From assembly GCA_012522415.1 (NCBI GenBank), contig JAAYKM010000051.1, positions 9,371 through 73,370 of the forward strand: a stretch of DNA of 64,000 bases. The letters are read 5' to 3'. A model generated the notes under the pieces. It saw nothing but the letters and a program-made list of their open reading frames with translations. It made no database searches and was not told the DNA's origin. Positions within the stretch are counted from its first letter, which is position 1; the number at the start of each line of letters is the position of its first letter. Shown here piece by piece: positions 1-64,000 of this stretch. The translations under genes were made by a program, and so were the position numbers. This DNA is from Deltaproteobacteria bacterium (lineage in GTDB: Bacteria > Desulfobacterota > Syntrophia > Syntrophales > JAAYKM01).

Positions 1-407
1 TCTGAGCCTTCTTCACGCCGGAAAGCATTTCGGCACCGGAAGAAGCAGGTCTTTTTTTTCTCCTTTTGGACTTCCGTCACCTCCAGATCTAAATCATTTT
101 CGTAATTTTCAACCAGATTCCAGGTGTAACTACCCAAACGGTTTTCAACATTCCGGATGAACCCCTCCGGCCCGAAGAGCCGGAGGGTCCGGTCTCGTCC
201 CAGACACACCCGAAGCAGATGATCAAAGCCGATGAAATGGTCCATATGGGTATGGGAAATAAAGATATGGCTGATCTTGAGCAGGTTACGGGGCGCCAGG
301 CCGCGCAGGTCGCCCAAATCGAACAGCAGGGCTTCCCTCCGGTATCTGAGTTCCACAAAAACCCCGGGATCCTCAAAGGGATCATTGATCAGTCGGACAT
401 CGAACAT
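1..407 (-). CDS. MBL-fold metallo-hydrolase (RNase Z-like), N-terminal part; 3' end runs off the window
   Basis: My own translation of the minus strand from the ATG at 407 gives MFDVRLINDPFEDPGVFVELRYRREALLFDLGDL...ISHTHMDHFIGFDHLLRVCLGRDRTLRLFGPEGFIRNVENRLGSYTWNLV. It carries the HxHxDH zinc motif (HTHMDH). It is absent from the ORF track because it is open at the window edge. Confidence 0.7.
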   Translation of the reverse strand, partial: MFDVRLINDPFEDPGVFVELRYRREALLFDLGDLRGLAPRNLLKISHIFISHTHMDHFIGFDHLLRVCLGRDRTLRLFGPEGFIRNVENRLGSYTWNLVENYENDLDLEVTEVQKEKKKTCFFRCRNAFRREEGS

Positions 408-574
408 AAAACAGTCCCCCCCAGTTGATGAAAATACCAGACATTTTTATTTTGCGCCACAGTCATGGAGCCACCGCCATCTCCCCCGTATGAAAAAGAT
501 GACCTAACTTGATCTTGACTTTCTTCCGGCCATACAGGAAAAGGAATCGATAGTCAAAAGAGGGAGACCGATAC

Positions 575-988
575 TTGGTCGTATCAGTGGAAAAAAGACA
601 GGCTCTTTCGGAGCGTATGGAAAAACTCGGGATCCAGGAAGAGGATCTCCAGGAGACGTTCGTCCGCTCTTCCGGCCCCGGCGGGCAGAAGGTCAACAAG
701 ACCGCAACCTGCGTCCAGTTGGTCCACATCCCGACCGGGCTGGCCGTCAAATGTCAGCAGGAGCGTTCCCAGGCCCTGAACCGTTTTCTTGCCCGACGGC
801 TCCTTCTGGACCGCATCGAACGGCTCAAAGAAGGATTTCTCAGGTCGGAAAAGGCAAAGATCGAAAAGATTCGCCGGCAAAAACGGAAACGCTCAAAGCG
901 GGCCAAAGAGAAGATGCTGGAGGAAAAACGACAGACTTCGGAAAAGAAGATGTTAAGGGGCAGACCACAGGTGGATGATTTGGAATAA
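575..988 (+). CDS. arfB: RF-1 domain peptidyl-tRNA hydrolase (ArfB/YaeJ-like ribosome rescue factor)
   Basis: 137 aa with a GGQ motif (SSGPGGQKVNKTAT) followed by a Lys/Arg-rich C-terminal tail (KIRRQKRKRSKRAKEK). The start is TTG. Confidence 0.7.
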   Translation: MVVSVEKRQALSERMEKLGIQEEDLQETFVRSSGPGGQKVNKTATCVQLVHIPTGLAVKCQQERSQALNRFLARRLLLDRIERLKEGFLRSEKAKIEKIRRQKRKRSKRAKEKMLEEKRQTSEKKMLRGRPQVDDLE

Positions 989-1029
989 AAAAGGGGGAAG
1001 AAAGACTCTGTTTATCGCTTCCTTCCCCC
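986..1029. terminator. Hairpin between the convergent arfB-like and atpE genes; the T-run on the minus strand fits an atpE terminator
   Basis: gggggaagaaag (993-1004) pairs with cttccttccccc (1018-1029) with one mismatch. An A-run at 986-992 becomes the U-tract on the minus strand. Confidence 0.6.
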
Positions 1030-1050
1030 TTCAATGATAACGGATCGCTA

Positions 1051-1413
1051 TTACCCGAGCAACTTGATGATCGGATTCGCGTAAAGAATAACCAGAGAGA
1101 TAACCAGCGCGTAAATTGCGATGGACTCAGTCATGGCCAAACCTACCATCATGGTCAGCATGATCTTGCCCTGAGCTTCTGGGTTTCTGCCCACTGCAAC
1201 ACTGCCGCCACTGGTGGCCTGTCCCATGCCCTGTCCGGCACCGATTGCACCCAAACCCATCGCCAAACCCGCCGCGATGAGGCTACACCCCAGTACGATC
1301 GCCTTCGTATAGTCGACCACCGCACCCGGAGCCGCCTCTGCCGCCAAAGCCATGGTTGCCGATGCCAGAAAAGCCACTGCCGTCCAGATACTGTACCTAA
1401 ATACTTTTTTCAT
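1051..1413 (-). CDS. atpE: F0F1 ATP synthase subunit c with an N-terminal signal-peptide-like extension
   Basis: 120 aa. The c-subunit hairpin is GLGAIGAGQGMGQATSG...GRNPEAQGKIMLTMMVGLAMTESIAIYALVISLVILYANP with the carboxylate Glu. The first ~28 aa (MKKVFRYSIWTAVAFLASATMALAAEAA) look like a cleavable presequence. Confidence 0.9.
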   Translation of the reverse strand: MKKVFRYSIWTAVAFLASATMALAAEAAPGAVVDYTKAIVLGCSLIAAGLAMGLGAIGAGQGMGQATSGGSVAVGRNPEAQGKIMLTMMVGLAMTESIAIYALVISLVILYANPIIKLLG

Positions 1414-1729
1414 TTTTTCCTCCTGTCTGACTTTTTTTATTTACCGAATAAAACCCGAACAAAAACTTTCTTCACCCCCTTTCCTTTCGATATTCTGGAT
1501 AGCCACTATCAACCAACATCGAAAGCTACCCACCTATTTAGCACTTTTTAGCGAAGAGCATGGAGAATGTCAAGGGATATTCCCGATGGGGAAAGGGGGA
1601 ACCGGAGGGGATATGTCAAAGCGACCAAACGGTCGTGACATTCATGAGAGGCGGCATCATGAAACGACTTGATTTTGTCATGCCTCCATAATAAGCAATG
1701 TTTACAATCTGAAACGGCAGGGCCTTGAC

Positions 1730-2194
1730 GTGAATTTGACCGATAGAGAAAAAAAAATTATCCGTTTCCTCCAGAAGGACCTGCCCCTGGTGCCACGCCC
1801 TTTCGCGGCATTGGAGAAAACCGAAGGCATCCCGGAAGACGAGGTCTTGTCAACGCTTACGCACTGGCTAAGGGAAGGGGTGATTCGCAAACTGGCCGCC
1901 CTGATCCGCCACCGGGAAGCCGGCTTTACCCGTAATGCGATGGTTGCCTGGGCCGTTCCGGCGGAGCACTGTAACGAGACAGGAACCCGCTTGGCCGCGT
2001 ATCGGGAAGTCACACATTGCTACCAGCGAGAGCCCGCATTCCAGGGTAAATACAATCTCTTCACCATGATTCACCTGAAAGAAGGTTCCATGGACACGCT
2101 GCTGAACGACATGTCGACGGCGGTGTCCATTTCGGACTATGTTGTTCTGGAAAGTCTGGCGGAGTTAAAAAAAACCAGCATGGAGTATTTTTGA
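1730..2194 (+). CDS. AsnC/Lrp-fold siroheme decarboxylase-like protein (AhbA/AhbB/NirD-L-G-H family)
   Basis: 154 aa with LTDREKKIIRFLQKDLPLVPRPFAALE...GVIRKLAALIRHREAGFTRNAMVAWAVP...THCYQRE...YNLFTMIH. This matches the NirDL/Ahb pattern as I recall it. It lies immediately upstream of hemL. Confidence 0.65.
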   Translation: MNLTDREKKIIRFLQKDLPLVPRPFAALEKTEGIPEDEVLSTLTHWLREGVIRKLAALIRHREAGFTRNAMVAWAVPAEHCNETGTRLAAYREVTHCYQREPAFQGKYNLFTMIHLKEGSMDTLLNDMSTAVSISDYVVLESLAELKKTSMEYF

Positions 2195-2195
2195 C

Positions 2196-3479
2196 ATGAC
2201 GAATTTGTCCGAACGCCTGGCTCAGGAAGCCGGAGAAGTGATTGCCGGGGGGGTCAACAGCCCCGTTCGGGCCTTCAAAGCCGTTCGAACCCGGCCGCGT
2301 TTTATCCATCATGCGGTGGGATCGAGGATCCATGATGTCGATGGCAATGAATATATCGACTATGTCCTGTCCTGGGGACCCATGATCCTCGGGCACGCCC
2401 ATCCCCGGGTGGTCGAGGCCATTCGGGCGGCCGCCGGGCAAGGCACCAGTTACGGCGCCCCGACGGAAGCGGAAACGACCATGGGCGTCCTGATCAAAAA
2501 AGCCTTTCCCACCGTCGAGCGGATCAGAATGGTCAGTTCCGGAACGGAAGCCACCATGAGTGCCATTCGTCTGGCAAGGGGATTCACGGGAAGGGACAAG
2601 ATCGTTAAATTTGACGGATGCTACCACGGTCATGCCGATTCTCTTCTTGTCCAGGCCGGCTCGGGGTTACTCACCCTCGGCATCCCGGGAAGTCCCGGCG
2701 TACCGTCGTCTCTGGCCGCCTTGACCCTGTCTCTTCCCTTCAACAATCGGGAAACCTTCACGGGAGCGATTGAAAGATACGGTCAGGATATCGCCTGCGT
2801 CATCGTAGAGCCCGTTCCGGGCAACATGGGCGTTGTCCTTCCCGAACCGGGTTTTCTGGAATACGTGAGAAATCTGACAAAGCAACACGGGATTGTCCTC
2901 ATCTTCGATGAAGTCATTACGGGCTTCCGCCTGACTTACGGCGGTTTTCAGACTCTAAAGGGGCTTCAACCGGACCTGACCTGCCTGGGTAAAATCATAG
3001 GCGGGGGGCTTCCGGTCGGCGTCTTCGGGGGCAAAAAGGAAATCATGGATTGCCTGGCCCCTGTCGGCCCGGTTTACCAGGCCGGCACCCTCTCGGGCAA
3101 CCCCCTGGCCATGGCGGCGGGATGCGCCACCCTGACCATCCTCAAAGAAATGAGGGAGGAATATGATGCGTTGAACAACCGAACAGGCCATCTATGCGCT
3201 GAGATCCGGCACCTTTTCAAAACAAAAGGCCTTCCCATCACGATTAACCAGACCGGATCCATGTTTACCCTCTTTTTTACCGATGACCCCGTGACGGATC
3301 TGGCGTCAGCCCAACACGCCGACGGAGCCTTTTTTGTTACTTTTTTTGAAGAAATGATGAAACGGGGTATTTATCTCGCCCCTTCACCCTTTGAAGCTTC
3401 CTTTCTCTCTTTTGCTCACACAAGGGCGGATATTGAAAAAACCCTTGAAATCATCAATGACGTGTTGAGGAATCTATGA
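2196..3479 (+). CDS. hemL: Glutamate-1-semialdehyde 2,1-aminomutase
   Basis: 427 aa with [21 protein letters not shown], and the PLP lysine in [13 protein letters not shown]. Confidence 0.95.
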
Positions 3480-4423
3480 CTCCACCAATCCGGAACAAGC
3501 GCATCACGATTACAGGCGGCAAGGGTTTTCTCGGCCGCCACCTGCTGACCCAGCTCCGGCAGCAAAACTGCGAACAACTGGCCATTGCGGATTTACCGGA
3601 GTATAATCTGGTCGATCGTCACGACATTGCCAGAATGTACGATGACACAAGACCGGACATCGTCATCCATCTGGCGGCCAAAGTCGGTGGGATCGGCTTC
3701 AACCAGAAAAATCCGGCAACCCTTTTCTATGAAAACCTGATGATGGGCACCCAGCTTCTCCACGAGGGATGGGTGAGGGGAATCGATAAATTCGTCGCCA
3801 TCGGGACGATCTGCGCTTACCCCAAGTTCACGCCCGTCCCTTTCCGAGAAAAGGACCTCTGGGTTGGTTATCCGGAAGAGACAAACGCTCCCTACGGCTT
3901 GGCCAAAAAAATGATGCTGGTACAGTCCCAGGCCTACCGGGCGCAGTACGGCTTTAATTCGATTTTTTTGCTTCCGGCAAATCTTTATGGCCCGGGAGAT
4001 AATTTCGATCCCCGTTCATCTCATGTGATTCCCGCCCTGGTAGATAAATGCGTCCGGGCTGTTCGGGAGGGTCAGGATGAGATCACGGTTTGGGGAACCG
4101 GGCGGGCCACCCGGGAATTCCTCTTCGTCAAAGATGCCGCCCGGGCCATCGCAACCGCCACCGTGCATTATGACAAAAGCGAGCCCGTCAACATCGGAAC
4201 CAACTGCGAGATTTCCATCGCCGATCTCGTCGCGTTGATTGTGGAGTTGACAGGTTTCCAGGGACGCGTTCTCTGGGATCAGAACAAACCGGACGGACAG
4301 CCCCGCCGGGCCGTCGACCCGGGACGGGCCTTCCGCGAATTCTCTTTTTCAGCCGAGACACCTCTGCGGGAGGGACTTCAAGAAACGATCGACTGGTATG
4401 TGGCGAATTTGGGGGCTCCTTGA
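3476..4423 (+). CDS. fcl: GDP-L-fucose synthase (GDP-4-keto-6-deoxymannose epimerase/reductase)
   Basis: 315 aa, extended SDR family: [33 protein letters not shown] (YxxxK), [28 protein letters not shown]. It overlaps the hemL stop by ATGA. Confidence 0.8.
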
Positions 4424-4482
4424 GTCCGGTGCGGTCATGGTCATACCAAAGGTAACCCCATGTGTCCGGTGAGGAATTTTGT

Positions 4483-4511
4483 TTGACTTGACCTTGTTTT
4501 CATGTTATTAG
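4483..4511 (+). promoter_or_regulatory. Candidate sigma70 promoter for atpZ-atpI-atpB
   Basis: TTGACT (4483-4488), 17-nt spacer, TATTAG (4506-4511). The annotated ATG at 4522 would then be nearly leaderless, and no SD precedes it. Confidence 0.35.
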
Positions 4512-4521
4512 CCCCACGCTG

Positions 4522-4803
4522 ATGGATAAGGAGACAAAGAAATCTCTCATGCAGATGACCTACGCAAGTACCGTGGGCATCTTCATGGCTATCGTGATCT
4601 TTGGCGGCGTTTATTTAGGCAGCTACCTGGATCGCAAGTTTGGAACCGCCCCTTATTTCACCATTCTTTTGCTTATCCTGGGTGTGTTTGTCGGATTTCG
4701 CAATGTCTATCTTTTAATTAAAAAAATTAAGGATGATACACCCTTCATAAAGGGTATAAAAAGTGAACCCCATAGAAAAAGACCCCCTCCAGCGAAAAAT
4801 TGA
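4522..4803 (+). CDS. AtpZ/AtpI-family small membrane protein (ATP synthase protein I2)
   Basis: 93 aa with two TM helices: YASTVGIFMAIVIFGGVYLGSYLDRKFGTAPYFTILLLILGVFVGFRNVY. It sits at the head of the F0 genes. Confidence 0.7.
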   Translation: MDKETKKSLMQMTYASTVGIFMAIVIFGGVYLGSYLDRKFGTAPYFTILLLILGVFVGFRNVYLLIKKIKDDTPFIKGIKSEPHRKRPPPAKN

Positions 4804-5158
4804 GATCTTCAACTGGATCCTGTTGGGGATGTTTCTCCTTATCAGTCTTCTTTTCCTGTCTCCTCGTTTCGCTCTGGGCGTCTTTCTGGGTGGTCTGATC
4901 AGTATCATCAATTTCTACTGGCTTTACAAAAACATGAAGGATGTTTTCGCACGGCTCAGCGGTTCGGCCAAGTCGGCGATGATGTTCAAATACTTTATTC
5001 GGCTGGCCCTGACGGCCGTGGTTCTTTTTTTCATTGTGACAAGCAATAAAGTGGACATTTTAGGGCTTCTGGTCGGCCTTTCCGTGGTGGTCATCAACCT
5101 GGTGCTGACGGCGATCATGACCCTGTCAAAAAAAAACTGTCTGGAGGAGGTTAAATAA
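4763..5158 (+). CDS. atpI: ATP synthase subunit I-like membrane protein
   Basis: 131 aa with about 4 hydrophobic helices, located directly upstream of atpB. The start is uncertain; the GTG at 4763 overlaps atpZ by 41 nt. Confidence 0.6.
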   Translation: MNPIEKDPLQRKIEIFNWILLGMFLLISLLFLSPRFALGVFLGGLISIINFYWLYKNMKDVFARLSGSAKSAMMFKYFIRLALTAVVLFFIVTSNKVDILGLLVGLSVVVINLVLTAIMTLSKKNCLEEVK

Positions 5159-5161
5159 ACA

Positions 5162-5824
5162 ATGCATCCCCTGTCTTTTCTGGAACTTGCATTCCCCGGT
5201 ATGCCCACCCATGTGACCTACACATGGTTGATCATGATCGGACTGGTGATTCTGTCCTTCCTTGCAACCCGGCGCCTGAACATCAATCCGGGCGGCGTTC
5301 AGAACGTCATGGAAGTGATTATCGACGCCATGTACAAACTGCTGCTCGACACCATGGGCGAGCACGGCAAGAAGTTCTTCCCCTTGATCGCGACGATCGG
5401 TCTTTTTATTTTGACCTCGAATCTCCTGGGTCTTATTCCGGGCTTCGAATCACCCACGGGCAATCTGAACACCAACCTCTGCATGGCCCTGGTCGTCTTT
5501 TTCCTGACGCATATCGTAGGCGTCAAGATCCATGGCTGGAAATATCTGAAACAGTTTGTCGGCCCCAGTCCCTGGCTTGCGCCTCTGATTCTCCCCATCG
5601 AACTCGTCGGGCATCTGGCCCGTCCCGTTTCCCTGACCTTCCGTCTGTTCGGAAACATCGAGGGGGGACACATCGTTCTGGCCGTTCTGATCATCCTGGT
5701 GCCCCTGCTGATCCCCCTGCCGATCTTGGTTCTGAAGCTCCTGATCTGCTTCATCCAAACCTTGGTTTTCATGCTCCTGTCCATGATGTACATTGCAGGG
5801 GCAATGGAAGAAGCCCATTCCTGA
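5162..5824 (+). CDS. atpB: F0F1 ATP synthase subunit a
   Basis: 220 aa with the conserved Arg in [20 protein letters not shown] and multiple TM helices. Confidence 0.95.
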
Positions 5825-5842
5825 CCCTTTATCGACTTACCG

Positions 5843-5873
5843 GAGACCGGTCATCACGACCGGTCTCTTTTTT
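5843..5873 (+). terminator. Rho-independent terminator directly after atpB
   Basis: Perfect 10-bp stem gagaccggtc / gaccggtctc with loop atcac, followed by TTTTTT (5868-5873). Confidence 0.85.
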
Positions 5874-5891
5874 GTACGGATGGAAAAGAAC

Positions 5892-5926
5892 AGAATTTAT
5901 ACCCGGATATCCAATAGAATTTATAC
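5892..5926. repeat. Two direct copies of agaatttatac, 24 bp apart, in the AT-rich spacer
   Basis: agaatttatac occurs at 5892-5902 and again at 5916-5926. Function is unknown. Confidence 0.5.
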
Positions 5927-6348
5927 GCCTGTATACGGGGTCATTTCGACCGCAGGGAGAAACCTTGCTTCTCTCTGAATCCGTTTATCCCGGTCGGGAG
6001 GAGATGACTTCTCCTTGATATTCTTAACCCAATCCGTCAATCTGATTCATAATTTCTTGTTGGCAACCTTCTCGGAGCCTCTTACTCTATATCCCGCCTG
6101 CATAGGGGGCATTTCTACTTACCGCAATGAAATTAAGCGGATACGTATCGTTCCATGGATATGCTTGAAGCCGACATATTATACGGATCCCCATAATACA
6201 CCACAACAAATGAACACCATGGTATAAGTTATTGAATATATGGCTTTATACAATGGTTTAGCCGCAATATTTGAAGGCGTGTTATGCGGATCGGTCACGT
6301 CAAGTAATGCTTGCAATTTCGGGTAACGAGTCCATCTACATCTTCCGA

Positions 6349-6556
6349 TTACGCTGCCTTTCGTAGTGCTGCCCGTTGCTCTTCTATGAGCGACGGTTTC
6401 ACATAACATCTTTCTGTCGACCAGTCCTCGCCATATTCAATCAGGTAGGCGCTGACAAGGCGAAGATAACTATCCATGCCGGGGAAGATGCCCGCAACCC
6501 GGGACCGTCGCCGAATCTCCCGATGGAGGCGTTCGATGATGTTGACGGAGTGAAAC
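6349..6556 (-). pseudogene. C-terminal remnant of an IS256-family (mutator-type) transposase
   Basis: NIIERLHREIRRRSRVAGIFPGMDSYLRLVSAYLIEYGEDWSTERCYV matches the conserved C-terminal block of IS256 transposases (xERLNxEIRRRTxVVGIFPN...LRLV). The ~300 N-terminal aa, including the DDE core, are missing. The N-terminus of the track ORF is read through the neighbouring terminator hairpin. Confidence 0.7.
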
Positions 6557-6557
6557 A

Positions 6558-6598
6558 AGAAAGCCCCCCGGTAGTTTATTACGACCGGGGGGCTTTCT
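6558..6598 (-). terminator. Strong hairpin downstream of the 1149-aa gene
   Basis: Perfect 15-bp stem agaaagccccccggt (6558-6572) / accggggggctttct (6584-6598) with an 11-nt loop. On the minus strand it is followed by the T-rich cttgtttc. It starts 22 nt after the stop codon. Confidence 0.7.
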
Positions 6599-6619
6599 AA
6601 TTCAGATATTAAACCCTTC

Positions 6620-9600
6620 TTACAATTCAAGTTGCTCGAATTCCCAGTTCACCTGGGCACTCAGATAATCGGCCCCGTTCGTATAACGGATCTCCCCATC
6701 CGCAAGGGGGGCGGGACGAACCACACCCTGTTTGGCCGTCCTCAGACTGATGAAACGGGCACGAAGCGCCATTCTCAGTTTTTCCGTCTTACCGACTTCG
6801 GGAATCCTGTCGAATATGGTTGGATAATCCGCCTTCAGAACCTGGGCAAAGCGGTTCAGGCGACGTTCACCGGACAAAAATGTCCCGGCCCTTTCCCCGG
6901 AAACCTTTAGGGGGAGTATCAGGTCCGCTTTTTCCACGGTCGGCGTCAGGAACGCGTCAGCCACCACGATGAAATCCGCTTTACCGACAACTTCATCTGC
7001 AACTTTCCCGCTCACCGCACAGCCGACGGGATCCTCTCCCAGGATGAACAAGCCTCTTCGGGCCGCTATATCCTCGGCAAAGCCCATTTCCAGAAGACCC
7101 TGGGCGTTTGGCGTCAAAGGCAGGCCGAGAACCGGACAACCCTTTAACACCGCAAGATTCGCCGCCCACCGTGCCGTGTTGCCCCCAGCCCTGCCGGAAA
7201 TGACGATAACAGGATTTTGTGCCCCGTTCAGGGCCGACAGCAGATCGTCATCCTCTTCGCAGGCGGCCACCTTGAGTCCTTTGAACAGCCCCTTCGTCTC
7301 CGCAGTCTTGACGGATTTCGCAACCGTTTTACAGACACCGGCCAGTGTCGCCGCGGGCGAATGGCTGACGTCGAAGATGTCGAAAGCATGATGCAGCGTC
7401 CTCGGGGCTTCCATCCCCAGACCATACAGGGTAGCGCCGTTCTTTTTCGCGCCGCGGATTTTGACACCGAGAACCGTCATCATGTCTTCATCGTCGAAAC
7501 CAACCGCAAGAACCATGTCGGCCGCATCCACCACATTATAACTCCAGGGTGAGCCGACCGTGCCAAACGTTTCGTTGATCGCCTCACCAACCTTGAGGGA
7601 GTCGGAGGAGAAAGAGGATTTCAACCCTTCCGGCATGTTTTTATCAACGAAGACATCGAGCTGAGCCAACTCCTCCAAGGTCAGCCGACCTCCCGCATAT
7701 ATCCCCCAGTCTTTACCCGGTATGCGGCCCACACTACCCACAAGAATTTTGTGTGCTTCCGTCCAGGAGATGGGTTTCAGGATATCCCCGTCCCGTTTCA
7801 TCGGTTCCGTAATCCGGGGCAGGTTGTTTATATAGCGGGTACCGTAACGCCCGTACCTGCACAGGAGACCGTTATTCGGATCGCGTTCCGGTGCCTTCAC
7901 AGAGACAAGGCGGCCGTTCACCGTGGCCAGATTGAGATGACAACCGAATCCCCCGAAGGTGCAGACACCCGGCATCTCGATCGCATCCTCCGGGACCGTC
8001 TTGGTACCGGGGAACCTTTCATCGAGCGATCCCGTGGGGCAGTTCTGTACACAGGTACCGCAAGACTCGCAGTCCGTCTCCTGCAAGGCGACCCCGAACG
8101 AAGGCTGAACCGTCGTCACGTAACCGCGGTCGACGAAACCCCAGGCTCCAACATGCCTCAGTTCATCGCAAGCCCGTACACAGGCACCGCACAGGATGCA
8201 TTTGTTCTGATCTTTCATAATGAAAGGATGCCTCAAGTCCGGTTCGAATCGAATTTCTCCTTTCGTTTTCAGCGCTGTCGGTTCCGCGTCGACGACCTTG
8301 CCGATCTGCCGCAGTTCGCAGTCATACTGGGAGAAACACCCGCATTCCAGGCATCGACCGGCTTCCCGGCGCAATTCCCCTTCAGCAAAACCCAGCTCGC
8401 ATTCCTTGAAATCCTTGATACGCTCTTTGGGATCAACCATGGGCATCTCGGCACGCGGTTCAGCAGGATAACGGTTCTTCCACTCCTCTTCGAGCGGTCT
8501 GAGATCTCCCAAGGATTTTCCGCGCTGAACCGAGTAGACGCCGGGAATGGGCGTCAAATCCCGTCCTTTCAAAAAACGGTTGATCTGGGTGGCCGCATTG
8601 CGCCCGTCGGCGATACTCTCGACCACCGTGCAGGGGCCCCTCATGGCATCACCGCCGGCGAACACCTCCGGAATATCCGTCTGGAAAGTGTCCTCATTGA
8701 CCACAAAGGTCGACCATCTGGTCGTCCGGACCTCGCAATCGGCGCCGATACAGGCGACATCCGGTTCCTGGCCGATCGCCATGATGATCGTATCCGCCTG
8801 GAGCATGAATTCCGACCCCTCGATGACGACCGGGCTGCGCCGGCCCGATGCATCGGGTTCACCCAGTTCCATGCGAACGGATTCAATGGATTCCATTCTC
8901 TTCTTCCCGTGAATCCTAACCGGATTGGTGAGAAAGTGAAAGCGCACGCCTTCCTCTTCCGCATCGTGCACTTCAATGGGATCGGCCGGCATTTCCGCAC
9001 GGCTTCTCCGATAAACGATATAGCAGTTTTTCGCACCCAGACGCAGAGACGTCCGAACGGCATCGATAGCCGTATTTCCACCGCCCACGACCACCACCGT
9101 TTCGCCTAGGTCAAATTGCTTGCCGAGTTTCACATCCCGCAGAAAGTCGATCCCCTGATAGACCCCTTCGAGTTCCTCGCCGGGAATTCCCATGGACTTG
9201 CTTACATGGGCGCCGACGGCCAGGAAGACCGCATCAAAGGATCGCCGCAGACCATCGATTGTCACATCCTTGCCCAATTCCGTGTTGTAGATGAATTCCA
9301 CGCCCAGAGACTCGATTTCCGCGATTTCCGCATCCAGCTCATTTTGGGGCAGGCGGTAATCGGGGATGCCGTACCGGGTCATGCCGCCCGCTTTCGGCAG
9401 TTTTTCGATGATCATGCACTGATGTCCCTGCTGGGCCAGGTAATAGGCACAGGACATCCCGGCCGGCCCGGCGCCGACGATGGCCACGGTCTTACCGCTT
9501 GACGGAGCGACCGGTGGGTTGTAGCGGGTACCCCTTTCGAAATTCCTGTCCGAGATGAATCGCTTGATGGACTTGATCGAAACCGTTTCATCCACCAGAT

Positions 9601-10069
9601 TGCGGCGGCATTCCTTCTGACATGGAGCGGGACAGACCCGGCCCAGGATACCGGGAAAGGGGACCTTCTCCTTGATGAGCTTTTCCGCGTCGTGGTATTC
9701 GCCGTTGGCGGCCAGTCCCACATAACCCTGGATATCAATGCCCGCTGGACAGGTCATGTTGCACGGGGCCACACAATCCGCAAAATGATTGGAAAAGAGC
9801 AGTTCTATGTCGAGTTTTCGAAGACTCTGGATCAGTTCGGTCTCCGTATTGATTGTGATACCGTCAAAAACCGGCGCCGCACAGGCCACCACGGGATATC
9901 TCGCGTTTTTCTGTTCGACAAGACAGACCCGGCAGCTTCCGAAAGGGTCGATCTGAGCGCGCTCACAGAGAACGGGAATGCCGATTCCGTTTCGTTTGGC
10001 CACTTCGCGAATGGTTTCACCTTGTCTCGCTTCATATTCTCTACCGTTTATTCTAACTTTGATCGCCAT
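6620..10069 (-). CDS. Chimeric FeS flavoprotein: NuoG/FdhA-type 2Fe-2S N-terminus, GltD/NfnB-like NAD(P)H module, 4Fe-4S domains, and a cofactor-less-looking molybdopterin-oxidoreductase-like domain (StnC/SfrAB-like)
   Basis: 1149 aa with an AGGAGG SD. Motifs in order: GSCRVCLVE (2Fe-2S fold); CVAPCNMTCPAG and CPAPCQKEC (GltD N-terminal clusters); VAIVGAGPAGMSCAYYL, VVVVGGGNTAIDAVRT and FAGGDAMRG (FAD/NAD(P)H folds); CILCGACVRAC and CESCGTCVQNCP (ferredoxin motifs). The MopB-like region then opens with a degenerate cluster motif, CTFGGFGC. Confidence 0.85.
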   Translation of the reverse strand: MAIKVRINGREYEARQGETIREVAKRNGIGIPVLCERAQIDPFGSCRVCLVEQKNARYPVVACAAPVFDGITINTETELIQSLRKLDIELLFSNHFADCVAPCNMTCPAGIDIQGYVGLAANGEYHDAEKLIKEKVPFPGILGRVCPAPCQKECRRNLVDETVSIKSIKRFISDRNFERGTRYNPPVAPSSGKTVAIVGAGPAGMSCAYYLAQQGHQCMIIEKLPKAGGMTRYGIPDYRLPQNELDAEIAEIESLGVEFIYNTELGKDVTIDGLRRSFDAVFLAVGAHVSKSMGIPGEELEGVYQGIDFLRDVKLGKQFDLGETVVVVGGGNTAIDAVRTSLRLGAKNCYIVYRRSRAEMPADPIEVHDAEEEGVRFHFLTNPVRIHGKKRMESIESVRMELGEPDASGRRSPVVIEGSEFMLQADTIIMAIGQEPDVACIGADCEVRTTRWSTFVVNEDTFQTDIPEVFAGGDAMRGPCTVVESIADGRNAATQINRFLKGRDLTPIPGVYSVQRGKSLGDLRPLEEEWKNRYPAEPRAEMPMVDPKERIKDFKECELGFAEGELRREAGRCLECGCFSQYDCELRQIGKVVDAEPTALKTKGEIRFEPDLRHPFIMKDQNKCILCGACVRACDELRHVGAWGFVDRGYVTTVQPSFGVALQETDCESCGTCVQNCPTGSLDERFPGTKTVPEDAIEMPGVCTFGGFGCHLNLATVNGRLVSVKAPERDPNNGLLCRYGRYGTRYINNLPRITEPMKRDGDILKPISWTEAHKILVGSVGRIPGKDWGIYAGGRLTLEELAQLDVFVDKNMPEGLKSSFSSDSLKVGEAINETFGTVGSPWSYNVVDAADMVLAVGFDDEDMMTVLGVKIRGAKKNGATLYGLGMEAPRTLHHAFDIFDVSHSPAATLAGVCKTVAKSVKTAETKGLFKGLKVAACEEDDDLLSALNGAQNPVIVISGRAGGNTARWAANLAVLKGCPVLGLPLTPNAQGLLEMGFAEDIAARRGLFILGEDPVGCAVSGKVADEVVGKADFIVVADAFLTPTVEKADLILPLKVSGERAGTFLSGERRLNRFAQVLKADYPTIFDRIPEVGKTEKLRMALRARFISLRTAKQGVVRPAPLADGEIRYTNGADYLSAQVNWEFEQLEL

Positions 10070-10077
10070 AATTCCTC

Positions 10078-11841
10078 CTATTCGACAATGATCGCGTCGA
10101 ATTTACATGCGTCCTTGCAGAAGCCACAACGGGTGCATAATTCATCGTCGATTTGGTGAACCTGCTTGCGTTCACCGGTTGCGGCACCGACGGGACACGT
10201 CTTCGCACAGAGTGTGCAGCCAGTACATTTATCGGCCACCACCCGGTAAGTGATCAGGGCCTTGCATTTTTTGGCCGGGCATTTCTTCTCGCGGATATGG
10301 GCTTCGTATTCGTCCCGGAAATAACGCAGTGTGGTCAGAACCGGGTTCGGAGCGGTCTGACCCAGACCGCAGAGCGATCCCTTGATGATGGCGTCACAGA
10401 GCTTCTGAAGCAGGGGGATATCCTCCTCAGTGCCCTCTCCCGCTGTAATCCTCTCGAGGATTTCAAGCATCCGTTTTGTACCGACGCGACAGAAGGTGCA
10501 TTTGCCGCAGGACTCCTCGACCGTAAAGGAGAGGAAATAACGGGCAATGTCGACCATGCAGGTGCCCTGATCCATAAAGACCATACCGCCAGAACCGACA
10601 ATGGCCCCGGTCGCGGTAATATTTTCGTAATCGATCGGCGTATCATGAAGATGAGAGGGAATACATCCGCCCGAAGGCCCGCCCATCTGGACGGCCTTGC
10701 ACTTGCCGTTGTTGATGATGCCGCCGCCGATATCGTTGACGATTTCGTTGATGGTTATCCCCATCGGCACCTCAATCATTCCCCCGCGATTGATCTTGCC
10801 GGCGAGAGCGAACACCTTGGTTCCCTTCGACATGTCTGTGCCGTACTTGGAAAAGGCGGCTCCCCCCTCCCTGATGATGTAGGGGATGTTGGCGTAAGTT
10901 TCGACGTTGTTGTTGTTCGTGGGTTTCCCCCAGATACCCTGCGTCGCCGGGAAAGGTGGGCGGGTGCGGGGCATGCCCCGTTTCCCTTCGATGGACGCGA
11001 TCAGGGCCGTTTCCTCCCCGCAGCCAAACGCGCCGGCTCCCTCGATGACATGGAGGGTAAAGCTGAAGTCGGTGCCCAAAATATTTTTCCCCGAATAGCC
11101 TCTCGCCTCCGCCTGATTGATGGCCAGGCGAAGCCTCTTCACAGCCAGCGGATATTCGGCTCTGACGTAGAAGAACCCAACCTGGGCGCCCACCGCATAG
11201 GCACCGATGGTCATCCCCTCGATCACGCCGTGGGGATCGCCTTCCAGGGTGGAGCGGTCCATAAAGGCACCGGGGTCCCCTTCATCGCCGTTGCAGATCA
11301 TATATTTTTCCTCGCCCGGGGCATCCTTTGCGAACTGCCATTTCATTCCGCAGGAAAAACCTGCTCCTCCACGCCCCCGGAGTCCGGAAGCACGAACCTG
11401 ATCGATAACATCCTGACGGTCCATGGTCTTCAAAACTTTCTCCAGGGCCCGGTAACCACCGGCCGCAACGTAGTCATCGACGTTTTCCGGATCGATGACA
11501 CCGATATTCTTGGTGGCCAACTTGACCTGCTTGTCCTGATAGGATGATTGCGTCGTCGGGTGATCGGGGTGAAGGATGATCCAGTCTTCAAGGTGTGTCC
11601 CTTTAGCCAGAGCATCAATGAATTTTTGAACCTTGTCAGCCGTCAGATTACCATAGGTGTATACTTTCTCTTCCTCGATCACATCGATAATCGGTTCCAG
11701 ATAGCACATACCGTTACAGCCTGTTTTCCTGATCTCAAAATCACTGTTCCCGTCAAGCAATTCATGTAGCTTGTTCAGGGTTTCTTCCGCTCCTGCGGCA
11801 ATCCCGCAGGAATTGTATCCAATACGGAGGATTTTCATCAT
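10078..11841 (-). CDS. NuoF/HydB-like NADH-binding FMN FeS flavoprotein subunit
   Basis: 587 aa with GRGGAGFSCGMKW, CNGDEGDPGAFMDR and SCGKCTFCRVG (N3 cluster). The C-terminus has 2x[4Fe-4S] motifs CTGCTLCAKTCP and CTRCGFCKDAC. There is a thioredoxin-like N-terminal domain. Confidence 0.9.
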   Translation of the reverse strand: MMKILRIGYNSCGIAAGAEETLNKLHELLDGNSDFEIRKTGCNGMCYLEPIIDVIEEEKVYTYGNLTADKVQKFIDALAKGTHLEDWIILHPDHPTTQSSYQDKQVKLATKNIGVIDPENVDDYVAAGGYRALEKVLKTMDRQDVIDQVRASGLRGRGGAGFSCGMKWQFAKDAPGEEKYMICNGDEGDPGAFMDRSTLEGDPHGVIEGMTIGAYAVGAQVGFFYVRAEYPLAVKRLRLAINQAEARGYSGKNILGTDFSFTLHVIEGAGAFGCGEETALIASIEGKRGMPRTRPPFPATQGIWGKPTNNNNVETYANIPYIIREGGAAFSKYGTDMSKGTKVFALAGKINRGGMIEVPMGITINEIVNDIGGGIINNGKCKAVQMGGPSGGCIPSHLHDTPIDYENITATGAIVGSGGMVFMDQGTCMVDIARYFLSFTVEESCGKCTFCRVGTKRMLEILERITAGEGTEEDIPLLQKLCDAIIKGSLCGLGQTAPNPVLTTLRYFRDEYEAHIREKKCPAKKCKALITYRVVADKCTGCTLCAKTCPVGAATGERKQVHQIDDELCTRCGFCKDACKFDAIIVE

Positions 11842-12320
11842 TCAGCCTCCTTCTTCTTGTACTCTTTCATAACTTTGCGAACCTTGTCCGTGGAGAGTTT
11901 CCCATAGACTTTTTCCCCAACCATGATGACGGGGGCCAGGCTACAGCATCCCAGACAAGCCACCGACTCGACGGTAAACAGCATATCCGGCGTCGTCTCT
12001 CCCGACTTGACATTCAGCGCACCCTCAATGGCTTCGGTAAGGCCGTCGGCATTCTGAACATGACAGGCCGTCCCATGACAGACACGAACCAGGTTTTTTC
12101 CGACGGGCGTCAGGCGGAATTGGGCGTAAAAAGTGACAATTCCATAAATGCTGGCGGTTGAAACTCCCATACTTCTGGCAACACGTTCCAGAGCTTCCTT
12201 TTCCAGGTAGCCCTTGTGCGCCTGAACCTGCTGAAGCACGGTGATGAGCGTTCCCTTATGGCCCCTGTAACGCTCCAGTACCTCATCGACATAACTAAAA
12301 TCCAGTTGTTCCATTTTCAA
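11838..12320 (-). CDS. NuoE/HydC-like thioredoxin-fold 2Fe-2S subunit
   Basis: 160 aa with CHGTACHV ... CLGCCSLAPV. It overlaps the NuoF-like gene by 4 nt. Confidence 0.9.
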   Translation of the reverse strand: MKMEQLDFSYVDEVLERYRGHKGTLITVLQQVQAHKGYLEKEALERVARSMGVSTASIYGIVTFYAQFRLTPVGKNLVRVCHGTACHVQNADGLTEAIEGALNVKSGETTPDMLFTVESVACLGCCSLAPVIMVGEKVYGKLSTDKVRKVMKEYKKKEAE

Positions 12321-12708
12321 CTCCTTGGAAGAAGACTCAACGCCACCGTGAAACCCGACACGGAGAAGCAGAGACCCGTACGGAACGGGTATCCGCCTTT
12401 ACCTGAACGAAGGCGTTTTCTCGAAGACGCTTATCAAACGATTACGGTGGAAAGTCGCCTAACCACCATAGGCCGGGGGGAGAAACTTGAATTGGGTACC
12501 ACCCGACATTCTATGTATAAAAGGGCATTCAGCGATCATGGCGGACAGTTACCTGTGTTTTCAATGATGAGAATACCTTTCAATCGCGGCGACATATACT
12601 AAAAAGGCGGGTGAAGGTCAAGGAGAAAAAACGGAACGGGAGAGGCAAAATGGACGTCTCTTCCACACCTAAGGTCCTGTATTTTCGGCTGTTTTATCAG
12701 GGGCTATG

Positions 12709-14718
12709 CTATACCAGACGCTCCGCCACAATCTCCGCAATATCCTTTACGACAATCTGTCCGGAAGCATTTTCGTCCTTCAGTCCGTCCTCAAACATGG
12801 TCATACAGTACGGACACGCCACACTGATCACTTCCGCATCCGTTGCCAGGGCATCTTTTGTCCGTTCGACATAAATTCGGCTTCCCTGATTTTCCTCGAG
12901 CCACATGCGGCCGCCGCCTGCGCCACAACAGAAACTCTCCGAACCGTGGCGGCTCATTTCTACAGGCGCCTTTCCGCCGCAGACCCTGGCGATGATCGCT
13001 CTCGGCTCCTTGTAGATATTGTTATAACGTCCGAGATAGCATGGATCATGGTACGTGACGCGCATCCCCGTTTCCCCTTTCAGTTTGAGTACGCCGCTCT
13101 GCAGGAGCTTGTGAATGAGTTGGGAATGGTGGATCACCTCGAAATCGACGCCGTACTGCCCGTAATCGTTTTTCAATGTACTGAAACAATGAGGACAGTA
13201 GGTGATGATTTTTTTGATCCCGTACTTTTTGAAGATTTCTATATTGTCCCTCACCAGGATATCGAAAACATATTCGTTCCCCAGTCTCCGCAGAGAATCG
13301 CCACAGCATTTCTCCTCATTACCCAGCACACCCCAGGAAAGACGGGCGGCGTTGAGGATCTTCGCCACAGCCGTCGTCACCATCCTGCCCCTTGGATCAA
13401 AGGATCCCGAACAGCCCACATAGAAGAGATACTCGACTTGGGCGCCATGTGAAAGGATCTTGATGTCCCGGTCATGGACCCACTTTTCCCGTTCATTCGG
13501 TGCGATTCCCCAGGGATTGAATCGCTGTTCCGAATTTTCGAAAAAAGCGATCAATTCTTCCGGGAAGGCAGCCTTTTCCACAACCAGATGACGCCGGAGC
13601 CCAATCAGTTTCGGTACATGTTCGATAAAAACAGGACACTGCTGCATGCAGGCCCCGCATGTCGTACAGGACCAGATGGCATCAACCGAAATGCTTTCGT
13701 CACGCGTATTGATAAGCGGAACAGCCATCTCGGCCGAATCGGGAGCGGAAACAAGCGTGTCCGGGGGTCTGGAAGCAAGCAGAATCCGGCCATTGGCCAA
13801 GAGATTGAGTTTTCCCTCATGAACAACCTCCTTGGGATTCAGGGGTTTGTGCGTGTTATGGGCGGGGCAGGCCGCCTGGCACCGGCCGCACTCCGTGCAG
13901 GACAGGAAATCCAGCAGGTCCTTCCATGAATATTGGACTATCTTTGAAACGCCAAAGCGTTCCCCGCGACGAAAGATCATCCGGGGAACGGTATTTACAA
14001 ATGAGGCATTCCTGAAAAAGATATTCGGTATCGCCGTCAGGATATGCAAATGTTTGCTGTAGGGCAGATAATTGAGGAAAAACAAGAGTACCAGGGCATG
14101 AGTCCACCAGAATATCCGTCCCAGGGCATGGCCCCCTTCCTGGGTCAGTCCCCGGAAGAGAGGCGCCAGGAGAGAAGAAACCGGCATGGTCCAGCGGGAA
14201 ATCGCTTTTCCGTTCAACCGGATTTCGCTGGCATGATAACCGAAGTAGGCAACTATTAGAACGGCAACCAGACCCAAAATCACAAAGGCATCCACTGTCT
14301 GGTCGATATAGGCGGGACGGAAGAACATCCGCCGAATAACGGCGTTGAAAACGCATACCAGCACCACAACCGACATGATATCGGCCATGAAGAGCATGGC
14401 CCCATAGGGGATATCTCCCAAAAACCAGAAGGAGAAGCGGGGGAAGACACCTGAGACCAGAAACTCCACATTCATCAGAAGGAGAAACATGAAACCCCAG
14501 AACAGAAGCAGGTGGTTCACGCCGAATCCTTCACTTACAACACGAACCTGGGCGAAGCCATACACCAGCATACCCCGGAATCGCGACCAGAGACGATCAA
14601 AACGATTCTCACTCCGCCCGAGGCAGATCATGGCAAAGAGGCGGTACAGGTTGCGCAAAAAGAAACCCACCGCACCGACAAGAATGAACAGGAACAACAA
14701 GGATTCGACGGAACTCAA
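12709..14718 (-). CDS. Membrane FeS oxidoreductase: N-terminal NarI/DsrM-like polytopic domain, 2x[4Fe-4S], and two CCG (HdrD/GlpC-like) domains; putative Etf:menaquinone oxidoreductase
   Basis: 669 aa. The first ~230 aa are hydrophobic helices carrying His residues (NHLLLFWG, WWTHALV, SKHLHILTA). These are followed by CTECGRCQAACP and CTTCGACMQQCP, then the Cys-rich CCGDS, CPHCF, DPCYLGR, FCCGAGGG and CPYCMTM. TTG start with GGAG SD. Confidence 0.85.
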   Translation of the reverse strand: MSSVESLLFLFILVGAVGFFLRNLYRLFAMICLGRSENRFDRLWSRFRGMLVYGFAQVRVVSEGFGVNHLLLFWGFMFLLLMNVEFLVSGVFPRFSFWFLGDIPYGAMLFMADIMSVVVLVCVFNAVIRRMFFRPAYIDQTVDAFVILGLVAVLIVAYFGYHASEIRLNGKAISRWTMPVSSLLAPLFRGLTQEGGHALGRIFWWTHALVLLFFLNYLPYSKHLHILTAIPNIFFRNASFVNTVPRMIFRRGERFGVSKIVQYSWKDLLDFLSCTECGRCQAACPAHNTHKPLNPKEVVHEGKLNLLANGRILLASRPPDTLVSAPDSAEMAVPLINTRDESISVDAIWSCTTCGACMQQCPVFIEHVPKLIGLRRHLVVEKAAFPEELIAFFENSEQRFNPWGIAPNEREKWVHDRDIKILSHGAQVEYLFYVGCSGSFDPRGRMVTTAVAKILNAARLSWGVLGNEEKCCGDSLRRLGNEYVFDILVRDNIEIFKKYGIKKIITYCPHCFSTLKNDYGQYGVDFEVIHHSQLIHKLLQSGVLKLKGETGMRVTYHDPCYLGRYNNIYKEPRAIIARVCGGKAPVEMSRHGSESFCCGAGGGRMWLEENQGSRIYVERTKDALATDAEVISVACPYCMTMFEDGLKDENASGQIVVKDIAEIVAERLV

Positions 14719-14779
14719 GGGAACTCCTTTCTATTTACCGGTAAAGCCTCATGACGATTTTCACGACACCTTTTGTCTT

Positions 14780-16177
14780 CTACGGACCTGTAACCTGTCC
14801 GGGCTGTTTTTCCAGATCCAGCCAGAACAGATTCGAGATGTCCGATGAGACCGGGTGTGCCCAGCTCGTGTGCAATTTATCGATCAGAGCGGGGAGGATT
14901 TCGAAAACATCCCCGACGATGCCCAAATGGGCAACCTGAAAGATCGGCGCATTGCGGTCTGTGTTTATCGCAATGATATGCTCCGAATCCTGCATCCCAA
15001 CCAGGTGTTGAATCGCCCCGGAAATCGCGCAGGCAATGTAGAGTTTGGGACGAACGGTTTTCCCCGTCTGGCCGACTTGACGTTCATGGGGCATCCAGCC
15101 GGCATCCACAGCGCTGCGCGAAGAGGCCACCACACCCCCCAGAAGATCTGCCAGATCGTACAGTATCTTGAAATTCTCCGCGTTCTGAAAACCCCGGCCA
15201 CCGCTGACAATCACATTGGCCACCGAAATATCGATGGCGCCCTCAGTTTTCAGGGGAATGATCTCCAGCACGGCGCTGTTCAGAAGATCGGTCTGCAACC
15301 CGAAGGGTTCCGTCATGACAGGCCCCGTTCGACCGGGGTGTACATCCGGCTTCGGCATCACGTGGGGACGGACGGAAGCCATCTGGGGGCGTGCCGTTTC
15401 CGTTAGAATCGTCGCCATGATGTTGCCCCCGAATGCTGGGCGCGTCTGCTCCAGAAGCCGGCGGCTCTTGTCGATCGCCAGACCCGTACAGTCCGCGGTC
15501 AGTCCCGTCTGCAACTCCGTGGCAATGGCTCCCGCCAGATCACGCCCCAACCCCGTTGCCCCAATCAATATCACTTCCGGTTTGTATTTCCGAATCAGGG
15601 TCAAGGCCCCGTGCAGATAGGGCTCCGTACGATAGTGTTCCAGAAGCGGATCCTCTGTCATAAAAACAACGTCGGCCCCGTACGCAAAAGCCTCATCCGC
15701 CAGATGTTTGATGTTCGAACCGAGAACGAACGCAGACAATTGGACCTGCAAGTCCCTGGCAAGGGTCCGACCCGCGCCGAGAAGTTCCCAGGACACCGAA
15801 TGGGCCTTGCCTTCGGCCTGTTCCACAAACACCCAGACACCTCTCCAGGCATCGAGAGACGATTCCGTTTTCTCCGTCATCGATGCCGAGGCATCCTCGT
15901 CTTCAACCGGCTCACTGTGCTCAGCACTCCCCTTGTCGAGTTCTTCCAGCAACCTCTGCTCCTCCGGAGTAAAAGCCATCCGAAGCGCCTCCGCCGGGCA
16001 AACCTTGACACATTTCGCGCAGCCGATACACTTGTCCGTCAGAATGATGGGCTCATCCTTTTCGTTCATTTCTATGGCATCCACCTTGCAGGCCGCTTGG
16101 CAGCGGGCTCCGCATGCAATACACTTTCCGGGGATCAATTCAGCCTTGCCGCGGGGTCTCTTGACTTTTTTTTCCAT
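14780..16177 (-). CDS. Electron transfer flavoprotein large subunit (EtfA/FixB type) with a fused N-terminal 2x[4Fe-4S] ferredoxin domain
   Basis: Ferredoxin domain motifs are CIACGARCQAAC (CX2CX3CX3C) and CIGCAKCVKVCP, followed by an acidic linker. The Etf alpha fold follows with TRPAFGGNIMATI and SGAIQHLVGM. The ATG at 16177 is preceded by GGAG; the track start at 16183 is a GTG. Confidence 0.85.
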   Translation of the reverse strand: MEKKVKRPRGKAELIPGKCIACGARCQAACKVDAIEMNEKDEPIILTDKCIGCAKCVKVCPAEALRMAFTPEEQRLLEELDKGSAEHSEPVEDEDASASMTEKTESSLDAWRGVWVFVEQAEGKAHSVSWELLGAGRTLARDLQVQLSAFVLGSNIKHLADEAFAYGADVVFMTEDPLLEHYRTEPYLHGALTLIRKYKPEVILIGATGLGRDLAGAIATELQTGLTADCTGLAIDKSRRLLEQTRPAFGGNIMATILTETARPQMASVRPHVMPKPDVHPGRTGPVMTEPFGLQTDLLNSAVLEIIPLKTEGAIDISVANVIVSGGRGFQNAENFKILYDLADLLGGVVASSRSAVDAGWMPHERQVGQTGKTVRPKLYIACAISGAIQHLVGMQDSEHIIAINTDRNAPIFQVAHLGIVGDVFEILPALIDKLHTSWAHPVSSDISNLFWLDLEKQPGQVTGP

Positions 16178-16264
16178 CGTCACTCCTAAAAAATCGGCCC
16201 ATGAGGGGACATAGGCAGGATTTGCAAACCGGCAAATCCATGTTCAACAGTTCTCTTCGCTCCG

Positions 16265-17083
16265 TCAGTGCCCCAACGATATGAAATCCCAGTCCAGAAG
16301 CTTTTTGAAAACCATGTCCACCGCCCTGTCCATCTTTTCTCCCTCCCCATCGACGATCTCACCCTTGTCCCGCTGCGGGGCAAAAATCTTGCGCACCTGT
16401 GTCGGGGATCCTCTCAAGCCGATCATATCCGGATCCAGTTTCAGAACGTCATTCGTCCAGATCGGCACTTTTGCTTCCAGCGCCTCCAGACGCCCCGGGA
16501 CCGTTGGGTAACGGGGCACATTCACTTCGCGAACCACCGTAATCAATACAGGCAGCCTCGACTCGACGATCTCGTGCATTTCCTCGAGAACGCGCCGAAC
16601 AACAATGATCCGTTTTTCCTTGTGAATCTCCAGAATACGGTCCACCAACGTCAGTTGTGAATATTTCAGCCGACACGCAATTCCCGGTCCCACCTGGGCC
16701 GTGTCACCGTCGATCGTCTGTTTACCGCATAAAACGATATCCACCGGCTTTTGCCCGTCGAGCCTGCGGATCGCTTCCGACAAAACCAGACTTGTCGCCA
16801 ATGTATCGGCGCCCCCGAAGGCACGATCACTGAGCAATACGGCATCGTCTACACCAAGGGCCATGGCCTTTTTCAGAACCGCGTCCGCCGCGGGGGGACC
16901 CATCGAAATGGCTGTCACGCAGCCGCCATATTTTTCTTTCAAACGCAAGGCCTCTTCCACCGCATGATTGTCAAAAGGATTCGTAATAAACGGCACCCCT
17001 TCGCGGACCAGGGTGTTCGTTACAGGGTCGATGATCACCTGTGTTGTGTCCGGTACCATTTTCACACAGACAACATAATGCAT
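16265..17083 (-). CDS. Electron transfer flavoprotein small subunit (EtfB/FixA), bifurcating-type sequence signature
   Basis: 272 aa with VCVKMVPDT, DRAFGGADTLATS, CGKQTIDGDTAQVGP and GSPTQV. From memory these match Acidaminococcus/Clostridium bifurcating EtfB rather than canonical ETF-beta. Confidence 0.85.
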   Translation of the reverse strand: MHYVVCVKMVPDTTQVIIDPVTNTLVREGVPFITNPFDNHAVEEALRLKEKYGGCVTAISMGPPAADAVLKKAMALGVDDAVLLSDRAFGGADTLATSLVLSEAIRRLDGQKPVDIVLCGKQTIDGDTAQVGPGIACRLKYSQLTLVDRILEIHKEKRIIVVRRVLEEMHEIVESRLPVLITVVREVNVPRYPTVPGRLEALEAKVPIWTNDVLKLDPDMIGLRGSPTQVRKIFAPQRDKGEIVDGEGEKMDRAVDMVFKKLLDWDFISLGH

Positions 17084-17260
17084 GGTTCTCTCCCGTTCGA
17101 TTTTATTTTGACGCGACCATCACGGCGTTTCGGCATCATATTCGTACAAACAAATAAATTTTTCAAATACATTTGATGGGGGATGGCACACCGCCGAATT
17201 CAATGCGCCGGAGGATTGTTCAAGAGAGGATTTTCCAAGCCGGATCCTTTATTGCCTATG

Positions 17261-17290
17261 AAAAAGGCCGGGATCGTTCGATCCCGGCCT
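17261..17290 (-). terminator. Rho-independent terminator of ppsA
   Basis: aggccgggatcg / cgatcccggcct palindrome (17265-17290). On the minus strand it is followed by TTTTT (plus-strand A-run 17261-17265). Confidence 0.8.
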
Positions 17291-17323
17291 CCCTCACATC
17301 ATATGCCTTGCAGCCGATAATTC

Positions 17324-19735
17324 CTAGGCTTTCCCTAATTTTCGTTCCGCATCCAATATTTCCGCGGTGGTCTTGAGTACCGTATCGGAGTTGAGGGATA
17401 TGCTGTTGATGCCGTATTCGACCAGAAGTCTCGCCACTTCGGGGTAATCACTGGGTGCCTGACCACAGATACCGATTTTTTTACCGATTTTTCTTGCCTT
17501 GCTTATGGCCATCCTGATCAGTTCCTGCACGGCGGCGTCCCGTTCGTCGAAAATGTGGGCCACTTCTGCGGAATCACGGTCCAACCCCAACGTCAGCTGG
17601 GTCAGGTCATTGGAGCCAATGGAGAAGCCGTCGAATATTTCCCCGAATTCTTCAAGCATGATCACGTTGCTGGGAATCTCCACCATCATATAAATTTCAA
17701 GACCATTCTCGCCCTGGACCAGGCCCCGGTCAGCCATGGTTCGGACAACCTTCCCGGCTTCCGTCAACGTCCGGCAAAAAGGGATCATCAACTTGACATT
17801 GGTGAGCCCCATGACGTCCCGCACACGCTTCATGGCATCACATTCCATAAAGAAACCATCTCTATAGCGGTCATCGTAGTAGCGGGAAGCACCCCGGAAA
17901 CCGATCATCGGGTTTTCCTCGACGGGTTCAAAGAAAGAACCACCGACGAGGTTATAATATTCGTTGCTCTTGAAATCACTCATACGCACGATCACGTCAT
18001 TCGGGTAGAAGGCGGCACCGATCTTGGCCACCCCTTGCGCCAGACGGTCGATAAAAAACTCTCTCCGGTCCGCATATCCTCTCGTAATTCTGTCAATTTC
18101 CGCACGAACAGCTTCGTCCGTCACCTGGTTGAAATTGACGAGGGCCATGGGATGAACACTGATGAAATGGCTGATGATGAACTCCAGGCGAGCCAGACCT
18201 ATGCCGTCATTTGGTATGGAGGCAAGGGAAAAAGCATTTTCCGGATTGCCGACATTCATCATGATCTTCGTGGATGGGCGCTTGAGCGTGGTGACGTTAA
18301 CCCGGTTCACATCATATTTCAGAATGCCTTCGTATACCCTTCCCACTTCACCCTCGGCACAGGAAACGGTCACCTCCTTGACATTTTTCAAGACCTCCGT
18401 ACCGTTTTCCGTACCCACAATACAGGGGACCCCAAGTTCACGGCTTACAATCGCCGCATGGCAGGTTCTGCCTCCCCGATCGGTCACAATGGCTGCGGCG
18501 ATCTTCATGATGGGCTCCCAGTCAGGATCGGTCATTTCAGTCACCAGGACCTCGCCCGCTTTGAAAGTCTTGATCTCCTTTACCGATTCGATGATGTGCA
18601 CCGGCCCTGCGCCAATCCTGGAGCCGACACTGGTTCCGAGCAGAATGGGCGTTTTTTCTTCACAGAGAACATAATTTTCGAGGACACTCCCGTCCTTTTG
18701 GGATTGCACGGTTTCAGGCCTCGCCTGCAGGATGAAAAGTTCCTGGGTGATACCGTCCTTGCCCCACTCGATATCCATGGGTTTGAAATAACCCGCCTTT
18801 TCTGAATAATGTCCTTCAATGATGGCGGTCCATTGGCCCAGTTTCAGGACCTCGTCATCGCTCAGGCAAAAATTGTGGCGATCCTCTTCGGGCACCGGGA
18901 CAATCTCCGTTGCGCTCTCCTTTTTGGAATCGGAGTAGATCATCTTGATCTCCTTGGTCCCCAGTTTCTTCTGGATAATGGAACGGAAACCTTCCTTCAG
19001 GGTCGGTTTAAAGACATAAAATTCATCAGGATTGACGATCCCCTGAACGACGGTCTCCCCCAAACCATAGGAAGCGGTAACCAGAATTGCCTCCTTGAAA
19101 CCCGATTCGGTGTCGATAGAAAAGATAACCCCCGAGGCCCCCTGATCCGAGCGAACCATCTTTTGTACCCCAATGGATAAAGCGATAGTCAGATGATCGA
19201 AACCCTTATCCACCCGGTAGGAAATCGCCCGATCCGTAAACAGGGAAGCGAAACACCTCTTGCACGCATCAATCAGGGCGTCCTCGCCCCGGACGTTCAG
19301 GAATGTCTCCTGCTGGCCGGCAAAACTCGCGTCGGGCAGATCCTCCGCCGTGGCGGAACTGCGGACGGCGACATCCGTATCCGGTCCGTACTCTTCACAC
19401 AGGCGCTTATATCCCTTCAAAACTTCATTACGGAGATCATCGGGAAATTTCGCGCTATAAATCAGGGACCGGATCTGCTCGCCTTTACTTCGCAAATTAT
19501 CCAGGTCGTGTGTGTCCAGATCCTTCAGAACATTTTTGATTTCCTTGCCGATTCCCGCGGATTCCAGCAGATATCGATAGGCCGCGGCGGTTACGGCAAA
19601 TCCATCGGGTACGCTCACCCCCTTGGAAGTCAACTCTCTTCTCATCTCGCCGAGGGATGCATTTTTGCCCCCTACCTGTGGAATATCCTTCAATTCTATC
19701 TCATCGAACCACAAAATCAGTTGCTCATCCATCAT
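17324..19735 (-). CDS. ppsA: Phosphoenolpyruvate synthase (pyruvate, water dikinase)
   Basis: GGKNASLGEM, the phospho-His motif TDRGGRTCHAAIVSRELGVPCIVG, and the C-terminal PEP-utilising domain GICGQAPSD. The ATG at 19735 has a GGAGG SD 6 nt upstream. The track start at 19819 adds 28 non-conserved aa. Confidence 0.95.
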   Translation of the reverse strand: MMDEQLILWFDEIELKDIPQVGGKNASLGEMRRELTSKGVSVPDGFAVTAAAYRYLLESAGIGKEIKNVLKDLDTHDLDNLRSKGEQIRSLIYSAKFPDDLRNEVLKGYKRLCEEYGPDTDVAVRSSATAEDLPDASFAGQQETFLNVRGEDALIDACKRCFASLFTDRAISYRVDKGFDHLTIALSIGVQKMVRSDQGASGVIFSIDTESGFKEAILVTASYGLGETVVQGIVNPDEFYVFKPTLKEGFRSIIQKKLGTKEIKMIYSDSKKESATEIVPVPEEDRHNFCLSDDEVLKLGQWTAIIEGHYSEKAGYFKPMDIEWGKDGITQELFILQARPETVQSQKDGSVLENYVLCEEKTPILLGTSVGSRIGAGPVHIIESVKEIKTFKAGEVLVTEMTDPDWEPIMKIAAAIVTDRGGRTCHAAIVSRELGVPCIVGTENGTEVLKNVKEVTVSCAEGEVGRVYEGILKYDVNRVNVTTLKRPSTKIMMNVGNPENAFSLASIPNDGIGLARLEFIISHFISVHPMALVNFNQVTDEAVRAEIDRITRGYADRREFFIDRLAQGVAKIGAAFYPNDVIVRMSDFKSNEYYNLVGGSFFEPVEENPMIGFRGASRYYDDRYRDGFFMECDAMKRVRDVMGLTNVKLMIPFCRTLTEAGKVVRTMADRGLVQGENGLEIYMMVEIPSNVIMLEEFGEIFDGFSIGSNDLTQLTLGLDRDSAEVAHIFDERDAAVQELIRMAISKARKIGKKIGICGQAPSDYPEVARLLVEYGINSISLNSDTVLKTTAEILDAERKLGKA

Positions 19736-19873
19736 CGGTTTCCTCCTAAGCTGGTTGGAATCGGATCTCCATGCATTTTGGTGATCCCGTGTATCAGTTT
19801 TACCCACAACAGTCAACAAAATATCCTCTAAATGGCGGCACCAATTAACAAATTACTCTTTACCTTCAGTGGC

Positions 19874-20728
19874 TTACATCCTTTGTGAAAAATCCAGACG
19901 TACGGGCAGACTCCCGGACACTTCAAGAACAGGTCCGTTCATCATGAACTGTACACCGCCGGCCTCCACCCTGGTTTCCTCACCGTCCATAACCCATTCA
20001 TACAGTTTTTTCGCGTCATTCAGAACCGGTTCGGCAGGAACCTTGTAGACACGGTTCTGCATTTCTTCATCAAACAGCCCGACGCAACCGTGAGATGCAG
20101 GCCGCCCCGGCATATCCCGAGCGTGAATCCAGTATCCCGTATCATCGGGAGAGACATAAAAACGGATGGCATAGTCCATGGGATATTTTGATTTGCCGTC
20201 AGCCGTATCATAAAGAGACGATCGATGGTGCCTGTCGAGTGCGTCCACACGGAAAATACCGGGAGGCGTTTCATGTTTCGCCTTTCCTGTAACGGCGGGC
20301 ATGGAAAACTTCTGTTTCCCGTATTCGTATGCCCCGATCCACTGTTCCGTCACATCAATAAGGATGTATTTTCGAAAGGGCTTCGCTTTTCCGTACATTT
20401 CCGGCAGCGGTGTGTAATGTTCAATGTCTTCGAGATTGAGAGGCACCTTGATGGTCATGCCCGGATAGGCGTGACGGCGGTCAAGGCGGTTGAAACGGGC
20501 CACCCAAACCCATCGGTTACCAAAGAGCCGCTCCAGGCTTTCGTCGGGGAGGATGAAATGGGGACGCCAGGGGATATTCTTCAAACTCGGATAAACAATG
20601 CGTCCCAGGTCTTCCATGGCCGAATCCTCGGGAAGCGGGCCGGGAAGAGAGATAAGCCGCGGGTTGTATGCAATGATGACGCACATGAGGAGGATAGCCA
20701 GGGTCAAACGAACGGACAATTGTGGCAT
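19874..20728 (-). CDS. L,D-transpeptidase (YkuD/ErfK family) with an N-terminal membrane anchor
   Basis: 284 aa. The catalytic motif is WIHARDMPGRPASHGCVGL. The N-terminus is hydrophobic (LTLAILLMCVIIAY). Confidence 0.8.
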   Translation of the reverse strand: MPQLSVRLTLAILLMCVIIAYNPRLISLPGPLPEDSAMEDLGRIVYPSLKNIPWRPHFILPDESLERLFGNRWVWVARFNRLDRRHAYPGMTIKVPLNLEDIEHYTPLPEMYGKAKPFRKYILIDVTEQWIGAYEYGKQKFSMPAVTGKAKHETPPGIFRVDALDRHHRSSLYDTADGKSKYPMDYAIRFYVSPDDTGYWIHARDMPGRPASHGCVGLFDEEMQNRVYKVPAEPVLNDAKKLYEWVMDGEETRVEAGGVQFMMNGPVLEVSGSLPVRLDFSQRM

Positions 20729-21172
20729 GCTTATCTTTCAACAGAAATTTTGTTGAGCTTATACCATTTCCCCTCCCCGGATTCAATGGTTTTGGCATGA
20801 TGTGCCTGCCGATCTGCCCTTACAAAACAGGCCGTCAGCCCCCGATCATGACGACCTGCAACGAATGAAGGGATACCTGCCGAATTTTGGCGACGCCTAC
20901 CCGTCGTTTCAGACCCGACAACGGTCAGCACACGCCGGGGCACCGAAAAACAAGGCAAGGGGAGATCACAAGAATTTTTGGCAATTGATCCCACATGGGC
21001 ATCCATGATAGAGGTGCCGTATGGGTTAAAAGATATGTTATGAATTGACTGGAAACGAAAACAAAACAGGCGGAATATCTGTCGAAAAAATACCTTGAAT
21101 TTGATAGGTGCCTCTCCGGTCGGCATCGGACGCATCCCACGGAAGATCAGGAGGATTGAAGAGGATAAAATT

Positions 21173-23287
21173 ATGACTAAAAGCAATAACGGCGAAGGCT
21201 CCCTGCACGAGATCTTTGGTTCCAGTGTGTTCAGTGACGCCATCATGAAGGAGCACTTGCCGAAACCAACCTACCAGGCCCTGAAAAAAACGATCGATGA
21301 AGGACTTGATCTCGATCCTGCCGTGGCGGATGTTGTGGCCATCGCCATGATGGGTTGGGCCATCGAAAAGGGAGCGACCCATTTTACCCACTGGTTTCAG
21401 CCCATGACCGGCATCACGGCAGAGAAACACGACGCCTTTATCTCGCCAACCCCCGAAGGCAAGGTAATCCTGGAGTTCTCCGGGAAGGAACTGATCAAGG
21501 GTGAACCGGACGCCTCTTCCTTCCCCTCCGGCGGGATGCGGGCCACTTTTGAAGCCCGGGGCTACACCGCCTGGGATTGTACATCCCCCGCTTTCGTCAA
21601 AGATGGAAGTCTCTGTATTCCGACTGCTTTTTGTTCCTACACCGGAGAAGCTTTGGACAAAAAAACCCCCTTGCTGCGTTCCATGGAAGCCCTTTCCAAA
21701 CAGGCTCTTCGCGTCTTGAAACTCTTCGACAACAAAAGCGCCTCCAAAGTCATCACCACGGTCGGACCGGAACAGGAATATTTTCTGATCGACAAACGAA
21801 TGTACGACCTGAGAAAGGATCTGATTTTCACGGGAAGAACGCTTTTCGGCGCCAAGCCGCCAAAGGGTCAGGAAATGGGAGATCATTACTTCGGCAGCCT
21901 GAAGGAACGCATCTCCGCTTTCATGAAGGAGCTGGATCAGGAACTCTGGAAACTCGGTGTCGCCGCCAAAACAAAACACAACGAGGTTGCACCGGCACAA
22001 CATGAGCTGGCGCCAATTTTTACCACCGCCAATATCGCGACGGACCACAATCAGCTTACCATGGAAATGATGAAGAAAATCGCGTTAAGGCACGGCCTGG
22101 TCTGTCTGTTGCACGAGAAACCGTTTGCCGGCGTGAACGGCTCGGGGAAACACGTCAACTGGTCCATGGCGACGGATGACGGCCAGAATCTGCTCGAGCC
22201 CGGATATACACCGCATGAGAATGCCCAATTCCTTGTGTATTTGTGCGCCGTGATCAAGGGCGTTGATGAATATGCCGACTTGCTCCGGGCCTCGGCCGCG
22301 ACGGCGGGCAATGAGCACCGCCTCGGAACCCATGAAGCACCACCTGCCATTGTCTCGGTCTATCTGGGAAAACAATTGACCGATATTCTGGAACAGATCG
22401 CGGGTGGCGGAACGACCAACTCCAGCCAGGATGGCCTGTTGAAAATCGGAGTCACGACCCTGCCGGATTTACCGAAGGATTCCACGGACAGAAACCGAAC
22501 CTCCCCTTTTGCTTTTACAGGGAACAAATTTGAATTCAGAATGGTGGGATCCTCGGCGTCCACAGCGACGGCCAGCTTCGTCCTGAACACCATTGTGGCG
22601 GATATGCTTAAACAGATTGCGGACCGCCTGGAACAGGCCAAGGATTTTCAGGACGAGGTCCAGAAACTGCTGCAGGAAATCGTAAAAAACCACAAAAAGA
22701 TCATTTTCAACGGCAACAGCGACTCCGACGCCTGGGTTCAAGAAACGAAAAAAAGAGGACTCCCCAACATCACGTCCACTGTGGCGGCCATCCGGACCAT
22801 GATTTCGGATAAAAACATCGCGCTTTTTGAAGAACACCATATACTGACCCGGCACGAGATAGAATCCCGCTGCGAAATCAACTTTGAAAACTACATGAAG
22901 GCCATCAACATCGAGGCCCTGACAATGCTCGAAATGGCAAAGCGGCAAATCCTTCCTGCCGTGATTGAATACACCACCATGCTGGCGGATTCCATCAACA
23001 CCATTAAAACGACAGGTATCAAGGCCGATATATCGGTGCAGGAAGAATTGTTGACGGAGGTCTCCACCCTGACAGCCACATTCCGAAACGACACCGTCGC
23101 CCTCGAAAAGACGCTGGCGCAGGCCGCGGACATATGCGGCGACACCTTCGGTCGGGCCTGTTTTTACCGGGATCAGGTTTTTGTGAAAATGGGAAAACTC
23201 AGGGAAACCGGCGATAAACTGGAAACAATGGTGGGTGAGGTTTACTGGCCCCTGCCGACTTACGGCGACCTGCTTTTCAACGTCTGA
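21173..23287 (+). CDS. glnN: Glutamine synthetase type III
   Basis: About 704 aa from the ATG at 21173 (AGGAGG/GAGGA upstream). [27 protein letters not shown] and overall GSIII length. The track start at 21095 adds 26 aa. Confidence 0.9.
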
Positions 23288-23716
23288 GGATTGAGCCGTC
23301 CGGCGACAAGGCGCTTACCGCGCGCCCCGGACGGTCCGGACCGGCATTGCGTCCGGCATCACGGGCAGACTGAAAGGAATCATGTCGATGCCCGCCCATT
23401 CCCTGTCGGCATCCAGACCAGCAATGCCCCCCCTGTGGCAGGATAGTTGTCGCATGATCTAAACCTCTGTATAATGGAGTTTCCTTGGGGCTTCCCTGGC
23501 ATCGTTTCTCTTGGTGGGGCCGTTGGTTCATGAACAGGGGCTTACGATTGGGAGACGATGCTGGTATGCTCCAGATGAACCCTTTCTCTTTGTTTTTATT
23601 GTGAATCTTTGCAAATCCATTGTAAACCAAAGGATAGGTCTCTTCAAGTTATTTACTTGTGAAATCAGCACCATAGGCAATCTTTTTCGTCTTTCAATCC
23701 ATTCCCGAGAGTTGGG

Positions 23717-24334
23717 TTAATAAGCCAATTCCCATTGTACTTCACCATCAAGCAATATGTTTTCAAACAATCTATTTGCCATTCTGTACGATCTTTGTTC
23801 CGCTGCTTGAATATTTCGATCTTTTTTGAGCATTGGCGATTCGCTGACAGTGAATATTTTTTGTAATGTTGTAATGCCTCGTTTTTGAATAGTTATTTTT
23901 GTTCTGAATTGTAGGTCGGTGATTGATAAAAGTGTCATCGATAAAGCAGGAGCTAAACTATCCGGGTTATATGCATTAGAGACCAATGTGCCGATATTTG
24001 ACAAATAGTCTTCCATTGAATACCAAAAGTAATTGTGGATTACATCATCATCATAAGAATATCTGAAGTTTCCATTTGCGCTGTAATAGTACCATATACT
24101 GGTATCATTGGCTTGGTTGTCAAAATTCATCAAATATATTCGCTTCCCTCGATAGATATCGAGATTGGTAGTTGGTGTCGGTCTAAAGTTATTGAGTTTT
24201 ACACTGGTTGTGCAACCTATGAAAAATTGTATGATCAATAATATGGAGATCGCATGTATTATAGAAAGACGGCAACTCTTGAACTTCTCATAGTTGTCCT
24301 GAGAATAATGCTTATGACATTCTGAATCTGACAT
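23717..24334 (-). CDS. Hypothetical lipoprotein in the AT-rich islet
   Basis: 205 aa with a lipobox-like IIQFFIGC after a hydrophobic stretch. I recognise no family. Composition is Asn/Tyr/Ile-rich, unlike the neighbouring genes. Confidence 0.55.
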   Translation of the reverse strand: MSDSECHKHYSQDNYEKFKSCRLSIIHAISILLIIQFFIGCTTSVKLNNFRPTPTTNLDIYRGKRIYLMNFDNQANDTSIWYYYSANGNFRYSYDDDVIHNYFWYSMEDYLSNIGTLVSNAYNPDSLAPALSMTLLSITDLQFRTKITIQKRGITTLQKIFTVSESPMLKKDRNIQAAEQRSYRMANRLFENILLDGEVQWELAY

Positions 24335-24411
24335 ACTATTCTCCTTCCTTCCTTTATTGTTTGATTTTTGCTGTGTTATTTGGTTTTCCGTTTGATATTT
24401 TTCTTGATTTT

Positions 24412-24522
24412 TTAGCTTGCATTATTAGCCGCCAGACATGGAGATATAAAGACACTCGAAATGACCAATATCAATGCGGCCAGTACGCGACTGTACGCTA
24501 TTTTCCTAAACAATTGCGCCAT
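24412..24522 (-). CDS. Possible 36-aa hydrophobic micro-protein
   Basis: My own translation gives MAQLFRKIAYSRVLAALILVISSVFISPCLAANNAS. AGGAGG lies 5 nt upstream of the ATG. It sits 77 nt upstream of the lipoprotein gene on the same strand and is below the ORF-track size cutoff. Confidence 0.3.
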   Translation of the reverse strand: MAQLFRKIAYSRVLAALILVISSVFISPCLAANNAS

Positions 24523-24612
24523 GCTCTCCTCCTGTCTATGCATAACGCTTGAACTCACTGGTTTTTACGGAGCGCAGCGGAATTGCCGTCCGGTGGAGTG
24601 CCTTGTTAGCAT

Positions 24613-25261
24613 TCATTTGGCTAACACCATAAGAGAATAACCGCCTAACAATCGAACTGCCAAATCTTTGTTTAACAAAAACGCAAGCTTTCTTGGGATC
24701 TTCAAAATGTTGGCTTTCCAACCTCTATTCGGCAACTCCAAGGAACCTCCCGTATAAAAATAATCGATAATTAAATATCCAGTATCTTTTAGGGTTTCAA
24801 GTGCAGTTTCCTTTGTGAAATAGTGAATATGACCAACTGATTTCCGCCCGTGAATAATTGGAGAAGAACGAAGAACAGTTTGAACTGACAAATCGAGCGG
24901 AATATGAAATATCTTGTATTCAGCTTTTTCTTTCAATTTTCTTAGGAAACCAAAACAATCCTCTACATGCTCAAAAACGTCTATTGCCATTACAATATCA
25001 AAATGTGCAGCATAATTCAAATGCCTGGGGTGATATTTCATATCCAAATAACTCCCTATCATCAGCATATTGGCCTGATAATTGGTTCAGTACCCCCCCT
25101 GCTCCACACCCGACCTCACAAATCGTTCTTGGATTCAGAGAATTTTTCTTGATGATTTTACTTATCTGCTTTGCTTTCCATGGCGAATCTTCTTCATGCC
25201 AACCAGGATTGTTTGCAAGGTACGACCCATCTTCATAGATTTGTGTCATCTGATACTCCAT
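24613..25261 (-). pseudogene. Class I SAM-dependent methyltransferase split by a frameshift
   Basis: The N-terminal ORF 24998-25261 carries motif I (ICEVGCGAGGVLNQL). The C-terminal ORF 24613-25068 carries FDIVMAIDVFEHVEDCFGFLRKL. The two overlap in different frames at 24998-25068. Confidence 0.7.
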
Positions 25262-25554
25262 AGGTTCTTTGACACACCATCGCTGTTGAGCTGCCGTTTT
25301 TGGGAGCGGGCATTGCTGTCACTGGCCATGAAAAGTGTACCACCCGTGAGTTGAGATTCACCCCCTCGTTTCTGAATTCGTGTCCCGAATGATACGATCC
25401 CGATAACAGTCTTTTTCGAAGGTGGCGGGGTCACCGGCCCTGTCTCACCGGCACCCCTTACGGAAGGGCTGATCGCATGAGCTTCCACGCGGTTATGGAG
25501 CTGCTCCCCGTCCGTCGGATCGATTCCTTGTCCCGAGCTAATCGGTGCAGTGGC

Positions 25555-25893
25555 CTATGCGTCTGGTTTGGGGGCGTTACCGAAGAGATGTGTTGCACCG
25601 ACCACTTTGTCTACGGGAACGACAAAGGCGATTCCCGCTCCCGGCTTGTTCAGGTCAACGACACGAACGATTTCATTCAGAATGCTTTCGGTTGTGTTCG
25701 AATAGGCCACAGTCAATACGATTTCCTTTTCCGGTTCGATGGGAATGCCCAGAAGGGTCTGATGTTCGTGAATACCGGATCCGCGTCCCATCAGCGTTGT
25801 GCCCCCATGAGCCCCCGCCCTTAACGAGGCTTCAAGTACCACGTTACCCCATCCCTTTGGTACGATAGTGACGATAAGAGAAATATCAGACAC
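25555..25893 (-). CDS. P-II (GlnB)-like signal protein, DUF1538-associated subtype
   Basis: 112 aa: LIVTIVPKGWGNVVLEASLRAGAHGGTTLMGRGSG...KEIVLTVAY...GAGIAFVVPVDKVVG (ferredoxin-like beta-alpha-beta repeat). It has no T-loop Tyr and overlaps the upstream gene by 8 nt. Confidence 0.75.
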   Translation of the reverse strand: MSDISLIVTIVPKGWGNVVLEASLRAGAHGGTTLMGRGSGIHEHQTLLGIPIEPEKEIVLTVAYSNTTESILNEIVRVVDLNKPGAGIAFVVPVDKVVGATHLFGNAPKPDA

Positions 25894-26647
25894 GTTTCTG
25901 CTCCTTTCGATGCTTATTTAAATTAATCACGCAACCCAAGGCCATAACGGAGATGATGGGGGCCAATGCGATAAGGGCAACCATCCCCAGGCCTGCAACA
26001 AGGGGGGGCTGGTCACCTATGGAAAAGGATACTCCGAGGGCGAGCGCGAGGATAAATGTGTTTGCCATGGGCCCCGTCGCCACGCCTCCCGCATCCACCG
26101 CGACCGAGATAAACTCCTTGTCGCTGAACCACAGCATGATAATAACCAGTACGTAGCCCGGTATAACAATATGAAGCAGCGGGATATCATAGACAATCCG
26201 CAGCATTCCGAGGCCGACAAACAACGCCACACCCACGCAGATCGTGTAAAGTACCGTGGACTTACGGATCGACCCACTTGACGCCTTTTCCACCTGGTCA
26301 GCCAGTATCCGTACCGATGGCTCCCCCCAGGTCGTCAAAAATCCGAGAAGAAAACCGAGGAACACTAACTGCCAGCTACCGGATAAGGTTCCCAAAGCCC
26401 CTCCTATAGCCCGGCCGAAGGGGAAAAAAGCGATATGCACCCCCTGCAAAAAAACCAAGAGCCCGGCAGACGTCAATGCCGTGCCTTTGAGTATCGTAAC
26501 GAAAGAACTGCGGGGCAGTCTGAGCATCAGAACCTGGAAGGTCACAAAGAGCAGCACCAGGGGAAGGACCGCCATGGCCACGCTCATTATGGTACCTTGA
26601 AGACCGTCTAAAATACTTATTTCATTCAATAGATGAATTCTCCTCAA
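25886..26647 (-). CDS. DUF1538-family polytopic membrane protein
   Basis: 253 aa with about 7 TM helices. It is a paralogue of the upstream gene (shared ...WGEPSVRILADQVE / ATVAEPDVLVLSKQVD and VAVDAGGVATGPM / LAYDAGSVTTGAL blocks). Confidence 0.75.
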   Translation of the reverse strand: MRRIHLLNEISILDGLQGTIMSVAMAVLPLVLLFVTFQVLMLRLPRSSFVTILKGTALTSAGLLVFLQGVHIAFFPFGRAIGGALGTLSGSWQLVFLGFLLGFLTTWGEPSVRILADQVEKASSGSIRKSTVLYTICVGVALFVGLGMLRIVYDIPLLHIVIPGYVLVIIMLWFSDKEFISVAVDAGGVATGPMANTFILALALGVSFSIGDQPPLVAGLGMVALIALAPIISVMALGCVINLNKHRKEQKRV

Positions 26648-27339
26648 TAGATGAATATCGCCAAAAGCATGATGATGATGATGGGTCCGATCGATGCCAA
26701 TCCCAGCAGGCCGAAACCCTCCGATACGGAGGATCTTCCGGAGAGAACGGAGCTGAGACCGAGGGCCAGCGAGATCACCACAGGCGCCGTTAGCGCTCCG
26801 GTGGTTACGCTTCCCGCATCATAGGCCAAGGGAACGAATTCCGCAGGGGTGAAGAAGGAAAGAACCAGGATGACCGTAAAAAGACCTGCCAGCAGATATA
26901 CCATGGAAAAGCCAAACACGATCCGCAGCATACCGATCATGACCAAAATCCCCACACCAAGAGCCATGGAGTAAAGGATGATGTTCCCGGAAACCGAGCC
27001 TTGCGAGATTGCATCGACCTGTTTCGAAAGGACCAATACGTCCGGTTCCGCGACGGTGGCCGCAAACCCCAATGCAAAGGCCAAGCCGGCTATCAACATC
27101 AGCGAGTTCCTTTTGGGCAATTCGGCTCCGATGAATTTTCCCATGGGCAGAATCCCGATATCGATGCCCAGAAAGAAAAGTATAAGGCCCCCTATAGCCA
27201 TGAGGGAACCGATGAGAAATTGGAGAAACAATGGAGTGGGTGCCTTCACCAAGGTAAATTGAAGAATACAGACCACAACAATCAGTGGCGCAATGGATTG
27301 GATTACTTCGATAAATATTTCCTTTAACAATTGTCTCAT
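26644..27339 (-). CDS. DUF1538-family polytopic membrane protein
   Basis: About 231 aa from the ATG at 27339 (GGAG upstream). The track start at 27408 adds 23 Cys/Pro-rich aa. It overlaps the next gene by 4 nt. Confidence 0.75.
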   Translation of the reverse strand: MRQLLKEIFIEVIQSIAPLIVVVCILQFTLVKAPTPLFLQFLIGSLMAIGGLILFFLGIDIGILPMGKFIGAELPKRNSLMLIAGLAFALGFAATVAEPDVLVLSKQVDAISQGSVSGNIILYSMALGVGILVMIGMLRIVFGFSMVYLLAGLFTVILVLSFFTPAEFVPLAYDAGSVTTGALTAPVVISLALGLSSVLSGRSSVSEGFGLLGLASIGPIIIIMLLAIFIY

Positions 27340-27960
27340 AATACACTCCGAACCGCAGTTCCGTTGCGGGGCATCGCATGGAAAGCTGATGTCAGGGGGT
27401 TGCATCACGGTCCAAGAGAACCGGTCCTATTTACACAAACATAGGTGGGATATCGTCGATCATTTCCCGTCCCTTTCCTTCCGATATCCCTGAAAGGGCT
27501 CCCATAGATTAAATAGATTAATCCGTAATTTTTCTAATACGTTAAAGCGGATTCCACTTTGTCCCCCCGTTGCCTTGTCCGGTATCGCCGCATATTCCGC
27601 AGCGCGGCGGCTTGTTGAAGTCAACGTCGGCGGCGAAGCATGTTTCCTGGCATGCAATTCCCTGCGTTGCGTCTATCGTTGAGCTTGGGTCAAAAGCTCG
27701 GATGACATGGGTATGGGAAATGTGGGGTGACTTTTGCCAAAAGCATCAAATGGTCGTTACTGCTACCAAATACATCGTCGTTTCGTCAAGCCAATTTGCC
27801 GCGGCAAGGAAACGACCTGCCATGAATCCGGTTTTCACAAAGCATGACGCCTGATCACCCTTCTCCCGATCATCCGATCCCCCACCGTTTCCGGAATTAA
27901 TCTTTCATCCGCAGCAGCAAGCCCTCCACATGGCCTTCTCGAAGGCTTTCCAAGGTTTTC

Positions 27961-29922
27961 TTAGGAGGCCCCGGCATTCGGCCCTTTGATTATGTCTTCC
28001 CGATTCCTTGCTTCCGACTCCCGCTTCTTCCCTTCCGCTCCTCTCTTCTTCAGCGTCACCAGAAGCGCCATGATCGCCGCCTGGGTCATTCCCGGGATAC
28101 GTTCCGCCTGACCAATCGTGGCGGGTTCAATTTTGGACAGTTTGCCCTTCAGCTCATTGGACAAGCCGGCGACTGAGGTATAGACCATCCCCGACGGGAT
28201 TTTGAACGCCTCCATTTCCTTCATCCTCTGCACCATGTCCTCCTGGCGCTTGATGTATCCCTCATACTTGGCTTCGATCTCGATCTGGCGCTTCACCTGA
28301 GGATCGGGAATCGCCTCCCAGTCCGGAAAAACCCGGAGGTCGTCATAGTGAATCTCCTTTCTACGCAGCAGCTGAAACTGGCTGAGGGGATTCCTGATCG
28401 GGGCGACACCCAGCCTTTCCAGATTCTTCGCCGTTGAGGCAGTCGGGAAGATTTTTCGTTCCGAAAGACGTTGGATACCCTCCCGGATCCGGGCAACACG
28501 CTCCTCCGTCTTTTCGAAATGCTCCCGGGAAATCAGGCCCAGCTCGAAACCCCGGCCCATGAGGCGGATCGTCGCGTTATCCTCCCGTAAAATCAGCCGG
28601 TACTCGGCCCGTGAGGTGAACATCCGGTAAGGTTCATCAATTCCCCGGACAATGAGATCGTCCACCATCACCCCCATGTATGCGTCCCCCCGGTCCAGGA
28701 TAAACGGCGGACGGCCCTGAACCGCCAGAGCCGCGTTTATACCCGCCCAGATCCCCTGGGCCGCCGCTTCCTCGTAACCGGATGTCCCGTTGATCTGCCC
28801 GGCCAAATAAAGGCCCCGGACCGATTTTGTTTCCAGCGTCTGTCTCAGCTGGGTAGGCTGAACGAAATCATATTCGATCGCGTAGGCGGGCCGCATGATC
28901 TCGGCCTCTTCGAGCCCCGGTACGGTGTGGACGATTTGTTTCTGCAACGCCAAAGGCAGGCTGTTTCCCAGCCCCTTGGCGTACATCTCTTCCGTGTCGA
29001 GTCCCTCATGCTCGAGCACGACGGGATGCCCCTCCTTGCCGGCAAAACGCATCACCTTGTCCTCCAGAGAAGGACAGTAGCGTGCACTGATACCCTGAAT
29101 CCGTCCCGAATATAGAGGGGAAAGCATTATGTTGGTCTGTATCAGTTCATGGGTCAGAGGCGTGGTCGAACTGAAATAGGAAGGGCGGCGCTCGGCCCCT
29201 ACATGTTCCGTCAAAAATGAAAAGGGCTCCGGATCGGGATCACTGTCCTGTCGTGTCATTCTGGAAAAGTCGATCGTCGAGGCCTTCAGGCGGGGCGGCG
29301 TGCCGGTCTTCAGGCGGCCTATGTCAAAGCCGAGGGCCTTGAAAGATTGGGCGAGACCGATAGCGGGAATCTCTCCGGCCCGGCCCGCGGGAAAGCTGGA
29401 CGTACCGACATGAACCAAACCGTTGAGAAAGGTTCCCGTCGTAACGACGACGGTTCTGGCTCCGTAGAAAAATCCTGTCTCGTCGCAGACCCCGATAACC
29501 CTGCCGCCTTCAACAATCAGGCGTTCAATGAGCCCCTGCCGGACATGCAACCGTTCCTGTCGCTCGAGAACGAGCTTCATGGCCAGCCGATAACGCTGCT
29601 TGTCGCATTGGACCCGCGTGGATTGTACGGCGGGACCTTTCGAGGCATTGAGACGGCGGAAATGGTTGGCCGTCAAATCGGCGATCTTCCCCATCTCGCC
29701 GCCCAGGGCGTCGATCTCCTTGACGAGCTGCCCCTTTGCCAACCCGCCAATAGCCGGATTGCATGGCATGAGCGCCATGGCGTCCAGAGAGATGTTGAAA
29801 ACGAGCACGTCGCATCCCATCCGGGCCGCCGCCAAAGCGGCTTCACAGCCTGCGTGACCCGCCCCGACGACAATCACATCATAATCGAGAACGCTCATTA
29901 TCCCCCATGGATCTCCTTGCAC
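27961..29922 (-). CDS. mnmG: tRNA uridine 5-carboxymethylaminomethyl modification enzyme MnmG (GidA)
   Basis: [30 protein letters not shown] and [16 protein letters not shown]. An alternative start is the Met at 29898. Confidence 0.95.
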
Positions 29923-29948
29923 TCATGGCGGGTATCTTATAGGATCCC

Positions 29949-30930
29949 CGTGAAAAAAGACAATCAGAAAGAGGAGCCATTGGAAAAACCGGATTTTTGG
30001 CACAATACAAAGCGTTATTACGATCTCAAGAGCTATTTCCTCAACACCTTCGGTTGTAAAGTCTACAAGCTCCAGATTGACGCCGGATTCACATGCCCGA
30101 ACCGGGACGGCCGGGTGGCCTATGGCGGTTGTACTTACTGCGACGGCCGCGGATCAAAACTTCGTCAAGGGGGGCCCCTCCCCTCCGTGTCTCGGCAAAT
30201 CGAAATCGGCAAGGCGCACTACATGAAAATCCGGGGCGCCCGAAAATTCATTGCTTATTTTCAAACCTTCACCAACACCTACGCGCCGGTCGATCATCTT
30301 CGGACAATTTACAACGAAGCCCTGTCCAGGGAAGACATCCTCGGTCTTTCCATCGGCACCCGACCGGATTGCGTTCCAGACGCCGTTGTCGATTTGTTGG
30401 AAACGTACGGGAAGCACCATCATATCTGGGTGGAATACGGTCTTCAGTCCATCCATGACCGGACGCTTCGGGCACTGAACCGCGGCCATACGGCGGCGCA
30501 ATTCCTGGATGCCGTACACCGAACGGCAGAACGGGGAATTCATATCTGCGCCCACATCATCGTGGGACTTCCCGGAGAAAGTCATGGTGATATGATGGAA
30601 ACGGCGCGGACGCTCGCAAAACTCCCTGTTCAGGGAATCAAGATCCATTCCCTCCTCGCCCTGAAAGGAACGCCTCTGGGGCATGAATTTGAGCGTGGAC
30701 GTCTGTCTTTACTGTCCAGGGAAACGTATATCGAAACCGTTTGCGATATGCTTGAAATTCTCCCGTCCAACATCGTCATCCACCGTCTGACCGCTGACGG
30801 CTACCGGGACATCCTTCTCGGTCCTTCCTGGGCTGTGAACAAGATGGATGTCCTGAACGGGATCAATCATGAGATGAATCGCCGCAGAACGTATCAAGGA
30901 TTCCGGTCATATGGAACCGAAACGGAATAA
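29949..30930 (+). CDS. TIGR01212-family radical SAM protein (YhcC-like)
   Basis: Only the C-terminal ~327 aa of the 527-aa track ORF are credible: FGCKVYKLQIDAGFTCPNRDGRVAYGGCTYCD. The GTG at 29949 lies just past the divergent mnmG start. The upstream part is antisense to mnmG. Confidence 0.8.
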
Positions 30931-31076
30931 TTTTCCGGAGTTAAGATTTTCCCATTGACAACAGCCCGTGACCATGCTAGCTGGGGTAGCCAAACGGGTG
31001 ATATCCTAGGGTATAATGTCGGTTTACCAGGGTAAGCTTGGCAGTTTCACAAAATACCTTTCGAGAGGTACAGGCC

Positions 31077-31685
31077 ATGAACATTCGCCACCGCTTTCTG
31101 TCCGTTCTCAGTATAATCGCGCTCTTCGTTTTTTTCGGCGGTATGACCGCGACGGCCGAAGAAAACAGCGTATCCCCCCCTGTCAAGAATCGGTTGTTTG
31201 CCGAATCCGCCCTGATCACGGGATTTGGAAGCGGAACCATCAATGAGGGCCATTACCAAACCGTACTGCTGATCTGGCACCTGGGGATCAACATGGATCG
31301 TGTTTTCCCGTCATTGAAATCTCACAAGGGGAACCTCACCTTTTACATTGAACCGCAGATCAACCCGGTCGTCGAGCCGGAATCGGATTTCGAATTCGGT
31401 ATCGGCCTGGGATTTCAGTACCGGTATCCGGTTACGGAAAAGCTGTCGGCCTATCTTCTGGGCAGTGTCGGCCCCCACTATATTTCGGTTGTCACGGACA
31501 AGCAGGAAAACGGTTTCATTTTTTCCGAAATGGTGGGCGGGGGTATATACTACAACCTCAGCAAGCGGTCGGCGATCAACGTGGGCTATCGATTCCGCCA
31601 TATGTCCAACGCGGATATCGATAAACCCAACGCGGGCATTGAATCACATTTCGGCGTTATCGGTTATTCGGTTTTCTTCGATTAG
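31077..31685 (+). CDS. Acyloxyacyl hydrolase / lipid A 3-O-deacylase (PagL)-like outer-membrane protein
   Basis: Signal peptide MNIRHRFLSVLSIIALFVFFGGMTATA, beta-barrel alternation, and the catalytic-type motif YRFRHMSNA. ATG at 31077 with GAGAGG upstream. Confidence 0.7.
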   Translation: MNIRHRFLSVLSIIALFVFFGGMTATAEENSVSPPVKNRLFAESALITGFGSGTINEGHYQTVLLIWHLGINMDRVFPSLKSHKGNLTFYIEPQINPVVEPESDFEFGIGLGFQYRYPVTEKLSAYLLGSVGPHYISVVTDKQENGFIFSEMVGGGIYYNLSKRSAINVGYRFRHMSNADIDKPNAGIESHFGVIGYSVFFD

Positions 31686-31708
31686 AAAAGAGGCGGTACA
31701 GGGTGGTC

Positions 31709-31882
31709 ATGAACCGGGAATTGCTGGCATTGCTTGTTTGCCCTCAATGCAAGGGAAAGGTTTCCCTTACCGAAAACGGCGATGGACTGGTCTGTGAGGC
31801 TTGCCGCCTGCTCTATGCGATCCGTGACGGCATTCCGGTCATGCTCATCGGAGAAGCCGAAAAGTATGGGCCGGACCCCTGA
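31709..31882 (+). CDS. Trm112/YcaR (UPF0434) family zinc-ribbon protein
   Basis: My own translation gives MNRELLALLVCPQCKGKVSLTENGDGLVCEACRLLYAIRDGIPVMLIGEAEKYGPDP (57 aa). It has the classic CPxC...CxxC...Y.I.dGIPvmL pattern and is below the ORF-track cutoff. Confidence 0.85.
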   Translation: MNRELLALLVCPQCKGKVSLTENGDGLVCEACRLLYAIRDGIPVMLIGEAEKYGPDP

Positions 31883-32015
31883 TTTCTGAAGGGATGATTT
31901 CTTGTCTCACCCGGGGGCTCCCCCGGTCATTTCCCGGGCATCCCCACTCCGATTACACGTCTTCCGGCCTCCCTTCCAGAGACCGAAAAACCGTTTTTCT
32001 TCTCTTCCGTTCACA

Positions 32016-33173
32016 TTATTCCCAGTCATTGAGAAGATCAAGAATCCGCTCCTGCTCTTGCGCCGTGAGACCGGGGTGCAGGGGGATGCTGAAAATCCGG
32101 GAAGCATAGTCGTCACTGACGGGGAAATCCCCCTCGCGGTATTGCAGGTCGGCAAAATCATCGTGCAGATACAGGGGCCTGTCGTAGTAGATACCCGTCG
32201 TAAACCCTGCTCTTTCCAGCTTTTTGAGCATGACGGACCTTTCCTCGTCCGACTCGGTGAGGAGCGAATAGCGCGACCAAACGGGAAGCACATTCCTCGG
32301 AACATACGGTGTTACAAGTAGAGGATTGTCGTCCAGATATTTCGTATAAAGGCGTGCCAGCTCACGACGCAGACGGATTTCCTCCGGCAGGGCATCAAAG
32401 CGCGTGAGGATCGACAACGCCTGGGGGGCCGCCATATGGTTTACACGCCCGACCGTGGCATGCGGCATCCCAGTCTCCTTCGGCAATCGCATCCATTCGG
32501 CCAGGTGCTCTTGATCCGTCAGGCACAGCCCGCCCGTTTCCGGCAGCGTCCCGTCCAAGAAGGAAACAAAAGCCATATCGGAAAGAGAACCGGCATACCG
32601 GCCCTTGTATTGGGCGCCAAAAGCCTCGGAAGCGTCCTCGATCACGAAGAGGCCGTGCTCTCCGGCGGTGGCATTAATCGCGTCATAGTCGGCGGGAAGC
32701 CCGAAAAGATCGGGGGAGATGATGCCCTTCAGCTCAAGTCTGCCGCCCGCAGCCTCAGTCGGCAGGGGATAAATGGAGGCGTCTTTTTTGATTAACGCGT
32801 CGATGGCTTGCGCCAATTGTTCCGGGTCGAGGTTGAAGGTCGCTGGATCGATATCGACGAATATCGGCGTCGCGCCCAGGAGACGGATAGCGGACACGGC
32901 GGTGGTACCATGAAACGGTGTCGTGAATATGGCGTCCCTCGGCCCCACACCACGGCTCACAAGAGCCAGGGTCAGGGCATCGGCGCCGGAAGCACAGGCA
33001 ACGGCATGTTTCACGCCGCAATACTGAGCAAACCTGGTTTCCAGTTCCCTTACTTCGGGTCCGCCTTGAAGCGGATCATGGCCAGATGCCTCAACAAACG
33101 TTTTGTTTCCCCCTTTGCTCTGTTCCATATCGACTCCCCTCATAAAAATGTATCTGCACGTTTGTGTTGCCAA
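32016..33173 (-). CDS. DegT/DnrJ/EryC1/StrS-family aminotransferase homologue, apparently lacking the PLP lysine
   Basis: GVKHAVACASGADALTLAL and FVIEDASEAFGAQYKG are typical of the family. The expected FSFxxxK segment reads VSFLDGTLPETGG with no Lys. The start is uncertain (Met at 33173, 33143 or 33128). Confidence 0.75.
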   Translation of the reverse strand: MATQTCRYIFMRGVDMEQSKGGNKTFVEASGHDPLQGGPEVRELETRFAQYCGVKHAVACASGADALTLALVSRGVGPRDAIFTTPFHGTTAVSAIRLLGATPIFVDIDPATFNLDPEQLAQAIDALIKKDASIYPLPTEAAGGRLELKGIISPDLFGLPADYDAINATAGEHGLFVIEDASEAFGAQYKGRYAGSLSDMAFVSFLDGTLPETGGLCLTDQEHLAEWMRLPKETGMPHATVGRVNHMAAPQALSILTRFDALPEEIRLRRELARLYTKYLDDNPLLVTPYVPRNVLPVWSRYSLLTESDEERSVMLKKLERAGFTTGIYYDRPLYLHDDFADLQYREGDFPVSDDYASRIFSIPLHPGLTAQEQERILDLLNDWE

Positions 33174-33219
33174 AACATATCCATGCCCCTTCAGCAGAAG
33201 AGGCGGCCAAGAAAATAAG

Positions 33220-34068
33220 CTAAGGGATTTTGGAAGCCGCGTCGAAGGTATTGCGGAGCAACATGGCGATGGTCATGGGACCGACACCACCGGGTACGGG
33301 CGTGATGAACGAGCTGTGGTCCGACACTTCTTCAAAGGCCACATCCCCGACCAGACGACCGTCATCGAGACGGTTGATGCCCACATCGACGACCACCGCC
33401 CCCTGCCGAACCATGTCTCCCCGGATCATCCCCGCCTTTCCGGCGGCGGCAATCAGGATTTCCGCCCGGCGGGTCACATCCGCAAGATTATTTGTTTTCG
33501 TGTGACAGGCGGTCACTGTGGCATGGCGGGCCAACAGCATCAGAAACAGGGGCTTTCCAACGATGTTGCTCCGTCCGACGATCACGGCCTCTTTTCCCTC
33601 GATCGCTATTCCGGAGTGGTCCAGAAGGGATACAATGCCTTTGGGCGTACAGGCCATGTGGCAGGGTTGGCCGATCAGTAAACGCCCGATATTGACCGGA
33701 TGAAACCCGTCCACATCCTTTGCCGGATCAATCGCCTCGATGACCCGGGCTGGATTGATTTGAACCGGCAGGGGGAGTTGGACCAGAATGCCGTGTATGA
33801 CGGTATCACGGTTTAAGTCTCCAACCAGGGACAAAAGGGTGCCTTCATCTGTATCCGCGGGAAGGACGTATTCCCTGGAATAAAAACCCACCTCACGACA
33901 GGCCTTTTCTTTCCGCCTCACGTATATTTTCGACGCCGGGTCGTCCCCAACCAGGATGACCGCCAGGCCCGGAACGATGCCCGTGTCCTGTTTCAGTCGC
34001 TCCGTCTTCATCCTGATCTCGCCGCGTATTTCCCCGGAGATTTTGTTGCCGTCAATGATGTTCGCCAT
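33220..34068 (-). CDS. folD: Bifunctional methylenetetrahydrofolate dehydrogenase / methenyl-THF cyclohydrolase
   Basis: 282 aa with PGLAVILVGDDPASKIYVRRK, GILVQLPLP, VVGRSNIVGKP and TPVPGGVGPMT. Confidence 0.95.
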   Translation of the reverse strand: MANIIDGNKISGEIRGEIRMKTERLKQDTGIVPGLAVILVGDDPASKIYVRRKEKACREVGFYSREYVLPADTDEGTLLSLVGDLNRDTVIHGILVQLPLPVQINPARVIEAIDPAKDVDGFHPVNIGRLLIGQPCHMACTPKGIVSLLDHSGIAIEGKEAVIVGRSNIVGKPLFLMLLARHATVTACHTKTNNLADVTRRAEILIAAAGKAGMIRGDMVRQGAVVVDVGINRLDDGRLVGDVAFEEVSDHSSFITPVPGGVGPMTIAMLLRNTFDAASKIP

Positions 34069-34241
34069 GGAAACCCTCCCTGTCCTGTAAACGCTCCGCC
34101 ATCTCCGAACGCGATGGACCCGTATCGCCGGACCTCGATGGCTTATAACGGAAAAGGGCTAACCAGGCAAGAAAAAAGAGAAACGGCCGAGGGTGCCGCA
34201 AAGGGAATCCCATTTTATTTATTGGTAAATATTCGCGTCTT

Positions 34242-35738
34242 GTGCTAAGAGGTGCCCAAATGAAAAAGAGGTTCGGCATTATGGATTTGGGAAGCATGCT
34301 CGAGGCGAGCAGAGAACGGTTCGGTTCAAATATCACAATGATCTACGAAGGAAAGGCGTATTCCTACGAGGATCTCGATCGGGCCGTCAACGCCTTGGCC
34401 AACCATTTCCTCGCTTCCCGTATCGTCAAGGGCGACAAGGTGGCCCTGCTGCTCCCCAATTGCCCGGAATTTGTGATTGCCTACTTCGCCGCCGTGAAAA
34501 TCGGGGCCGTCGCCGTGACCCTGAACGTCATGTCCACATCCCACGAACTGCTTCATCTTCTGAATGATTGTGAGGCGAAATGTTTGATCACGGAAGATAT
34601 CCTCGCGGGAAAGTATGAAGCCATTTGCGACCAGCTCCCCTTGAATCCGGAATTGATAACCACGAAGGGGCCGGAAAGGACCTGTCTTTTCTGGGACCTG
34701 GTCAAAAGAGGCAACCCGTCCCTCGACAGAACGGAAATGGACCCGGATGATCCGGCTGTCATAATTTACACGGCGGGTTTGACGGGAGAGCCTCTTGGGG
34801 CGGTTCTCACGCACAGGAACCTCCTCAGCCAGTCAACCCTGGTCCGTGATTTATACCAGTCAACGGAAAGAGATCGCAGTCTGGCCGTGATCCCCCTCTT
34901 CCATTCCTTTGGCGCCGCCGTGAATATGCTGGCGGCTCTCCGTGTCGGCGCCGGTATCGTACTGATGGATCGTTTCAGCGTCGAGGCGATCCTCAAGAGC
35001 ATCGAACAGGATAAAGTAACCTATATCGCCGCCGTACCACGTCTCTTCCTGGCCTTGGCCATGAGTCCGGATGTCGGCAATTACGACACCCGTTCTCTCA
35101 GTTTCTGCATTACCGGGGGCTCTGCCATGCCGCCTGAATATATTCCCATGTTCGAGCAGAAATTTCCGGTTATCCTGCGAGAAGGTTACGGCCTGACGGA
35201 AGCTTCTCCCGTCTGCGCCTGCCACCGGAGAGGCGAAGCCCACAAACCCGGATCGATCGGCGTAGCCATTCCGGGAGCGGAGATCAAAATCGTCGACGAG
35301 AATGGCCGGGAAGTCTCCCGCAACTCGGAAGGCGAACTCATCGTCAGGGGCGACAATGTCATGAAGGGCTATTACGGGGATGAAGCCGCCACCGCGCAGG
35401 TGATCAAAAACGGGTGGCTCCATACGGGGGATTTGGCCAAAATGGACGAAGACGGGTTCATTTTTCTCACAGGCCGAAAGAAACGCATGATCATCACCAG
35501 CGGTTACAACGTCTATCCCCGGGAGGTGGAGAGGGTGTTGGAAATGCACCCCGCCGTCACGAAGGCAAGAGTTGTCGCCAAGCAGGACCTGATGCGGGGT
35601 GAAGTCGTTAAGGCGCTGGTTGTCAAGGACCCCGATGCCGGCGGCGACGAAAAAAGCATCATGAGGCATTGCCGGTCTTATCTCTCCTCCTACAAACTCC
35701 CCCGGGAACTGGAATTTGTCGAGGAACTTGCGGACTGA
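34242..35738 (+). CDS. AMP-forming acyl-CoA synthetase (class I adenylate-forming enzyme)
   Basis: IIYTAGLTGEPLGAVLTHRN, EGYGLTEASP, GWLHTGDLAKMDEDGFIFLTGRKK and SSYKLPR. The start may be an internal Met (34260 or 34281). The substrate cannot be assigned. Confidence 0.85.
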   Translation: MLRGAQMKKRFGIMDLGSMLEASRERFGSNITMIYEGKAYSYEDLDRAVNALANHFLASRIVKGDKVALLLPNCPEFVIAYFAAVKIGAVAVTLNVMSTSHELLHLLNDCEAKCLITEDILAGKYEAICDQLPLNPELITTKGPERTCLFWDLVKRGNPSLDRTEMDPDDPAVIIYTAGLTGEPLGAVLTHRNLLSQSTLVRDLYQSTERDRSLAVIPLFHSFGAAVNMLAALRVGAGIVLMDRFSVEAILKSIEQDKVTYIAAVPRLFLALAMSPDVGNYDTRSLSFCITGGSAMPPEYIPMFEQKFPVILREGYGLTEASPVCACHRRGEAHKPGSIGVAIPGAEIKIVDENGREVSRNSEGELIVRGDNVMKGYYGDEAATAQVIKNGWLHTGDLAKMDEDGFIFLTGRKKRMIITSGYNVYPREVERVLEMHPAVTKARVVAKQDLMRGEVVKALVVKDPDAGGDEKSIMRHCRSYLSSYKLPRELEFVEELAD

Positions 35739-35825
35739 CGGCCGCGATCATGGATTCAGGCTGATCGTGCCGGCAAGCCGCGTTCGAATGATTGCATAAA
35801 ATCGATTTTTGAAAGGAGAAGTTAC

Positions 35826-37112
35826 ATGAAAGAAGTGGTCATTGTAAGTGGAGCAAGGACAGCCGTTGGCAGCTTCGGCGGTTCGCTGAAAGGGGTGCGC
35901 ACCGTTGATCTGGGCGCCCTGGTCATCAAGGAAGCAATCAAAAGGGCCGGACTGCGACCCGCCGTGAACGAGCTTATCGATTCCTGCCGCCCCGATGTTT
36001 TCGCCGGTATGGAGATGACGGATATCAACAAGAAGTATTACGATTACGAATCATCGCTGAATCCCGTATACTTCGATGAATGCAGCATGGGCAATGTCAT
36101 CCAGGGGGGGCAAGGGCAAAACACGGCCCGCCAGGCATCCATTTACGCCGGCCTTCCCGAGGAAACAAACGCCATGACCGTAAACAAGATCTGCGCATCC
36201 GGTTTGAAAGCGATTACCGTCGCCGCTCAGGCTATCATGTCAGGCACTGCGGATATTATGGTTGCGGGGGGCATGGAAAACATGAGCAACGTCCCCTACC
36301 TTGTCCCCAATGCCCGCTGGGGATACCGGATGAACATGCCCTTCGGTCAAATTGTGGACATGATGGTTTATGACGGCCTGTATGAAATCTTCAACGGTTA
36401 TCACATGGGAATGACGGCAGAAAATATCGCGAACAAGTACGGCCTTTCCCGTCAGGAACAGGATGAAATGGCCCTTCTCAGCCACCAGCGGGCCCGCGCC
36501 GCCATCGCCTCCGGAGCCGTCAGCGATGAAATCGTCCCCGTCGTTATTCCTTCCAAGAAGGGTGACACAATTTTCGAGGTCGACGAGAGACCCATGGAGA
36601 CAAGCCTGGAAAAGATGGCAAAACTCGCCCCCGCTTTCATCAAAACCGGCACGGTTACGGCAGGCAATGCCTCCGGCATCAATGACGCGGCGGCCGCGCT
36701 TGTCGTCATGAGTGCTGAAAAGGCAAAAGAATTGGGGCTGAAGCCTCTGGCTAAAATCAAGGGTTTCGCCGCCGGCGGCGTCGATCCCGCCTATATGGGC
36801 CTCGGTCCGATTCCGGCTACCCGTAAGGTTTTCAAACAGCTCGGCCTTACCATGAAAGACATGGATATCATCGAACTGAACGAAGCCTTTGCCTGCCAGG
36901 CCATTGCCTGTATCCGAGAACTGGATGTGGACATGGACAAGTGCAACTTGAACGGCAGTGGGATCTCCATAGGCCACCCAATCGGATGCACCGGCGCCAG
37001 GATCACCTACAGCCTGGCCATGCAGATGCAGAAGAAAAACGCCGCCCTGGGTCTCGCCACGCTTTGCATCGGCGGTGGTCAGGGTATGGCAATCGTCTTG
37101 GAAAAGGTTTAA
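35826..37112 (+). CDS. Acetyl-CoA C-acetyltransferase (thiolase II) with a ~34-aa insertion
   Basis: [25 protein letters not shown] (Cys nucleophile), [12 protein letters not shown] and [10 protein letters not shown]. Confidence 0.9.
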
Positions 37113-37246
37113 TGATACGCAAACCCCTGTTATTCCGGCGCTGAGCCGGAATCCAGCCACATGAAATCACGGTTGACATGCGTCTTGCGTCCCTTCCGGG
37201 ACGTAAGACGTCTTTAACCTCTAACGAAAAAACAAGGAGTCTTCCT

Positions 37247-38029
37247 ATGGAATTCAAGAATCTCTTATTCACCCTCGAAGAGGGGGTTGCCACAATCGCC
37301 TTCAACCGGCCGAAGGCCATGAATGCCATGAACGGTGAAACCATGGGGGAACTTTACGATGCCGTTCTGACGTGCAAAAAGGACGACGCCGTCAAGGCCC
37401 TGATTCTGACCGGGGCAGGAGAAAAAGCCTTCGTCGCCGGCGCGGACATTGCCCAGATGCAGAATATGAAGCCGGCCGAAATCCTCTCCTTCATGGAACT
37501 GGGACACGAAACCCTGCGTTTGATCGAAACCATGCCCAAACCATCCATTGCCGCCGTCAACGGCTATGCCCTGGGCGGGGGAACGGAAATCACCATGGCC
37601 TGTGACATACGTTTCGCCTCCGAAAAAGCCGTATTCGGTCAGCCCGAAATCCTGCTGGGTATCATCCCCGGATGGGGTGGCACCCAACGGCTGCCGAGAC
37701 TGATCGGCGTGGGCCGGGCCAAGGAACTCATCCTGAGTGGCGAGCAGATCAACGCCCAGCGGGCATTCGAGATCGGCCTGGTGAACCGCCTATATCCACC
37801 GGAATTGCTGGTCGATGAAACAAAAAAATTCGCAAGAAAACTGGCGGGCTTATCGGGTTTTGCCGTGAAAATGGCCAAACACGCCATCAATTATGGCTAC
37901 GACATCTCCGTGGACAGCGCAAACCGTCTTGAAATGCAGTGCATCTCCCAGTGTTTCAGCACGGACGACCAGAAGGAAGGGATGACCGCTTTCCTGGAAA
38001 AGAGGAAGCCGGTCTTTACCGGCCGATAG
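37247..38029 (+). CDS. Enoyl-CoA hydratase (crotonase family)
   Basis: 260 aa from the ATG at 37247 (AAGGAG upstream). AFNRPKAMNAMN, LTGAGEKAFVAGADI and ALGGGTEITMACDIRFASEKAVFGQPE. Confidence 0.9.
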   Translation: MEFKNLLFTLEEGVATIAFNRPKAMNAMNGETMGELYDAVLTCKKDDAVKALILTGAGEKAFVAGADIAQMQNMKPAEILSFMELGHETLRLIETMPKPSIAAVNGYALGGGTEITMACDIRFASEKAVFGQPEILLGIIPGWGGTQRLPRLIGVGRAKELILSGEQINAQRAFEIGLVNRLYPPELLVDETKKFARKLAGLSGFAVKMAKHAINYGYDISVDSANRLEMQCISQCFSTDDQKEGMTAFLEKRKPVFTGR

Positions 38030-38046
38030 TAGGGGAGCAAGGGAAT

Positions 38047-39254
38047 ATGGGACCGGATTTGATTGACAAGTTGATTATCAGGAACGAATCAAAAATTGTC
38101 TACCTCATCATGGACGGGCTGGGAGGCCTCCCCGTGGAAGAGGGAGGATGGACCGAACTGGAAACCGCCCGGACGCCCAACCTGGACGCCCTGGCCCGGA
38201 AGTCCGTCTGCGGTCTTTTGGATCCCATCGGTTACGGGATCACCCCGGGAAGCGGGCCGGCCCATTTTTCCCTGTTCGGCTACGACCCGGTCAAAACCAA
38301 TGTCGGACGGGGCCTTCTGTCCGCGGCGGGCGTGGACTTTCCCATTACGGACCGGGATCTGTTCATGCGTACGAATTTTGCCACCATCGACGGGGAAGGC
38401 CGGGTCATCGACCGTCGGGCGGGCCGGATCGATACGGAGGAGAACCGGCGCATCTGCAACAAACTGAAAAACGGGATAAAACTACCGGACGGTGTCGAGG
38501 CGTTTTTTGTAACGGAAAAGGAGCACCGCGCCCTGTTCGTATTGCGAGGGAACGATCTGCGTGAAGAAATTGCTGACACGGACCCCCAAAAAACGGGAAC
38601 GATTCCTCACGAGCCGGTCGCCCTGATCCCGGAAGCGGAGAAGACTTCGGTCCTTGTCCGTTCATTGATGGAGCAATGCAAATCCGTTCTGGCGGATGAG
38701 AAGAAGGCCAACATGGTTCTCTTTCGCGGCCTTCCCGCCTGCATCGTTTTCCCGGCGTAACGGAGCGATTCGGTCTTCATGCCCTGGCTATCGCCAATTA
38801 CCCCATGTACAGGGGTATCGCACGGCTTCTGGGCATGACCGTCGCGCCCCCCACATCCACCATCGAGGGAGAGATCCAGGCTCTGGAAAAACATTATCCG
38901 GCCTACGATTTTTTCTTCGTCCATATCAAGCCGACCGACTCGCGGGGAGAGGACGGAGATTTCGAGGCGAAGGTCAGGGTCATTGAAGAGGTGGATACCT
39001 TCATCCCCAGGATAACGGCTTTGAATCCCGACGTGGTGATCGTAACGGGAGACCACTCCACCCCGGCAGCCATGGGCCGTCACAGTTGGCATCCCGTACC
39101 GGCCATGCTCTACGCGAAGACCTGTCGTCCCGACACCGTCATTCGATTTGGGGAAAGGGACTGCGCCGGAGGGGCCTTGGGCAGAATGCCCATGGTTTAC
39201 TTGATGGGTCTGGCTCTCGCTCACGCCGGACGCCTGGAAAAATTCGGCGCGTAA
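38047..39254 (+). pseudogene. apgM: Cofactor-independent phosphoglycerate mutase (ApgM type) interrupted by a 1-nt frameshift
   Basis: The N-terminal part (to the stop at 38758-38760) reads YLIMDGLGGLP...ARTPNLDALA...ANMVLFRG. The -1 frame continues SRLHRFPGVTERFGLHALAIANYPMYRGIARLLGM...TGDHSTPAAMGRHSWHPVP. The frame switch is at about 38731-38736 (ggccttcccgcc). Confidence 0.8.
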
Positions 39255-39315
39255 AAGCGGCAGGCCGCCCCTTTTGAACCCTTCCTCTTTTGTGCTGCCG
39301 TTTCCATCGGCGTCG

Positions 39316-41016
39316 CTACTTCCCCCGTTTGGCCATTTCCTCGTTTCGCAATTCCTTCCGCAGAATCTTCCCCACCGCCGATTTCGGCAGTTCACTGCGG
39401 AATTCAATTTCCGTCGGCAGTTTATAGACGGCGAGCCGTGTTTTGCAGAAATCGAGGAATTCCTGATAAGTCACGGTCTCCCCCTCTTTGAGCACCACAA
39501 ACACCTTCACATTTTCACCACGCCTTGGGTCGGGGATGCCGATGGCGCAGGCTTCCTGAACCTTCGGGTGGGTATAAAACACTTCGTCGATTTCCCGTGG
39601 ATAGACATTGAATCCCCCGGAGAGGATCACGTCTTTTTTCCGGTCCACGATGAAAAAGTAGCCGTCCTCGTCCATGACCGCAATATCGCCTGTATAACAC
39701 CAGCCGTCCCGTAAGGCGTTCTCCGTTTCGTCGGGCCTGTCCTTGTATCCCCGCATCACCTGCGGTCCCTTGATTATCAGCTCCCCCGGTTCACCGACCG
39801 GCATTTCCCGGACGCCCTGCTCGACGTCCACAATCCGCGCCAGGGTATCGGAAATGGGGATACCGACGCTTCCCACCTTCCGGGCGCCTCCGGCAAAGGG
39901 GTTGACATGGGTCACCGGCGAAGTCTCCGTCATACCGAATCCCTCCACGATCACCGCGCCCGTTATCGCTTCAAACTCCTGGATCACGTCGACGGCCAGG
40001 GGAGCGCTGCCGGAAAAGGCCCCTTTCATACATTTTATATCGGTCTTTCCAAGCCGCGGATGACCAAGAAGACCCACGTACATGGTCGGCACCAGAGGCG
40101 CGAACGTCGGCTTATACCTTTTGATGGCCTTCAGCAGGGGGTCCGGCTGAGGCTTGGGAACAAGAATTTGGGGCCAGCCCATAAACAGGGCAAAATTCAT
40201 GCAGGCGGTCAAACCGAAAACATGAAAGTAGGGAAGCGCTCCCAGAACGATTTCACCCCCCCGCTCGAATTTGGGAAACCAGGCCGCCGCCTGCTGCACC
40301 TGGCGGGACAGGTTCCCGTGGGTCAATTCAACCCCCTTCGATATTCCCGTCGTCCCGCCGGTGTACTGGTACATGGCCACGTCGTCAAAGGCGATTTTCA
40401 TGTCCCGTGTATAGGGTTCGTGACCGGCGATGCAGTCCTTCCAGGAAAACACATTCGGCGCGGGCTTCACTGACGCCGCCAGGCGTTTTTTCTTCGCTAC
40501 CCAATGAAAGAGAAGATTCTTGGGAAAGGGGAGATAGTCTCCGATGGACGTGATGACGATCTGCCTGATCTTCGTTCTGGACCGGAGATCGATCATGCGG
40601 TTCCCCAAAAGGTCAATGGAAATCAACACTTTGGCGCCAGAATCGTTGAACTGGTATTCCAGTTCCCGGTCCGAGTACAGGGGGTTGTTCATGACCGTGA
40701 CGGCCCCTATTTTCATGATCGCGTAATAGGCGACGACACAGGGAATCATATTGGGGAGGAGGATCGCCACGGCGTCGCCCCGCTTGACGCCGAATGAAAC
40801 GAGGCAGCCGGCAAAGCGGTCGATCATGTCCTGCATCCGGCGAAAAGACAACCGATAGCCCTCGAACACAAGGGCCGTCCGGTCGGGAAAATGCCGAACC
40901 GTCCGCTCCAGGATTTCGGGCAGGCATATTTCCTCGTACCGGATGGACTCGGGCACGCCCTGTTCGTAGTGCTTCAGCCAGGGTTTTTTTAAATAGGGAC
41001 TGTCCGCTTCCATCAT
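39316..41016 (-). CDS. fadD: Long-chain-fatty-acid--CoA ligase
   Basis: 566 aa with MYQYTGGTTGISKGVELTHGN, EGFGMTETSP, GWCYTGDIAVMDEDGYFFIVDRKKD and YKLP. Confidence 0.85.
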   Translation of the reverse strand: MMEADSPYLKKPWLKHYEQGVPESIRYEEICLPEILERTVRHFPDRTALVFEGYRLSFRRMQDMIDRFAGCLVSFGVKRGDAVAILLPNMIPCVVAYYAIMKIGAVTVMNNPLYSDRELEYQFNDSGAKVLISIDLLGNRMIDLRSRTKIRQIVITSIGDYLPFPKNLLFHWVAKKKRLAASVKPAPNVFSWKDCIAGHEPYTRDMKIAFDDVAMYQYTGGTTGISKGVELTHGNLSRQVQQAAAWFPKFERGGEIVLGALPYFHVFGLTACMNFALFMGWPQILVPKPQPDPLLKAIKRYKPTFAPLVPTMYVGLLGHPRLGKTDIKCMKGAFSGSAPLAVDVIQEFEAITGAVIVEGFGMTETSPVTHVNPFAGGARKVGSVGIPISDTLARIVDVEQGVREMPVGEPGELIIKGPQVMRGYKDRPDETENALRDGWCYTGDIAVMDEDGYFFIVDRKKDVILSGGFNVYPREIDEVFYTHPKVQEACAIGIPDPRRGENVKVFVVLKEGETVTYQEFLDFCKTRLAVYKLPTEIEFRSELPKSAVGKILRKELRNEEMAKRGK

Positions 41017-41131
41017 GCCCCTCTCAAGTCGTATATAGGCCCGGATTCAGGAAAAAGCACGATCGCATCGGGGAATTCCCAGGTATCGGTTTTTCCTTCA
41101 TCCGTTATGGGACGCGACATGTGAGATCAGG

Positions 41132-42544
41132 TTAAAAGGTATAGTTCAGCGTCATGGCGCCGCCCCAGAGATGCCCGTCCGCCTCCAGGGCAACCCGGGG
41201 ATCCCCGCCGCCCTTTTCATACGTGTCGTTCAGGTTCGCGCTTTCCCCCTTGATTTTACGCTTCTCGGGAATCCAGGTGTACTGGATTGTCGCATCGACG
41301 CTGATACGGCCAAAATTCAGGCCCGTGCCCAGGGCAAACGTATGCTTGTCCGCATCGGGCCACTGGATGTCCATCGTGCGGTCCGGGATGGGGGTCGGGT
41401 CGTAGAGGTAAGACCCGCGAAGGGCGATCATCGTGTTGACTTTCCATTCGGCTCCAAGGCGGAACTGGATCGTATCGTCCCAGTCCCGTTTAAAGTATTC
41501 GGATGTTTTGGCCGGGTTCATCGGTCCCAGGGCCGGCACATTGAGGAAGGGACGGTTGAATTTCACGGTGTACCCGTCTATGACGGACCAGTGGGTCCAC
41601 GTCACATCGGCCTCAATCGAAATTTTCTCACTGGGGATATAGCGGATCCCCGCCTGGATCTGCTCCGGGTGGTCAATTTCGGTTTTGGCGCGCACCTTTG
41701 TGTTGGACAACGGCACGGTCAATGGGCCTCCTTCCGTCATAACGGTGATTTCCCCTCCCACCCCTTTCATCTTCGTCGTTCCCTCGAACTTCGTATCCGT
41801 TCTTCCCCGGTAGGTGAGGCCGAAAACCAGGAAATCAACCGGTTTATACATGAGTCCCACATTGAAGGACCAGTTGAAATCGTCATCCAGTTCGGTGATG
41901 ACACGCTTGTTGTGAAGCGAAGAAAGGGGTGAAAAGGCGCGGCGCTCCACGCCGCTTTTGGATTTCCCGAAAGACAGCCCCGCGCCGACGGAAAATTTGT
42001 CGTGGAACTTGTAGGCGAGGGTCGGTGAAACGACCTCCCGCAAATAGTAGGAGCGATAGGAATTATACGAACCGGGATTGCAGCAAAAACCGGAACCCAA
42101 CCCCGTGGCGGCCACATCCTTCTTCCATTGGATGTCCAGGCCATAGGGAACGTAGGCGGCCACGCCGGCGGAGAATCCCTCCCCGATGGGCATGGCGAAT
42201 CCCAGATGGGGAACAACGAGAAGTCGCGACTGATCGTACATGTTCGCAGGACCAACGACACCGTCAGGCACATAATCCATACCGGTCACCCGATAATCGT
42301 AGACCCGTATGACCGGCTTCACGACGTTCGCCCCCATAGAAAGCGTGGGTTTTTCGATCTGGGTCAGGCCCGCAGGGTTGTAATAGGCTGCAAACGGATC
42401 GTCTGCATAGGCGCTGAAGGCACCACCCAGGGCCGTGGCCTTGGCGCCGATACCGTAAGTATCGACATTGCCCGCCCTCACCGTTACGGTTGCCACCAAG
42501 ACAGCCAGGACCATGATGGCAAAAGAGACCAATCCCTTTCTCAT
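41132..42544 (-). CDS. fadL: FadL/TodX (OMPP1) family outer-membrane hydrophobic-compound transporter
   Basis: About 471 aa from the ATG at 42544 (GGGGGAAGGA upstream). It has a signal peptide MRKGLVSFAIMVLAVLVATVTVRA, the N-terminal hatch motif GIGAKATALGGAFSAYADDPFAAYYNPAGL, and a C-terminal ...MTLNYTF. Confidence 0.85.
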   Translation of the reverse strand: MRKGLVSFAIMVLAVLVATVTVRAGNVDTYGIGAKATALGGAFSAYADDPFAAYYNPAGLTQIEKPTLSMGANVVKPVIRVYDYRVTGMDYVPDGVVGPANMYDQSRLLVVPHLGFAMPIGEGFSAGVAAYVPYGLDIQWKKDVAATGLGSGFCCNPGSYNSYRSYYLREVVSPTLAYKFHDKFSVGAGLSFGKSKSGVERRAFSPLSSLHNKRVITELDDDFNWSFNVGLMYKPVDFLVFGLTYRGRTDTKFEGTTKMKGVGGEITVMTEGGPLTVPLSNTKVRAKTEIDHPEQIQAGIRYIPSEKISIEADVTWTHWSVIDGYTVKFNRPFLNVPALGPMNPAKTSEYFKRDWDDTIQFRLGAEWKVNTMIALRGSYLYDPTPIPDRTMDIQWPDADKHTFALGTGLNFGRISVDATIQYTWIPEKRKIKGESANLNDTYEKGGGDPRVALEADGHLWGGAMTLNYTF

Positions 42545-42774
42545 CTTCCTTCCCCCTCTCTTGATTTGATCATGGAACAAGAATCTGCGCTCCCGCATCA
42601 CCGTTTCGCCCGGCAAGCGTACAACCTGGCACCGTTTCAGAAAAGAAGACCCCCGTCCCCCTGTCGGCGCTACATGGCATGAAGGGATGGTTGCTGAAAA
42701 CTTGAGATTCCTTAACACGGGGAGATTTCGGAATGCAAGGGGGAATCCTTTTCCTCCCCCAAGGGGATACGGAC

Positions 42775-42808
42775 AAAAACGCCCCCTGAGGATGATCCTT
42801 CAGGGGGC
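42775..42808 (-). terminator. Rho-independent terminator after the 722-aa FeS oxidoreductase gene
   Basis: On the minus strand gccccctgaagga tca tcctcagggggc is followed by gTTTTTg. A second small hairpin (gtttgct/agcaaac) precedes it. Confidence 0.75.
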
Positions 42809-42839
42809 GCCTGTCGTTTGCTTGAAGCAAACCGTTTTT

Positions 42840-45008
42840 CTATTCCAGTCCCATCGCTTCCCAGACGATTTCGGCGATATCCCGGGCCGTCATGCTCTCT
42901 TCCTTGTTGCGGTCCTTGATGCCGTCGCTCATCATGGTCAGGCAGAACGGGCATCCAACGGCGATCGTGTCGGCCCCTGCGGCAATTGCGTGATCCGTCC
43001 GCATATCATTGATGCGTTCACCGATATCCTCCTCCATCCACATGCGAGCCCCCCCCGCGCCGCAGCAGAAGCTCCGGGCCAGGTTGCGGTCCATCTCCGT
43101 GATCCTCATGCCGGGTACGGCCTTGAGGATCCGGCGGGGCTGATCGTAAATGTCGTTGTACCGGCCGAGGAAACAGGAATCGTGATACGTGAAGCTCCCT
43201 TCCACGGGTTTTTTCAGGGTGATTCTACCCTTCGCAATCAGATCCGCAATGATCTCCGAATGATGGTAGACCTCATAGTTCCCACCGAAATGGGGGTAAT
43301 CCTTCTTCAGGGCGTTATAGCCGTGGGGACAGGTGGCGATGATCTTCTTCACATCGTAGCCCGCCATGGTTTCGATGTTCATCTGGGCCATGGTCTGGTA
43401 GAGGTACTCGTTCCCGCCGCGCATGGCCGAATCGCCGCAGCACCCCTCTTCCGTACCCAGGATGGCAAAGCTGACACCCGCCGCCTGAAGGATCTTCGCG
43501 AAAGCCACGGTCACCTTCTTACCCCGGTCATCGAACGAGCCCGAACAGCCGACGTAGAAGAGGTATTCCACATTCCGGTCTTCCGCCAGGGTCTTGACAC
43601 CCAGATCCGCCGCCCAGTCGGCTCGCAAATGGGCGCCGATACCCCAGGGGTTGCTGTTGTTTTCCATGTTCCGGAAGGTCAGCTGGAGTTCCGGCGCGAA
43701 ATCCGCCTCCATCAGAACCTTGTACTGGCGCATGCCGACCACCTTCGGCACATGTTCGATGTCGGCAGGACAGTGCTCCATACAGTACATGCAGTTCGTA
43801 CAGGCCCACAGTTCATGGAGATCGATCTGCTCCCCGACCAGGGCTTTTTCTCCCCCGGCGGCGGGTTTCAGACCGTCCACAAAATTGTCCACCCTTTCCA
43901 GCCATCGACAGAAGAAACCCTGTTTGGGAGAGGTCTTGGGATTCCCCTCCCCATCGGTTTCCACAACCGCCTTCCTTTCCGCAATCGCCTCCGGGGCCTT
44001 CTCCAACCAGTAATTCTTTATATCCTGGGTCAGTTTTTTCGGCGACAGGGGCTTGCCCGACAGGTAGGCGGGGCAGCCGTCCTGACAGCGCCCGCACTCG
44101 GTGCAGGCGTCACCGTCGAAGATCTGTTTCCACGTAAAATCCTGAATCTGTCCGGCGCCGAAAGACTCGGCGTTTTCAAAATCCCGGATCGGCTCGATCT
44201 GGCCGACGGGCAGCATGGTCTTCATGTACTGATTGGCCGGGGTCGTATAAATGTGCAGCAACCTCGAGTAGGGGATGTAGGCGATGAAGCCGAGAGACAT
44301 GAAAGCATGAATCCACCAGGTCCACTTGTGCATGGCCTTCGCCGTTCCCAACTCGACGCCGGCGAACATTTTCGACACCCCGTAACCGACAACGGACCAG
44401 ATTTCCCAGGGGGGTTTGGTCACATGGATACGCAAAGCCTCGATGATAAACCCCGTCAGGATGATCGCCACCAGCAGCAGTAGAACAATGGCGTCATCGG
44501 GCCCGCTGTCCGGTTTGCCCCTGTAACCCAAACGGTCCGGTTTGGCCAGGTAGCGCCGGTCGATGGCCATGAGCGCACCCACAAGGACACACACACCGAA
44601 AATTTCCATGATCAGGGAGAAGATCAGATAAAAATTACCCCGAAGAAAAGCCCATCCAAGAGGTTCCGTGATATGAAATTCCGTGGCGTCGAACGCGGCG
44701 CCCCAGATCAGGACGAAGAAACCAAAAAAGATAAGGCCGTGCATGACGCCGGGATAGAGTTCCTTCGAGGTGTTGGCCTGTAAAACGACATTCTTCAGCA
44801 GGTATTTGAGCCGTTCGCCGCGGTTTTCGAACCGATTTTCCGGTTCCGCCTTCCCGACGGCTTTCCACATGCGCCAGCGCCGGTAAAAGCCGTAAGCCAT
44901 AATCGCCAGGGCGATGGCCGTAAAGAAAAAGAGTACGGGTTCAAAATAATCCGCGTTCCAGAATACCTGTCTCCCCTCGTTTCCGACGGAAAAGGTTGTA
45001 TGTTCCAT
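42840..45008 (-). CDS. Membrane FeS oxidoreductase (NarI-like domain, 2x[4Fe-4S], two CCG domains); paralogue of 12709-14718
   Basis: 722 aa. The N-terminus is hydrophobic with His residues (GVMHGLIFFG, WWIHAFMSLGFIAYIPYSRLLHIYTTP). It then has CTECGRCQDGCP, CTNCMYCMEHCP, CCGDSAMRGGNEY, CPHGYN, DSCFLGR, FCCGAGGARMW and CPFCLTM. It is adjacent to etfAB. Confidence 0.9.
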   Translation of the reverse strand: MEHTTFSVGNEGRQVFWNADYFEPVLFFFTAIALAIMAYGFYRRWRMWKAVGKAEPENRFENRGERLKYLLKNVVLQANTSKELYPGVMHGLIFFGFFVLIWGAAFDATEFHITEPLGWAFLRGNFYLIFSLIMEIFGVCVLVGALMAIDRRYLAKPDRLGYRGKPDSGPDDAIVLLLLVAIILTGFIIEALRIHVTKPPWEIWSVVGYGVSKMFAGVELGTAKAMHKWTWWIHAFMSLGFIAYIPYSRLLHIYTTPANQYMKTMLPVGQIEPIRDFENAESFGAGQIQDFTWKQIFDGDACTECGRCQDGCPAYLSGKPLSPKKLTQDIKNYWLEKAPEAIAERKAVVETDGEGNPKTSPKQGFFCRWLERVDNFVDGLKPAAGGEKALVGEQIDLHELWACTNCMYCMEHCPADIEHVPKVVGMRQYKVLMEADFAPELQLTFRNMENNSNPWGIGAHLRADWAADLGVKTLAEDRNVEYLFYVGCSGSFDDRGKKVTVAFAKILQAAGVSFAILGTEEGCCGDSAMRGGNEYLYQTMAQMNIETMAGYDVKKIIATCPHGYNALKKDYPHFGGNYEVYHHSEIIADLIAKGRITLKKPVEGSFTYHDSCFLGRYNDIYDQPRRILKAVPGMRITEMDRNLARSFCCGAGGARMWMEEDIGERINDMRTDHAIAAGADTIAVGCPFCLTMMSDGIKDRNKEESMTARDIAEIVWEAMGLE

Positions 45009-45156
45009 AACGCCTCCGTGAGTATATATACTAAAGCAGACCGGTCAGCTCGCTTTTCCGAGAAAACCCCGCCCATCGCTAGGGACAGGCGGGGTGCCCA
45101 GGTATCGTCACACACCTCCTCTGAAAAAGCAGGAAGCAAAATCCATGTCCTCCGCT

Positions 45157-46134
45157 CTAGGCCAGGAGTTTCTTGCACTCTTTGGTCAGTTCGGGAACGA
45201 ACTTGAACAGATCATCCACGATGCCGTAATCCGCCTTAGCGAAAATCGGGGCTTCCGCGTCCTTGTTCACGGCCACGATCACTTTGGACGAACTCATACC
45301 GGCGAGATGCTGAATCGAACCGGAGATACCGCAAGCGATATACAGATTCGGAGAAACCACCTTGCCCGTCTGGCCAACCTGATCCGACTGGGGGCGCCAT
45401 CCGGCGTCCACCGAAGCGCGGGATGCGCCGACCGTTGCGCCGAGGACCTCCGCCAGTTCTTCCAGGCACGCGTAACCCTCGGGGCCCTGCACACCGCGAC
45501 CGCCGGACACGATGAAGTTTGCTTCCGTCAGATCGACCTTGCCACTCGTCTCCTTCTGCACTTCCACAACCTTTGTTTTCAACTGGGACGCATCGATTCC
45601 CGGATCAAATTTCTCGACGGCGCCGGCCTTCGCATTTTCCACCGCCGCAAACACATTGGGTCGCAGGGAGGCCATCTGGGGGAAGGAGGAAACCACGACT
45701 TCCCCGTAGCACTTGCCGGCATACATGGGACGAATCGCAACCATTTTACCCCCGTCAAGACGCAGGGCTGTGCAGTCCGTCGCCATACCCGTCGCCAGCT
45801 TCCCGACCAGACGGGAGGCAAGGTCCTTGCCCTGGGCCGAGGCGCCGAGGAGCAGGATCGCCGGATCCTTTTCTTTCACGATCGCGGCAACGGCCAGCGC
45901 GTGCGCGTCCGTCGTATAGGGTTCAAACATGGCGTCATCCGCCACATACACTTTATCCACACCGTATTTTCCCAGTTCGCCTGCAATACCCTCAATCCCG
46001 GAACCGACAAGAACGGCGCATACCTCGTCGCCCAGTTCGTCGGCCAGCTTTCGCGCCGTGCTTGCAAGCTCGAAGGAGATCTTACGGAAGGCGCCTTCTC
46101 TTTGCTCTGCAACTATCCATACACCTTTAGCCAT
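45157..46134 (-). CDS. etfA: Electron transfer flavoprotein alpha subunit (canonical type)
   Basis: 325 aa with RPMYAGK, IVSGGRG, SRASVDAGW, QVGQTGKVVSPNLYIACGISGSIQHLAGM. Confidence 0.95.
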   Translation of the reverse strand: MAKGVWIVAEQREGAFRKISFELASTARKLADELGDEVCAVLVGSGIEGIAGELGKYGVDKVYVADDAMFEPYTTDAHALAVAAIVKEKDPAILLLGASAQGKDLASRLVGKLATGMATDCTALRLDGGKMVAIRPMYAGKCYGEVVVSSFPQMASLRPNVFAAVENAKAGAVEKFDPGIDASQLKTKVVEVQKETSGKVDLTEANFIVSGGRGVQGPEGYACLEELAEVLGATVGASRASVDAGWRPQSDQVGQTGKVVSPNLYIACGISGSIQHLAGMSSSKVIVAVNKDAEAPIFAKADYGIVDDLFKFVPELTKECKKLLA

Positions 46135-46161
46135 TTTTCTTACCTCCGTATATCCTTTTCA

Positions 46162-46932
46162 TTAAATAACCTTCGCCTCTTCCCGCAGCAGCTTCGCAAG
46201 CTCAGCGGCCTTCGCAGCCGGATCATCACCGGTGATGATCTTGCCTGGAGGTCTGGCCGGAGGTGGTACGAATTTGACAATCTTGGCCTTGTCCTGCGCG
46301 GTCACACCCAGCGCGGCGGCGTCCTTGATGTCCACCGGTTTTTTCTTTGCCTTCATGATGCCCGGAAGCGAGGCGTAACGAGGTTCGTTCAATCCCTTTT
46401 GCGCCGTCAACACGCAGGGAAGAGGACTCTCGATGATGAGCTGGGCACCTTCAATGGCCCGTTGCGTCTTGACCCGTCCGTCCATCACTTCCACCTTGGT
46501 CACCAGGGTGACCTGCGGGAGGTCCAGCATCTCCGCCAGGATCGAACCGACCTGGCCGCTGTCATCGTCGATGGCCCGCTGTCCGCAGAAAATCAGATCG
46601 CAGGGAACGGTCTTGATGGCTGCGGCCAGAGCCGCGGCCGTCGTGTAGGCGTCGCCGTCGTTCAGGGACGCGTCATCGATGTGGATTCCCTTGTCCGCGC
46701 CCATGGCCAGGGCCGTCCGGATGCTTTCCATCGCTCTTCCCGGTCCGAGGGTAACGATGGTCACCTCTCCGCCATGCTTCTCCTTCAACCTGAGGGCTTC
46801 TTCCACGCCGAATTCGTCGTAGGGATTCATGACCCACTTGATGCCGCCCTCTTCAATCCCCGAGCCGTCGGCTTTCACCTTGATCAGGGTTTCCGTGTCC
46901 GGCACCTGCTTCACGCATGCAATGATATTCAC
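46162..46932 (-). CDS. etfB: Electron transfer flavoprotein beta subunit (canonical, non-bifurcating-type signature)
   Basis: 256 aa with ACVKQVPDT, CGQRAIDDDSGQVGS and the C-terminal arm PRYASLPGIMKAKKKP. Confidence 0.95.
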   Translation of the reverse strand: MNIIACVKQVPDTETLIKVKADGSGIEEGGIKWVMNPYDEFGVEEALRLKEKHGGEVTIVTLGPGRAMESIRTALAMGADKGIHIDDASLNDGDAYTTAAALAAAIKTVPCDLIFCGQRAIDDDSGQVGSILAEMLDLPQVTLVTKVEVMDGRVKTQRAIEGAQLIIESPLPCVLTAQKGLNEPRYASLPGIMKAKKKPVDIKDAAALGVTAQDKAKIVKFVPPPARPPGKIITGDDPAAKAAELAKLLREEAKVI

Positions 46933-47001
46933 TTCATCCTCCTCAATACCATGTACGCCGGGTGCAAGGTCGTCCTCACCCCTGGTACACTCTTAGTTAA
47001 G

Positions 47002-47037
47002 TTTCCGGTTCCCCGCGGAAAACCGGGGAACCGGAAA
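47002..47037. other. 14-bp perfect inverted repeat between acs and etfB
   Basis: tttccggttccccg (47002-47015) / cggggaaccggaaa (47024-47037) with an 8-nt loop. No U-tract follows on the coding (minus) strand, so it is not a canonical terminator. It could be an RNA processing or stability element, or a protein binding site. Confidence 0.5.
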
Positions 47038-47051
47038 AACACTTTCAACGA

Positions 47052-49031
47052 TTACTGCCTGTTCTTGACCAGGTCGTCGACCACGGCCGGATCGGCCAGG
47101 GTACTCGTATCACCCAGATCGTCGATTTCGTCGGCGGCGACCTTCTTGAGAATCCTTCTCATGATCTTGCCGCTGCGGGTTTTGGGCAGACCGTCGGCCC
47201 ACTGGATTTTCTCCGGTGTCGCGATGGGACCGATGATCGTCCGAACGTAGGCGACCAGTTCCTTCTTCAGCGCGTCCGAAGGCTCAATGCCCGTTTTCAG
47301 GGTAACGTACGCATAAATCGACTGGCCCTTGACCTCGTGGGGATAACCGACCACGGCCGACTCGGCCACCTTCTCGTGGGCGTTGAGGGTCGCCTCGATC
47401 TCCGCCGTACCCATCCTGTGACCGGACACGTTGATGACGTCGTCGATACGGCCGGTGATGCGGTAATAGCCGTCCTCGTCACGGAGGGCGCCGTCGCCGG
47501 AGAAGTAGAATCCCGGGTAGGGCTCGAAATAGGTCTCTTCGTAACGCCTGTGGTCGCCGTAGATGGTCCGGGTGATGCCGGGCCACGCCGTCTTGAAGCA
47601 CAGGGCGCCGCGGGCGGCCGGCTCCGTCTGCTCTACGCCGCTCACATCGTCGCACAGGGCCGGAATGACACCCATGATCGGGAAGGCCGGCATGGCCGGT
47701 TTGATTTCAATCGCGCCGGGCAGGGGCAGGATCATGTGGCCGCCCGTTTCGGTCTGCCACCACGTATCGACGATGGGGCAGCGGCTGCCGCCGATCTTCG
47801 TATAGAACCAATGCCACGCTTCCGGGTTGAGGGGCTCGCCCACGGAAGACAGGACCCTCAGCGAGGACAGGTCGATTCCCTTCAGGAACTCGTCGCCTTC
47901 CTTGGCGATGGCGCGGATGGCTGTGGGCGCCGTGTAGAAGGACGTGACCTTGTACTTCTCCACGACCTGCCAGAACCGGCTGTGGGTCGGATAGATGGGA
48001 ACGACCTCGAACATGACCGAGGTGGAGCACAGAGAGAGGGGGCCATAGACGACGTAGCTGTGTCCCGTGCCCCAGCCGATATCGGCGGTACACCAGTGAA
48101 TGTCTTCCTCGTGGAGATCGAAGGCATACTTGGACGTGTAGGCGGTGAACACCAGATACCCCGCCGTGGTGTGGAGGGCGCCCTTGGGCTGTCCCGTCGA
48201 ACCGGAGGTGTAGAGAATGAACAGGGTGTCTTCCGCGTCCATCCACTCAGGCTCACATTTGTCATCCACCGTGGCCATTTCGTCGTGCCACCAGAGGTCT
48301 CTGCCCTCGGTCCATTCGCACTTGATCTTGTCTCCCACGCGGTCAACCACGATGACCTTCTCCACAGAAGGACATTCCTTCAGGGCCACGTCGGCGGAGG
48401 CCTTCGCGGGAACGGCCTTGGCGCCGCGCATGGTGCCGTTGCAGACCACGAGGATCTTCGATTCGGAATCCTGGATGCGGACGGCCAGGGCGTCGGAGCT
48501 GAAGCCCCCGAACACGACGGCGTGGACGGCCCCGATCCGGGTGCAGGCCAGCATGGCGACGGCCGCTTCCGGGACCATGGGCAGGTAAAGGCAAACACGA
48601 TCGCCCTTCTTCACACCGTGCTTCTTCAGGACGTTGGCGAACTTGCAGACCTCGGTGTACAGTTCCCTGTAGGTGATGGCCCGCTCTTCACCGGGCTCGT
48701 TGCCTTCCCACTGGATGGCGACCTTGTCGGCCCGCTTCTCGAGCTGGCGGTCCAGGCAGTTGTAGGAGACATTCAGTTTGGCTCCCTCGAAATACTTGAC
48801 ATAAATGGGACCCTTTCGGATGTCAAAATTGTAATCCTCGACCTTGTCCCACTTTTTGTAAAACGTAACGAGTTCATCGGCCTGTTTCGCCCACCACGCC
48901 GACGGGTCAGCCTCGGCTTCGGCGAACAGTTTTTGGTACTGTTCCATGCTGTTGATGTAGGCGATCTTTTTGACCCGGTCCGGTACCGGATAACGTTCCT
49001 TCAATACGACTTCGTCTGCCATTTTTTTCAA
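47052..49031 (-). CDS. acs: Acetyl-CoA synthetase (AMP-forming)
   Basis: 659 aa with ILYTSGSTGQPKG, WWQTETGG, YFSGDGALRDEDGYYRITGRIDDVINVSGHRMGTAEIE and LPKTRSGKIMRR. Confidence 0.95.
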   Translation of the reverse strand: MKKMADEVVLKERYPVPDRVKKIAYINSMEQYQKLFAEAEADPSAWWAKQADELVTFYKKWDKVEDYNFDIRKGPIYVKYFEGAKLNVSYNCLDRQLEKRADKVAIQWEGNEPGEERAITYRELYTEVCKFANVLKKHGVKKGDRVCLYLPMVPEAAVAMLACTRIGAVHAVVFGGFSSDALAVRIQDSESKILVVCNGTMRGAKAVPAKASADVALKECPSVEKVIVVDRVGDKIKCEWTEGRDLWWHDEMATVDDKCEPEWMDAEDTLFILYTSGSTGQPKGALHTTAGYLVFTAYTSKYAFDLHEEDIHWCTADIGWGTGHSYVVYGPLSLCSTSVMFEVVPIYPTHSRFWQVVEKYKVTSFYTAPTAIRAIAKEGDEFLKGIDLSSLRVLSSVGEPLNPEAWHWFYTKIGGSRCPIVDTWWQTETGGHMILPLPGAIEIKPAMPAFPIMGVIPALCDDVSGVEQTEPAARGALCFKTAWPGITRTIYGDHRRYEETYFEPYPGFYFSGDGALRDEDGYYRITGRIDDVINVSGHRMGTAEIEATLNAHEKVAESAVVGYPHEVKGQSIYAYVTLKTGIEPSDALKKELVAYVRTIIGPIATPEKIQWADGLPKTRSGKIMRRILKKVAADEIDDLGDTSTLADPAVVDDLVKNRQ

Positions 49032-49286
49032 TTACCTCCCTATTGTTGTTGTTGTCGAAAAATCACGTTGGATCTCCCTTGCCATACGCATATTCAATTC
49101 ATATTTTAAGGAAGACGCAGGATGAAACCCCGCCTGACCTCTTTTTAATCCCCGCCCCACCTCTTCACTCGCTCGTAAGAAGGAGGGCAAGGACGCCAAG
49201 ACCGGCCCGAGACGCCGGCCGCCGTTTCGGAAACCGCCCCGCAACGGGATACACCCCCCGAAGGGGCCCCTGTTTCCGCGTCAACA

Positions 49287-49320
49287 CCCGGGAAAGACCT
49301 CCCGGGCGTTTCTTTTTCCT
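49287..49320 (+). terminator. Orphan terminator-like hairpin in the acs/porin intergenic region
   Basis: cccggga (49287-49293) / tcccggg (49300-49306) with a 6-nt loop, followed by cgtttctttttcc. No plus-strand gene lies upstream. Confidence 0.4.
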
Positions 49321-49699
49321 AAGAAATACGGCCCGTTGCACAGGCGCTCCCTCGACATGCCCCCCGCAACGTTAGCCGTCAGTGGATATACCGAACCATG
49401 CCGAATGTCAAGTATAATTTCGTGAGGGGCATGGAACCGACGGGGTTCATCCGCCCTGAGCGAATACATCGGGCCGCGGGTTTTTTTCTCTCTGTTTCTC
49501 CGGCGACTTCTTTCCGTATCGCCCTGGGGAAATCCTTGCCGGGAATGGCCCTTCTGTGGCTTTTTCGCAACACCTCTGTGTCAGCCCTCACGAGGGCGCC
49601 GCCTCCTGCGGAACGCCCCTTCGGGGCAAGCTCCATATTTCATATATATATCAGTGGGTTATCATTCTTTCTCGCAAGCGCTCCCCCTTGAGGCTTTTC

Positions 49700-49715
49700 T
49701 GGTACACATGTTGCT
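49700..49715 (+). promoter_or_regulatory. Sigma54-like -24/-12 element upstream of the porin gene
   Basis: TGGTAC-acatg-TTGCT has the GG-N10-GC spacing of the TGGCAC-N5-TTGCW consensus. It lies ~275 nt upstream of the ATG at 49992. Confidence 0.3.
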
Positions 49716-49991
49716 ACATTTGCAAGGGGCGCCGCGATCCGCCGCACGGGCCGTCGGCGCCGGTTTCGCCTTGACAGGAACGGGACGAGATGCTACGCGT
49801 ACCGGAAAACAATCGAGAAAGGGGGTGACGGGGAAATTCAGGGGAAGGGTTCCGGGGTCCCTGCCGGCTTGACCGGTTCCCGGGAGCGCCCGTATAAGGG
49901 ACGGAAGGTTTTTGGGAAAGAAAAGGCGGATCTCCCACGACATGCCCGGGAGGTCCGGGTAAACATGGTTTGACAAACAGGAGGAAAACAG

Positions 49992-51599
49992 ATGAAGAAA
50001 CTTTGGATCGTCTTGGTTTCACTGGCCCTGGTGGCGGCCTTCAGCCTGCCCGCCTCGGCCGTGGACGTCAAGTTCAGCGGCTCGTACTATGTGGCCGGTG
50101 ATTACTACAATGATTTGGACATGATCAATTCGGGAGACTGGCTGGGAGAGGCGCTGCCCGACAGTGCAGAGTGGACTAACCGGAGAGGTGGCACCTATCG
50201 CATACCGAAAGCCCGGGGCGGAGGAGACCGTCCTTACAGTCTTGGCCACGGCGTTGACAAATCGACGGCGTTTTTCCGTCAGCGTTTGCGCATCCAGACC
50301 GAGTTCGTCGTGTCCCCGGGTCTCTCCCTGATCACCCGGTTCGACGCCCTCGAGAAGATCTGGGGCGACCAGCAGTGGACGGGTTCCCGGACGGCTTACC
50401 AGTCCCGTCCCCACAACCACGCCGATATTCGGAACGCGAAAGAGCAGGAGAACATCGAGTTCGAACAGGCCTACATCCAGTACGCCTCGAAGATCGGCCT
50501 GTGGTGGATCGGCGTGGCCCCCCACGACTTCTGGGGAACCACCTTCGGCGATTCGACCCAGTCCGAGTCGTTGATCCAGTGGATCCTGCCGCTCAACGAG
50601 AACTGGATCATCGGGGCCAAGTACTTCAAGCACTACGAGAACAGCCCCAACATGTTCGGCGGCCAGGACAACAAGGGCATCGACGCCGACGACAGCGCCT
50701 ACGTCGGTGTGGGCATCTTCAAGACCCAGAACATCGAAACGGGTCTGAAGGTCGCCTACCGTCAGCTCCGCCAGAACAAGAACAGCGCGGACTATCTCGC
50801 GATTCCGCCGCACTCCAAGATCGACGGCTGGCTCATCACGCCCTACTTCAAGGGCCAGTTCGGGCCGGTCAACCTCCAGGCGGAAGTGGAGTACTGGTAC
50901 GGCGAGGTGGAACTGCAGAGAAGTATAGACGGTTTCGGCGGGCCGTGGTCGTATGCTACTGGTTATCTGCCCGTAACCGGCAAGAACACAAGGACGATCG
51001 ACATGGAGTTCTGGTCCCTGTACCTGGACGCCAAGGTCGACATCGGCCCCGCCTACGTCGGGGGCCGGTTCATTTACGTCTCCGGCGACGACCGGTACAG
51101 CAGAGGCAAGTTTGAAGGGTCCGACTTCCTGAACAACCGGGCCTTCGAGATGTGCTGGGGCGGCGTGGATCTGAAGCAGACCCTCATCCTGTGGAACGAG
51201 GATGTGACGAACTGGGTCGGCGATGTCTGGGACCTCGGCCCCGGAATCAAGAACGCCAAGTTCGGCCAGATCTACGGCGGCTACACCTGGAAGGACTTCA
51301 CCTTCACAGGCGCCCTGGCCTACGCCAGAGCGGACGAGACCTGGAAGACCCAGAGCAGCGACTACGGCTGGGAGCTGGACGTGACGGCAACCTACAAGAT
51401 CACGGACAACCTGAGCTACATGGTCGGTGCCGGTTACCTCTGGACGGGCGACTACTTCAGGGGTCCCAAGGGGACAGATTACCGTTATAGGGGTGATAGT
51501 CGGAACCATCGCGCTCGCTATTACGCTCCCTATAGCATCGGCAAGCCCGACGTGGACGACATTTACCTGATCACGAACAAACTGACCCTGACCTTCTAG
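49992..51599 (+). CDS. Outer-membrane beta-barrel porin of unassigned family
   Basis: 535 aa with a signal peptide MKKLWIVLVSLALVAAFSLPASA. It is rich in Tyr/Gly/Asp/Trp with alternating hydrophobicity, and the C-terminus is ...NKLTLTF. The equally long antisense ORF was rejected. Confidence 0.8.
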   Translation: MKKLWIVLVSLALVAAFSLPASAVDVKFSGSYYVAGDYYNDLDMINSGDWLGEALPDSAEWTNRRGGTYRIPKARGGGDRPYSLGHGVDKSTAFFRQRLRIQTEFVVSPGLSLITRFDALEKIWGDQQWTGSRTAYQSRPHNHADIRNAKEQENIEFEQAYIQYASKIGLWWIGVAPHDFWGTTFGDSTQSESLIQWILPLNENWIIGAKYFKHYENSPNMFGGQDNKGIDADDSAYVGVGIFKTQNIETGLKVAYRQLRQNKNSADYLAIPPHSKIDGWLITPYFKGQFGPVNLQAEVEYWYGEVELQRSIDGFGGPWSYATGYLPVTGKNTRTIDMEFWSLYLDAKVDIGPAYVGGRFIYVSGDDRYSRGKFEGSDFLNNRAFEMCWGGVDLKQTLILWNEDVTNWVGDVWDLGPGIKNAKFGQIYGGYTWKDFTFTGALAYARADETWKTQSSDYGWELDVTATYKITDNLSYMVGAGYLWTGDYFRGPKGTDYRYRGDSRNHRARYYAPYSIGKPDVDDIYLITNKLTLTF

Positions 51600-51628
51600 G
51601 ATCATCCCCGACGATTCCCGTTATCCCC

Positions 51629-51664
51629 GCCCCGGAAGGGTTCCCCCTTCCGGGGCTTTTTTTT
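51629..51664 (+). terminator. Rho-independent terminator of the porin gene
   Basis: gccccggaaggg / cccttccggggc (12-bp perfect stem, loop ttcc) followed by T8. Confidence 0.9.
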
Positions 51665-51698
51665 CGTTTGACGCCCCCGCTTTTCCCTCTCCGCCGTC

Positions 51699-53435
51699 AT
51701 GGGACGGGAAAACCCTCGACAGGAAGGGCCGACTTTAGTACACTCTTTCGCAGAGGAGGATCCCATTCAGAAAATTTACGGCCATACCAGCGGATTGAAA
51801 CCGGAACAGCGGCGGCGGGTCGAACAGTTCTACCGCCGGCGGCTCCCGCCGGCGCAGGTGATGACACACGACCTGGCCCGGCAGATGACGGAGCTGTCCC
51901 GGGAGATGAACCGTCAACTCGGCCTGCTCGTCACCCGCCGGGGGGAAATCGCCTTTGTCATCGTCGGCACCGCCCGGGATATATTCATTCCGGATCTGTC
52001 GTCCTTTCGCGCTTCGTCCGTGCGCTTTCGGGGCCTCCGTCTCCTCCACACCCACCTCGACCGGTCCGGCCTGACAACGGACGACCTGACGGATCTGGCG
52101 CTCCTTCGCCTTGACCTGGTGGCGGCGGTGGAAACGGAACCGGACGGCCTTCCCGGCCGTGTCCACCTGGCCCATCTGATCCCGGAAAACAGGGAGGGGC
52201 GTTTCTGGACCCTTCTCGACCCGTGCCCACCCTCGGCCCTGACCTGGGATTTCCTCTCCTTCATCCAGGCCCTGGAGGGGGAATTCACCCGGAAGGAACG
52301 GACCCGCAGGGTCGAGGCGAAGGACCGGGCCCTCTTGATCCGGGCGGAAACGGATCCCGCTTTCGACAGCGCGGGGGCCCTGTCGGAGCTTCGGGAACTG
52401 GCGGTCACGTCGGGGGTGGAGGTGTTCGACACCATGTTGCAGTATCGACCCCAACTGGACCCGAAATACGTCGTCGGCCGGGGCAAACTCTCGGATATCG
52501 TCATCCGGGCCCTCCAGATCGGGGCGAACCTGCTTGTCTTCGACCACGAACTGACCGCCGCCCAGATCCGTTCCATCACGGATTTTACGGAACTGCGGGT
52601 CATCGACCGAACCCAGGTGATTCTCGACATCTTCGCCCGGCGGGCCCGAACCCGGGAGGCCCGGATCCAGGTGGAACTCGCCCAGTTGAAGTACCGCCTG
52701 CCCCGCCTCGTCCGCCGGGATACCTCCCTGTCACGCCTGGCCGGGGGCATCGGCGGCACAGGCCCCGGGGAAACGAAGCTGGAAGTGGACCGCCGCCGCG
52801 TGCGGGAACGGATTCACCGCCTGGAAGAGGAACTGGAGGGTATCGGCCGTGCCCGGAGCCAGCGGCGGGGCAGGCGGGACAAGGCGGGACTCCCGGTCAT
52901 CTCGATTGTCGGTTACACCAACGCAGGGAAATCGACGCTGCTGAACGCACTGACCCAGAGCCGGGTCTTCGTTGAAGACCGGCTGTTCGCCACCCTGGAC
53001 CCGAAAAGCGCGCGTCTTCGCTTTCCCCGGGACACGGAAGCGGTCATCACCGACACGGTGGGTTTCATCCGGGCCCTGCCGGCGGAACTCTTCGCGGCCT
53101 TCCGGTCCACCCTCGAGGAACTGGACGAGGCGGATGTCCTGCTCCATGTGATCGACGTCAGCAACCCGGATTTCGAGAGCCACATTACAGCGGTGGAGAA
53201 GGTGCTGGCGGAAATCGGCATTCAGGACAAACCGACCCTACGGGTTTTTAACAAGGAGGATTGCTTCCCCGACAAGGGGGTTCTGGCTAACCTGTGCCGT
53301 CGCTTCGAGGCGACGCCGGTTTCGGCCCTTTCCAGCGAGAGCCTCCCCCCCCTTTTGGAACGCCTCGAGAACTGGCTGGGAGGTACCCACCGATCATGGC
53401 TGCATAACGGTTCGCCGCTCCCATGTTCGCGATAA
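51699..53435 (+). CDS. hflX: GTPase HflX
   Basis: 578 aa. The HflX N-domain has IYGHTSGLKPEQRRRVEQFYRRR. G motifs are GYTNAGKSTLLNALT, DTVGFI and NKED. Confidence 0.9.
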   Translation: MGRENPRQEGPTLVHSFAEEDPIQKIYGHTSGLKPEQRRRVEQFYRRRLPPAQVMTHDLARQMTELSREMNRQLGLLVTRRGEIAFVIVGTARDIFIPDLSSFRASSVRFRGLRLLHTHLDRSGLTTDDLTDLALLRLDLVAAVETEPDGLPGRVHLAHLIPENREGRFWTLLDPCPPSALTWDFLSFIQALEGEFTRKERTRRVEAKDRALLIRAETDPAFDSAGALSELRELAVTSGVEVFDTMLQYRPQLDPKYVVGRGKLSDIVIRALQIGANLLVFDHELTAAQIRSITDFTELRVIDRTQVILDIFARRARTREARIQVELAQLKYRLPRLVRRDTSLSRLAGGIGGTGPGETKLEVDRRRVRERIHRLEEELEGIGRARSQRRGRRDKAGLPVISIVGYTNAGKSTLLNALTQSRVFVEDRLFATLDPKSARLRFPRDTEAVITDTVGFIRALPAELFAAFRSTLEELDEADVLLHVIDVSNPDFESHITAVEKVLAEIGIQDKPTLRVFNKEDCFPDKGVLANLCRRFEATPVSALSSESLPPLLERLENWLGGTHRSWLHNGSPLPCSR

Positions 53436-54702
53436 CGGCTTCCTGTCCCCCGGCGCCCCGGTCCCGCAGGTCTTCCGGGTGGCGCAGCAGGTCCATGATT
53501 TTCCCGTAAAGACCCGCTTCGTCCGTGACGGTCACACCGGCCCCGACCTTTTCCAGAAGCGTTTTTTCATTGACGAAATCCTCCATGAAGGGGCCATGGA
53601 GGACGACGTTCCCCCAGGCGGCCGGCTCCAGGATGTTCTGTCCGCCCCGGGGCACCAGGGATCCACCGCAATACACAACGGTCGCCAGGCTGTAGGCCTT
53701 GAAGAGTTCGCCGATGACGTCGATCAAAACAACCCGTTCATCCCGCCTTTTTTTGCCGCCGTCGATCTCCCGCATGGTGATGAAGTCGGTAAAACCCGCT
53801 TCACCGATGAGGGTCATGACCCAGTTCCGCCTCTCGATATGGCGGGGAACCAAAACAAGCTTCAGATCGGGATGGCATTCCAGCAGGCGCCGGTAAACAT
53901 GGAGGACGATCGCTTCCTCCCCCTCGTGGGTACTGCCGGCCACCCAGATTTTTTCGTCCCGCGTAAAATTGAGCCGGGCCCTGATTTCCTCCTTCAGGTA
54001 CGGCGTTGCCGTCGCCGCCAGACCGTCGTATTTGGCGTTTCCCTGAATATGGACCTTTTCCGGGGGCATACCCATGGCGACGATGCGGTCCCGGTCCGTC
54101 TGAGAGATGACCCCCGCCTGGTCGAGCCTTTCCAGGAGAGGCTTCCAGAAGAACCTCGTCCTGTAATACCGCCTGAATGAACGGGGCGAAATGCGGCCGT
54201 TCACCATGACAACCTTGACCCCCTCCCGGCGGCAGATCCGGAGGAAGTTCGGCCAAAGCTCCGTCTCGACGGGAACGAAGACGGCGGGGCGGATCATACG
54301 GATCAGCTTTTTCACCACGAAGGGAAGGTCCAGGGGAAAGTAGATCAGGGCGTTCGCGGCGGAAACGAGCTTTTCCGCCATGAGGCGCCCCGTTTCCGTC
54401 GTCGTGGAAACCACGATGCAACCCCGTGGATACCTCTCCCGCAACGACGCCACGATGGGGGCCGCCGCCGTCACCTCCCCGACGGATACGGCGTGGACCC
54501 AGATGCGGGGCTCCCCTTCCAGATTCCCGAGATGTTCCCCATCCACAAAACCCAGTTTCGGACCGATGCTCCGGCGGTATTTGCCCGTTAGGACCATTTT
54601 CACGGCAAACCAGGGCGACATAACCAGAAGCGTCGCCAAGAGGATTATGTTGTACAGGGCCATCATGGGGCGCATCTTCTGTGTTTTCCCCTGCCCTGTC
54701 AA
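53287..54702 (-). CDS. waaA: 3-deoxy-D-manno-octulosonic acid transferase
   Basis: 471 aa with IWVHAVSVGEV, ETELWPN, VMVNGRIS and GGSLVPRGGQNILEPAA. Its 3' end overlaps hflX by 149 nt. Confidence 0.9.
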   Translation of the reverse strand: MTGQGKTQKMRPMMALYNIILLATLLVMSPWFAVKMVLTGKYRRSIGPKLGFVDGEHLGNLEGEPRIWVHAVSVGEVTAAAPIVASLRERYPRGCIVVSTTTETGRLMAEKLVSAANALIYFPLDLPFVVKKLIRMIRPAVFVPVETELWPNFLRICRREGVKVVMVNGRISPRSFRRYYRTRFFWKPLLERLDQAGVISQTDRDRIVAMGMPPEKVHIQGNAKYDGLAATATPYLKEEIRARLNFTRDEKIWVAGSTHEGEEAIVLHVYRRLLECHPDLKLVLVPRHIERRNWVMTLIGEAGFTDFITMREIDGGKKRRDERVVLIDVIGELFKAYSLATVVYCGGSLVPRGGQNILEPAAWGNVVLHGPFMEDFVNEKTLLEKVGAGVTVTDEAGLYGKIMDLLRHPEDLRDRGAGGQEAVIANMGAANRYAAMIGGYLPASSRGVPKGGGGSRWKGPKPASPRSDGTG

Positions 54703-54999
54703 GGGCTTTTCTCCTTGACGGCGGAAGCGTCATGTTGTATCCGTTTGGCCTGAATCGACGCATGGAAATAACGGATAACGCTTGTTTTTCGAGAGATGCG
54801 GCGATGGGAAACACGTCGGTTCTCCCCGGTGCGGACGCTCCGTTCTGATGCCTGGTTTCTCTTTGGCGGGCATCGACGTCGTTGCGATGAAGCCGGTCTG
54901 AGGCCTGCCGCACAAGGGCATGGAGGCGCAGCCCCCGGACCCGGGTGACGTTCAACAACCCTCCCGCCTCCATCGGCGTGAGAAAAACATGAGGAAACC

Positions 55000-55662
55000 A
55001 TGAAAAGAATCGCCCCTTCCATCCTGTCCGCCGACTTCGGTCGCCTGGCGGAAGAAATCCAGGCCGTCGAGGCCGCCGGCGCGGACTGGATCCACGTGGA
55101 TGTCATGGACGGCCATTTTGTCCCGAACCTGACCATCGGGCCAGCCGTCGTCAAGGCTCTGCGCAAGACCACCAGCCTTCCCTTCGACGTCCACCTCATG
55201 ATCCGTGATCCGGACCGTTACCTCGACGCCTTCATCGACGCGGGCAGCGATATCTTAACGGTCCATGTGGAAGCGGCGGCCCATCTGAACCGGACGGTCA
55301 ACGGGATCAGGGAAAAGGGAGTCAAAGCCGGTGTCTCGATCAACCCGGCGACGCCGGTTTCATGCCTGGAGGAAATCCTGCCGGACTGCGATCTGATCCT
55401 GGTCATGACGGTCAACCCCGGTTTCGGAGGCCAGAAGTTCATCGCCTCGTCCCTGTCCAAAATCAGAAAAACCCGGGACATGATCGCGTCTCTGGCGCGT
55501 CCGGTTATACTGGAAGTGGATGGCGGCATTACTCTGGACAACATCGAGGAGGTGTCCGCCGCGGGAGCTGATGTCTTCGTGGCCGGTTCCGCTGTTTTCG
55601 GCAGCCCTGATTACGGCGAGACGATCCGGGCGATGAAGGCAAAACTGACGGATAACCCATAA
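55000..55662 (+). CDS. rpe: Ribulose-phosphate 3-epimerase
   Basis: 220 aa with IAPSILSADF, HVDVMDGHFVPN, VNPGFGGQKF and VDGG. Confidence 0.95.
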   Translation: MKRIAPSILSADFGRLAEEIQAVEAAGADWIHVDVMDGHFVPNLTIGPAVVKALRKTTSLPFDVHLMIRDPDRYLDAFIDAGSDILTVHVEAAAHLNRTVNGIREKGVKAGVSINPATPVSCLEEILPDCDLILVMTVNPGFGGQKFIASSLSKIRKTRDMIASLARPVILEVDGGITLDNIEEVSAAGADVFVAGSAVFGSPDYGETIRAMKAKLTDNP

Positions 55663-55818
55663 GGGATCGACCTCCGGAGACTCACGCCTGGATTTTTTCA
55701 CTCGCCTGCTTCCATGAAGGATCATCCCGGCGTAGGCGGGAATCCCATTTTCACCGGGAAACGACTTGCCCTCCGTCCTGCTGGAGGATCCTCTCCCGCA
55801 TGTTTTTTTCCGTCCATG

Positions 55819-55859
55819 AAAAAGGGCGGGTCCGCCGACCGGACCCGCCCTCCTGTTTT
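55819..55859. terminator. Bidirectional terminator between the convergent rpe and hbd genes
   Basis: gggcgggtccg (55824-55834) / cggacccgccc (55840-55850) with a 5-nt loop. An A-run lies upstream and T-rich tcctgtttt lies downstream. Confidence 0.85.
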
Positions 55860-55883
55860 CCATGCAAACGTTAAATCAACAAC

Positions 55884-56744
55884 CTATTTTTTCGTGTAAT
55901 CGTAAACGCCCTTGCCGGATTTCCGACCGAGACGACCGGCGCGGACCAGCTTCACCAGCAGGGGGGCCGGACGGTACTTGTCACCCAGTTCCGCATGGAG
56001 CCCTTCCATGATACGCAAAAGGGTGTCGTTGCCAATCAGGTCGGCGAGGGCCAGAGGGCCGATGGGGTGATTGCAACCCAGCATCATGGCCTTGTCGATG
56101 TCCTCAGGCGTGGCCAGGCCGTCACCCAGGGTGAAGAAGGCCTCGTTGATCATGGTGCACAGGATTCGGTTGACGACGAAAGCGGGACCTTCGTTTACAA
56201 TGACGCATTCCTTGCCCAGCTTCTCGCCCCAGGCCTTGGCGATGGCCAGAGTCTCCTGTGACGTTTCATAACCCAAAATCAGCTCCATGAGCTTCATCAC
56301 CGGCACAGGGTTGAAAAAATGGGTGCCGATGAAACGGTCCGGACGGTCCGTCAGGCAAGCCATCTCGGTGATGCTGAGGCCGGAGGTATTGGTGAAGAAC
56401 AGACAGTGGGCCGGCACGACCTCCATGAGTTCCTTGTAAACCTGCTTTTTGATACTGAGCACCTCCACGACCACCTCGACGACGACGTCGGCCTTGCCTG
56501 CGGCCTCCTTCAGATCGAGGGTCGGCGTGATCCGGGCCAGGACCGCATCCATGTCCTCCTGGGTCCGCTTGCCCTTTTCCACTTCCCGGCCCAGATTCTT
56601 CCGGATCGTGTTCATGCCGTTATCGATGAACCGCTGCTCGATATCGCGCATGGTCACCTGGAACCCCGCCTGGGCACAAACCTGGGCGATACCGCTGCCC
56701 ATGAGACCTGCCCCCAGCACACACACATTCTTGATTTCCATCAC
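55884..56744 (-). CDS. hbd: 3-hydroxybutyryl-CoA dehydrogenase
   Basis: 286 aa with [38 protein letters not shown] and NRIL. Confidence 0.9.
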
Positions 56745-56945
56745 TGTACTCCTTCCTTAATAAATAATATGATGATCCACATGTTGGTTATCCCGTTCCC
56801 GTGAAGCCAAGGCGGCGACCCGCTAAGTAGCAGAAACCAAAGGGGGAAGTCAATTCTTTTTTTCCGTACGCCAAAGAGAGCCCGCGCGGGGACAAGACCT
56901 CGAAGCCGAACCGGATATTACGCCACCGTTTCCCCAGGGGATGTT

Positions 56946-58325
56946 CTATTGCCCGGAACAGACACCGATCAGGAAGCGTTCCATCAGAAGTCGTTCGTCC
57001 TGACCCGTCGATTTCATGAGAATATCGACCCGTACCAGGTGATCCAGGTGATTGATCAGCCTTTCATGGGTAAACCGGCCGGAATTCTTCAGGGATTGAT
57101 AAACGGCGAAGGGGTGCTGACTGACGAAGCCCGCTTCCTTCCCGCCTCCCTGGAGGGAAAGGCCTTTCAGGACGGGCTGGATTTTTCGTTGAAACTCACC
57201 GTAATCCATATCGAAACGATAACCGGAAAGCCCCCCGCTCTGGAGCAGGAGCTTCGCATGGAGCAGGTTCCGGAGTTCACGGCTGATCATACCCAGAATC
57301 ATCAGAGGGGACACACCCTGTAGGAGCAAATCCTGAAAAACGCGGAGGCTTCCGGCGAGATTCCGCTCCGTCATGGCCGCAACGAGTGCGAAAACCGAAT
57401 CCTCCCTGGATTTGCCGACAACCGCTTCGACATCCTCCGCACTTATCCGCTTCCGGTCACCGACGAAAACCATCAACTTTTCGACGGCCTGAATGGATTC
57501 ACGGAGCTGGAAACCCGTTTTCCGCCCCAGGGTTTCCCATGCCTCGCCCGTCAGGGTTTTCCCGCAAGAGGCCAGCATCTTACGGGCCTGGTTCATCAGG
57601 CGCTCCTTTTGCCTCTGCTCCGTCCTGACTTTGGGAAAGTGCAGAACGACACCCTGTTCCGAGATGAACCTGAACATCTTCTTCCGGCGATCCACCGCCT
57701 CCGCGACAAGAATCAGGTGATTCTCCGGCGGTATCCGGGAACGCAGCAGCTCCGCCAGGTATTCCTCCCGGCCGCCCCTGATCGCCCTTCCGTTCCCTCC
57801 CTGATCCATGGACAGGGCAACCAGTCGGGGCAGCCAAGTTTCGCGGTCATCCTTTTCGTCTCTTCCGATCAGACGGTTCCAGGCCTCGCCCGAAATCGTT
57901 CTCCACCCGTCGTCCTGCAGATCTTCCAACTTCCAGCCGGTCATATCCAGAAAGGTCAGAAAGGCCGCCACCGCTCTTGCGGGGTTCTTCTCCAGCTGTT
58001 CCCGCATGGTCCTCACCAGCGCCCCCGCCGTCTGTTTTGAGTGAAAGAGGTGCGTATCATGCACTACGACCAGTTTACGACCGGCAAGCAGGGGCGGGAG
58101 CACCAGGGTAGCCGACAGCCGCTCCAGTTCGTCCGGCCCCCCGGACATGACAAACAGATTCAGTTCCCGATCGGCTTCGGGCATGATTGCCGCTGTTATT
58201 TCTTCCAGCGCTTCCGCAACGAGGTACTCCTCCTCCCCGTAGAGCAGGTAAACGGGGCTGATCTTTCCTTTTGCGATATCGCCAAGGGCGCGACGATACC
58301 CTGTTCCTGATGTATCCGTAACCAT
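56946..58325 (-). CDS. holA: DNA polymerase III delta subunit, enlarged
   Basis: It has the N-terminal signature ISPVYLLYGEEEYL and the C-terminal delta domain (PLMILGMISRELRNLL). The start is ambiguous: ATG 58325 or GTG 58448 (GAGGG upstream). It is ~460-500 aa versus a typical ~340. Confidence 0.7.
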   Translation of the reverse strand: MVTDTSGTGYRRALGDIAKGKISPVYLLYGEEEYLVAEALEEITAAIMPEADRELNLFVMSGGPDELERLSATLVLPPLLAGRKLVVVHDTHLFHSKQTAGALVRTMREQLEKNPARAVAAFLTFLDMTGWKLEDLQDDGWRTISGEAWNRLIGRDEKDDRETWLPRLVALSMDQGGNGRAIRGGREEYLAELLRSRIPPENHLILVAEAVDRRKKMFRFISEQGVVLHFPKVRTEQRQKERLMNQARKMLASCGKTLTGEAWETLGRKTGFQLRESIQAVEKLMVFVGDRKRISAEDVEAVVGKSREDSVFALVAAMTERNLAGSLRVFQDLLLQGVSPLMILGMISRELRNLLHAKLLLQSGGLSGYRFDMDYGEFQRKIQPVLKGLSLQGGGKEAGFVSQHPFAVYQSLKNSGRFTHERLINHLDHLVRVDILMKSTGQDERLLMERFLIGVCSGQ

Positions 58326-58473
58326 GGGACAACACCATCGGACCGCTTGGCCCGCGGCATGGAGCGCAGGCTGTGATCCCGGGGAAAGGCTGGACCGCCC
58401 GATGACGCCCCCGTCGATAACCGAGGTCACGCCGGCCTCGATCACCACGGGACGCCCTCAGGGCTCCGTCCGG

Positions 58474-59235
58474 CTAGATGATGACGAACTTCTTGATATG
58501 CCTGACGATTTCGTCGGGGTCGTCTATGACCTGAATCAACTCCATATCAACGGGAAGGATCATGTCCCCTTTCAGCATGCTGTTTTTCAACCAGTTGACG
58601 AGACCTCGCCAGTAATCACTCCCCATGAGTATGACAGGAAACGCTTTGATCCGCCTGGTCTGAATCAGGGTCAGGGCTTCAAACAGTTCATCCATCGTTC
58701 CGTAACCGCCCGGAAGAATAACATAGGCCATGGCGTATTTGATGAACATGACCTTGCGAATGAAAAAATAATGATAGTTTATGGCGATATTGGCGTAGGG
58801 ATTCGGTTTCTGTTCAAAGGGGAGTTGGATGTTCATGCCCACCGACGTGCCACCCGCCTCCGCCGCACCTTTGTTGGCCGCCTCCATGATGCCGGGGCCG
58901 CCGCCGGTGATGACACTGAATCCTGAACGCACCAGTTTGGAAGCCAGGTATTCGGCCTTCTCATAATACGCCGTGCCGGGCTCAACCCGTGCCGAACCAA
59001 AAATGGATACGGCCCGTTTTACCCGGGAAAGGGTGTCTATGGCATCGACAAACTCGGCCATGATCCTGAAAATCCGCCAGGATTCCGCCGGTGTCAGACT
59101 ATCCAACAGGTATTGGCTGTCCTCCACGATGATATCCCTCCTGAAGCCGCCGGTCTTTCCCTTCCCGGCTCCGCTTCGGCAGCGTCCGGACAGGGGCCGT
59201 CGGCAATCTGTAAAACGTTTTGTTGTTTCCTCCAT
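58474..59235 (-). CDS. LOG-family (TIGR00730) nucleotide 5'-monophosphate nucleosidase / lysine-decarboxylase-like protein
   Basis: SIFGSARV, ITGGGPGIMEAANKGA and ILPGGYGTMDELFE. Confidence 0.85.
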   Translation of the reverse strand: MEETTKRFTDCRRPLSGRCRSGAGKGKTGGFRRDIIVEDSQYLLDSLTPAESWRIFRIMAEFVDAIDTLSRVKRAVSIFGSARVEPGTAYYEKAEYLASKLVRSGFSVITGGGPGIMEAANKGAAEAGGTSVGMNIQLPFEQKPNPYANIAINYHYFFIRKVMFIKYAMAYVILPGGYGTMDELFEALTLIQTRRIKAFPVILMGSDYWRGLVNWLKNSMLKGDMILPVDMELIQVIDDPDEIVRHIKKFVII

Positions 59236-59309
59236 CCAAGCGCATCATGACCGGGCTGCGCAATTTCGTCATGCCGGTCACAACTCGCAGGGATCGGACC
59301 CGACCCACC

Positions 59310-59507
59310 TCAGGTGTTTCGTCTTCGCTGCACCTTCGCCAGCCTCCGGCGGGCTTCGATGGTTTTCCGCTTCCTTTTCACGGAGGGTTTCTCATAGGCC
59401 CGTCGGACTTTCAATTCCTTGAACAGGCCGCTCTTCGAAAGCTTGTTTTTCAAAATTTTCAGCGCTTTCTCCACGTCGTTGTCGAATACTTTTACTTCCA
59501 AAATCAT
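59310..59507 (-). CDS. rpsU: 30S ribosomal protein S21
   Basis: 65 aa: VKVFDNDVEKALKILKNKLSKSGLFKELKVRRAYEKPSVKRKRK. Confidence 0.95.
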   Translation of the reverse strand: MILEVKVFDNDVEKALKILKNKLSKSGLFKELKVRRAYEKPSVKRKRKTIEARRRLAKVQRRRNT

Positions 59508-59619
59508 TCTCCCTTTCTCTTGCCTTATTTTGTTCTGTTCAACCGGCCAACGGGCAAGGCCGGTCGGAATCGGCCCCTCTTTTGCTCCGTTGCGCCCTAT
59601 ATTTTGAGATCGATCCTCC

Positions 59620-62600
59620 CTATCGGATCTCGTGATGGTACTCCTGAATCGTTTTCACCGCGGGCTCACCCTTTTTGAGCGTTTTGATGGCGTTGACCGC
59701 CGCCTGAGCGCCCGGAAGGGTCGTCACCAGGGGAACACTGTGAAAGACCGCCGTGGACCGTATGATGGCCGTATCCTCCCTGGTTTTCTTTCCAGCGGAG
59801 GTATTGATGATCATAGCGATTTCACGATTTTTCATCAGGTCGATGACGTTAGGCCGCCCCTCGTATATCTTCGGCAGAACCGTCACGGTGATGTCGTTGT
59901 TCTTCAGCACCGCCGCCGTACCGCCCGTGGCGACGATCGAAAAACCGAGATGCTCCAGCTCTTTGGCCAGAAAGACGATCTGACGCTTGTCCTTGTTGTT
60001 GACGCTGAGGAAGACCGTTCCGGATGCGGGCAGTATGGTCCCCGCTGCTATTTGGGATTTTGCAAATGCCATACCAAATGTTTTGTCGATGCCCATGACC
60101 TCACCGGTGGACTTCATTTCCGGCCCTAAAATGGCATCCACGCCGGGGAACCGCGAAAAGGGGAAAACCGATTCCTTCACGGCAAGATGTTTCACATTGA
60201 CTTCCTTCGTAAAACCCAGTTCCCTGAGGGTTTTCCCCGCCATGATTTTCGTTGCCAGCTTCGCCAGGGGAATGCCCGTCACCTTACTGACAAAGGGAAC
60301 GGTCCGGGAAGCCCGGGGATTGACTTCGAGAACGTAGATGATGTCGTTACGGATGGCGTACTGGATGTTCATCAACCCCCGGACGTTGAGTTCCCTGGCA
60401 AGGGCATAGGTATTTTCCTTGATGACGCCGGCCAGTTTGGCATCCAGAGTATAGGGCGGCATGACGGAGGCGCTGTCTCCCGAGTGAATTCCCGCTTCCT
60501 CGATGTGTTCCAGGAGCCCGCCGATAACGGTCGTTTCACCATCGGAGATGGCGTCCACGTCGATTTCGATCGCATCCTCGAGGAATTTATCGATCAGGAT
60601 GGGATGTTCCGGGGAAACACGTATGGCCTTTTTCATAAACTCTTCCAGAGCCTCATCGTCATAGACGATTTCCATCGCCCGTCCGCCCAGGACATAGGAC
60701 GGCCGCACAACGACGGGATAGCCGATCTTGTTGGCCACCTTTTCCGCCTCGGCAAAGGAACGGGCCGTTCCGTTCTCCGGTTGGATCAGGCCGAGTTTCT
60801 TCAGGAGCACCTGGAAGCGTTTCCGGTCCTCCGCCCGGTCGATACTGTCCGGGGTCGTCCCCCAGATAGGCACACCCGCCTTCTCCAGAGGTACGGCAAG
60901 ATTCAGAGGCGTCTGTCCACCGAACTGGACAATCACGCCATCGGGTTTCTCCAGATGGATGATGTTGAGCACATCCTCACGTGTCAGGGGCTCGAAGTAG
61001 AGTTTGTCTGACGTGTCGTAATCGGTGCTGACCGTTTCCGGATTGCTGTTGACCATGATGCTCTCGTAACCGAGTTCACGGAGCGCCAGAGACGCATGCA
61101 CACAACAGTAATCGAACTCGATTCCCTGCCCTATCCTGTTCGGGCCGCCCCCCAGGATGACCACCTTGGGCCGGGGGCCGCGCACACTTTCCTCCACGGA
61201 TTCATAGGATGAGTAGTAGTAGGGCTTTTCCGCTGCGAACTCGGCTGCGCAGGTATCGACAAGCTTGTACACGGGATGAAGGTTCTTCTTTTTTCGCAGA
61301 TCCTGAATCACCGTTTCCGTCGTACCGAGAATATGAGCCAGCTGGACATCGGAAAAACCGAAATCCTTGGCTCTCCGGAGTTGCTCGACAGGGAAATCGC
61401 GTTTCCAGGCGTTCAGATCCCGTTTTGCGCCCTGGAAACGGAATCCGCTCAATTCCACCTCCAAATCAAAGATTTCCTTCATGTTGAAGAGAAACCACCG
61501 GTCGATCCGACAGAGATCCTGTATCTCGTCAATCGTCAAGCCCATTTCAAACGCATGGCGGATGTAAAAAAAACGCTCCGCGTTGGGAACCCGCAGTTTT
61601 TCCCGAACACGCTCCAGGGGCTCATCACCCTGAAGCGGCCTGTCCTTCCCGTCGGCGCCAAAACCGAATCGGCCCGTCTCCAAAGAACGAAGCCCCTTTT
61701 GAAAGGCCTCCTTGAAATTCCGACCGATGGCCATGACCTCGCCCACGGCCTTCATGGAGGTGTTCAGGGTGGGGTCCGCCAGGGGGAATTTTTCGAAGGT
61801 AAATCTGGACATTTTAAAAACGCAATAATCCAAAGCCGGCTCGTACAGGGACGTGGTCTTTCCCGTAATGTCATTGTGCACCTCGTCAAGGGTAAAACCG
61901 ACGGCCAGCTTCGTCGCCACACGGGCAATGGGGAAACCCGTTGCCTTGGAGGCCAAGGCCGAACTTCGGGACAATCTGGGGTTGACCTCGATGATGACGA
62001 TTTCTCCGTTGTGGGGGTTCTGGGCAAACTGGATGTTGACGCCGCCACCCGCCACATCGATCTTGCGGATGATTTTTCGGCAAAGATCGGTAAACGTCCT
62101 GTACTCTTTCGCCGTCAGGGTCTGGGCCGGCGCAACGACGGCGCTGTCATCCGTATGAACGCCCATGGGGTCGATGTTCTCCATGGAGGTGACGATGATG
62201 ACATTGTCAGCGCAGTCCCGCATGACCTCAAACTCGATTTCTTTCCATCCGAGGACGGACTGTTCGACCAATAATTGGCCCACCGGGCTATATTCGATAC
62301 CCTTGGCGACAAAATCCTCCAACTCCTCCTTGTTATAGACGATGGAGCCACCCGTCCCGCCGAGGGTAAAGGCGGGCCGCAGAATCAGGGGAAATCCGAT
62401 TCGAAGCCCGATTTCCATGCCTTCCTCCAGAGTCCTGGCAATCCCGCTTTCTGGAAGGCCGATTCCAATCTCCCCCATAGCCTGTTTGAACAGATCCCGG
62501 TCTTCCGCCCGGGCTATCGCCTCGGCACTGGAACCCAGCACCTCGACGTTATACTTCGTGAACACCCCGGCCCGCGCCAGAAACACGGCCGTGTTCAAAC

Positions 62601-62892
62601 CGGTCTGACCACCCAGGGTAGGAAGAACCGCGTCGGGCCTTTCCCGCTCGATGATCTTCTCGACAATGGCCGGCGTAATGGGCTCGATGTAGGTCCGGTC
62701 GGCCATGTCCGGATCCGTCATGATCGTCGCCGGATTGCTGTTGACCAGAATAACGTAATAACCTTCCTCTTTCAGGGCCTTGCAGGCCTGTGATCCGGAA
62801 TAGTCGAATTCGCAGGCCTGGCCGATGACAATGGGCCCGGACCCGATGATCAATATTTTCTTTAAATCTTCCCGTTTCGGCATGTTCGTCAA
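59620..62892 (-). CDS. carB: Carbamoyl-phosphate synthase large subunit
   Basis: 1090 aa with duplicated ATP-grasp halves ([21 protein letters not shown] / [20 protein letters not shown]) and a C-terminal MGS-like domain. Confidence 0.97.
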
Positions 62893-63965
62893 TCCCGTTT
62901 CCGATTTTTTTCCATGATACGTAGAAACCGGCCTAATACGCCGCTGGGCCCGCCTTCCTCGTCCGGCCGGGGAACAAATTGCACTCCCAAAACACCCAGG
63001 GGGGCGGATGAGATGCCCTCCACGGTTCCATCGTTGACATTGATGTGAGACACCTTGAATTCCTTCAGAAAATCCGGCCCGGCCGTCATGACAAAACTGT
63101 GGTTCTGGTCCGTAATGGCAACCGCTTGAGTCTCCATGTCCCGAACCGCATAATTACAACCGTGATGGCCGACTTTCATAGGGTTCACCTGCCCACCTGC
63201 AGCGAGACAGATCAACTGGGCTCCCAGACCGATACCCAGGATCGGCACCCACCCGATCGCTTGCCCGATTTCCGACGTGACAGCCTCCGCGCGGCGTGGG
63301 TCTCCCGGCCCACTGGAAACGACGAGCCCATCGGGATCAAGTCTCCGGATTTCCTCCCAGGAAGTGGATGGGCCGGCTACAACAAGCTCACATCCACATT
63401 GCCGCAACTGGTCGAAGGTGCTCCTTTTTACCCCCAAGTCATAAAGAACGGTCCGGTATCCCCCCGTGCCCTTAAAGGCCTTCAGCGTCTTTTTCCCCGA
63501 GACGATTTTCGGCGGCTTCCATGTTTTCAGGCGGTCCAGCAGGTTACCCACGGAGGTGGCCGCGGGACCGATAATCCCCTTCATCTCCCCATGCTCCCGA
63601 ATGTGAAGAGAGAGCGCACGGGTATCGACTTGCTCCATGCCGACAACCTTACCCGCCCGCATCGTGTTTTCCAGGGTGTCCGTCGCCCGCCAGTTGCTGA
63701 CGATCCGGCTTTTTTCCTTAATGATGAGTCCCTGAACGTGAAGACGATCCGACTCGGCATCCTCGTCGTTTGTTCCGTAGTTGCCTATCAGAGGATAGGT
63801 CATGTTGATCAGACATCCCGCGTTGTCGGGATCCGTCAGGACCTCCTGATACCCGACGATCCGGTGGTCGTCATGGACCCAGCCACAGGCCTCCCCGGCC
63901 GCGCCGAAGGAAACACCCCGAAAAACCGCGCCGTCTTCCAGAACCAATACCATGTCCATACGCAA
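62889..63965 (-). CDS. carA: Carbamoyl-phosphate synthase small subunit homologue with all three glutaminase triad residues substituted
   Basis: 358 aa. The CarA N-domain has [20 protein letters not shown] and [10 protein letters not shown]. The GATase domain reads [10 protein letters not shown] where GICLGHQL is expected, and VQFVPRPDE where FQxHPE is expected. It overlaps carB by 4 nt. Confidence 0.9.
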
Positions 63966-64000
63966 CGTTTTCTCCGTAATGCCCCAAACCCGTCTTGCAT

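Follow-up and report, generated by a model that had tools for sequence, protein, structure and literature searches.

A Syntrophales operon predicted to encode an electron-bifurcating transhydrogenase of the Stn/Nfn type

The window, the whole 64,000-nt stretch of DNA analysed, comes from a Syntrophales MAG and carries three minus-strand open reading frames at 6620–10069 (1149 aa, ATG), 10078–11841 (587 aa, ATG) and 11838–12320 (160 aa, TTG). The NuoE-like and NuoF-like genes overlap by 4 nt (11838–11841) and, as the genes of the BfuBC core, are translationally coupled, while 8 nt (10070–10077) separate the end of the NuoF-like gene from the start of the 1149-aa gene; the coordinates thus confirm the three coupled genes and both junctions described in an earlier note on this DNA. 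For the NuoE-like gene, ATG 12314, which would give a 158-aa protein, is the more likely start, because a Shine-Dalgarno-like AAGGAG lies 6 nt upstream of it, yet directly abuts TTG 12320. Beyond the stop codon lies a hairpin that has a G+C-rich stem and, after it, a U-rich tract (CUUUCUUGUUUC). In RNA folding, an 86-nt test piece containing it reached a dG of -35.4 kcal/mol (z -5.4), equalled by none of 200 shuffles, and the hairpin at this site is real; it was missed by a simple terminator scan, which sets a stricter requirement for the T-run. The gene order A-B-C was found in all ten related loci with sufficient upstream DNA, which come from Syntrophales, Peptostreptococcaceae and Elusimicrobia.

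Table 1. Genes, large-subunit segments and signals of the operon, in positions of the window
Feature	Position	Strand	Basis
stnA / nfnC (BfuC), NuoE/HydC-like, one [2Fe-2S]	11838..12314	-	PF01257 and PDB matches
stnB / nfnB (BfuB), NuoF/HydB-like, 587 aa	10078..11841	-	PF01512, PF10589, Fer4 and PDB matches
stnC / nfnA (BfuA), 1149-aa large subunit	6620..10069	-	phmmer, Pfam, AlphaFold2
Residues 1-98, HydA/NuoG-type N-terminal [2Fe-2S] domain	9776..10069	-	PF13510 at 2-77
Residues 99-560, inserted GltD/NfnL-like NADPH/FAD module, two [4Fe-4S]	8390..9775	-	PF14691, PF07992
Residues 561-700, Cys-rich return segment with 2x[4Fe-4S] ferredoxin-like domain	7970..8389	-	PF12838, PF22117
Residues 701-1079, NuoG/FdhF-like molybdopterin-oxidoreductase fold without active site	6833..7969	-	PF04879, PF00384
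Residues 1080-1149, C-terminal tail	6623..6832	-	Unaligned by sequence to solved structures
Shine-Dalgarno-like AAGGAG	12321..12326	-	Read from sequence
Intrinsic-terminator-like hairpin	6558..6598	-	15-bp stem and U-rich tract, 22 nt past stop codon

The NuoE-like protein matches the NuoE-type 2Fe-2S family (PF01257, E 2.2e-50), and its top PDB matches are 9n5u_C (NfnC, 1.7e-48), 9bov_C (2e-47) and 8oh5_A (StnA, 9.8e-43). Its Cys81, Cys86, Cys122 and Cys126 show the same spacing (5/36/4) as the C1 ligands C74, C79, C115 and C119 of Thermococcus sibiricus NfnC. The NuoF-like protein has a thioredoxin-like domain at its N-terminus, the site for FMN and NAD(H), the [4Fe-4S] cluster B1 and, at its C-terminus, a ferredoxin-docking domain with 2x[4Fe-4S] (B3, B4); Pfam recovers PF01512 (NuoF FMN, 1e-42), PF10589 (4Fe-4S, 4.9e-35) and Fer4 at 534–584. 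It aligns end to end with the B subunits of the Stn/NfnABC complexes (8oh5_B, 2.3e-248; 9n5u_B, 3.7e-248; 9bov_B, 3.5e-247) at about 825–829 bits, compared with no more than 714 bits (1e-213 or weaker) for hydrogenase HydB. For both proteins, the matches to the archaeal T. sibiricus subunits are as good as those to the bacterial enzymes. All candidate cluster or Zn cysteines of the NuoF-like subunit are kept (C12, C42, C46, C445/448/451/491, C521/526, C539-549, C569-579).

In the large subunit, the Pfam scan found Fer2_4 (2–77), Fer4_20 (99–179), Pyr_redox_2 (194–489), a Fer4 dicluster (623–680), Molybdop_Fe4S4 (700–749) and Molybdopterin (752–1080), which is the previously described order of 2Fe-2S domain, GltD insertion, 4Fe-4S domains and MopB domain. 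Its PDB matches by phmmer are 9bov_A (E 6.5e-234, residues 3–1079), 8oh5_C (1.5e-213) and 9n5u_A (2.1e-197), and the AlphaFold2 model (pLDDT 90.6, pTM 0.85) superimposes over the full chain on 9bov_A and 8oh5_C with Foldseek TM scores of 0.85/0.83 and 0.84/0.83, respectively. Across 120 homologues there is no variation in the N-terminal [2Fe-2S] ligands C35, C46, C49 and C63 or in H95, with which the motif for the His-ligated cluster starts. The GltD-like module, which is 46–50% identical to those of Sporomusa ovata and Caldicellulosiruptor saccharolyticus and matches Thermotoga maritima NfnB (4ylf_B) at E 1e-89, contains C103, C107, C146, C150, C154, K169, R239, G199xGxxG204 and Y353-R354-R355. 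Alignment to S. ovata StnC pairs K169 with the Stn-specific ligand K170 and R239 with R239; both residues are invariant in the 120 homologues, and the YRR and FAD glycine (GxGxxG) motifs are invariant among homologues as well. Altogether, 27 of 27 on-pathway Cys/His ligands are present and equally invariant. In the return segment, all 12 cysteines (C573/C576/C578/C584, C624/627/630/634 and C667/670/673/677) are invariant in 121 sequences, and their motif spacing suggests to which individual cluster each would belong.

The same solved complexes, 8oh5, 9bov and 9n5u, are thus the best PDB matches of all three proteins; they are the Bfu-type transhydrogenases of S. ovata, C. saccharolyticus and T. 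sibiricus, which have been purified and imaged by cryo-EM. The three subunits are homologous over their full length to this family, all on-pathway cofactor ligands are in place, a formate dehydrogenase active site is lacking and the three-gene order is kept. We consider it very probable (roughly 0.87) that the product of these genes is a soluble heterotrimer, a transhydrogenase of the Bfu family and of the Stn / Nfn-BfuABC type, the activity itself being predicted; the PDB matches and the AlphaFold superposition support the Stn-type NADH/NADPH/ferredoxin bifurcating enzyme put forward in the earlier note. The large subunit is only 39% identical to C. saccharolyticus NfnA and 38% to StnC, which counts against this assignment, but these values are inside the functionally conserved range, since the T. 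sibiricus enzyme, with NfnA/NsoC-type proteins about 41% identical to StnC, has the same proven activity.

NfnABC of C. saccharolyticus (9BOV/9BP5; Li et al. 2025, PMC11829005) has subunits of 1178, 584 and 176 aa, against 1149, 587 and 158–160 aa in the window. The two large subunits share their domain order (residues 3–1079, TM 0.85), one [2Fe-2S] and six [4Fe-4S] motifs and FAD, and the layout of the BfuBC core is identical; in contrast, the MopB-like domains are just 27% identical, Gly takes the place of the second cysteine of Molybdop_Fe4S4 in the window protein, and the hosts are a thermophilic Firmicute and a Desulfobacterota-type bacterium. StnABC of S. ovata (8OH5/8OH9; Kremp et al. 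2020, PMC7483475; Kumar et al. 2023, PMC10482914), which is a tetramer, has the same operon content, and StnC (1172 aa; GltD module 102–565, FdhF-like domain 683–1172; PMC10482914) likewise joins a 2Fe-2S N-terminus, a GltD insertion and a NuoG/FdhF-like C-terminus. The window protein differs in lacking one off-pathway cluster ligand and, elsewhere, in having Ile113 at the position of S. ovata C114, where most of the family has Val, Ile or Ala. Since StnC itself has the exact domain order, including the inactive FdhF-like domain, the giant chimeric subunit is not unusual: this order defines StnC/NfnA, the large subunit of Bfu-type transhydrogenases. Nor does it belong to a family with a different function, for the activity established in this family is what the earlier note proposed. 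The operon is therefore an ordinary finding, a Syntrophales relative of a family already purified and structurally solved.

The mechanism sketched here is carried over from the solved homologues. We infer the reaction 2 NADPH + NAD+ + 2 Fd(ox) <-> 2 NADP+ + NADH + 2 Fd(red) + H+, with a presumed stoichiometry to match. NADP(H) would bind at the GltD-like module and exchange hydride with a non-bifurcating FAD, from which single electrons would pass through the Lys169-ligated [4Fe-4S], a second [4Fe-4S] and the His-ligated cluster to the N-terminal [2Fe-2S], and then, by way of one ferredoxin-type [4Fe-4S], into the NuoF-like subunit, to its cluster B1 and its FMN. At the 'flavobicluster' formed by FMN, B1 and the NuoE-like [2Fe-2S], electron pairs would be split or merged and NAD(H) would give or take hydride, while the low-potential electrons would cross the NuoE-like domain, which is mobile, and reach the pair of [4Fe-4S] clusters at the C-terminus of the NuoF-like subunit, the ferredoxin docking site. 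In vivo, the Syntrophales enzyme likely works from NADH and reduced ferredoxin towards NADPH for biosynthesis.

Other relatives share this scheme or parts of it. NfnB/NfnL of the NfnAB / NfnSL enzymes (Thermotoga maritima 4YLF, Pyrococcus furiosus 5JCA) is homologous to residues 101–502 of the large subunit (Foldseek TMt 0.81–0.84) and, like the GltD-like module, binds NADP(H) and FAD, the same overall reaction being predicted for the window enzyme. However, the operon lacks an NfnA/NfnS subunit, the non-Cys ligand of the FAD-adjacent cluster is Lys instead of Glu, and the window FAD would not be the bifurcating centre, a role predicted for the NuoE/F-like core. The enzymes of T. sibiricus (NfnABC; 9N5U) and T. 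litoralis (NsoABC) (PMC12018979, PMC9304861) align over the N-terminal 600 residues (E 1.5e-171) no worse than the bacterial enzymes and, like the window enzyme, each lack the cysteines for one large-subunit cluster; their large subunit is monomeric and about 190 aa shorter, its FdhF-like domain is truncated, and the sequence alignment reaches only about query residue 776.

It is unlikely that the operon serves another reaction within the same fold family, either as an SfrAB-like non-bifurcating NADPH:ferredoxin/NADPH:acceptor oxidoreductase or as an NsoABC-like NADPH-dependent sulfur/oxygen reductase. T. litoralis NsoC, a close homologue of StnC, was first reported with a different activity, some homologues bear the database name 'NADPH-Fe(3+) oxidoreductase subunit beta', and identity to characterised enzymes is just 38–39%; yet the Nso-type relative from T. 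sibiricus turned out to be a genuine Nfn, and the operon encodes a complete, coupled BfuBC core, including the 2x[4Fe-4S] domain at the C-terminus by which bifurcating NuoF homologues can be told from non-bifurcating ones. Geobacter sulfurreducens SfrAB does have both a GltD-like flavoprotein for NADPH and an Fe-S protein of the NuoG/FdhA-like kind that lacks the cofactor, as separate polypeptides, but to our knowledge it has no NuoE/NuoF partner forming a bifurcating core and is not known to bifurcate. The resemblance to SfrAB drawn earlier is only a distant one, StnC and SfrAB being 28–40% identical per domain (Kremp et al., PMC7483475).

Directly upstream of the transhydrogenase operon, and on the same strand, lie etfB, a ferredoxin-fused etfA and a gene for a membrane CCG/Fe-S oxidoreductase, an arrangement repeated at loci L005 and L006. 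The transhydrogenase might accordingly be a dedicated partner of this EtfAB / EMO-like membrane system, passing beta-oxidation electrons to the NAD(P)H and ferredoxin pools in syntrophic reverse electron transport, but we regard this as highly improbable. L005 and L006 come from relatives 85–90% identical, so that their synteny carries little weight, and at L015 (81–84% identity) the 3.8 kb searched upstream of stnA gave no Etf or EMO match; at L002 the contig ends before the upstream context, and the surroundings downstream are unrelated. Furthermore, 388 nt (12321–12708) separate the NuoE-like gene from the Etf/EMO-like set, and we know of no interaction between Stn/Nfn enzymes and such a system.

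Least probable of all is a Mo/W formate dehydrogenase of the Fdh-Bfu type, linked to NAD(P)+ and perhaps bifurcating, with a catalytic C-terminal domain and an accessory GltD module, even though PF00384 and PF04879 match the large subunit, some databases label homologues 'formate dehydrogenase major subunit' and four longer homologues (P0035, P0036, P0058, P0082) have an intact-looking domain of this kind. The window protein is gapped opposite the Cys-His motif (ARVCH) of Rhodobacter capsulatus FdsA (6tg9_A), and it lacks the CARLCH of the four homologues and their roughly 200 extra C-terminal residues; nor did Pfam find a PF01568 cap in it. The active-site motif is missing in 117 of 121 aligned sequences, and purified S. 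ovata Stn, of the same architecture, had no formate:methyl viologen activity. A formate dehydrogenase identity, ordinary active site included, is effectively refuted by sequence, and the view of the MopB domain as cofactor-less stands. FdsABG (6TG9) does have NuoE-, NuoF- and NuoG-like parts, and the Fe-S domains and first part of the Mo domain of FdsA align to query residues 610–882 (E 1.8e-47); however, FdsA has the Mo-ligand motif and cap, and FdsB is without the C-terminal 2x[4Fe-4S] domain, the reverse of the window proteins in all three respects.

The absence of motif and cap from the window protein agrees with StnC, which also lacks the Cys/Sec-His motif and PF01568 and whose FdhF-like domain is catalytically inactive and required for assembly; the corresponding window domain, 27–28% identical to those of S. 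ovata and C. saccharolyticus, is predicted to be inactive too. In S. ovata, deletion of the FdhF-like domain or mutation of its cluster ligands blocks assembly of the active tetrameric complex (PMC10482914). The role of the degenerate domain, unexplained in the earlier note, is therefore partly addressed by experiment: in the window enzyme it would have no catalytic function and may be a structural remnant serving folding or oligomerisation.

The only peculiarity of this locus concerns the off-pathway N7-like cluster, whose motif is degenerate (C703-x2-G706-x3-C710...C737), with Gly706 in place of one Cys ligand; this second Molybdop_Fe4S4 position is Cys in 113 of 121 sequences. The substitution counts against the Stn-type assignment, as ligand mutations at off-pathway clusters stopped correct assembly in S. 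ovata. Beyond the domain, phmmer alignments of the large subunit stop at query residues 1074–1079, and C-terminal tails of 47–116 aa are usual in the family, S. ovata NfnA having a disordered C-terminal region of 83 aa.

The evidence at hand identifies the 1149-aa protein as the large subunit (BfuA) of a Stn/NfnABC transhydrogenase, an activity predicted here from sequence. In a PDB sequence search it matched chain A of Caldicellulosiruptor saccharolyticus NfnABC (9BOV/9BP5, the identity of these entries being confirmed; residues 3-1079, E 6.5e-234), chain C of Sporomusa ovata StnABC (8OH5/8OH9; residues 3-1074, E 1.5e-213) and chain A of Thermococcus sibiricus NfnABC (9N5U; residues 3-776, E 2.1e-197). 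All three complexes have been solved by cryo-EM and transhydrogenase activity has been demonstrated for each (Li et al. 2025, PMC11829005; Kumar et al. 2023, PMC10482914; PMC12018979). The NuoF-like protein matched chains B of the three Stn/NfnABC entries at ~1e-248, the HydB subunits of hydrogenases following at 1e-213 or weaker; for the NuoE-like protein, 9N5U_C and 9BOV_C ranked first and second and 8OH5_A fourth, just behind hydrogenase HydC. A monomeric AlphaFold2 model of the large subunit, built with 56 homologues (pLDDT 90.6, pTM 0.85), superposed over the whole chain on 9bov_A (TM 0.85/0.83) and 8oh5_C (TM 0.84/0.83) in Foldseek, and the structures of NfnL, GltD and DPD overlapped with the inserted module of the model alone. 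S. ovata StnC is a 1172-aa fusion of a hydrogenase-like [2Fe-2S] N-terminus (1-101), a GltD/NfnB-like NADPH/FAD module (102-565) and a catalytically inactive NuoG/FdhF-like C-terminus (683-1172; PMC10482914), which is precisely the architecture of the 'chimeric giant subunit' encoded in the window. The domain architecture thus belongs to a known family, with members already purified and mutated and with the structures of three of them solved, to which the window proteins add one more relative. An earlier note, made from the sequence alone, had proposed a Stn-type electron-bifurcating enzyme; the PDB matches of the three subunits, the full-chain fold and the on-pathway cofactor ligands agree in supporting it.

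Profile searches (Pfam and NCBIfam) bore out the domain anatomy given in that note for all three proteins. The NuoE-like protein (160 aa as called) is a thioredoxin-like [2Fe-2S] protein (PF01257, E 2.2e-50) with four Cys spaced like the C1 ligands in T. sibiricus NfnC, and corresponds to BfuC, the NuoE-like thioredoxin-fold [2Fe-2S] protein (IPR002023) of the Bfu family (Schut et al. 2022, PMC9304861). BfuB is defined by Nuo51 FMN-binding, SLBB, Nuo51 4Fe-4S and C-terminal 4Fe-4S ferredoxin-type domains (IPR011538, IPR019554, IPR019575, IPR017896; PMC9304861). The NuoF-like protein (587 aa) has this composition (PF01512, 1e-42; PF10589, 4.9e-35; a C-terminal Fer4 dicluster at 534-584 for two [4Fe-4S] clusters), the SLBB match being weak (PF22461, E 0.0024; PF10531, E 0.0057), as is an N-terminal thioredoxin-like one, and it aligns end to end with the three solved BfuB subunits, with which it shares every B1 Cys, the C-terminal B3/B4 motifs and each Cys in the N-terminal and Zn-type sites. 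The large subunit contains the 2Fe-2S and 4Fe-4S ferredoxin-type domains that form the minimum for BfuA (PMC9304861), namely PF13510, PF12838 and PF22117 with invariant ligands. It is collinear with StnC and with the C. saccharolyticus and T. sibiricus NfnA, and a GltD/NfnL-like FAD and NADP(H) module, as in the Stn/Nfn type, is inserted between its N-terminal [2Fe-2S] and NuoG-type Fe-S domains.

Individual residues were assessed by aligning the large subunit with 120 database homologues and the solved chains; Lys169, Arg239 and the on-pathway Fe-S ligands line up. Present and invariant among the 120 homologues are the [2Fe-2S] ligands (C35/46/49/63), the H95/C99 motif, the cluster Cys of the GltD module (C103/107/146/150/154), the return segment (C573/576/578/584) and the ferredoxin-type cluster Cys (C624-634, C667-677). 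Lys169, a Lys in 120/120 homologues, lies opposite S. ovata K170, the strictly conserved ligand of the FAD-proximal [4Fe-4S] cluster in StnC homologues that is replaced by Glu in NfnB, and the invariant Arg239 lies opposite R239, an Arg near the FAD required for activity (PMC10482914). The position of S. ovata C114 is taken by Ile113, and Val, Ile and Ala dominate there in the family; Val or Ile in other homologues was already noted by the Stn authors (PMC10482914). Also invariant in the family are the FAD GxGxxG motif and, in the NADP(H) Rossmann fold, G329-G330-G331 and Y353-R354-R355. The alignment shows the Tyr-Arg-Arg motif, which binds the 2'-phosphate in GltD/NfnB/DPD enzymes, in 9bov_A, 8oh5_C and 4ylf_B as well. 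An assignment to NfnAB/NfnSL, in which NfnB is paired with a small FNR-like NfnA/NfnS (FAD and [2Fe-2S]) and the FAD-proximal cluster is Glu-ligated, is at odds with Lys169, and neither the ORFs nor the domain search revealed an NfnA/NfnS-type gene in the stn operon or its flanks.

If the window enzyme works as its solved homologues do, hydride would be exchanged between NADP(H) and a FAD of the GltD-like module that does not itself bifurcate, and single electrons would travel through the Lys-ligated cluster and along the large-subunit cluster chain to the NuoF-like subunit, reaching its B1 cluster and FMN. FMN, B1 and the [2Fe-2S] cluster of the NuoE-like subunit would constitute the bifurcating 'flavobicluster', with the NAD(H) site at the FMN, and the NuoE-like subunit would, through its mobile C-terminal domain, gate low-potential electrons to B3/B4, the ferredoxin docking site. 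We infer that in a Syntrophales bacterium the physiological direction is likely the formation of NADPH from NADH and reduced ferredoxin. As to how the module came to be embedded, the motif spacing (H95-x3-C99 ... C578-x5-C584) suggests an insertion inside the loop of the His-ligated cluster. Residues 542-577 (8339-8446, minus strand), which follow the GltD core, align weakly with the N-terminus of T. maritima NfnB (residues 8-43, with its CxxC; i-Evalue 8.1), which suggests a possible circular rearrangement of the module relative to free NfnB, its N-terminal CxxC segment now standing after the core.

The C-terminal molybdopterin-oxidoreductase-like (MopB-like) domain could be read as that of a Mo/W formate dehydrogenase of the FdhF/FdsA type, and 'formate dehydrogenase major subunit' is among the names given to this protein and its relatives in databases. 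Such an enzyme carries a Sec/Cys-His motif and a PF01568 molybdopterin dinucleotide-binding cap. The window protein has a gap exactly opposite ARVCH (metal-ligand Cys and catalytic His) of Rhodobacter capsulatus FdsA (6TG9), no alignment with FdsA was obtained where the catalytic Arg would be expected, and PF01568 is not matched in the large subunit at E <= 0.01, its C-terminal tail measuring 70 aa versus ~210 aa in homologues with that domain. The CH/UH motif is absent from the window protein and from the other 116 of the 121 aligned sequences; the four homologues P0035, P0036, P0058 and P0082, which are ~200 aa longer, possess PF01568 and keep CARLCH, provide an internal control for its loss. 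The domain was therefore rightly called cofactor-less at the outset, and the formate dehydrogenase reading is rejected. Nor is there reason to place an extra or new cofactor site in it: its four other Cys (913, 937, 978 and 1017) form no motif and are conserved in the nearest relatives only. An inactive C-terminal domain is the normal state of StnC/NfnA, and purified S. ovata Stn has no formate:viologen activity. [quoted passage not shown] The dimer-of-dimers tetramer formed through this domain is confined to bacterial Stn/Nfn enzymes and, since the archaeal enzyme works as a monomer, is not a strict requirement in the family. In six Elusimicrobia loci (L009-L014) the match of the large-subunit homologues to the query ends at about residue 800-910, so that their FdhF-like domain may be shortened like that of archaeal NfnA. 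Outside the window, the four longer homologues (1355-1372 aa) combine a GltD-like NADPH module with an intact-looking formate dehydrogenase domain and may be NADPH-linked, Bfu-type formate dehydrogenases.

Of the seven cluster motifs of the large subunit (one [2Fe-2S] and six [4Fe-4S] in the S. ovata and C. saccharolyticus enzymes), six are complete in the window protein. The exception is the N7-type (Molybdop_Fe4S4) motif, C703-T-F-G706-G-F-G-C710...C737, in which the second Cys is replaced by Gly706 (CTFGGFGC versus CTFCGMGC). This position is Cys in 113/121 sequences of the family alignment; the nearest relatives, with 69% identity or more, have Gly, Glu or Asp, and the next ones (63-66%) again have Cys. 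Elsewhere in the MopB-like domain neither a conserved Cys that might compensate nor a new motif was found. The N7-type cluster lies off the electron path in StnC (PMC10482914), and archaeal members likewise miss one large-subunit cluster. Gly706, the sole distinctive trait of the window enzyme, is a lineage-specific decay of an off-pathway cluster ligand. With this ligand lost, one of the two 'remnant' clusters might be naturally missing from the enzyme of the Syntrophales sub-clade, or be held by other ligands; we consider this rather unlikely, but if true it would offer a natural experiment on the role of these clusters and of the FdhF-like domain, possibly with a different oligomeric state. 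No other feature of the enzyme could inform the role of the off-pathway clusters, and it otherwise raises no new mechanistic question.

Globally, the large subunit is 39% identical to C. saccharolyticus NfnA and 38% to S. ovata StnC, which share 53% with each other. Relative to these two, identity falls from 46-50% in the GltD module and 38-45% in the Fe-S parts to 27-28% in the MopB-like domain. StnC and the archaeal Nso/Nfn type have the same activity at ~41% identity, so that the values for the window protein fall within the functionally conserved range. One Syntrophales MAG encodes a protein 99% identical to it; a small clade at 62-84% identity comprises Syntrophales, Syntrophobacterales and 'Deltaproteobacteria' MAGs, and all other relatives are at or below 44%. 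A survey of co-occurrence with NuoE/F genes, as the earlier note had advised, found the order NuoE-like, NuoF-like, large subunit in 10/10 related loci, counting only those with enough upstream DNA and including Peptostreptococcaceae and Elusimicrobia. The 2022 survey defined Bfu by its BfuBC core and placed the Nfn type mostly in Euryarchaeota and Firmicutes (PMC9304861); a proteobacterial homologue, from Geoalkalibacter, was already listed by Kremp et al. (PMC7483475). Other database names of the protein and its relatives are 'FAD-dependent oxidoreductase', 'glutamate synthase small subunit' and 'NADPH-Fe(3+) oxidoreductase'. The practical value of the assignment lies in correcting these names to Stn/NfnABC large subunit. 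To metabolic models of uncultured Syntrophales it adds the step that connects the pools of NADPH, NADH and ferredoxin.

Features of the stn locus and its surroundings (window positions unless residues are indicated)
Feature	Position	Strand	Remarks
Large subunit ORF	6620-10069	-	1149 aa
Fer2_4 (PF13510)	residues 2-77		large subunit; Pfam
Fer4_20	residues 99-179		large subunit; Pfam
Pyr_redox_2	residues 194-489		large subunit; Pfam
4Fe-4S dicluster	residues 623-680		large subunit; Pfam
Molybdop_Fe4S4	residues 700-749		large subunit; Pfam
Molybdopterin	residues 752-1080		large subunit; Pfam
Thr-Phe-Gly-Gly, residues 704-707	7949-7960	-	large subunit; holds Gly706
NuoF-like ORF	10078-11841	-	587 aa
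NuoE-like ORF	11838-12320	-	160 aa, TTG start as called
Shine-Dalgarno-like AAGGAG	12321-12326	-	6 nt upstream of ATG 12314, directly abutting TTG 12320
Membrane CCG/4Fe-4S oxidoreductase	12709-14718	-	669 aa; 4Fe-4S dicluster and two CCG domains; upstream of stnA
etfA	14780-16183	-	467 aa; N-terminal 2x[4Fe-4S] ferredoxin domain
etfB	16265-17083	-	272 aa
PEP synthase/PPDK-type gene	17324-19819	-	
L,D-transpeptidase	19874-20728	-	
Type III glutamine synthetase	21095-23287	+	
IS256-family transposase remnant	6349-6630	-	93-aa ORF; just past the stn terminator region, with which it overlaps
F0F1 ATP synthase subunit a	5162-5824	+	
Two small membrane ORFs	4522-4803, 4763-5158	+	no family match

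The ORF list reproduced exactly the three minus-strand genes of the earlier note and their junctions, a 4-nt overlap between the NuoE-like and NuoF-like genes and 8 nt between the NuoF-like end and the large-subunit start. The NuoE-like gene probably starts at ATG 12314 rather than TTG 12320, because AAGGAG sits 6 nt upstream of the former, giving a protein of 158 aa, not 160. The terminator proposed at 6558-6598 is a 15-bp G+C-rich hairpin on the minus strand followed by CUUUCUUGUUUC; an 86-nt piece containing it folds at -35.4 kcal/mol (z = -5.4), which 0/200 shuffles equalled. A generic terminator scan, no better than chance in the region, did not call this hairpin. Consensus promoter and terminator counts (4 and 8) were at the level of shuffled sequence (4.1 and 7.1), and a promoter-like site at 12564-12535 was therefore dropped as evidence. 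A regulatory RNA in the 388-nt upstream region or the 3' flank was rejected, an Rfam scan of 5800-12800 having returned only a sub-threshold snoRNA chance match. Composition is unremarkable, with a GC of 0.53-0.57 across the locus.

Upstream on the same strand, and separated from stnABC by the 388-nt gap, lie genes for EtfAB and a membrane oxidoreductase that resemble the ETF / ETF:methylmenaquinone oxidoreductase (EMO) system of Syntrophus aciditrophicus. This adjacency is kept in two related loci that are 85-90% identical (L005 and L006) and absent in a third (L015), so the set is regarded as a neighbourhood rather than a partnership, and functional coupling to stnABC is rejected; a 668-aa ORF in a further locus (L002), apparently a candidate EMO, proved to be unrelated. 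None of the housekeeping neighbours (4522-5824; 17324-23287) has an evident link to the stn operon. On the other side, residues 27-71 of the 93-aa ORF match the C-terminus (333-377 of 379) of the Mutator/IS256 profile PF00872 (E 1.2e-9), and divergently oriented ATP-synthase genes lie beyond it. At the equivalent position the locus L005 (85% identical) carries a 718-aa patatin-like gene (L005:12667-14823).

Follow-up and report, generated by a model that had tools for sequence, protein, structure and literature searches.

This locus raises the question of whether six consecutive redox genes form one electron-transfer system or two adjacent operons, which the original prediction left open. In the window, that is, the whole 64,000-nucleotide stretch that was analysed, the ORF list agrees with that prediction in placing all six ORFs on the minus strand between 6620 and 17083, and the block is flanked by two strong terminator hairpins. 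It is fairly probable that the block consists of two neighbouring same-strand operons, each for a known enzyme complex. Both complexes, EtfAB-EMO and StnABC/NfnABC, have already been described and structurally solved.

The genes are, in the order of transcription, etfB (16265-17083, 272 aa), etfA (14780-16183, 467 aa), emo or etfD (12709-14718, 669 aa), stnA/nfnC (11838-12320, 160 aa), stnB/nfnB (10078-11841, 587 aa) and stnC/nfnA (6620-10069, 1149 aa), all (-). They are separated by 81 bp, 61 bp, 388 bp, a 4-bp overlap and 8 bp; hence 12321-12708 is the sole large gap inside the block, as was predicted, the others being at most 81 bp. The likely start of stnA is the ATG at 12314, as it has AAGGAG 6 nt upstream and agrees with relatives, and with this start the gap is 394 bp. 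The start of etfA is ambiguous (GTG at 16183 or ATG at 16177). The upstream boundary is the intrinsic terminator of ppsA (17262..17292, minus strand; hairpin GGAGGCCGGGATCG...CGATCCCGGCCTTTTTC), a gene identified by NF005057 with E = 0; the fold of 17250-17300 reaches -33 kcal/mol (z -8.1). The downstream boundary is the intrinsic terminator of stnABC (6558..6598, minus strand), in which AGAAAGCCCCCCGGT...ACCGGGGGGCTTTCT is followed by TGTTTC and the fold of 6545-6612 reaches -34.2 kcal/mol (z -7.4). Both hairpins bear out the claim that terminators bound the block. The remaining genes around it are housekeeping genes.

Judged from its sequence, the left half corresponds to the ETF:(methyl)menaquinone oxidoreductase, a module already found in Syntrophus aciditrophicus and in mycobacteria. 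EtfB matches the ETF domain PF01012 (E 7e-40), with T. maritima EtfB and CarD as its closest solved relatives (~1e-65), and etfB is found directly 5' of etfA-emo in every EMO locus with enough upstream DNA. EtfA is the large FAD-binding subunit (PF01012 and PF00766); its N-terminus is a 2x[4Fe-4S] ferredoxin domain (Fer4 at residues 17-69), and it matches CarE (6fah_A) at 2e-111. In EMO, a NarI-like haem-b membrane domain is joined to an HdrC-like 2x[4Fe-4S] part and to an HdrB-like one that bears two CCG motifs; the protein has profile matches to PF02754 CCG (twice) and Fer4, and it matches M. smegmatis EtfD (PDB 9ojn_A) with E 4.5e-114 in two stretches across residues 38-663. Four clear hydrophobic segments were seen at 1-28, 64-95, 102-135 and 136-166 in a scan at KD of at least 1.5, and a fifth may lie at about residues 200-220, below this cut-off. 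The haem-ligand histidines His69, His207 and His223/225 are present, CxxCxxCxxxC motifs occur at 274 and 351 and CCG at 471 and 597, an architecture like that of SaEMO (bioRxiv 10.64898/2026.08.18.745454).

The right half is, by its domains and matches, the electron-bifurcating NADH/ferredoxin:NADP transhydrogenase StnABC/NfnABC of the Bfu family. StnA is the NuoE-like [2Fe-2S] subunit (PF01257, E 2e-50), and its top PDB matches are NfnC 9n5u_C (1.7e-48), 9bov_C and 8oh5_A. StnB, the predicted bifurcating core and NuoF-like FMN/NADH subunit, ends in a 2x[4Fe-4S] domain (overall PF01512, PF10589 and two Fer4); it has CxxCxxCxxxC motifs at 539 and 569 and full-length matches to StnB 8oh5_B (2.3e-248), 9n5u_B and 9bov_B. 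From N- to C-terminus, StnC has a [2Fe-2S] domain, a GltD/NfnL-like FAD-NADPH domain, 2x[4Fe-4S] and an FdhF/NuoG-like domain, the Pfam order being Fer2_4, Fer4_20, Pyr_redox_2, Fer4, Molybdop_Fe4S4 and Molybdopterin. It matches 9bov_A at 6.5e-234 (query residues 3-1079 of 1149) and 8oh5_C at 1.5e-213, and conserves Lys169 (K170 of S. ovata) and Arg239. For all three subunits the solved StnABC/NfnABC chains are the best PDB matches (E 1e-43 to 1e-248), subunits of hydrogenase, FDH and complex I ranking lower, and StnA and StnB align to these chains nearly end to end. Pfam and NCBIfam architectures are concordant for both halves, and the domains agree with the predicted identities, namely Etf, its membrane-bound quinone oxidoreductase, and a bifurcating module for NAD(P)H and ferredoxin made up of two NuoEF-like subunits and a chimeric flavoprotein. 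This 1149-aa flavoprotein is StnC/NfnA, identical in domain order and in the Lys/Arg residues to the protein already described (PMC10482914; PMC11829005).

The mechanisms of both complexes have been described, for EtfAB-EMO in PMC8805022 and bioRxiv 10.64898/2026.08.18.745454 and for the solved StnABC and NfnABC in PMC10482914 and PMC11829005, and the activities predicted here would follow them. Acyl-CoA dehydrogenases would pass electrons to EtfAB, which would dock on EMO at its HdrBC-like domain on the cytoplasmic side; within EMO, FeS clusters and then haem b would carry the electrons to (methyl)menaquinone. Syntrophs drive this step with the proton-motive force, within a reverse redox loop, and in enoyl-CoA respiration it is reversible. 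StnABC would be soluble, with StnC taking electrons from NADPH at its FAD; a relay of FeS clusters would bring them to StnAB and its FMN/FeS bifurcation site, where NAD+ and ferredoxin would be reduced; in reverse, NADH and reduced ferredoxin would yield NADPH. The two complexes would meet only via soluble pools (NADH, ferredoxin, ETF/quinone) and not as one machine. The proposed link of all four redox pools thus comes down to the sum of two independent enzymes working on shared soluble carriers.

The gap between emo and stnA bears directly on the number of operons. A promoter-like block of stnABC is present at 12585..12623 (minus strand), with CTTGACC-N17-TATATG at 12593-12622; one match was found in the window and none was expected from shuffles. 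Across seven loci (L001, L002, L003, L084, L087, L089 and L094) it shows 3-5 substitutions per 39 nt, and the intergenic DNA flanking it diverges among these relatives. CTTGACC-N17-TATA[CT]G also precedes stnA in L091 and L098, both of which are without etf-emo upstream. The -10-like hexamer TATATG is without the usual final T, and a generic promoter scan did not call the 12593-12622 block. Between the block and stnA lies a putative untranslated leader (12321..12584, minus strand, about 265 nt) with the conserved segment ATCATTGAAAACACAGGTAACTGTCCGCCATGAT; it had no match in Rfam, its alignment gave an unfavourable covariation term, and no conserved small ORF was found in it, a 26-codon ORF being broken in L001. 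On the emo side, an apparent terminator remnant (12624..12700, minus strand) keeps a T-run at 12626-12631 with the hairpin eroded. The DNA following emo in the window has a folding energy of -15 kcal/mol (z +0.25), so that the prediction of no convincing terminator in the gap is true here; close relatives carry a strong hairpin with a T-run at this place (L001, L087, L094, L089 and L084; -30 to -35 kcal/mol), with z -3.4 to -4.3 in the three tested by shuffling. We infer that the 388-bp gap contains a separate promoter for stnABC and that etfBA-emo of close relatives ends with an intrinsic terminator. The internal promoter-like block and the post-emo terminator of relatives thus favour two operons over one unit, and the halves probably have separate promoters. 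As the hairpin has decayed here, some read-through across all six genes is possible.

The original prediction asked for the gene order in related Syntrophales, and the order was found to be kept in L001, L087, L094, L084 and L081, so that adjacency is conserved in relatives; the L089 locus is cut within emo. Among 80 genome loci, spread over many phyla and archaea, all those that extend far enough upstream keep the etfB-etfA-emo trio. Among the 41 other informative EMO loci, those with at least 6 kb downstream, stnABC lies beside EMO in one (L001) and is absent in 40. As a stand-alone trio, stnABC occurs in eight distant loci (L095, L097, L107, L103, L109, L111, L113 and L114) and in the close relatives L091 and L098, which have thiamine-synthesis, cell-wall and lipid A genes on the upstream side. 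Hence, the six-gene order is a lineage-specific neighbourhood restricted to one small Syntrophales clade, and the locus, ordinary overall, holds further members of known systems.

It is possible, though rather doubtful, that the transcripts are separate and Stn is nevertheless kept beside Etf-EMO by selection, as co-regulated redox balancing in beta-oxidation or enoyl-CoA respiration. On the Stn tree, both the window group and L081, which branches nearer the base, have the order; it was lost once, in the nested L091/L098, which retain stnABC without the adjacency. StnC of L081 is 62% identical to that of the window group (two divergent branches of the Stn clade), and its EtfA and EMO belong to a different deep branch from those of the window, so that one Stn clade adjoins two distant Etf-EMO lineages. 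The non-homologous classical transhydrogenase NfnAB (NfnA plus NfnB) lies directly 3' of etfBA-emo in L071 and L073, and NuoE-NuoF-FdhA about 1 kb 3' of emo in L005, after one small ORF. The distant Etf-EMO lineage in L081 and the NfnAB of L071 and L073 hint at a neighbourhood that was selected rather than accidental. According to PMC8805022, S. aciditrophicus has no bifurcating enzymes of the NuoF type and uses Rnf; under selection, Stn might supply the reduced ferredoxin or NADPH for which that organism relies on Rnf. However, NfnAB and FDH at the 3' position are found in one lineage each, most EMO loci have no such neighbour, and the other genes nearby are housekeeping ones. Within the same clade, stnC stays next to atpB-atpI even more widely than the six-gene order is kept, so that plain synteny retention explains much of the conservation.

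That EtfAB is bifurcating, with a second FAD in EtfB, and works with EMO like FixABCX/EtfABCX, coupling NADH oxidation to menaquinone and ferredoxin simultaneously or in reverse, is unlikely. For EtfA and EtfB, the matches to bifurcating Etfs (CarDE, T. maritima EtfAB, Bcd-Etf, LctBC) range from 1e-51 to 1e-111 and those to canonical Etfs are weaker (1e-18 to 1e-43), and the ferredoxin domain of EtfA is like those of CarE and LctC. EtfB also keeps the stretch DGDTAQVG, which is probably typical of bifurcating Etfs. Both subunits are thus nearer to bifurcating than to canonical Etfs, and by sequence either mechanism is conceivable. The sole characterised EMO-linked EtfAB, that of S. aciditrophicus, is however non-bifurcating, with marginal NADH activity and AMP in EtfB (PMC8805022; bioRxiv 10.64898/2026.08.18.745454).

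It is very unlikely that the six proteins are one operon or supercomplex with direct electron transfer between StnABC and EtfAB/EMO, e.g. to ETF by way of the FdhF-like FeS branch of StnC, a 'dead end' otherwise, an arrangement likened to class II benzoyl-CoA reductase (BCRII), which passes high-potential electrons to ETF. The genes are contiguous on one strand with the internal terminator eroded in this genome, BCRII offers a precedent in which a HydBC/StnAB-like module feeds ETF and then EMO (bioRxiv 10.64898/2026.04.10.717634), and the A4/A5 (C1/C2) side branch of NfnA/StnC has no known role (PMC11829005; PMC10482914). In addition to the conserved promoter-like block and the relatives' terminator, however, each module stands alone in nearly all other genomes, StnABC and NfnABC are, in their solved structures, soluble tetramers complete in themselves, ETF of BCRII docks on an HdrB-like (BamD) domain that StnC does not have, and the block contains no extra adaptor gene. 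Two operons whose products, Stn and Etf/EMO, presumably form no physical complex remain the preferred reading.

It is extremely improbable that the NuoE/NuoF/chimeric trio is a formate dehydrogenase, a BamGHI-type input module or an SfrAB-like NADPH oxidoreductase: some database homologues are labelled 'formate dehydrogenase major subunit' or 'NADPH-Fe(3+) oxidoreductase subunit beta' and the C-terminal domain of StnC has the molybdopterin-oxidoreductase fold, but a Pfam domain search of StnC gave no PF01568 (pterin-dinucleotide binding domain), the Lys ligand is conserved, no bamBCDEF genes lie nearby and SfrAB is not known to have NuoEF partners. BamGH superposes on StnAB (bioRxiv 10.64898/2026.04.10.717634), but the best full-length matches are biochemically proven StnC/NfnA, in which the Fdh-like domain is cofactor-free (PMC10482914; PMC11829005).

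Six open reading frames lie on the minus strand between 6620 and 17083, with the same coordinates as in the original prediction, and both hairpins said to border them are strong when folded against shuffles: −34.2 kcal/mol (z −7.4) for the one 3' of stnC at 6558–6598 and −33 kcal/mol (z −8.1) for the ppsA terminator at about 17262–17292. According to Pfam and NCBIfam, the left half consists of etfB (16265–17083), etfA (14780–16183; its product has a 2x[4Fe-4S] domain at the N-terminus) and emo (12709–14718; 669 amino acids with Fer4 and two CCG domains). The right half consists of stnA (11838–12320; a NuoE-like [2Fe-2S] protein, PF01257), stnB (10078–11841; NuoF-like with a C-terminal 2x[4Fe-4S] domain, PF01512 and PF10589) and stnC (6620–10069; 1149 amino acids). 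The intergenic spacings are 81, 61, 388, −4 and 8 bp, stnA and stnB overlapping by 4 bp and stnC following stnB after 8 bp; the likelier start of stnA is the ATG at 12314, with AAGGAG ahead of it. The other neighbours are housekeeping genes, namely ppsA, a YkuD transpeptidase, type III glutamine synthetase, MnmG and the ATP synthase subunits a and I. The six genes had been proposed to form a redox block acting as one system or as two operons. The genes had been identified correctly and relatives keep the adjacency, but the two halves are, judged from their sequences, new members of known and structurally characterised families; they are probably transcribed separately, and their neighbourhood is lineage-specific.

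The right half is assigned to the StnABC/NfnABC transhydrogenases of the Bfu family, since the "chimeric" architecture of its large subunit matches that described for StnC and two key residues are kept. StnC was reported to be a fusion of 1172 residues (PMC10482914; PMC11829005), which joins a [2Fe-2S] domain to a GltD/NfnB-like NADPH/FAD domain and to an FdhF/NuoG-like domain devoid of catalytic activity. The 1149-residue protein contains Fer2_4, Fer4_20, Pyr_redox_2, Fer4, Molybdop_Fe4S4 and Molybdopterin in that order and no PF01568, which corresponds to a [2Fe-2S] domain, a GltD/NfnL-like FAD/NADPH domain, 2x[4Fe-4S] and an FdhF/NuoG-like domain whose pterin site is incomplete. It aligns with NfnA of Caldicellulosiruptor saccharolyticus (9bov_A) over residues 3–1079 (E 6.5e-234) and with StnC of Sporomusa ovata (8oh5_C) over residues 3–1074 (E 1.5e-213). 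In S. ovata, K170 is the lysine ligand of the FAD-proximal [4Fe-4S] cluster; Lys169 and Arg239 of the window protein align with K170 and R239 of 8oh5_C, and both are conserved. The stnB product matches StnB (8oh5_B) from end to end (residues 5–587; E 2.3e-248), and the StnB/NfnB structures as a group (2e-248 to 4e-247) rank ahead of hydrogenase HydB, formate dehydrogenase beta and NuoF of complex I. It carries CxxCxxCxxxC motifs at 539 and 569, in line with the bifurcating type of NuoF-like protein, which has an N-terminal extension and, at the C-terminus, a ferredoxin-binding 2x[4Fe-4S] domain. The best match of the NuoE-like protein among solved structures is NfnC/StnA. The three adjacent genes thus provide the NuoE-like [2Fe-2S], NuoF-like FMN and large NADPH-binding subunits expected of the family.

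StnABC of S. ovata (PDB 8OH5/8OH9) is an enzyme of the same kind as NfnABC of the Bfu family, which is known from C. saccharolyticus (9BOV/9BP5) and, as archaeal Nfn-Bfu, from 9N5U. The window trio resembles these systems in being contiguous, in its identical gene order and in the C-terminal 2x[4Fe-4S] domain of the NuoF-like subunit, and its large subunit agrees with StnC/NfnA in length (about 1150 amino acids) and domain order. Unlike S. ovata, the host belongs to the Syntrophales (Thermodesulfobacteriota) and is neither an acetogen nor a fermenter; the closest homologues outside its own clade are merely about 36–46% identical, and Cys114 of the S. ovata enzyme is replaced by Ile in the window protein and by Val in the archaeal enzyme. 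The long 5' leader of stnABC and its location beside etfBA-emo are also unlike the known systems. The overall reaction of StnABC is the same as that of NfnAB (NfnSL), and the middle domain of StnC is homologous to NfnB/NfnL (4ylf_B, 1e-88). NfnAB, however, has two subunits and bifurcates at the FAD of NfnB, whereas the FAD of Stn is non-bifurcating and bifurcation takes place at the StnAB FMN/FeS site (PMC10482914).

The left half is assigned as an EtfAB-EMO module, on the basis of the match of its 669-residue protein to Mycobacterium smegmatis EtfD/EMO (9ojn_A; E 4.5e-114) and of the motifs that it shares with the ETF:methylmenaquinone oxidoreductase of Syntrophus aciditrophicus, for which haem-ligand histidines, cubane motifs and CCG motifs were reported as features (bioRxiv 10.64898/2026.08.18.745454; PMC8805022). 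Hydrophobic segments were found at residues 1–28, 64–95, 102–135 and 136–166, and a fifth, below the hydropathy cut-off, is predicted at about 200–220, in agreement with a five-helix NarI-like domain; His69, His207 and His223/225 lie in motifs that align with the M. smegmatis protein. Further along the chain are CxxCxxCxxxC motifs at 274 and 351 and CCG motifs at 471 and 597, with PF02754 present twice. The protein hence has the arrangement of the S. aciditrophicus EMO and of mycobacterial EtfD (PDB 9OJN), in which an N-terminal membrane domain of the NarI type, with three conserved histidines, is followed by an HdrC-like part with two cubane motifs and an HdrB-like part with two CCG motifs. 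With 669 residues it is shorter than the S. aciditrophicus (706) and M. smegmatis (1042) proteins. All three haem-ligand histidines are conserved in both the twin-haem type of S. aciditrophicus and the single-haem type of M. smegmatis, so that the two types are not distinguished by sequence (bioRxiv 10.64898/2026.08.18.745454).

As in S. aciditrophicus, the genes form an etfB-etfA-emo trio. Two features were noted as different from that system and from EtfD, namely the N-terminal ferredoxin domain of EtfA and the closeness of both Etf subunits to bifurcating Etfs: among PDB matches, CarDE, Thermotoga maritima EtfAB, Bcd-Etf and LctBC were found with E-values of 1e-51 to 1e-111, against 1e-18 to 1e-43 for canonical Etfs. 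The sole characterised EMO-linked Etf, that of S. aciditrophicus, is non-bifurcating (PMC8805022) and binds AMP, despite its own relationship to bifurcating Etfs. FixABCX/EtfABCX links NADH, ferredoxin and quinone through an Etf that belongs by sequence with the best PDB matches (7koe); unlike in that system, the quinone reductase in the window is the HdrBC/NarI-like EMO and not FixC/FixX. Contigs from Methanoperedens and other Halobacteriota (L062, L063, L074, L075 and L077) encode EMO proteins 51–52% identical to that of the window, with etfB-etfA upstream (57–62%) in L062, L063, L074 and L077, the contig of L075 beginning at EMO; these are in line with the EMO preprint, which states that the protein is widespread in bacteria and archaea.

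By homology, EtfAB would accept electrons from acyl-CoA dehydrogenases and EMO would pass them on to (methyl)menaquinone. In syntrophs, the EMO step was reported to be driven by the proton motive force within a reverse redox loop, and in enoyl-CoA respiration it is reversible (PMC8805022; bioRxiv 10.64898/2026.08.18.745454). [quoted passage not shown]

The 388-bp gap between the halves (12321–12708) was aligned with those of five related loci (L001, L087, L094, L089 and L084). In all five relatives, a GC-rich hairpin followed by a T-run stands directly after the emo stop codon (−30 to −35 kcal/mol), with z of −3.4 to −4.3 in the three that were tested against shuffles (L001, L084 and L094). 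In the window, the T-run is kept (12626–12631) but the stem is eroded (−15 kcal/mol, z +0.25), so the earlier statement that the gap holds no convincing terminator was borne out for this genome, although its relatives have a strong hairpin. Directly downstream of the T-run is a nearly invariant block of 39 nt (12585–12623) which holds CTTGACC-N17-TATATG (12593–12622), a pattern that occurs once in the window against none expected from shuffles. The related form CTTGACC-N17-TATA[CT]G precedes stnA in two loci without upstream etf-emo (L091 and L098), where the regions upstream of stnA measure about 550–640 nt (7206–7758 and 2695–3339, respectively); this indicates that the block belongs to stnABC, and we read it as the promoter of these genes.

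The leader that follows is unusually long, at about 265 nt (12321–12584, minus strand), and has a conserved, partly palindromic segment, ATCATTGAAAACACAGGTAACTGTCCGCCATGAT, which may be an operator site. Rfam in E-value mode gave no match to a structured RNA or riboswitch across 5800–17500, and RNAalifold on five leaders returned an unfavourable covariation term. No conserved small open reading frame was found in the gap, where a frame of 26 codons is interrupted in L001. No sigma-54 site was found in either intergenic region, the overall counts being below the shuffled expectation, and the region upstream of etfB aligned only in patches among relatives. A generic sigma-70 and terminator scan was uninformative, as neither the conserved block nor the long-loop terminators were picked up by it. 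Taken together, the promoter-like block linked to stnABC, the terminators of the relatives and the results for the leader favour two transcription units, with read-through possible in this genome. A single operon, free of internal promoters and terminators and with obligatory co-occurrence of its genes, is not what was found, the terminator part being ambiguous in the window itself.

Separate conservation of the halves was also observed at the level of synteny. An EMO-centred scan of species-representative genomes gave 80 loci, in which etfB-etfA-emo spans Thermodesulfobacteriota, Dehalococcoidia, Omnitrophota, Bacteroidia and Methanoperedens; as in the window, etfB-etfA is directly upstream of emo in every locus with sufficient upstream DNA. 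Downstream sequence of 6 kb or more is available for 41 loci, and genes for StnABC follow in only one of these, L001, from a Syntrophales metagenome-assembled genome (MAG) with an EMO 85% identical to that of the window. Centred on StnC, the six-gene order was found in L087 and L094 (StnC 84–90% identical), L084 (78%) and L081 (62%), and L089 fits the order as far as its contig, which is cut within emo. The order is absent from L091 and L098 (StnC 73–85%), where stnABC is preceded by genes for TatD, thiamine enzymes, NlpC/P60, a methyltransferase and a lipid-A acyltransferase. In eight more distant loci, including those of Syntrophorhabdales and Syntrophomonadaceae, stnABC is a stand-alone trio amid unrelated genes. 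Hence, each trio is an independently conserved module, and their juxtaposition is specific to one clade.

In neighbour-joining trees of StnB and StnC, L091 and L098 are nested between the window group and L081, so the adjacency either goes back to the ancestor and was lost once, or arose on two occasions. The EMO and EtfA trees place the window group as sister to L006 and L008, followed by L005, L007, L009 and L011, and in none of these six loci does stnABC lie downstream of emo where the flank is available. The Etf-EMO of L081 falls in another deep branch, with L049, L052, L050 and L039, and its EMO is 51% identical to that of the window against 63–64% to those of L049, L039 and L041. L081 nevertheless shares with the window the six-gene order and, downstream of it, the synteny with atpB/atpI/atpE. 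The same Stn clade thus adjoins two distant Etf-EMO lineages, which points to replacement in situ or to a second recruitment.

Related arrangements were found elsewhere. In L071 (6095–8366) and L073 (5848–8059), both from one Deltaproteobacteria MAG lineage, genes for a classical NfnA (DHODB_Fe-S_bind) and NfnB (GltD-like, 475 amino acids) come directly after etfB-etfA-emo, in the same position as stnABC and non-homologous to it. In L005 (13042–18461), genes for a NuoE-like protein, a NuoF-like protein and formate dehydrogenase alpha lie about 1 kb downstream of etfBA-emo, after an open reading frame for 138 amino acids; the dehydrogenase has a complete PF01568 and is split into two frames at 16832/16845, as would fit an in-frame TGA for selenocysteine. 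A second NuoEF-like set is located upstream in the same locus (1940–4568). Together with the two Etf-EMO lineages beside the Stn clade, these loci hint that an NAD(P)H/ferredoxin enzyme is kept beside Etf-EMO by selection. Against this, NfnAB and formate dehydrogenase next to etf-emo are each known from a single lineage, the other neighbours of the block in the window are housekeeping genes, and the stnC-atpB-atpI-...-atpE arrangement is kept more broadly in the clade than the six-gene order, including in L091 and L081, which indicates that general retention of synteny is strong at this depth.

The most ambitious reading of the block is that selection has made the Bfu-type transhydrogenase a partner of the ETF/EMO module for reverse electron transport in this Syntrophales clade, so that NADPH/NADH/ferredoxin bifurcation would be wired to electron flow at the acyl-CoA/menaquinone level. 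It is hinted at by the Stn clade beside two distant Etf-EMO modules and by NfnAB at the same position elsewhere, and we consider it unlikely. [quoted passage not shown] The BCRII of Geobacter metallireducens comprises BamBCDEFGHI and works with an ETF (BamOP) and EMO (bioRxiv 10.64898/2026.04.10.717634). It is the nearest described combination: a HydBC/StnAB-like NADH/ferredoxin module and a route from ETF through EMO to menaquinone stand in one electron-flow scheme, in which high-potential electrons from BamGH, the StnAB-like module, finally reach ETF and EMO (bioRxiv 10.64898/2026.04.10.717634). In BCRII, however, ETF docks on an HdrB-like subunit, which Stn lacks, and the large subunit of the window has an NADPH-binding GltD domain that is absent from BamI. 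No homologues of BamB–F were detected beside the block among the genes scanned at about 3.5–33 kb of the window, and a literature search for a gene cluster of Etf-EMO with Stn/Nfn in Syntrophales found no paper.

Readings of the NuoE/NuoF/chimeric trio as BamGHI or as a formate dehydrogenase were considered and rejected, a metal-dependent enzyme of the FdhF/FdsA type being argued against by the missing PF01568 and the weak match to PF00384 (E 4.5e-20). Four homologues of StnC (P0035, P0036, P0058 and P0082) are longer, with 1355–1372 amino acids, and have PF01568, unlike the window protein; their Fdh-like domain may still be functional, and they would then be candidates for bifurcating formate dehydrogenases linked to NADPH.

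If the assignment of the two halves to known families is right, the gain is one of annotation: the "chimeric flavoprotein" and the NuoEF-like genes become StnABC/NfnABC and the "FeS oxidoreductase" becomes EMO. It would also mean that some uncultured Syntrophales carry, by homology, a bifurcating transhydrogenase, a modest physiological difference from the model syntroph S. aciditrophicus, which was reported to lack bifurcating NuoF-type enzymes (PMC8805022). With Stn present in the clade, the balance of ferredoxin and NADPH may therefore differ from that of S. aciditrophicus, for example in depending less on Rnf. The neighbourhood would contribute a new link to models of reverse electron transport in syntrophs only if it turned out to be under functional selection.

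Beyond the 3' end of stnC, atpI (4763–5158) and atpB (5162–5824) lie on the plus strand and converge on it. The ATP synthase genes are dispersed (575–5824), with atpE at about 1054–1407 on the minus strand, several kb away and adjoining a gene for an RF-1-domain protein (575–985); the same layout was found in L084, L081 and L086. An open reading frame for 93 amino acids at 6349–6630 (minus strand) matches solely the C-terminal end of IS256/Mutator transposases (PF00872 positions 333–377 of 379; NF033543) and is an insertion-sequence remnant between the stnC terminator and atpB. The spacing between stnC and atpB in L086, a 99%-identical contig, is the same as in the window, and in L081 it is only about 90 bp.

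Follow-up and report, generated by a model that had tools for sequence, protein, structure and literature searches.

What does a bifurcating-type Etf, with a ferredoxin domain fused to its large subunit, do beside a membrane-bound FeS/cytochrome-b protein? The question is raised by three genes in a window of 64,000 nucleotides, which is the whole stretch of DNA analysed here. All three open reading frames are present on the minus strand at the coordinates originally predicted, and their products, EtfB2, Fd-EtfA2 and the membrane protein EMO2, are 272, 465 and 669 aa in the public entry for this contig (GCA_034002525.1). The ATG start of Fd-etfA2 at 16177 matches the public gene call. etfB2, Fd-etfA2 and the gene for the 669-aa membrane FeS/cytochrome-b protein form a single operon, which is listed here with its surroundings:

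16265–17083, minus strand: etfB2, small Etf subunit, 272 aa, group 2 (bifurcating type); Pfam ETF
14780–16177, minus strand: Fd-etfA2, large Etf subunit, 465 aa, with an N-terminal 2x[4Fe-4S] domain; Pfam Fer4_21/Fer4_7, ETF and ETF_alpha
12709–14718, minus strand: EMO2, 669-aa ETF:menaquinone-oxidoreductase-like membrane protein with cytochrome b, HdrC-like and HdrB/CCG-like parts
17261–17289, minus strand: hairpin (GGCCGGGATCGAACGATCCCGGCC) followed by TTTTT, 3′ of the upstream PEP synthase gene; read from the sequence
6620–12320, minus strand: Stn/NfnABC (Bfu-type) NADH/ferredoxin:NADP transhydrogenase genes; from Pfam, NCBIfam and PDB matches
42840–46932, minus strand: comparison locus with etfB1 (46162–46932), etfA1 (45157–46134) and EMO1 (42840–45008), a Syntrophus-type non-bifurcating ETF-EMO

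Since the hairpin and T-run follow the PEP synthase gene, etfB2 is taken as the first gene of the operon. Downstream of EMO2 are the transhydrogenase genes (NuoE-like, NuoF-like and a GltD-NuoG fusion), whose products match PDB entries 9BOV, 8OH5 and 9N5U with 661–829 bits. No terminator-like site was found on the minus strand in the 388-bp gap that separates them from EMO2, and they are possibly linked to the trio in function. The 64-kb window as a whole is rich in β-oxidation genes, including thiolase, acyl-CoA synthetases and FadL.

Group 2, the bifurcating type of Etf, was reportedly defined by Garcia Costas in 2017 by the motifs DRxFxGxDTxAT and IDGDTxQVG (a nucleotide site of the FAD type, not the AMP type). 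EtfB2 had been predicted to carry bifurcating-type signatures, and a pattern scan confirmed both of these:

16793–16828, minus strand: DRAFGGADTLAT motif, EtfB2 residues 86–97; pattern match
16688–16714, minus strand: IDGDTAQVG motif, EtfB2 residues 124–132; pattern match and alignment

The former aligns with DRTFAGADTLAT in T. maritima and with DRAFGGADTWAT/DRAFGGADTLAT in CarD and A. fermentans, and both have aligned counterparts in 7KOE_A, 6FAH_B and 4KPU_B. Further group-2 motifs are described in the literature: the small subunit carries RxGV and GxxSPTxV and the large one RPxFGG, the last of which includes an Arg essential for bifurcation in T. maritima (PMC10734219). EtfB2 has REGV at residue 27 and GSPTQV at residue 225, while Fd-EtfA2 has RPAFGG at residue 246, with an Arg that is invariant across phyla among the homologues compared. 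The pair thus contains all group-2 motifs listed in that paper as well as DRxFxGxDTxAT and IDGDTxQVG. The second Etf pair of the window (45157–46932) is canonical and non-bifurcating, as proposed originally, and the pattern scan found no bifurcating-type motif in it: EtfB1 lacks the DRAFGGADTLAT motif and reads IDDDSGQVG at the position of IDGDTAQVG, resembling IDDDCNQTG of the human protein.

Pairwise scores point the same way. The best PDB matches of EtfB2 are 7KOE_A (224 bits), CarD (6FAH_B, 222), 4KPU_B (221), 5OL2_B (212) and LctB (7QH2_B, 178), compared to 69–77 bits for human and Paracoccus ETF and 41–77 bits for non-bifurcating Etfs overall. For Fd-EtfA2, CarE (6FAH_A) scores highest at 376 bits, followed by 7KOE_B at 327, with LctC (7QH2_A) at 276; the range is 273–376 bits for bifurcating Etfs and 108–152 bits for non-bifurcating EtfA. 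Against the five solved bifurcating Etfs, the two subunits score 100–220 bits above the non-bifurcating ones. Judged by motifs and pairwise bit scores, EtfB2/Fd-EtfA2 is of the bifurcating (group 2) type, and the original assignment of the pair to this type is upheld.

The N-terminal extension of Fd-EtfA2 had been likened to that of CarE-type Etfs, with two [4Fe-4S] clusters and an unusual spacing in the first motif. A Fer4 dicluster was indeed found, CarE is the top PDB match, and the spacing is confirmed at C19–C30:

15929–16150, minus strand: ferredoxin-like domain, Fd-EtfA2 residues ~10–83; Fer4 families at residues 19–69
16088–16123, minus strand: first cluster motif CIACGARCQAAC, CX2CX3CX3C, residues 19–30; pattern match
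15998–16030, minus strand: second cluster motif CIGCAKCVKVC, canonical, residues 50–60; alignment and pattern match

All eight Cys are invariant in 22 homologues. The CX2CX3CX3C spacing occurs in 41 of 43 EMO-linked Fd-EtfA genes, and two canonical CX2CX2CX3C motifs in 32 of the 38 Fd-EtfA that have no EMO neighbor; by these motif counts, the extra-residue first motif is specific to the EMO-linked Fd-EtfA clade. In the predicted model, the domain has a pLDDT of 71–81 and is followed by an acidic linker of about 25 residues, modeled as disordered (pLDDT 28–44 at residues 84–106); with this linker and a pTM of 0.54, the models do not define where the domain lies relative to the flavins. In CarE and LctC, the N-terminal ferredoxin domain connects the bifurcating FAD to external ferredoxin by passing electrons between them (PMC9232219), and a role as ferredoxin adaptor or relay is also described for CarE-type EtfA in PMC5861303. 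By analogy, the domain of Fd-EtfA2 is probably a relay of the CarE/LctC type on the low-potential branch.

EMO2 consists of three parts:

14029–14718, minus strand: membrane domain, residues ~1–230, with five TM helices and short connecting helices (AlphaFold model)
[quoted passage not shown]
12712–13446, minus strand: HdrB-like CCG pair (non-cubane cluster), ten Cys and H510

The original description of EMO2 as a protein with a NarI-like N-terminus and HdrD-like CCG domains held for the latter, since Pfam finds two CCG domains and a Fer4 dicluster (2x[4Fe-4S]). The Pfam NarI model does not match the EMO2 N-terminus and hits only EMO1; the likeness is backed instead by homology to M. smegmatis EtfD (9OJN_A, E = 4.5e-114 over residues 38–663), by the modeled helices (3–32, 67–91, 102–133, 142–168 and 193–217) and by invariant His. 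Candidate heme ligands are H69 and H225, present in 34/34 EMO2-type sequences, and H207, present in 33/34; they align with EMO1 H90, H234 and H252, taken as SaEMO H87, H233 and H251. The AlphaFold model (pLDDT 70) has 9OJN as its top Foldseek match (TM 0.78/0.72), followed by HdrB chains. All eight cubane Cys are invariant in 34 sequences, with Pfam Fer4_8/9/10 at residues 269–364. In the CCG pair, nine Cys (C436, C471, C472, C508, C511, C560, C597, C635 and C638) are found in 34/34 and C598 in 33/34. From its full-length homology, three His, 8 + 10 Cys and adjacency to etfAB, EMO2 is a member of the EMO/EtfD class. Proteins of this class had been proposed to pass Etf electrons to menaquinone, and this is now shown experimentally for EMO, whose non-cubane clusters receive electrons from the ETF flavin and which reduces (methyl)menaquinone (bioRxiv 10.64898/2026.08.18.745454).

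EMO2 is not a close copy of the syntroph enzyme, being 37–39% identical to EMO1 and 33% to MsEMO. EMO1, a protein of 722 aa encoded at 42840–45008 alongside the second Etf pair and absent from the original prediction, keeps the residues aligned with SaEMO E22, A101, H109, E187 and H534-G535, its counterparts including E23, H112, E190 and H562-G563 when numbering is mapped by spacing. Like the S. aciditrophicus ETF-EMO locus (PMC5606693), the EMO1 locus has a gene for an AMP-forming acetyl-CoA synthetase upstream. By the same spacing-based mapping, not a direct alignment to the SaEMO sequence, the EMO2 clade lacks the distal-quinone-site residues of SaEMO, with S/T in place of E22, L87 in place of H109 and H/N162 in place of E187, and EMO2 has H510-C511 instead of H534-G535; it is thus outside the twin-heme Syntrophus subtype with its pmf-driven distal MMK site, which is defined by E22, H109, E187 and H534-G535. 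At the position of C511, EMO1 and, by alignment, SaEMO have Gly, which as G535 of SaEMO gives a [4Fe:5S] cluster, and MsEMO has Thr at that of C472 (CTG). Two additional residues, H223 and N83, are invariant in EMO2.

The pairing of a bifurcating-type, ferredoxin-fused Etf with such a membrane partner had been presented as unusual. It turned out to be a conserved three-gene unit found in many phyla. Among genome loci with enough downstream sequence, 41 have an EtfA of at least 53% identity, and in 38 of these an EMO gene lies directly downstream; of the 28 with a more distant EtfA, none has one there (Fisher p = 2.7e-16), an association far beyond chance. The three loci without EMO appear, from the locus table, to be from Bacillota (L062, L063 and L080); there, the match begins at query residue 104–107, past the ferredoxin domain. 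Where a close Fd-EtfA is present, the EMO trio is found in 38/38 loci, and contigs anchored by EMO2 have it in 3/3. Intergenic gaps in etfB–Fd-etfA–EMO range from -17 to a few hundred bp. The hosts of the 38 loci are Thermodesulfobacteriota, Geobacteraceae, Desulfuromonas, Dehalococcoidales, Aminicenantes, Deferribacterales and Methanoperedenaceae. What flanks the trio differs between loci, and in none of those with inspected flanks was an acyl-CoA dehydrogenase gene found beside it, leaving EMO as the obvious high-potential partner. Ferredoxin/NADH-dependent transhydrogenases of two unrelated architectures occur nearby: Stn/NfnABC in the window and in locus L010, and NfnAB in L025, L041 and L096.

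The trio was found in G. metallireducens GS-15 (CP000148.1, 749552–753912; EtfB ABB30925.1) and on one contig named G. sulfurreducens. Geobacter trios share gene order and domains with the present one (EtfB 272 aa, Fd-EtfA 438–443 aa, EMO-like protein 658–659 aa), and the G. metallireducens proteins are 58, 60 and 51% identical to EtfB2, Fd-EtfA2 and EMO2, respectively. Unlike Geobacter, the present host is an anaerobic-digester MAG of the Syntrophales with an additional Syntrophus-type ETF-EMO, its transhydrogenase neighbor is Stn/NfnABC rather than NfnAB, and Fd-EtfA2 has a C-terminal tail of ~28 aa. Chan et al. (2017) described GSU2795-2797 of G. sulfurreducens as a “b-type cytochrome-FeS cluster-ETF” with bifurcation signature residues that is essential by Tn-Seq, and read it as a putative confurcation/bifurcation complex (PMC5585712). 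From that description and the G. sulfurreducens-named contig, this appears to be the same cluster. The same kind of complex has been proposed for Desulfatiglandales MAGs (PMC13343851); a biochemical characterization of any trio member was not found in the literature searched. The trio is therefore widespread, already flagged in Geobacter and not peculiar to the present genome.

Three known systems resemble parts of the trio. EMO/EtfD of S. aciditrophicus (SYN_02636-02638) and M. smegmatis (9OJN) has the same three domains, His, cluster ligands and adjacency to etfAB, but its partner Etf is non-bifurcating, as had been stated for syntrophs and as is the case in Syntrophus (PMC8805022), whereas that of EMO2 is bifurcating-type and ferredoxin-fused. 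Among solved structures, the EtfA closest to Fd-EtfA2 are those of CarCDE of A. woodii and Ldh-EtfAB (LctBCD), which likewise carry a ferredoxin domain at the N-terminus. However, their high-potential branch ends at a soluble CoA- or lactate-dehydrogenase, not at a membrane quinone reductase, and their first cluster motif is one residue shorter; no soluble dehydrogenase partner of the CarC, Bcd or Ldh type was found in the operon or in the related loci inspected.

FixABCX/EtfABCX (A. vinelandii; T. maritima, 7KOE; P. aerophilum) shares the group-2 EtfAB and the predicted overall reaction, involving NADH, quinone and ferredoxin or flavodoxin. Genes for FixC/EtfC or a separate FixX/EtfX were found neither in the operon nor in the related loci inspected, which makes the trio Fix-like in its proposed working, not a member of FixABCX. 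Instead of the FixC/EtfC flavoprotein, the trio has an integral membrane protein of an unrelated, cytochrome-b/HdrCB-like kind. The originally suggested likeness to FixABCX holds for the predicted overall reaction and the replacement of FixC by an unrelated quinone module. The accompanying idea that the ferredoxin domain is a fused FixX was rejected as a wrong analogy: the EtfX clusters lie between ET-FAD and the quinone reductase on the high-potential path (PMC10734219), while the CarE-like FeS domain is probably on the low-potential one. EMO would therefore replace FixC and FixX together, with the ferredoxin domain as an extra adaptor.

Gene order, domains, conservation and synteny are what was observed here; that the proteins form a complex, which cofactors they bind, how electrons travel and how energy is coupled are read from these. 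On this basis, the trio probably connects the menaquinone pool with NADH and ferredoxin, and there is a reasonable likelihood that it does so as a membrane-associated complex of a two-FAD bifurcating-type EtfAB and an EMO/EtfD-type quinone reductase. NADH would reduce the bifurcating FAD of EtfB2, from which the first, high-potential electron would reach the shuttle FAD in domain II of EtfA2. This domain would then swing to the CCG (non-cubane cluster) domain of EMO2, handing the electron to a chain of two non-cubane clusters, two cubane [4Fe-4S] clusters and heme(s) b that ends at menaquinone. The low-potential electron of the semiquinone would go to the tethered N-terminal 2x[4Fe-4S] domain of EtfA2 and on to soluble ferredoxin or flavodoxin. 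The net reaction, 2 NADH + 2 Fd(ox) + MK <-> 2 NAD+ + 2 Fd(red) + MKH2, would be the chemistry of FixABCX/EtfABCX with EMO standing for FixC and FixX, and it should be reversible. In an acetate-oxidizing Geobacter or a syntroph, it may run towards NADH from Fd(red) and menaquinol.

A two-FAD Etf with group-2 motifs can nevertheless be non-bifurcating, as is reported for that of C. propionicum (PMC5861303), and the trio could be a plain wire that sends both electrons from NADH or a soluble dehydrogenase to menaquinone, the ferredoxin domain being a relay or vestigial and ferredoxin coupling absent. NADH to MK is exergonic alone, and the EMO family is so far known only alongside non-bifurcating ETFs. 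This reading is nonetheless considered unlikely: a canonical ETF-EMO set that can deliver electrons in the plain way is already encoded in the genome, the eight Cys of the ferredoxin domain and the bifurcation-critical Arg of RPxFGG are invariant across phyla, and the trio persists as a conserved unit of its own near Nfn-type enzymes.

Somewhat less likely still is that Fd-EtfAB2 is of the CarDE/Bcd type and truly serves a soluble acyl-CoA (enoyl-CoA) dehydrogenase encoded elsewhere, with EMO2 as an alternative or overflow outlet. CarE is the closest solved relative of Fd-EtfA2, β-oxidation genes abound in the window, and ETFs often serve several dehydrogenases, but EMO is present in 38/38 loci, no acyl-CoA dehydrogenase gene was seen beside the trio where flanks were inspected, and CX2CX3CX3C sets the EMO-linked clade apart from Fd-EtfA without EMO. 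It is quite improbable that the CCG domain of EMO2 is itself catalytic and HdrD-like, carrying out thiol/disulfide or small-substrate redox chemistry with the Etf and the quinone pool. Unlike SaEMO and MsEMO, EMO2 has the full, (near-)invariant 10-Cys HdrB-type set, and its best partial NCBIfam matches are TfrB and HdrD-like proteins. However, its invariant H510 corresponds, through EMO1 H562, to SaEMO H534, a residue that fills the CoM-binding site there (bioRxiv 10.64898/2026.08.18.745454), its homology to EMO/EtfD is full-length, and there are no linked genes for thiol cofactors.

If the trio does couple NADH, ferredoxin and menaquinone, its high-potential branch would run through a transmembrane heme-b domain, so that bifurcation or confurcation could be modulated by, or feed, the pmf. 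That it represents a third, structurally distinct and pmf-coupled wiring of Etf bifurcation to the quinone pool is a speculative proposal with a low probability. If true, one enzyme would couple NADH, ferredoxin, menaquinone and pmf. In syntrophs, menaquinol electrons from β-oxidation could then be lifted to NADH at the expense of reduced ferredoxin, and in Geobacter, the trio could be the essential enzyme that balances ferredoxin against NAD+ and quinone.

The three genes of the trio (etfB2, Fd-etfA2 and the EMO2 gene) lie close together on one strand of the window, and the original prediction had their coordinates, lengths and quoted motifs right, including the CX2CX3CX3C spacing (C19-C30) in EtfA2. 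EMO stands for ETF:menaquinone oxidoreductase-like membrane protein (EtfD class). The features considered here are as follows:

6620-12320, minus strand: genes for a NuoE-like protein (160 aa), a NuoF-like protein (587 aa) and a 1149-aa fusion protein, 388 bp downstream of the EMO2 gene and on the same strand
12709-14718, minus strand: EMO2 gene (669 aa), 61 bp downstream of Fd-etfA2, with AAAGGAG before the start; Pfam 2x[4Fe-4S] and two CCG domains
14780-16177, minus strand: Fd-etfA2 (465 aa), 87 bp downstream of etfB2; Pfam Fer4 dicluster, ETF and ETF_alpha
16265-17083, minus strand: etfB2 (272 aa); Pfam ETF
17261-17289, minus strand: hairpin and T-run, 3' of the PEP synthase gene, read directly from the sequence
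45157-46134, minus strand: etfA1, without group-2 Etf motifs
46162-46932, minus strand: etfB1, without group-2 Etf motifs; IDDDSGQVG, compare human IDDDCNQTG

The matching public record is a Syntrophales MAG from an anaerobic digester (GCA_034002525.1, contig JAVFAL010000014.1). Public gene calls start Fd-etfA2 at the ATG at 16177; an exact-sequence look-up with the GTG start (16183) gave no match. The host MAG has a classical ETF-EMO set as well as the trio. The 5' side of the trio (17324-23287) carries a PEP synthase/PPDK-like gene, whose 831-aa ORF is annotated publicly as 803 aa, together with genes for a YkuD L,D-transpeptidase and, on the opposite strand, a type III glutamine synthetase; the other contigs of the species (L001-L003) keep this order.

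The Etf pairs were typed by bit-score contrast against solved structures and by the group-2 motifs given in PMC10734219. When all PDB sequences were searched, the best five matches of EtfB2 were the small subunits of five structurally characterised bifurcating Etfs: T. maritima EtfABCX (7KOE, 224 bits), CarD (6FAH, 222), A. fermentans (4KPU, 221), C. difficile (5OL2, 212) and LctB (7QH2, 178), against only 69-77 bits for the human, Paracoccus and Methylophilus ETFs. Fd-EtfA2 behaves similarly, matching CarE (376 bits), 7KOE_B (327), 5OL2_A (313), LctC (276) and 4KPU_A (273) against about 150 for human ETF. All group-2 motifs are present (EtfB2: REGV, GSPTQV; EtfA2: RPAFGG), and T. maritima cannot bifurcate without the Arg of the large-subunit RPxFGG motif (PMC10734219). 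The DRAFGGADTLAT and IDGDTAQVG motifs are both found in the trio's Etf. By sequence, the score contrast and the full motif set support the predicted bifurcating type. All of these motifs are absent from the second pair, whose top matches are human and Paracoccus ETF and which is, as had been proposed, of the canonical non-bifurcating type.

The unusual CX2CX3CX3C first-cluster motif recurs in 41 of 43 EMO-linked Fd-EtfA proteins, which rules out a sequencing error or a one-off, and is a marker of this clade; 32 of the 38 Fd-EtfA proteins without an EMO have two canonical cluster motifs. In CarE and LctC, the N-terminal ferredoxin domain carries electrons between the bifurcating FAD and an external ferredoxin (PMC5861303, PMC9232219). 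In the AlphaFold monomer model of Fd-EtfA2 (pTM 0.54), the linker is disordered, and Foldseek superpositions (rmsd 13-23 A) are uninformative as to where the domain sits relative to the flavins. Fd-EtfA2 also extends at its C-terminus by about 28 aa (SWAHPVSSDISNLFWLDLEKQ..., residues 437-465, window 14780-14866, minus strand), disordered in the model; its two closest aligned relatives share this tail, which the other 19 aligned homologues lack.

Residues 38-663 of EMO2 align with M. smegmatis EtfD (MsEMO; 9OJN_A, E=4.5e-114). The AlphaFold2 model (pLDDT 70) opens with five long helices linked by short ones, as in the topology reported for the S. aciditrophicus EMO (SaEMO; bioRxiv 10.64898/2026.08.18.745454), and Foldseek returns 9OJN first (TM 0.78/0.72), with HdrB chains next. 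Across 34 aligned EMO2-type sequences, the candidate haem ligands H69, H207 and H225 show complete or almost complete conservation. Their counterparts in the paralogue EMO1 are H90, H234 and H252, which were equated with the SaEMO haem ligands H87, H233 and H251 by spacing (the next His lies at +22, and the last two are 18 residues apart). H223, a further invariant His two residues ahead of the proximal haem ligand, is common to the EMO2 clade and MsEMO (SKHLH) and is not found in EMO1.

The eight cubane and ten CCG cysteines of EMO2 are invariant or nearly so (C598 in 33 of 34). With its full CCG set, EMO2 is unlike either solved EMO: Gly takes the place of C511 in SaEMO, resulting in a [4Fe:5S] cluster, and Thr that of C472 in MsEMO, resulting in a [3Fe:4S] cluster. 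SaEMO residues E22, A101, H109 and E187 have been tied to a twin-haem/Ca2+ site and a periplasmic-side quinone site (bioRxiv 10.64898/2026.08.18.745454). EMO1 retains them as E23, A104, H112 and E190, along with an H562-G563 pair, and its locus has an AMP-forming acetyl-CoA synthetase gene upstream (compare PMC5606693), which together identify it as the Syntrophus-type enzyme. In the EMO2 clade, the same positions are S/T, invariant N83, L87 and H/N, and by sequence EMO2 is a separate paralogue with a distal site that is probably built differently. N83 corresponds to the enigmatic A101 that lies close to haem bD2 in SaEMO. The acs-etfB1-etfA1-EMO1 locus (42840-49031, minus strand) mirrors S. 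aciditrophicus SYN_02635-02638, and downstream of it are FadL and two acyl-CoA synthetases (39316-42718).

The original prediction contrasted the pairing of such an Etf with this membrane protein to syntrophs in which the partner is the canonical Etf. One genome per species was scanned with the Fd-EtfA alignment, yielding 80 loci. Among loci with enough downstream sequence, etfB is upstream and an EMO2-type gene immediately downstream in 38 of the 41 whose EtfA is at least 53% identical, whereas none of 28 more distant Fd-EtfA loci (Omnitrophota, Anaerolineae, Desulfosporosinus and others) has such a neighbour (Fisher p=2.7e-16). The three exceptions appear to be Bacillota EtfAs that lack the ferredoxin domain. 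The genes are spaced by -17 to a few hundred bp. Conversely, etfB and Fd-etfA lie upstream of the EMO2 homologue in all three contigs anchored on EMO2. The expected co-occurrence is therefore real, but the pairing is widespread and had been noticed before: Chan et al. (PMC5585712) described GSU2795-2797 of G. sulfurreducens, apparently the same trio, as a putative confurcation/bifurcation complex and found it essential by Tn-Seq. Hosts include Geobacter hydrogenophilus, Geotalea toluenoxydans, Citrifermentans bremense, Desulfuromonas, Oryzomonas, Dehalococcoidales, Aminicenantes, Deferribacterales and two Methanoperedenaceae archaea, which rules out confinement to syntrophs. The trio is also present in G. 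metallireducens GS-15 (CP000148.1 749552-753912; 58/60/51% identity to the window proteins) and on one G. sulfurreducens-named contig (L096). No acyl-CoA dehydrogenase gene is attached to the trio in the inspected loci, and the flanking genes are otherwise unrelated.

Two anomalous loci, which look like frameshifted MAG contigs, were left out. L042 has a short EMO ORF (338 aa, 39% identity). L082 (7965-10004, from a Ca. Anaeroferrophillacea MAG) has one ORF of 679 aa in which Fd-EtfA (query residues 8-353) runs on into the CCG half of EMO (query residues 330-664), and the adjacent etfB seems to be frameshifted; the ORF reflects either an assembly artefact or a genuine fusion or deletion. In two other loci, L016 (5118-6812, uncultured deltaproteobacterium MAG) and L028 (71-970, Geobacteraceae MAG), a second etf set without the ferredoxin domain, 35-37% identical to EtfB1/EtfA1, lies directly upstream of the trio, although L028 shows only an etfA match. 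Here, one EMO might serve two Etfs.

The genes beyond EMO2 look like a Stn/NfnABC (Bfu-family) ferredoxin/NADH:NADP transhydrogenase. The NuoF-like protein ends in a C-terminal 2x[4Fe-4S] domain, the 1149-aa protein combines 2Fe2S, GltD and NuoG/molybdopterin-like parts, and the best PDB matches of the three products are 9BOV, 8OH5 and 9N5U (661-829 bits). A terminator scan found no minus-strand terminator-like site in the 388-bp gap between EMO2 and nuoE, which has one weak promoter-like match. Classical NfnAB-like genes, encoding a DHODB_Fe-S_bind protein and a Fer4_20/Pyr_redox_2 protein, follow the trio in two Desulfuromonadia-type MAG loci (L025, 13063-15314; L041, 11459-13682) and in L096 (10054-11317), with a radical-SAM/SPASM gene in between in L025 and L096. 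Two unrelated ferredoxin/NADH:NADP transhydrogenase architectures thus recur beside the trio, in about five of some 40 distinct loci, in agreement with a possible role in the ferredoxin/NADH economy.

The best-supported model is that the trio is a membrane-bound NADH:ferredoxin/menaquinone oxidoreductase. [quoted passage not shown] The parts had been rightly identified and the proposed function is plausible, but the likening of the fused domain to FixX was mistaken. In EtfABCX, the EtfX clusters sit in the high-potential path (PMC10734219), whereas the CarE/LctC domain serves the bifurcating FAD and ferredoxin. EMO therefore replaces both FixC and FixX. With standard potentials of -320 mV for NADH, -74 mV for MK and about -450 mV for Fd (PMC10734219), the forward direction is thermodynamically possible, and the distance from equilibrium is small enough for reversal; both directions were weighed by Chan et al.

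No biochemical characterisation of any trio was found in the literature searched, and the recent EMO structure papers cover non-bifurcating ETF partners only. A D. multivorans paper, cited in PMC13343851 as demonstrating a bifurcating ETF:quinone complex, proposes only ordinary ETF-to-menaquinone transfer. The trio is another instance, in a Syntrophales MAG, of a recognised kind rather than a new system. What is added is a clade definition (CX2CX3CX3C ferredoxin motif, 10-Cys EMO and altered distal site) and a survey showing strict synteny, with G. metallireducens and G. sulfurreducens as tractable models for an important and testable enzyme class. If the inferred activity is true, the trio would be the main NADH/ferredoxin/menaquinone link in organisms without FixABCX, among them Geobacter, many Thermodesulfobacteriota including syntrophs, Dehalococcoidales and Methanoperedens. 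The way in which these hosts produce or get rid of reduced ferredoxin would then be accounted for, as would the essentiality of the cluster in G. sulfurreducens. Methanogenic digesters would have a ferredoxin-coupled route in addition to the pmf-driven EMO/formate-dehydrogenase redox loop.

Follow-up and report, generated by a model that had tools for sequence, protein, structure and literature searches.

We describe a carA-like gene whose product is probably (we put this at roughly 0.6) a dead pseudo-glutaminase, i.e., the small subunit of a distinct two-subunit lineage of bacterial carbamoyl-phosphate synthase (CPS) in which the holoenzyme would use free NH3/NH4+. The gene lies at positions 62889-63965 of the window, by which we mean the whole 64-kb stretch of DNA that was analysed, and is followed directly by its carB partner; both genes and all features given below are on the minus strand. 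Three lines of evidence bear on this reading, namely the loss of catalytic residues from a small subunit that is still maintained by selection, a set of matching substitutions in the large subunit, and the recurrence of both in relatives from several phyla.

The small subunit and its glutaminase triad

Read from the TTG at 63965, the carA-like gene encodes 358 aa, the likelier product being the 356 aa that begin at the ATG at 63957-63959 ([10 protein letters not shown]), as annotated in three other assemblies. Pfam retrieved CPSase_sm_chain (PF00988, 2.1e-39) followed by GATase (PF00117, 6.3e-30). The score against the TIGR01368 equivalog model was 303.8, below the cut-off of 307.35, and the score against NF009475 was 300.7, above the cut-off of 221, which explains the "glutamine-hydrolyzing" names that relatives carry in GenBank. 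An AF2 model (pLDDT 90.6) superimposes on E. coli CPS small subunits (1jdb, 1m6v) with a TM of ~0.9, and the protein keeps the CarA fold together with the N-terminal domain that docks onto CarB. The genes are adjacent and co-oriented, with the carA stop TGA at 62889-62891 and the carB ATG at 62881-62883, i.e., they are separated by a 5-nt spacer and not joined by the ATGA overlap that had been read earlier; a TTGA overlap is possible only if an upstream TTG is the carB start. No Rfam family matched (E <= 1) the 543-nt intergenic region upstream of the carA-like gene, as read from locus L090.

Opposite Cys269 of E. coli CarA, at the nucleophile elbow, the protein has Gly246 (GGT, 63228-63230), so that the canonical GICLGHQ reads GIGLGAQ. 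This placement comes from the HMMER alignment to PDB 1bxr_B, and all multiple sequence alignments (MSAs) concur; among relatives the same column holds G, A, S or C. Towards the C-terminus, Val331-Pro332-Arg333 (62967-62975) replaces His353-Pro354-Glu355 within the motif VQFVPRPDE, Val331 being encoded by GTT at 62973-62975 and Arg333 by CGG at 62967-62969; translating the DNA returned the Gly, Val and Arg codons of the original prediction exactly, in position and in residue. No His falls at E. coli position 353 under any alignment, the segment [15 protein letters not shown] being free of His altogether. The pairwise HMMER register, which sets Arg at His353 and Asp at Glu355, was dropped for the MSA register; the E. 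coli sequence SFQGHPE departs from the common form SVQ[FY]HPE. The equivalent of Glu355 varies with the alignment: MSA A1 and one other MSA give Arg333, the pairwise HMMER alignment gives Asp335, and a larger MSA gives Glu336. The original prediction had the entire triad replaced; the alignments bear this out for Cys to Gly and His to Val, whereas Glu to Arg depends on the alignment, so the statement is safe for Cys and His only. The alignment with curated CarA sequences and the survey of relatives that had been proposed as checks both came out in its favour for these two residues, the triad loss being common to 24 relatives of 49-100% identity; six Syntrophales species share it. With nucleophile and base both gone, the sequences support the earlier claim that this subunit would be unable to run the Cys-His-Glu mechanism of class I amidotransferases.

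The protein is altered elsewhere as well. The segment PDEEGGP (62946-62966) replaces the canonical ASPGPHD loop, and in MSA A1 a 4-residue deletion here removes or remodels the tunnel-lining Gly359; 1m6v, which is among the structure matches of the model, is a G359F tunnel-blocking mutant. At residues 28-35, GWVHDDHR (63861-63884; E. coli positions 29-35) replaces the canonical GEVVFNTS, a change specific to the Syntrophales group, and this segment adjoins the positions of E. coli Ser35 and Met36, which we take to be tunnel residues. In TDPDN (63822-63836), which replaces TDPSY, Asp stands for Ser47, a residue that is Ser in 129/129 canonical sequences and that presumably contacts glutamine in E. 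coli CarA. The MSAs further give His to Ala at position 272 and Gly to Ser at position 313 in the group to which the window protein belongs. Gly241, Gly243, Gln273, Asn311 and His312, which we assume to be glutamine-binding positions, stay conserved in group A of the variant CarAs, and with them a ligand could still be bound.

Two features might make one suspect that the triad codons were misread in sequencing, or that the gene is a decaying pseudogene: a single base separates the Gly codon GGT from the Cys codon TGT, and the rate at which the variant CarA evolves is three to four times that predicted from its CarB partner. Within the clade, CarAs are 67-76% identical where the CarBs are 90-94% identical, as against 81-95% for the CarAs of canonical pairs at the same CarB identity, and strain-level differences amount to 7 nonsynonymous and 4 synonymous in the carA-like gene versus 2 and 16 in carB (Fisher p = 0.010). 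Such relaxed constraint is expected once catalysis is lost. Nevertheless, three independent assemblies, all from a strain with 99% identity, have the same triad codons, and the same residues recur in P0001, a protein that matches the window protein at 100% identity across 99% of its length; His to Val would require two base changes; and the AF2 model is a confident one. The open reading frame is full length in >20 relatives and intact in the six Syntrophales species that share the triad loss. Its dN/dS (NG86) is 0.12-0.16 overall (around 0.15), with 0.05-0.10 in the N-terminal domain and 0.12-0.22 in the GATase domain, compared with 0.03-0.08 for the partner carB, which supports a gene kept under purifying selection beside an intact carB. 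The relatives, the dN/dS values and the independent assemblies together rule out both the pseudogene and the sequencing-error readings, to which we give next to no weight.

The large subunit and the variant lineage

The partner carB (59620-62883) encodes 1087 aa from an ATG, starting with MPKRED in agreement with the N-termini of its homologues, and is full length (NF003671, 1630.6 bits). All ATP, catalytic, ornithine-site and UMP/IMP-site residues that were checked are intact. A scan of 1073 CarB positions in 37 canonical versus 129 variant sequences, with no sites preselected, found only eight positions, all nearly invariant otherwise, that tell the two classes apart, namely 232, 258, 262, 265, 304, 321, 360 and 540. 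The first of these is Cys in 37/37 canonical sequences and Thr in 129/129 of the variant lineage. Cys232, Ala251 and Ala314 form the ammonia-tunnel gate of CPS (PMC8674909, PMC4655335), which in the window CarB reads Thr232/Ala251/Ala314, the replacing Thr232 being encoded by ACC at 62188-62190. On one helix face, Ala258/Arg262/Thr265 (62089-62112) stands in place of the near-invariant Asp258/Gln262/Arg265, and the four other diagnostic substitutions, which span 61225-61974, are Leu304 (61972-61974), Arg321 (61921-61923), Ser at E. coli position 360, canonically Pro (61807-61809), and Lys at E. coli position 540, canonically Thr (61225-61227). The window protein therefore carries the lineage signature T/A/R/T/S/K at 232/258/262/265/360/540, plus L304 and R321. 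To judge from these residues, CarB has co-evolved at its ammonia-tunnel gate with the triad-less CarA. Human CPS I, although it takes external ammonia, has retained the gate Cys (PMC4655335), so that a change from Cys232 to Thr is not an established mark of ammonia use.

Besides Syntrophales, the variant lineage occurs in sequences labelled Planctomycetota, Omnitrophota, Elusimicrobia and Saganbacteria. The locus had been called unusual for a bacterial carAB operon, which holds as regards the lost triad; it is not, however, an isolated case, belonging as it does to a large multi-phylum CPS lineage. In a simple distance tree of 48 sequences (NJ), the variant CarBs, that of the window included, form one clade with a bootstrap of 100/100, apart from the canonical Desulfobacterota/Syntrophales CarBs of loci L021, L029 and L056. 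A triad-less carA was present at 13/13 variant carB loci examined; as the variant CarBs are one clade, this co-variation of CarA and CarB amounts to essentially one evolutionary event and not to repeated convergence. One further candidate member, the Firmicutes-like arg-operon CarA of L086 (Cys to Ala, His to Phe), was rejected since it keeps the canonical CarB signature, and its triad loss is a separate and probably recent event.

The variant carA always sits immediately upstream of the variant carB, an arrangement also seen in L001-L005, L089-L091 and L093, and the surrounding order is a conserved housekeeping synteny of lplA, carA, carB, rpsU, LOG, holA and hbd. The canonical Syntrophales locus L056 has 0 neighbours in common with the window locus, which makes synteny uninformative as to whether canonical carAB was replaced in situ. 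A literature search for a bacterial triad-less CarA, or for an ammonia-dependent bacterial CarAB, found only CPS1 and a proposal concerning CarB2 of Bacteroides thetaiotaomicron, and the variant CPS lineage is apparently undescribed so far.

Proposed ammonia use and competing readings

The reading that best fits these sequences is that the CarA-CarB pair uses free ammonia. The holoenzyme would make carbamoyl phosphate from free NH3/NH4+ and not from glutamine; the small subunit would be retained as part of the tunnel or entry path, stabilising or tuning CarB; and the remodelled alpha355-361 loop and beta258-265 helix would together be the point at which external ammonia enters or is re-routed. 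Some points sit less well with simple ammonia use, namely the gate Cys that CPS I has kept, the presumed glutamine-binding residues that stay conserved, and the poor affinity of E. coli CPS for ammonia; an efficient ammonia enzyme would need adaptations. An ammonium-rich anaerobic niche is plausible from the gene content, which is that of a syntrophic fatty-acid oxidiser. A bolder version, which we hold to be rather unlikely, would make the entire multi-phylum lineage obligately ammonia-dependent and the dead subunit a module for ammonium capture and entry, with an opening at alpha355-361/beta258-265. In the Syntrophales group, GWVHDDHR (Trp/His/Asp/Asp/His) at the tunnel mouth would recruit and deprotonate NH4+, and the enzyme would then do in bacteria what CPS I does, having arrived there along another structural path.

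It is possible, if clearly less probable than the main reading, that the genome also has a canonical carA that depends on glutamine, accompanied or not by a carB, as the original prediction allowed for in naming a functional carA elsewhere as its alternative, and that the variant pair is a second, ammonium-specialised CPS used conditionally. Omnitrophota contig L092 holds a canonical carA and a half-size carB 6 kb from a variant carA-carB pair, so the variant class can coexist with a glutamine-using system; in addition, the variant CarBs are distinct from those of L021, L029 and L056 and hence not of the type passed down vertically in those samples, and the arrangement would parallel the division of labour proposed for CarAB and CarB2 in B. 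thetaiotaomicron (PMC8121099). In the 64-kb window, however, tblastn of the variant CarA matched only itself, and no intact carA was found in the 10-kb flanks of six related Syntrophales loci. The housekeeping synteny, the very strong purifying selection on carB and its retention of the residues that form the UMP/IMP and ornithine pockets in a dual-purpose CPS also argue against a merely conditional role. A second isozyme concerns physiology only and is compatible with ammonia use by the variant enzyme.

Other readings concern the small subunit itself. It might bind glutamine or another ligand without hydrolysing it and tune CarB allosterically, as a regulatory pseudoenzyme. The purifying selection on its GATase-like domain and the pocket residues kept in group A are in keeping with this, as is the behaviour of the E. 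coli C269S and C269G mutants, which reportedly (Rubino and colleagues in 1986, Mareya and Raushel in 1994) bind glutamine and thereby stimulate the ATPase of the large subunit. The pocket is nevertheless altered by Ser47 to Asp, Gly313 to Ser and His272 to Ala, and the residues that are kept may be purely structural, so we regard such a sensor as doubtful. Far less probable still is a cryptic catalysis in which the subunit frees ammonia from glutamine or another amide by a non-canonical mechanism, for instance by means of the new, Cys/His/Asp-rich segments CGWVHDDHR and DN..C close to the former active site. Strong conservation in the Syntrophales group is indeed seen for the motifs [13 protein letters not shown] and for Cys51, which there replace E. 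coli residues near the tunnel mouth and glutamine site, but groups B, C and D are without these motifs even though they, too, have the dead triad and the CarB signature; moreover, the nucleophile column drifts freely, and the Pfam and NCBIfam searches gave no known hydrolase motif.

Comparison with known CPS systems

The accepted position is that all bacterial CPSs are glutamine-dependent (PMC6022934; explicit in PMC8121099). If free ammonia is indeed what the variant lineage uses, a second solution, and a widespread one, would stand beside the CarB2 proposal, models of the flow of nitrogen into arginine and pyrimidines would change for anaerobic, ammonium-exposed microbes, and the GenBank name [quoted passage not shown] would be wrong for several relatives. 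The lineage also amounts to a natural experiment on the design of the ammonia tunnel, since the two classes differ at only eight sites in CarB and a few in CarA, so that mutagenesis could address the question directly.

The system resembles E. coli CarAB (CPS II type; 1JDB, 1BXR) in its two subunits, its carA-carB order and the fold of CarA, and its large subunit matches the same equivalog and keeps the ligand-site residues that were checked. In contrast to E. coli CarA, the small subunit is without Cys269 and His353, has the Gly359 loop remodelled and carries Asp for Ser47, and in contrast to E. coli CarB, the large subunit has Thr for Cys232 and replacements of Asp258, Gln262, Arg265, Pro360 and Thr540.

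In mitochondrial CPS I (human CPS1; 5DOU, 5DOT), too, the glutaminase-like module is retained but inactive, its catalytic Cys being absent. The ammonia used by CPS I comes from solution; the ancestral tunnel has been modified, and it has been proposed that ammonia enters by another path (PMC4655335). CPS I is, however, a single fused polypeptide of ~1500 aa that depends on N-acetylglutamate, whereas here there are two separate genes, and it keeps His, Glu and the gate Cys (Cys648), whereas the variant has lost His and has Thr at the gate. In addition, its tunnel is blocked by Gln at the position of E. coli alphaGly293, where the variant CarA has Cys. The analogy with CPS I drawn at the outset thus holds for a module inactivated by Cys loss and fails at the gate. 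With 111.5 bits to CPS1 versus ~213 bits to E. coli CarA, the likeness appears to be analogous, i.e., functional only, and not homologous by descent.

Among bacteria, the orphan CarB2 of B. thetaiotaomicron has been proposed to use ammonium directly, as the only proposed exception to the glutamine dependence of all eubacterial CPSs (PMC8121099). CarB2 has no small subunit, whereas the system described here has kept a dead one, which is conserved and whose gene is translationally coupled to carB. The same source states, citing Trotta 1971, that purified bacterial CarB alone works with ammonium.

Engineered E. coli mutants with C269S/G, alphaG359F/Y or a perforated tunnel, the blocked and perforated forms alike, keep NH3-dependent synthesis and lose glutamine-dependent synthesis (PMC4655335 and its refs 51, 53 and 54; PDB 1c30, 1m6v). 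Changes in the natural variant fall on elements that these mutants also affect, namely Cys269, the Gly359 loop and betaArg265. The perforation mutant of Kim and Raushel, from 2004, is said to be alphaP360A/alphaH361A/betaR265A. Those enzymes are laboratory point mutants of a glutamine enzyme, whereas the CarA and CarB described here are natural.

A small subunit without nucleophile or base

In the product of the window's triad-less carA (62889-63965, minus strand), Pfam identifies two domains, CPSase_sm_chain and class I GATase. The original prediction held that the entire Cys-His-Glu triad is replaced, and its codons for Gly in place of Cys and Val in place of His are exact: direct translation of the minus strand gives Gly246 (GGT, 63228-63230) within GIGLGAQ, and Val331 (GTT, 62973-62975) and Arg333 (CGG, 62967-62969) within VQFVPRPDE. 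HMMER aligns Cys269 of E. coli CarA chains with Gly246, four independent multiple alignments also place Gly there (the E. coli CarA reference sequence is the MG1655 record except for the start codon), and His is absent at position 353 in every alignment, the aligned segment containing no His at all. Replacement of the third residue depends on the alignment, the equivalent of Glu355 being Arg in two multiple alignments, Asp in the pairwise HMMER alignment and Glu in another multiple alignment. The predicted ATGA overlap with carB does not exist; the junction reads TGA-CGAAC-ATG, i.e., a 5-nt spacer. The AF2 model (pLDDT 90.6, pTM 0.91) can be superposed on small-subunit structures of E. coli CPS (TM ~0.9), with the N-terminal moiety of human CPS1 ranking behind. 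Against TIGR01368, which models the glutamine-hydrolysing form of the small subunit, the protein scores 303.8, slightly below the cut-off of 307.35, and it exceeds the cut-off of the broader model NF009475.

An identical protein (P0001, from an ENA contig) matches the window CarA at 100% over 99% of its length, and the same locus with the same triad residues occurs in three more assemblies of a 99.07%-identical strain, which rules out sequencing error. A survey of relatives for the same loss found the triad absent from the GTDB representatives of five Syntrophales species (L001-L005), as well as from ~24 protein clusters at 49-100% identity to the window CarA. Their nucleophile column holds G, A, S or C and their His column I, T, V, N or A, the pattern expected of a position freed from catalytic constraint. 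By the Nei-Gojobori method, dN/dS is 0.12-0.16 for the triad-less carA (N-terminal domain 0.05-0.10, GATase domain 0.12-0.22, linker 0.19-0.44) and 0.03-0.08 for carB. A pseudogene is ruled out by the shared loss together with this ratio, and the recurrence in assemblies and relatives and the low dN/dS indicate that the subunit is maintained. Its rate of evolution exceeds that of a working CarA: within the clade, CarA identity is 67-76% at 90-94% CarB identity, against 81-95% for canonical pairs, and between strains carA differs at 7 nonsynonymous and 4 synonymous sites, carB at 2 and 16 (Fisher p = 0.010). The triad-less CarA has lost its nucleophile and base and keeps its fold and docking domain under selection.

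Two Syntrophales-specific motifs, 'CGWVHDDHR' (63861-63884, minus strand; canonical 'GEVVFNTS') and 'TDPDN..C' (63822-63836, minus strand; canonical 'TDPSY..Q'), bring in conserved Cys, His, Asp and Trp; both are missing from the other variant groups.

Changes in the large subunit

Compared with 37 canonical CarBs, the CarBs of the window and L001-L005 carry clade-specific changes at (nearly) invariant canonical sites. Further loci with a triad-less CarA, from Planctomycetota (L082, L084, L088), a JGI contig (L083), Saganbacteria (L030) and Omnitrophota (L092), each have a full-length carB directly downstream with the same pattern. When each of the 1073 positions of E. coli CarB was scanned without preselection, only eight sites separated the 37 canonical from 129 variant sequences: Cys232 is Thr (129/129), Asp258 is Ala/Gly/Arg/Ser, Gln262 is Ala/Ser/Lys/Thr, Arg265 is Val/Thr/Ala/Glu, Val304 is Leu, Lys321 is Arg, Pro360 is Cys/Ser/Ala and Thr540 is Lys/Arg/Gln. 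Positions 258, 262 and 265 lie on one helix face, given their i, i+4, i+7 spacing. The separating sites in CarA are Asn33, Asn240, Cys269, Lys285, Gly359 and Asp362. All residues checked in the variant CarB at the ATP and catalytic sites and in the ornithine and UMP/IMP pockets known from E. coli are unchanged. The lineage-wide remodelling is confined to tunnel and interface elements, with the CarB catalytic and allosteric apparatus intact. The ammonia tunnel has a 'triangular gate' made up of Cys232, Ala251 and Ala314 (PMC8674909; PMC6241538), and the tunnel is blocked when Gly359 of CarA is replaced with Phe (PDB 1m6v).

CarB and the triad-less CarA have co-evolved. Variant CarBs form one clade (NJ bootstrap 100/100) apart from canonical Desulfobacterota/Syntrophales CarBs (L021, L029, L056), and of the 120 database sequences that match the window CarB best, 119 carry the signature; among the sources with a name are Syntrophales, Deltaproteobacteria, Elusimicrobia and Omnitrophota. 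The sole fully canonical signature (C/D/R/K/P/T) among these 120 belongs to P0424 (ENA contig, 3488 bp; 73% identity to the window CarB), a candidate for the canonical sequence closest to the variant lineage.

Frequency and genomic neighbourhood

Cys-His-Glu is present in only 69 of the best 150 representatives of 50%-identity clusters, a ranking that favours sequences like the degenerate query, and most others have Gly at the nucleophile position. Of a further 102 matches to the Planctomycetota-type group profile, 101 have Gly at this position and one has Ala, and 74 of 80 loci in a pattern-selected GTDB genome sample are canonical. What looks like an independent case of triad loss is seen in L086 (3640-13319), which with L087 has a Firmicutes-like arginine operon (argC, argB, argD, carA, carB, argF); in its CarA, Ala takes the place of Cys and Phe that of His, and its CarB signature is canonical. 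This CarA is abundant: 34 index blocks list it (24 contigs read).

The neighbourhood is a housekeeping one: across the window, L001-L005, L089-L091 and sister clade L093, the order lplA, carA, carB, rpsU, LOG-family, holA, hbd, rpe, kdtA, hflX is conserved. The window rpsU (65-aa ribosomal protein S21; 59310-59507, minus strand), between carB and the LOG-family gene, is shorter than the ORF-length threshold of the initial ORF listing and is called in L089-L091 and L093. The 543-nt lplA-carA intergenic region, upstream of carA and past the window end, was read from L090 (8383-8924) and yielded nothing in Rfam at E <= 1. The remaining window genes are a syntrophic fatty-acid-oxidiser set: EtfAB with an Hdr-like FeS oxidoreductase, acyl-CoA ligases, thiolase, crotonase, FadL, NuoF-like and formate-dehydrogenase-like complexes, PEP synthase and acetyl-CoA synthetase. 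An electron-transfer cluster typical of such oxidisers (6620-17083, minus strand) encodes a 1149-aa protein that resembles a GltD-like NADPH oxidoreductase fused to a NuoG/formate-dehydrogenase-like module, together with a NuoF-like protein, an Hdr/TfrB-like FeS protein, EtfA and EtfB; a second Hdr/TfrB-like gene lies at 42840-45008. A 730-aa protein (21095-23287, plus strand) has only a weak central GlnA match (TIGR00653, 1e-16); its length points to a type III glutamine synthetase, and glutamine synthesis has thus probably been retained in this organism.

Three Planctomycetota variant-CPS contigs carry, immediately upstream of carA, a GMP-synthase ATP-pyrophosphatase gene (L082 1950-2891; L084 6993-7931, with its Logan copy L085 612-1550; L088 9011-9946). 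The product (311-313 aa, PF02540 + PF00958) has no GATase domain, and may be a second amidotransferase at these loci that operates with no glutaminase fused to it. The Omnitrophota contig L092 (JGI Ga0265297_10000122, 1-20000) has a dense amidotransferase cluster of pyrG, canonical carA, half-size carB (551 aa, N-terminal half only), degenerate carA, full-length variant carB, purF, guaA, purL and purQ; in Omnitrophota locus L008 a half-size carB likewise adjoins a canonical carA.

Ammonia use and other readings

Bacterial CPS is listed solely as glutamine-using CPS II (PMC6022934), all eubacterial CPSs to date being glutamine-dependent as stated in PMC8121099, and in our literature search neither a triad-less CarA from bacteria nor the CarB signature was found described.

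The function of the variant pair is one that we infer: judging from sequence, it would make carbamoyl phosphate from free ammonia, which may enter or be re-routed at two altered elements, the alpha355-361 loop and the beta258-265 helix. The perforation engineered by Kim and Raushel in 2004 was reportedly alphaP360A/alphaH361A/betaR265A. A passage in PMC8121099, citing Trotta 1971, has isolated bacterial CarB converting ammonium to carbamoyl phosphate, and one in PMC4655335 describes E. coli CPS with a blocked or perforated tunnel as keeping ammonia use and losing glutamine use.

If the genome also has an intact carA, the variant pair would be an ammonium-specialised isozyme, the role that PMC8121099 proposes for CarB2 of B. 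thetaiotaomicron. No second carA lies within the 64-kb window. L092 carries a canonical carA (GICLGHQ / HPE) with the half-size carB (1667-4394) and the degenerate carA with the full-length variant carB (8869-13270) on one contig, so coexistence does occur in this class; an isozyme would not contradict ammonia use by the variant enzyme. The pocket residues Gly241, Gly243, Gln273, Asn311 and His312, retained in the triad-less CarA, leave room for ligand sensing by this subunit. As for use of free ammonia by the variant pair, CPS1 uses external ammonia with its gate Cys intact (PMC4655335), whereas in the variant lineage the gate residue Cys232 is replaced by Thr.
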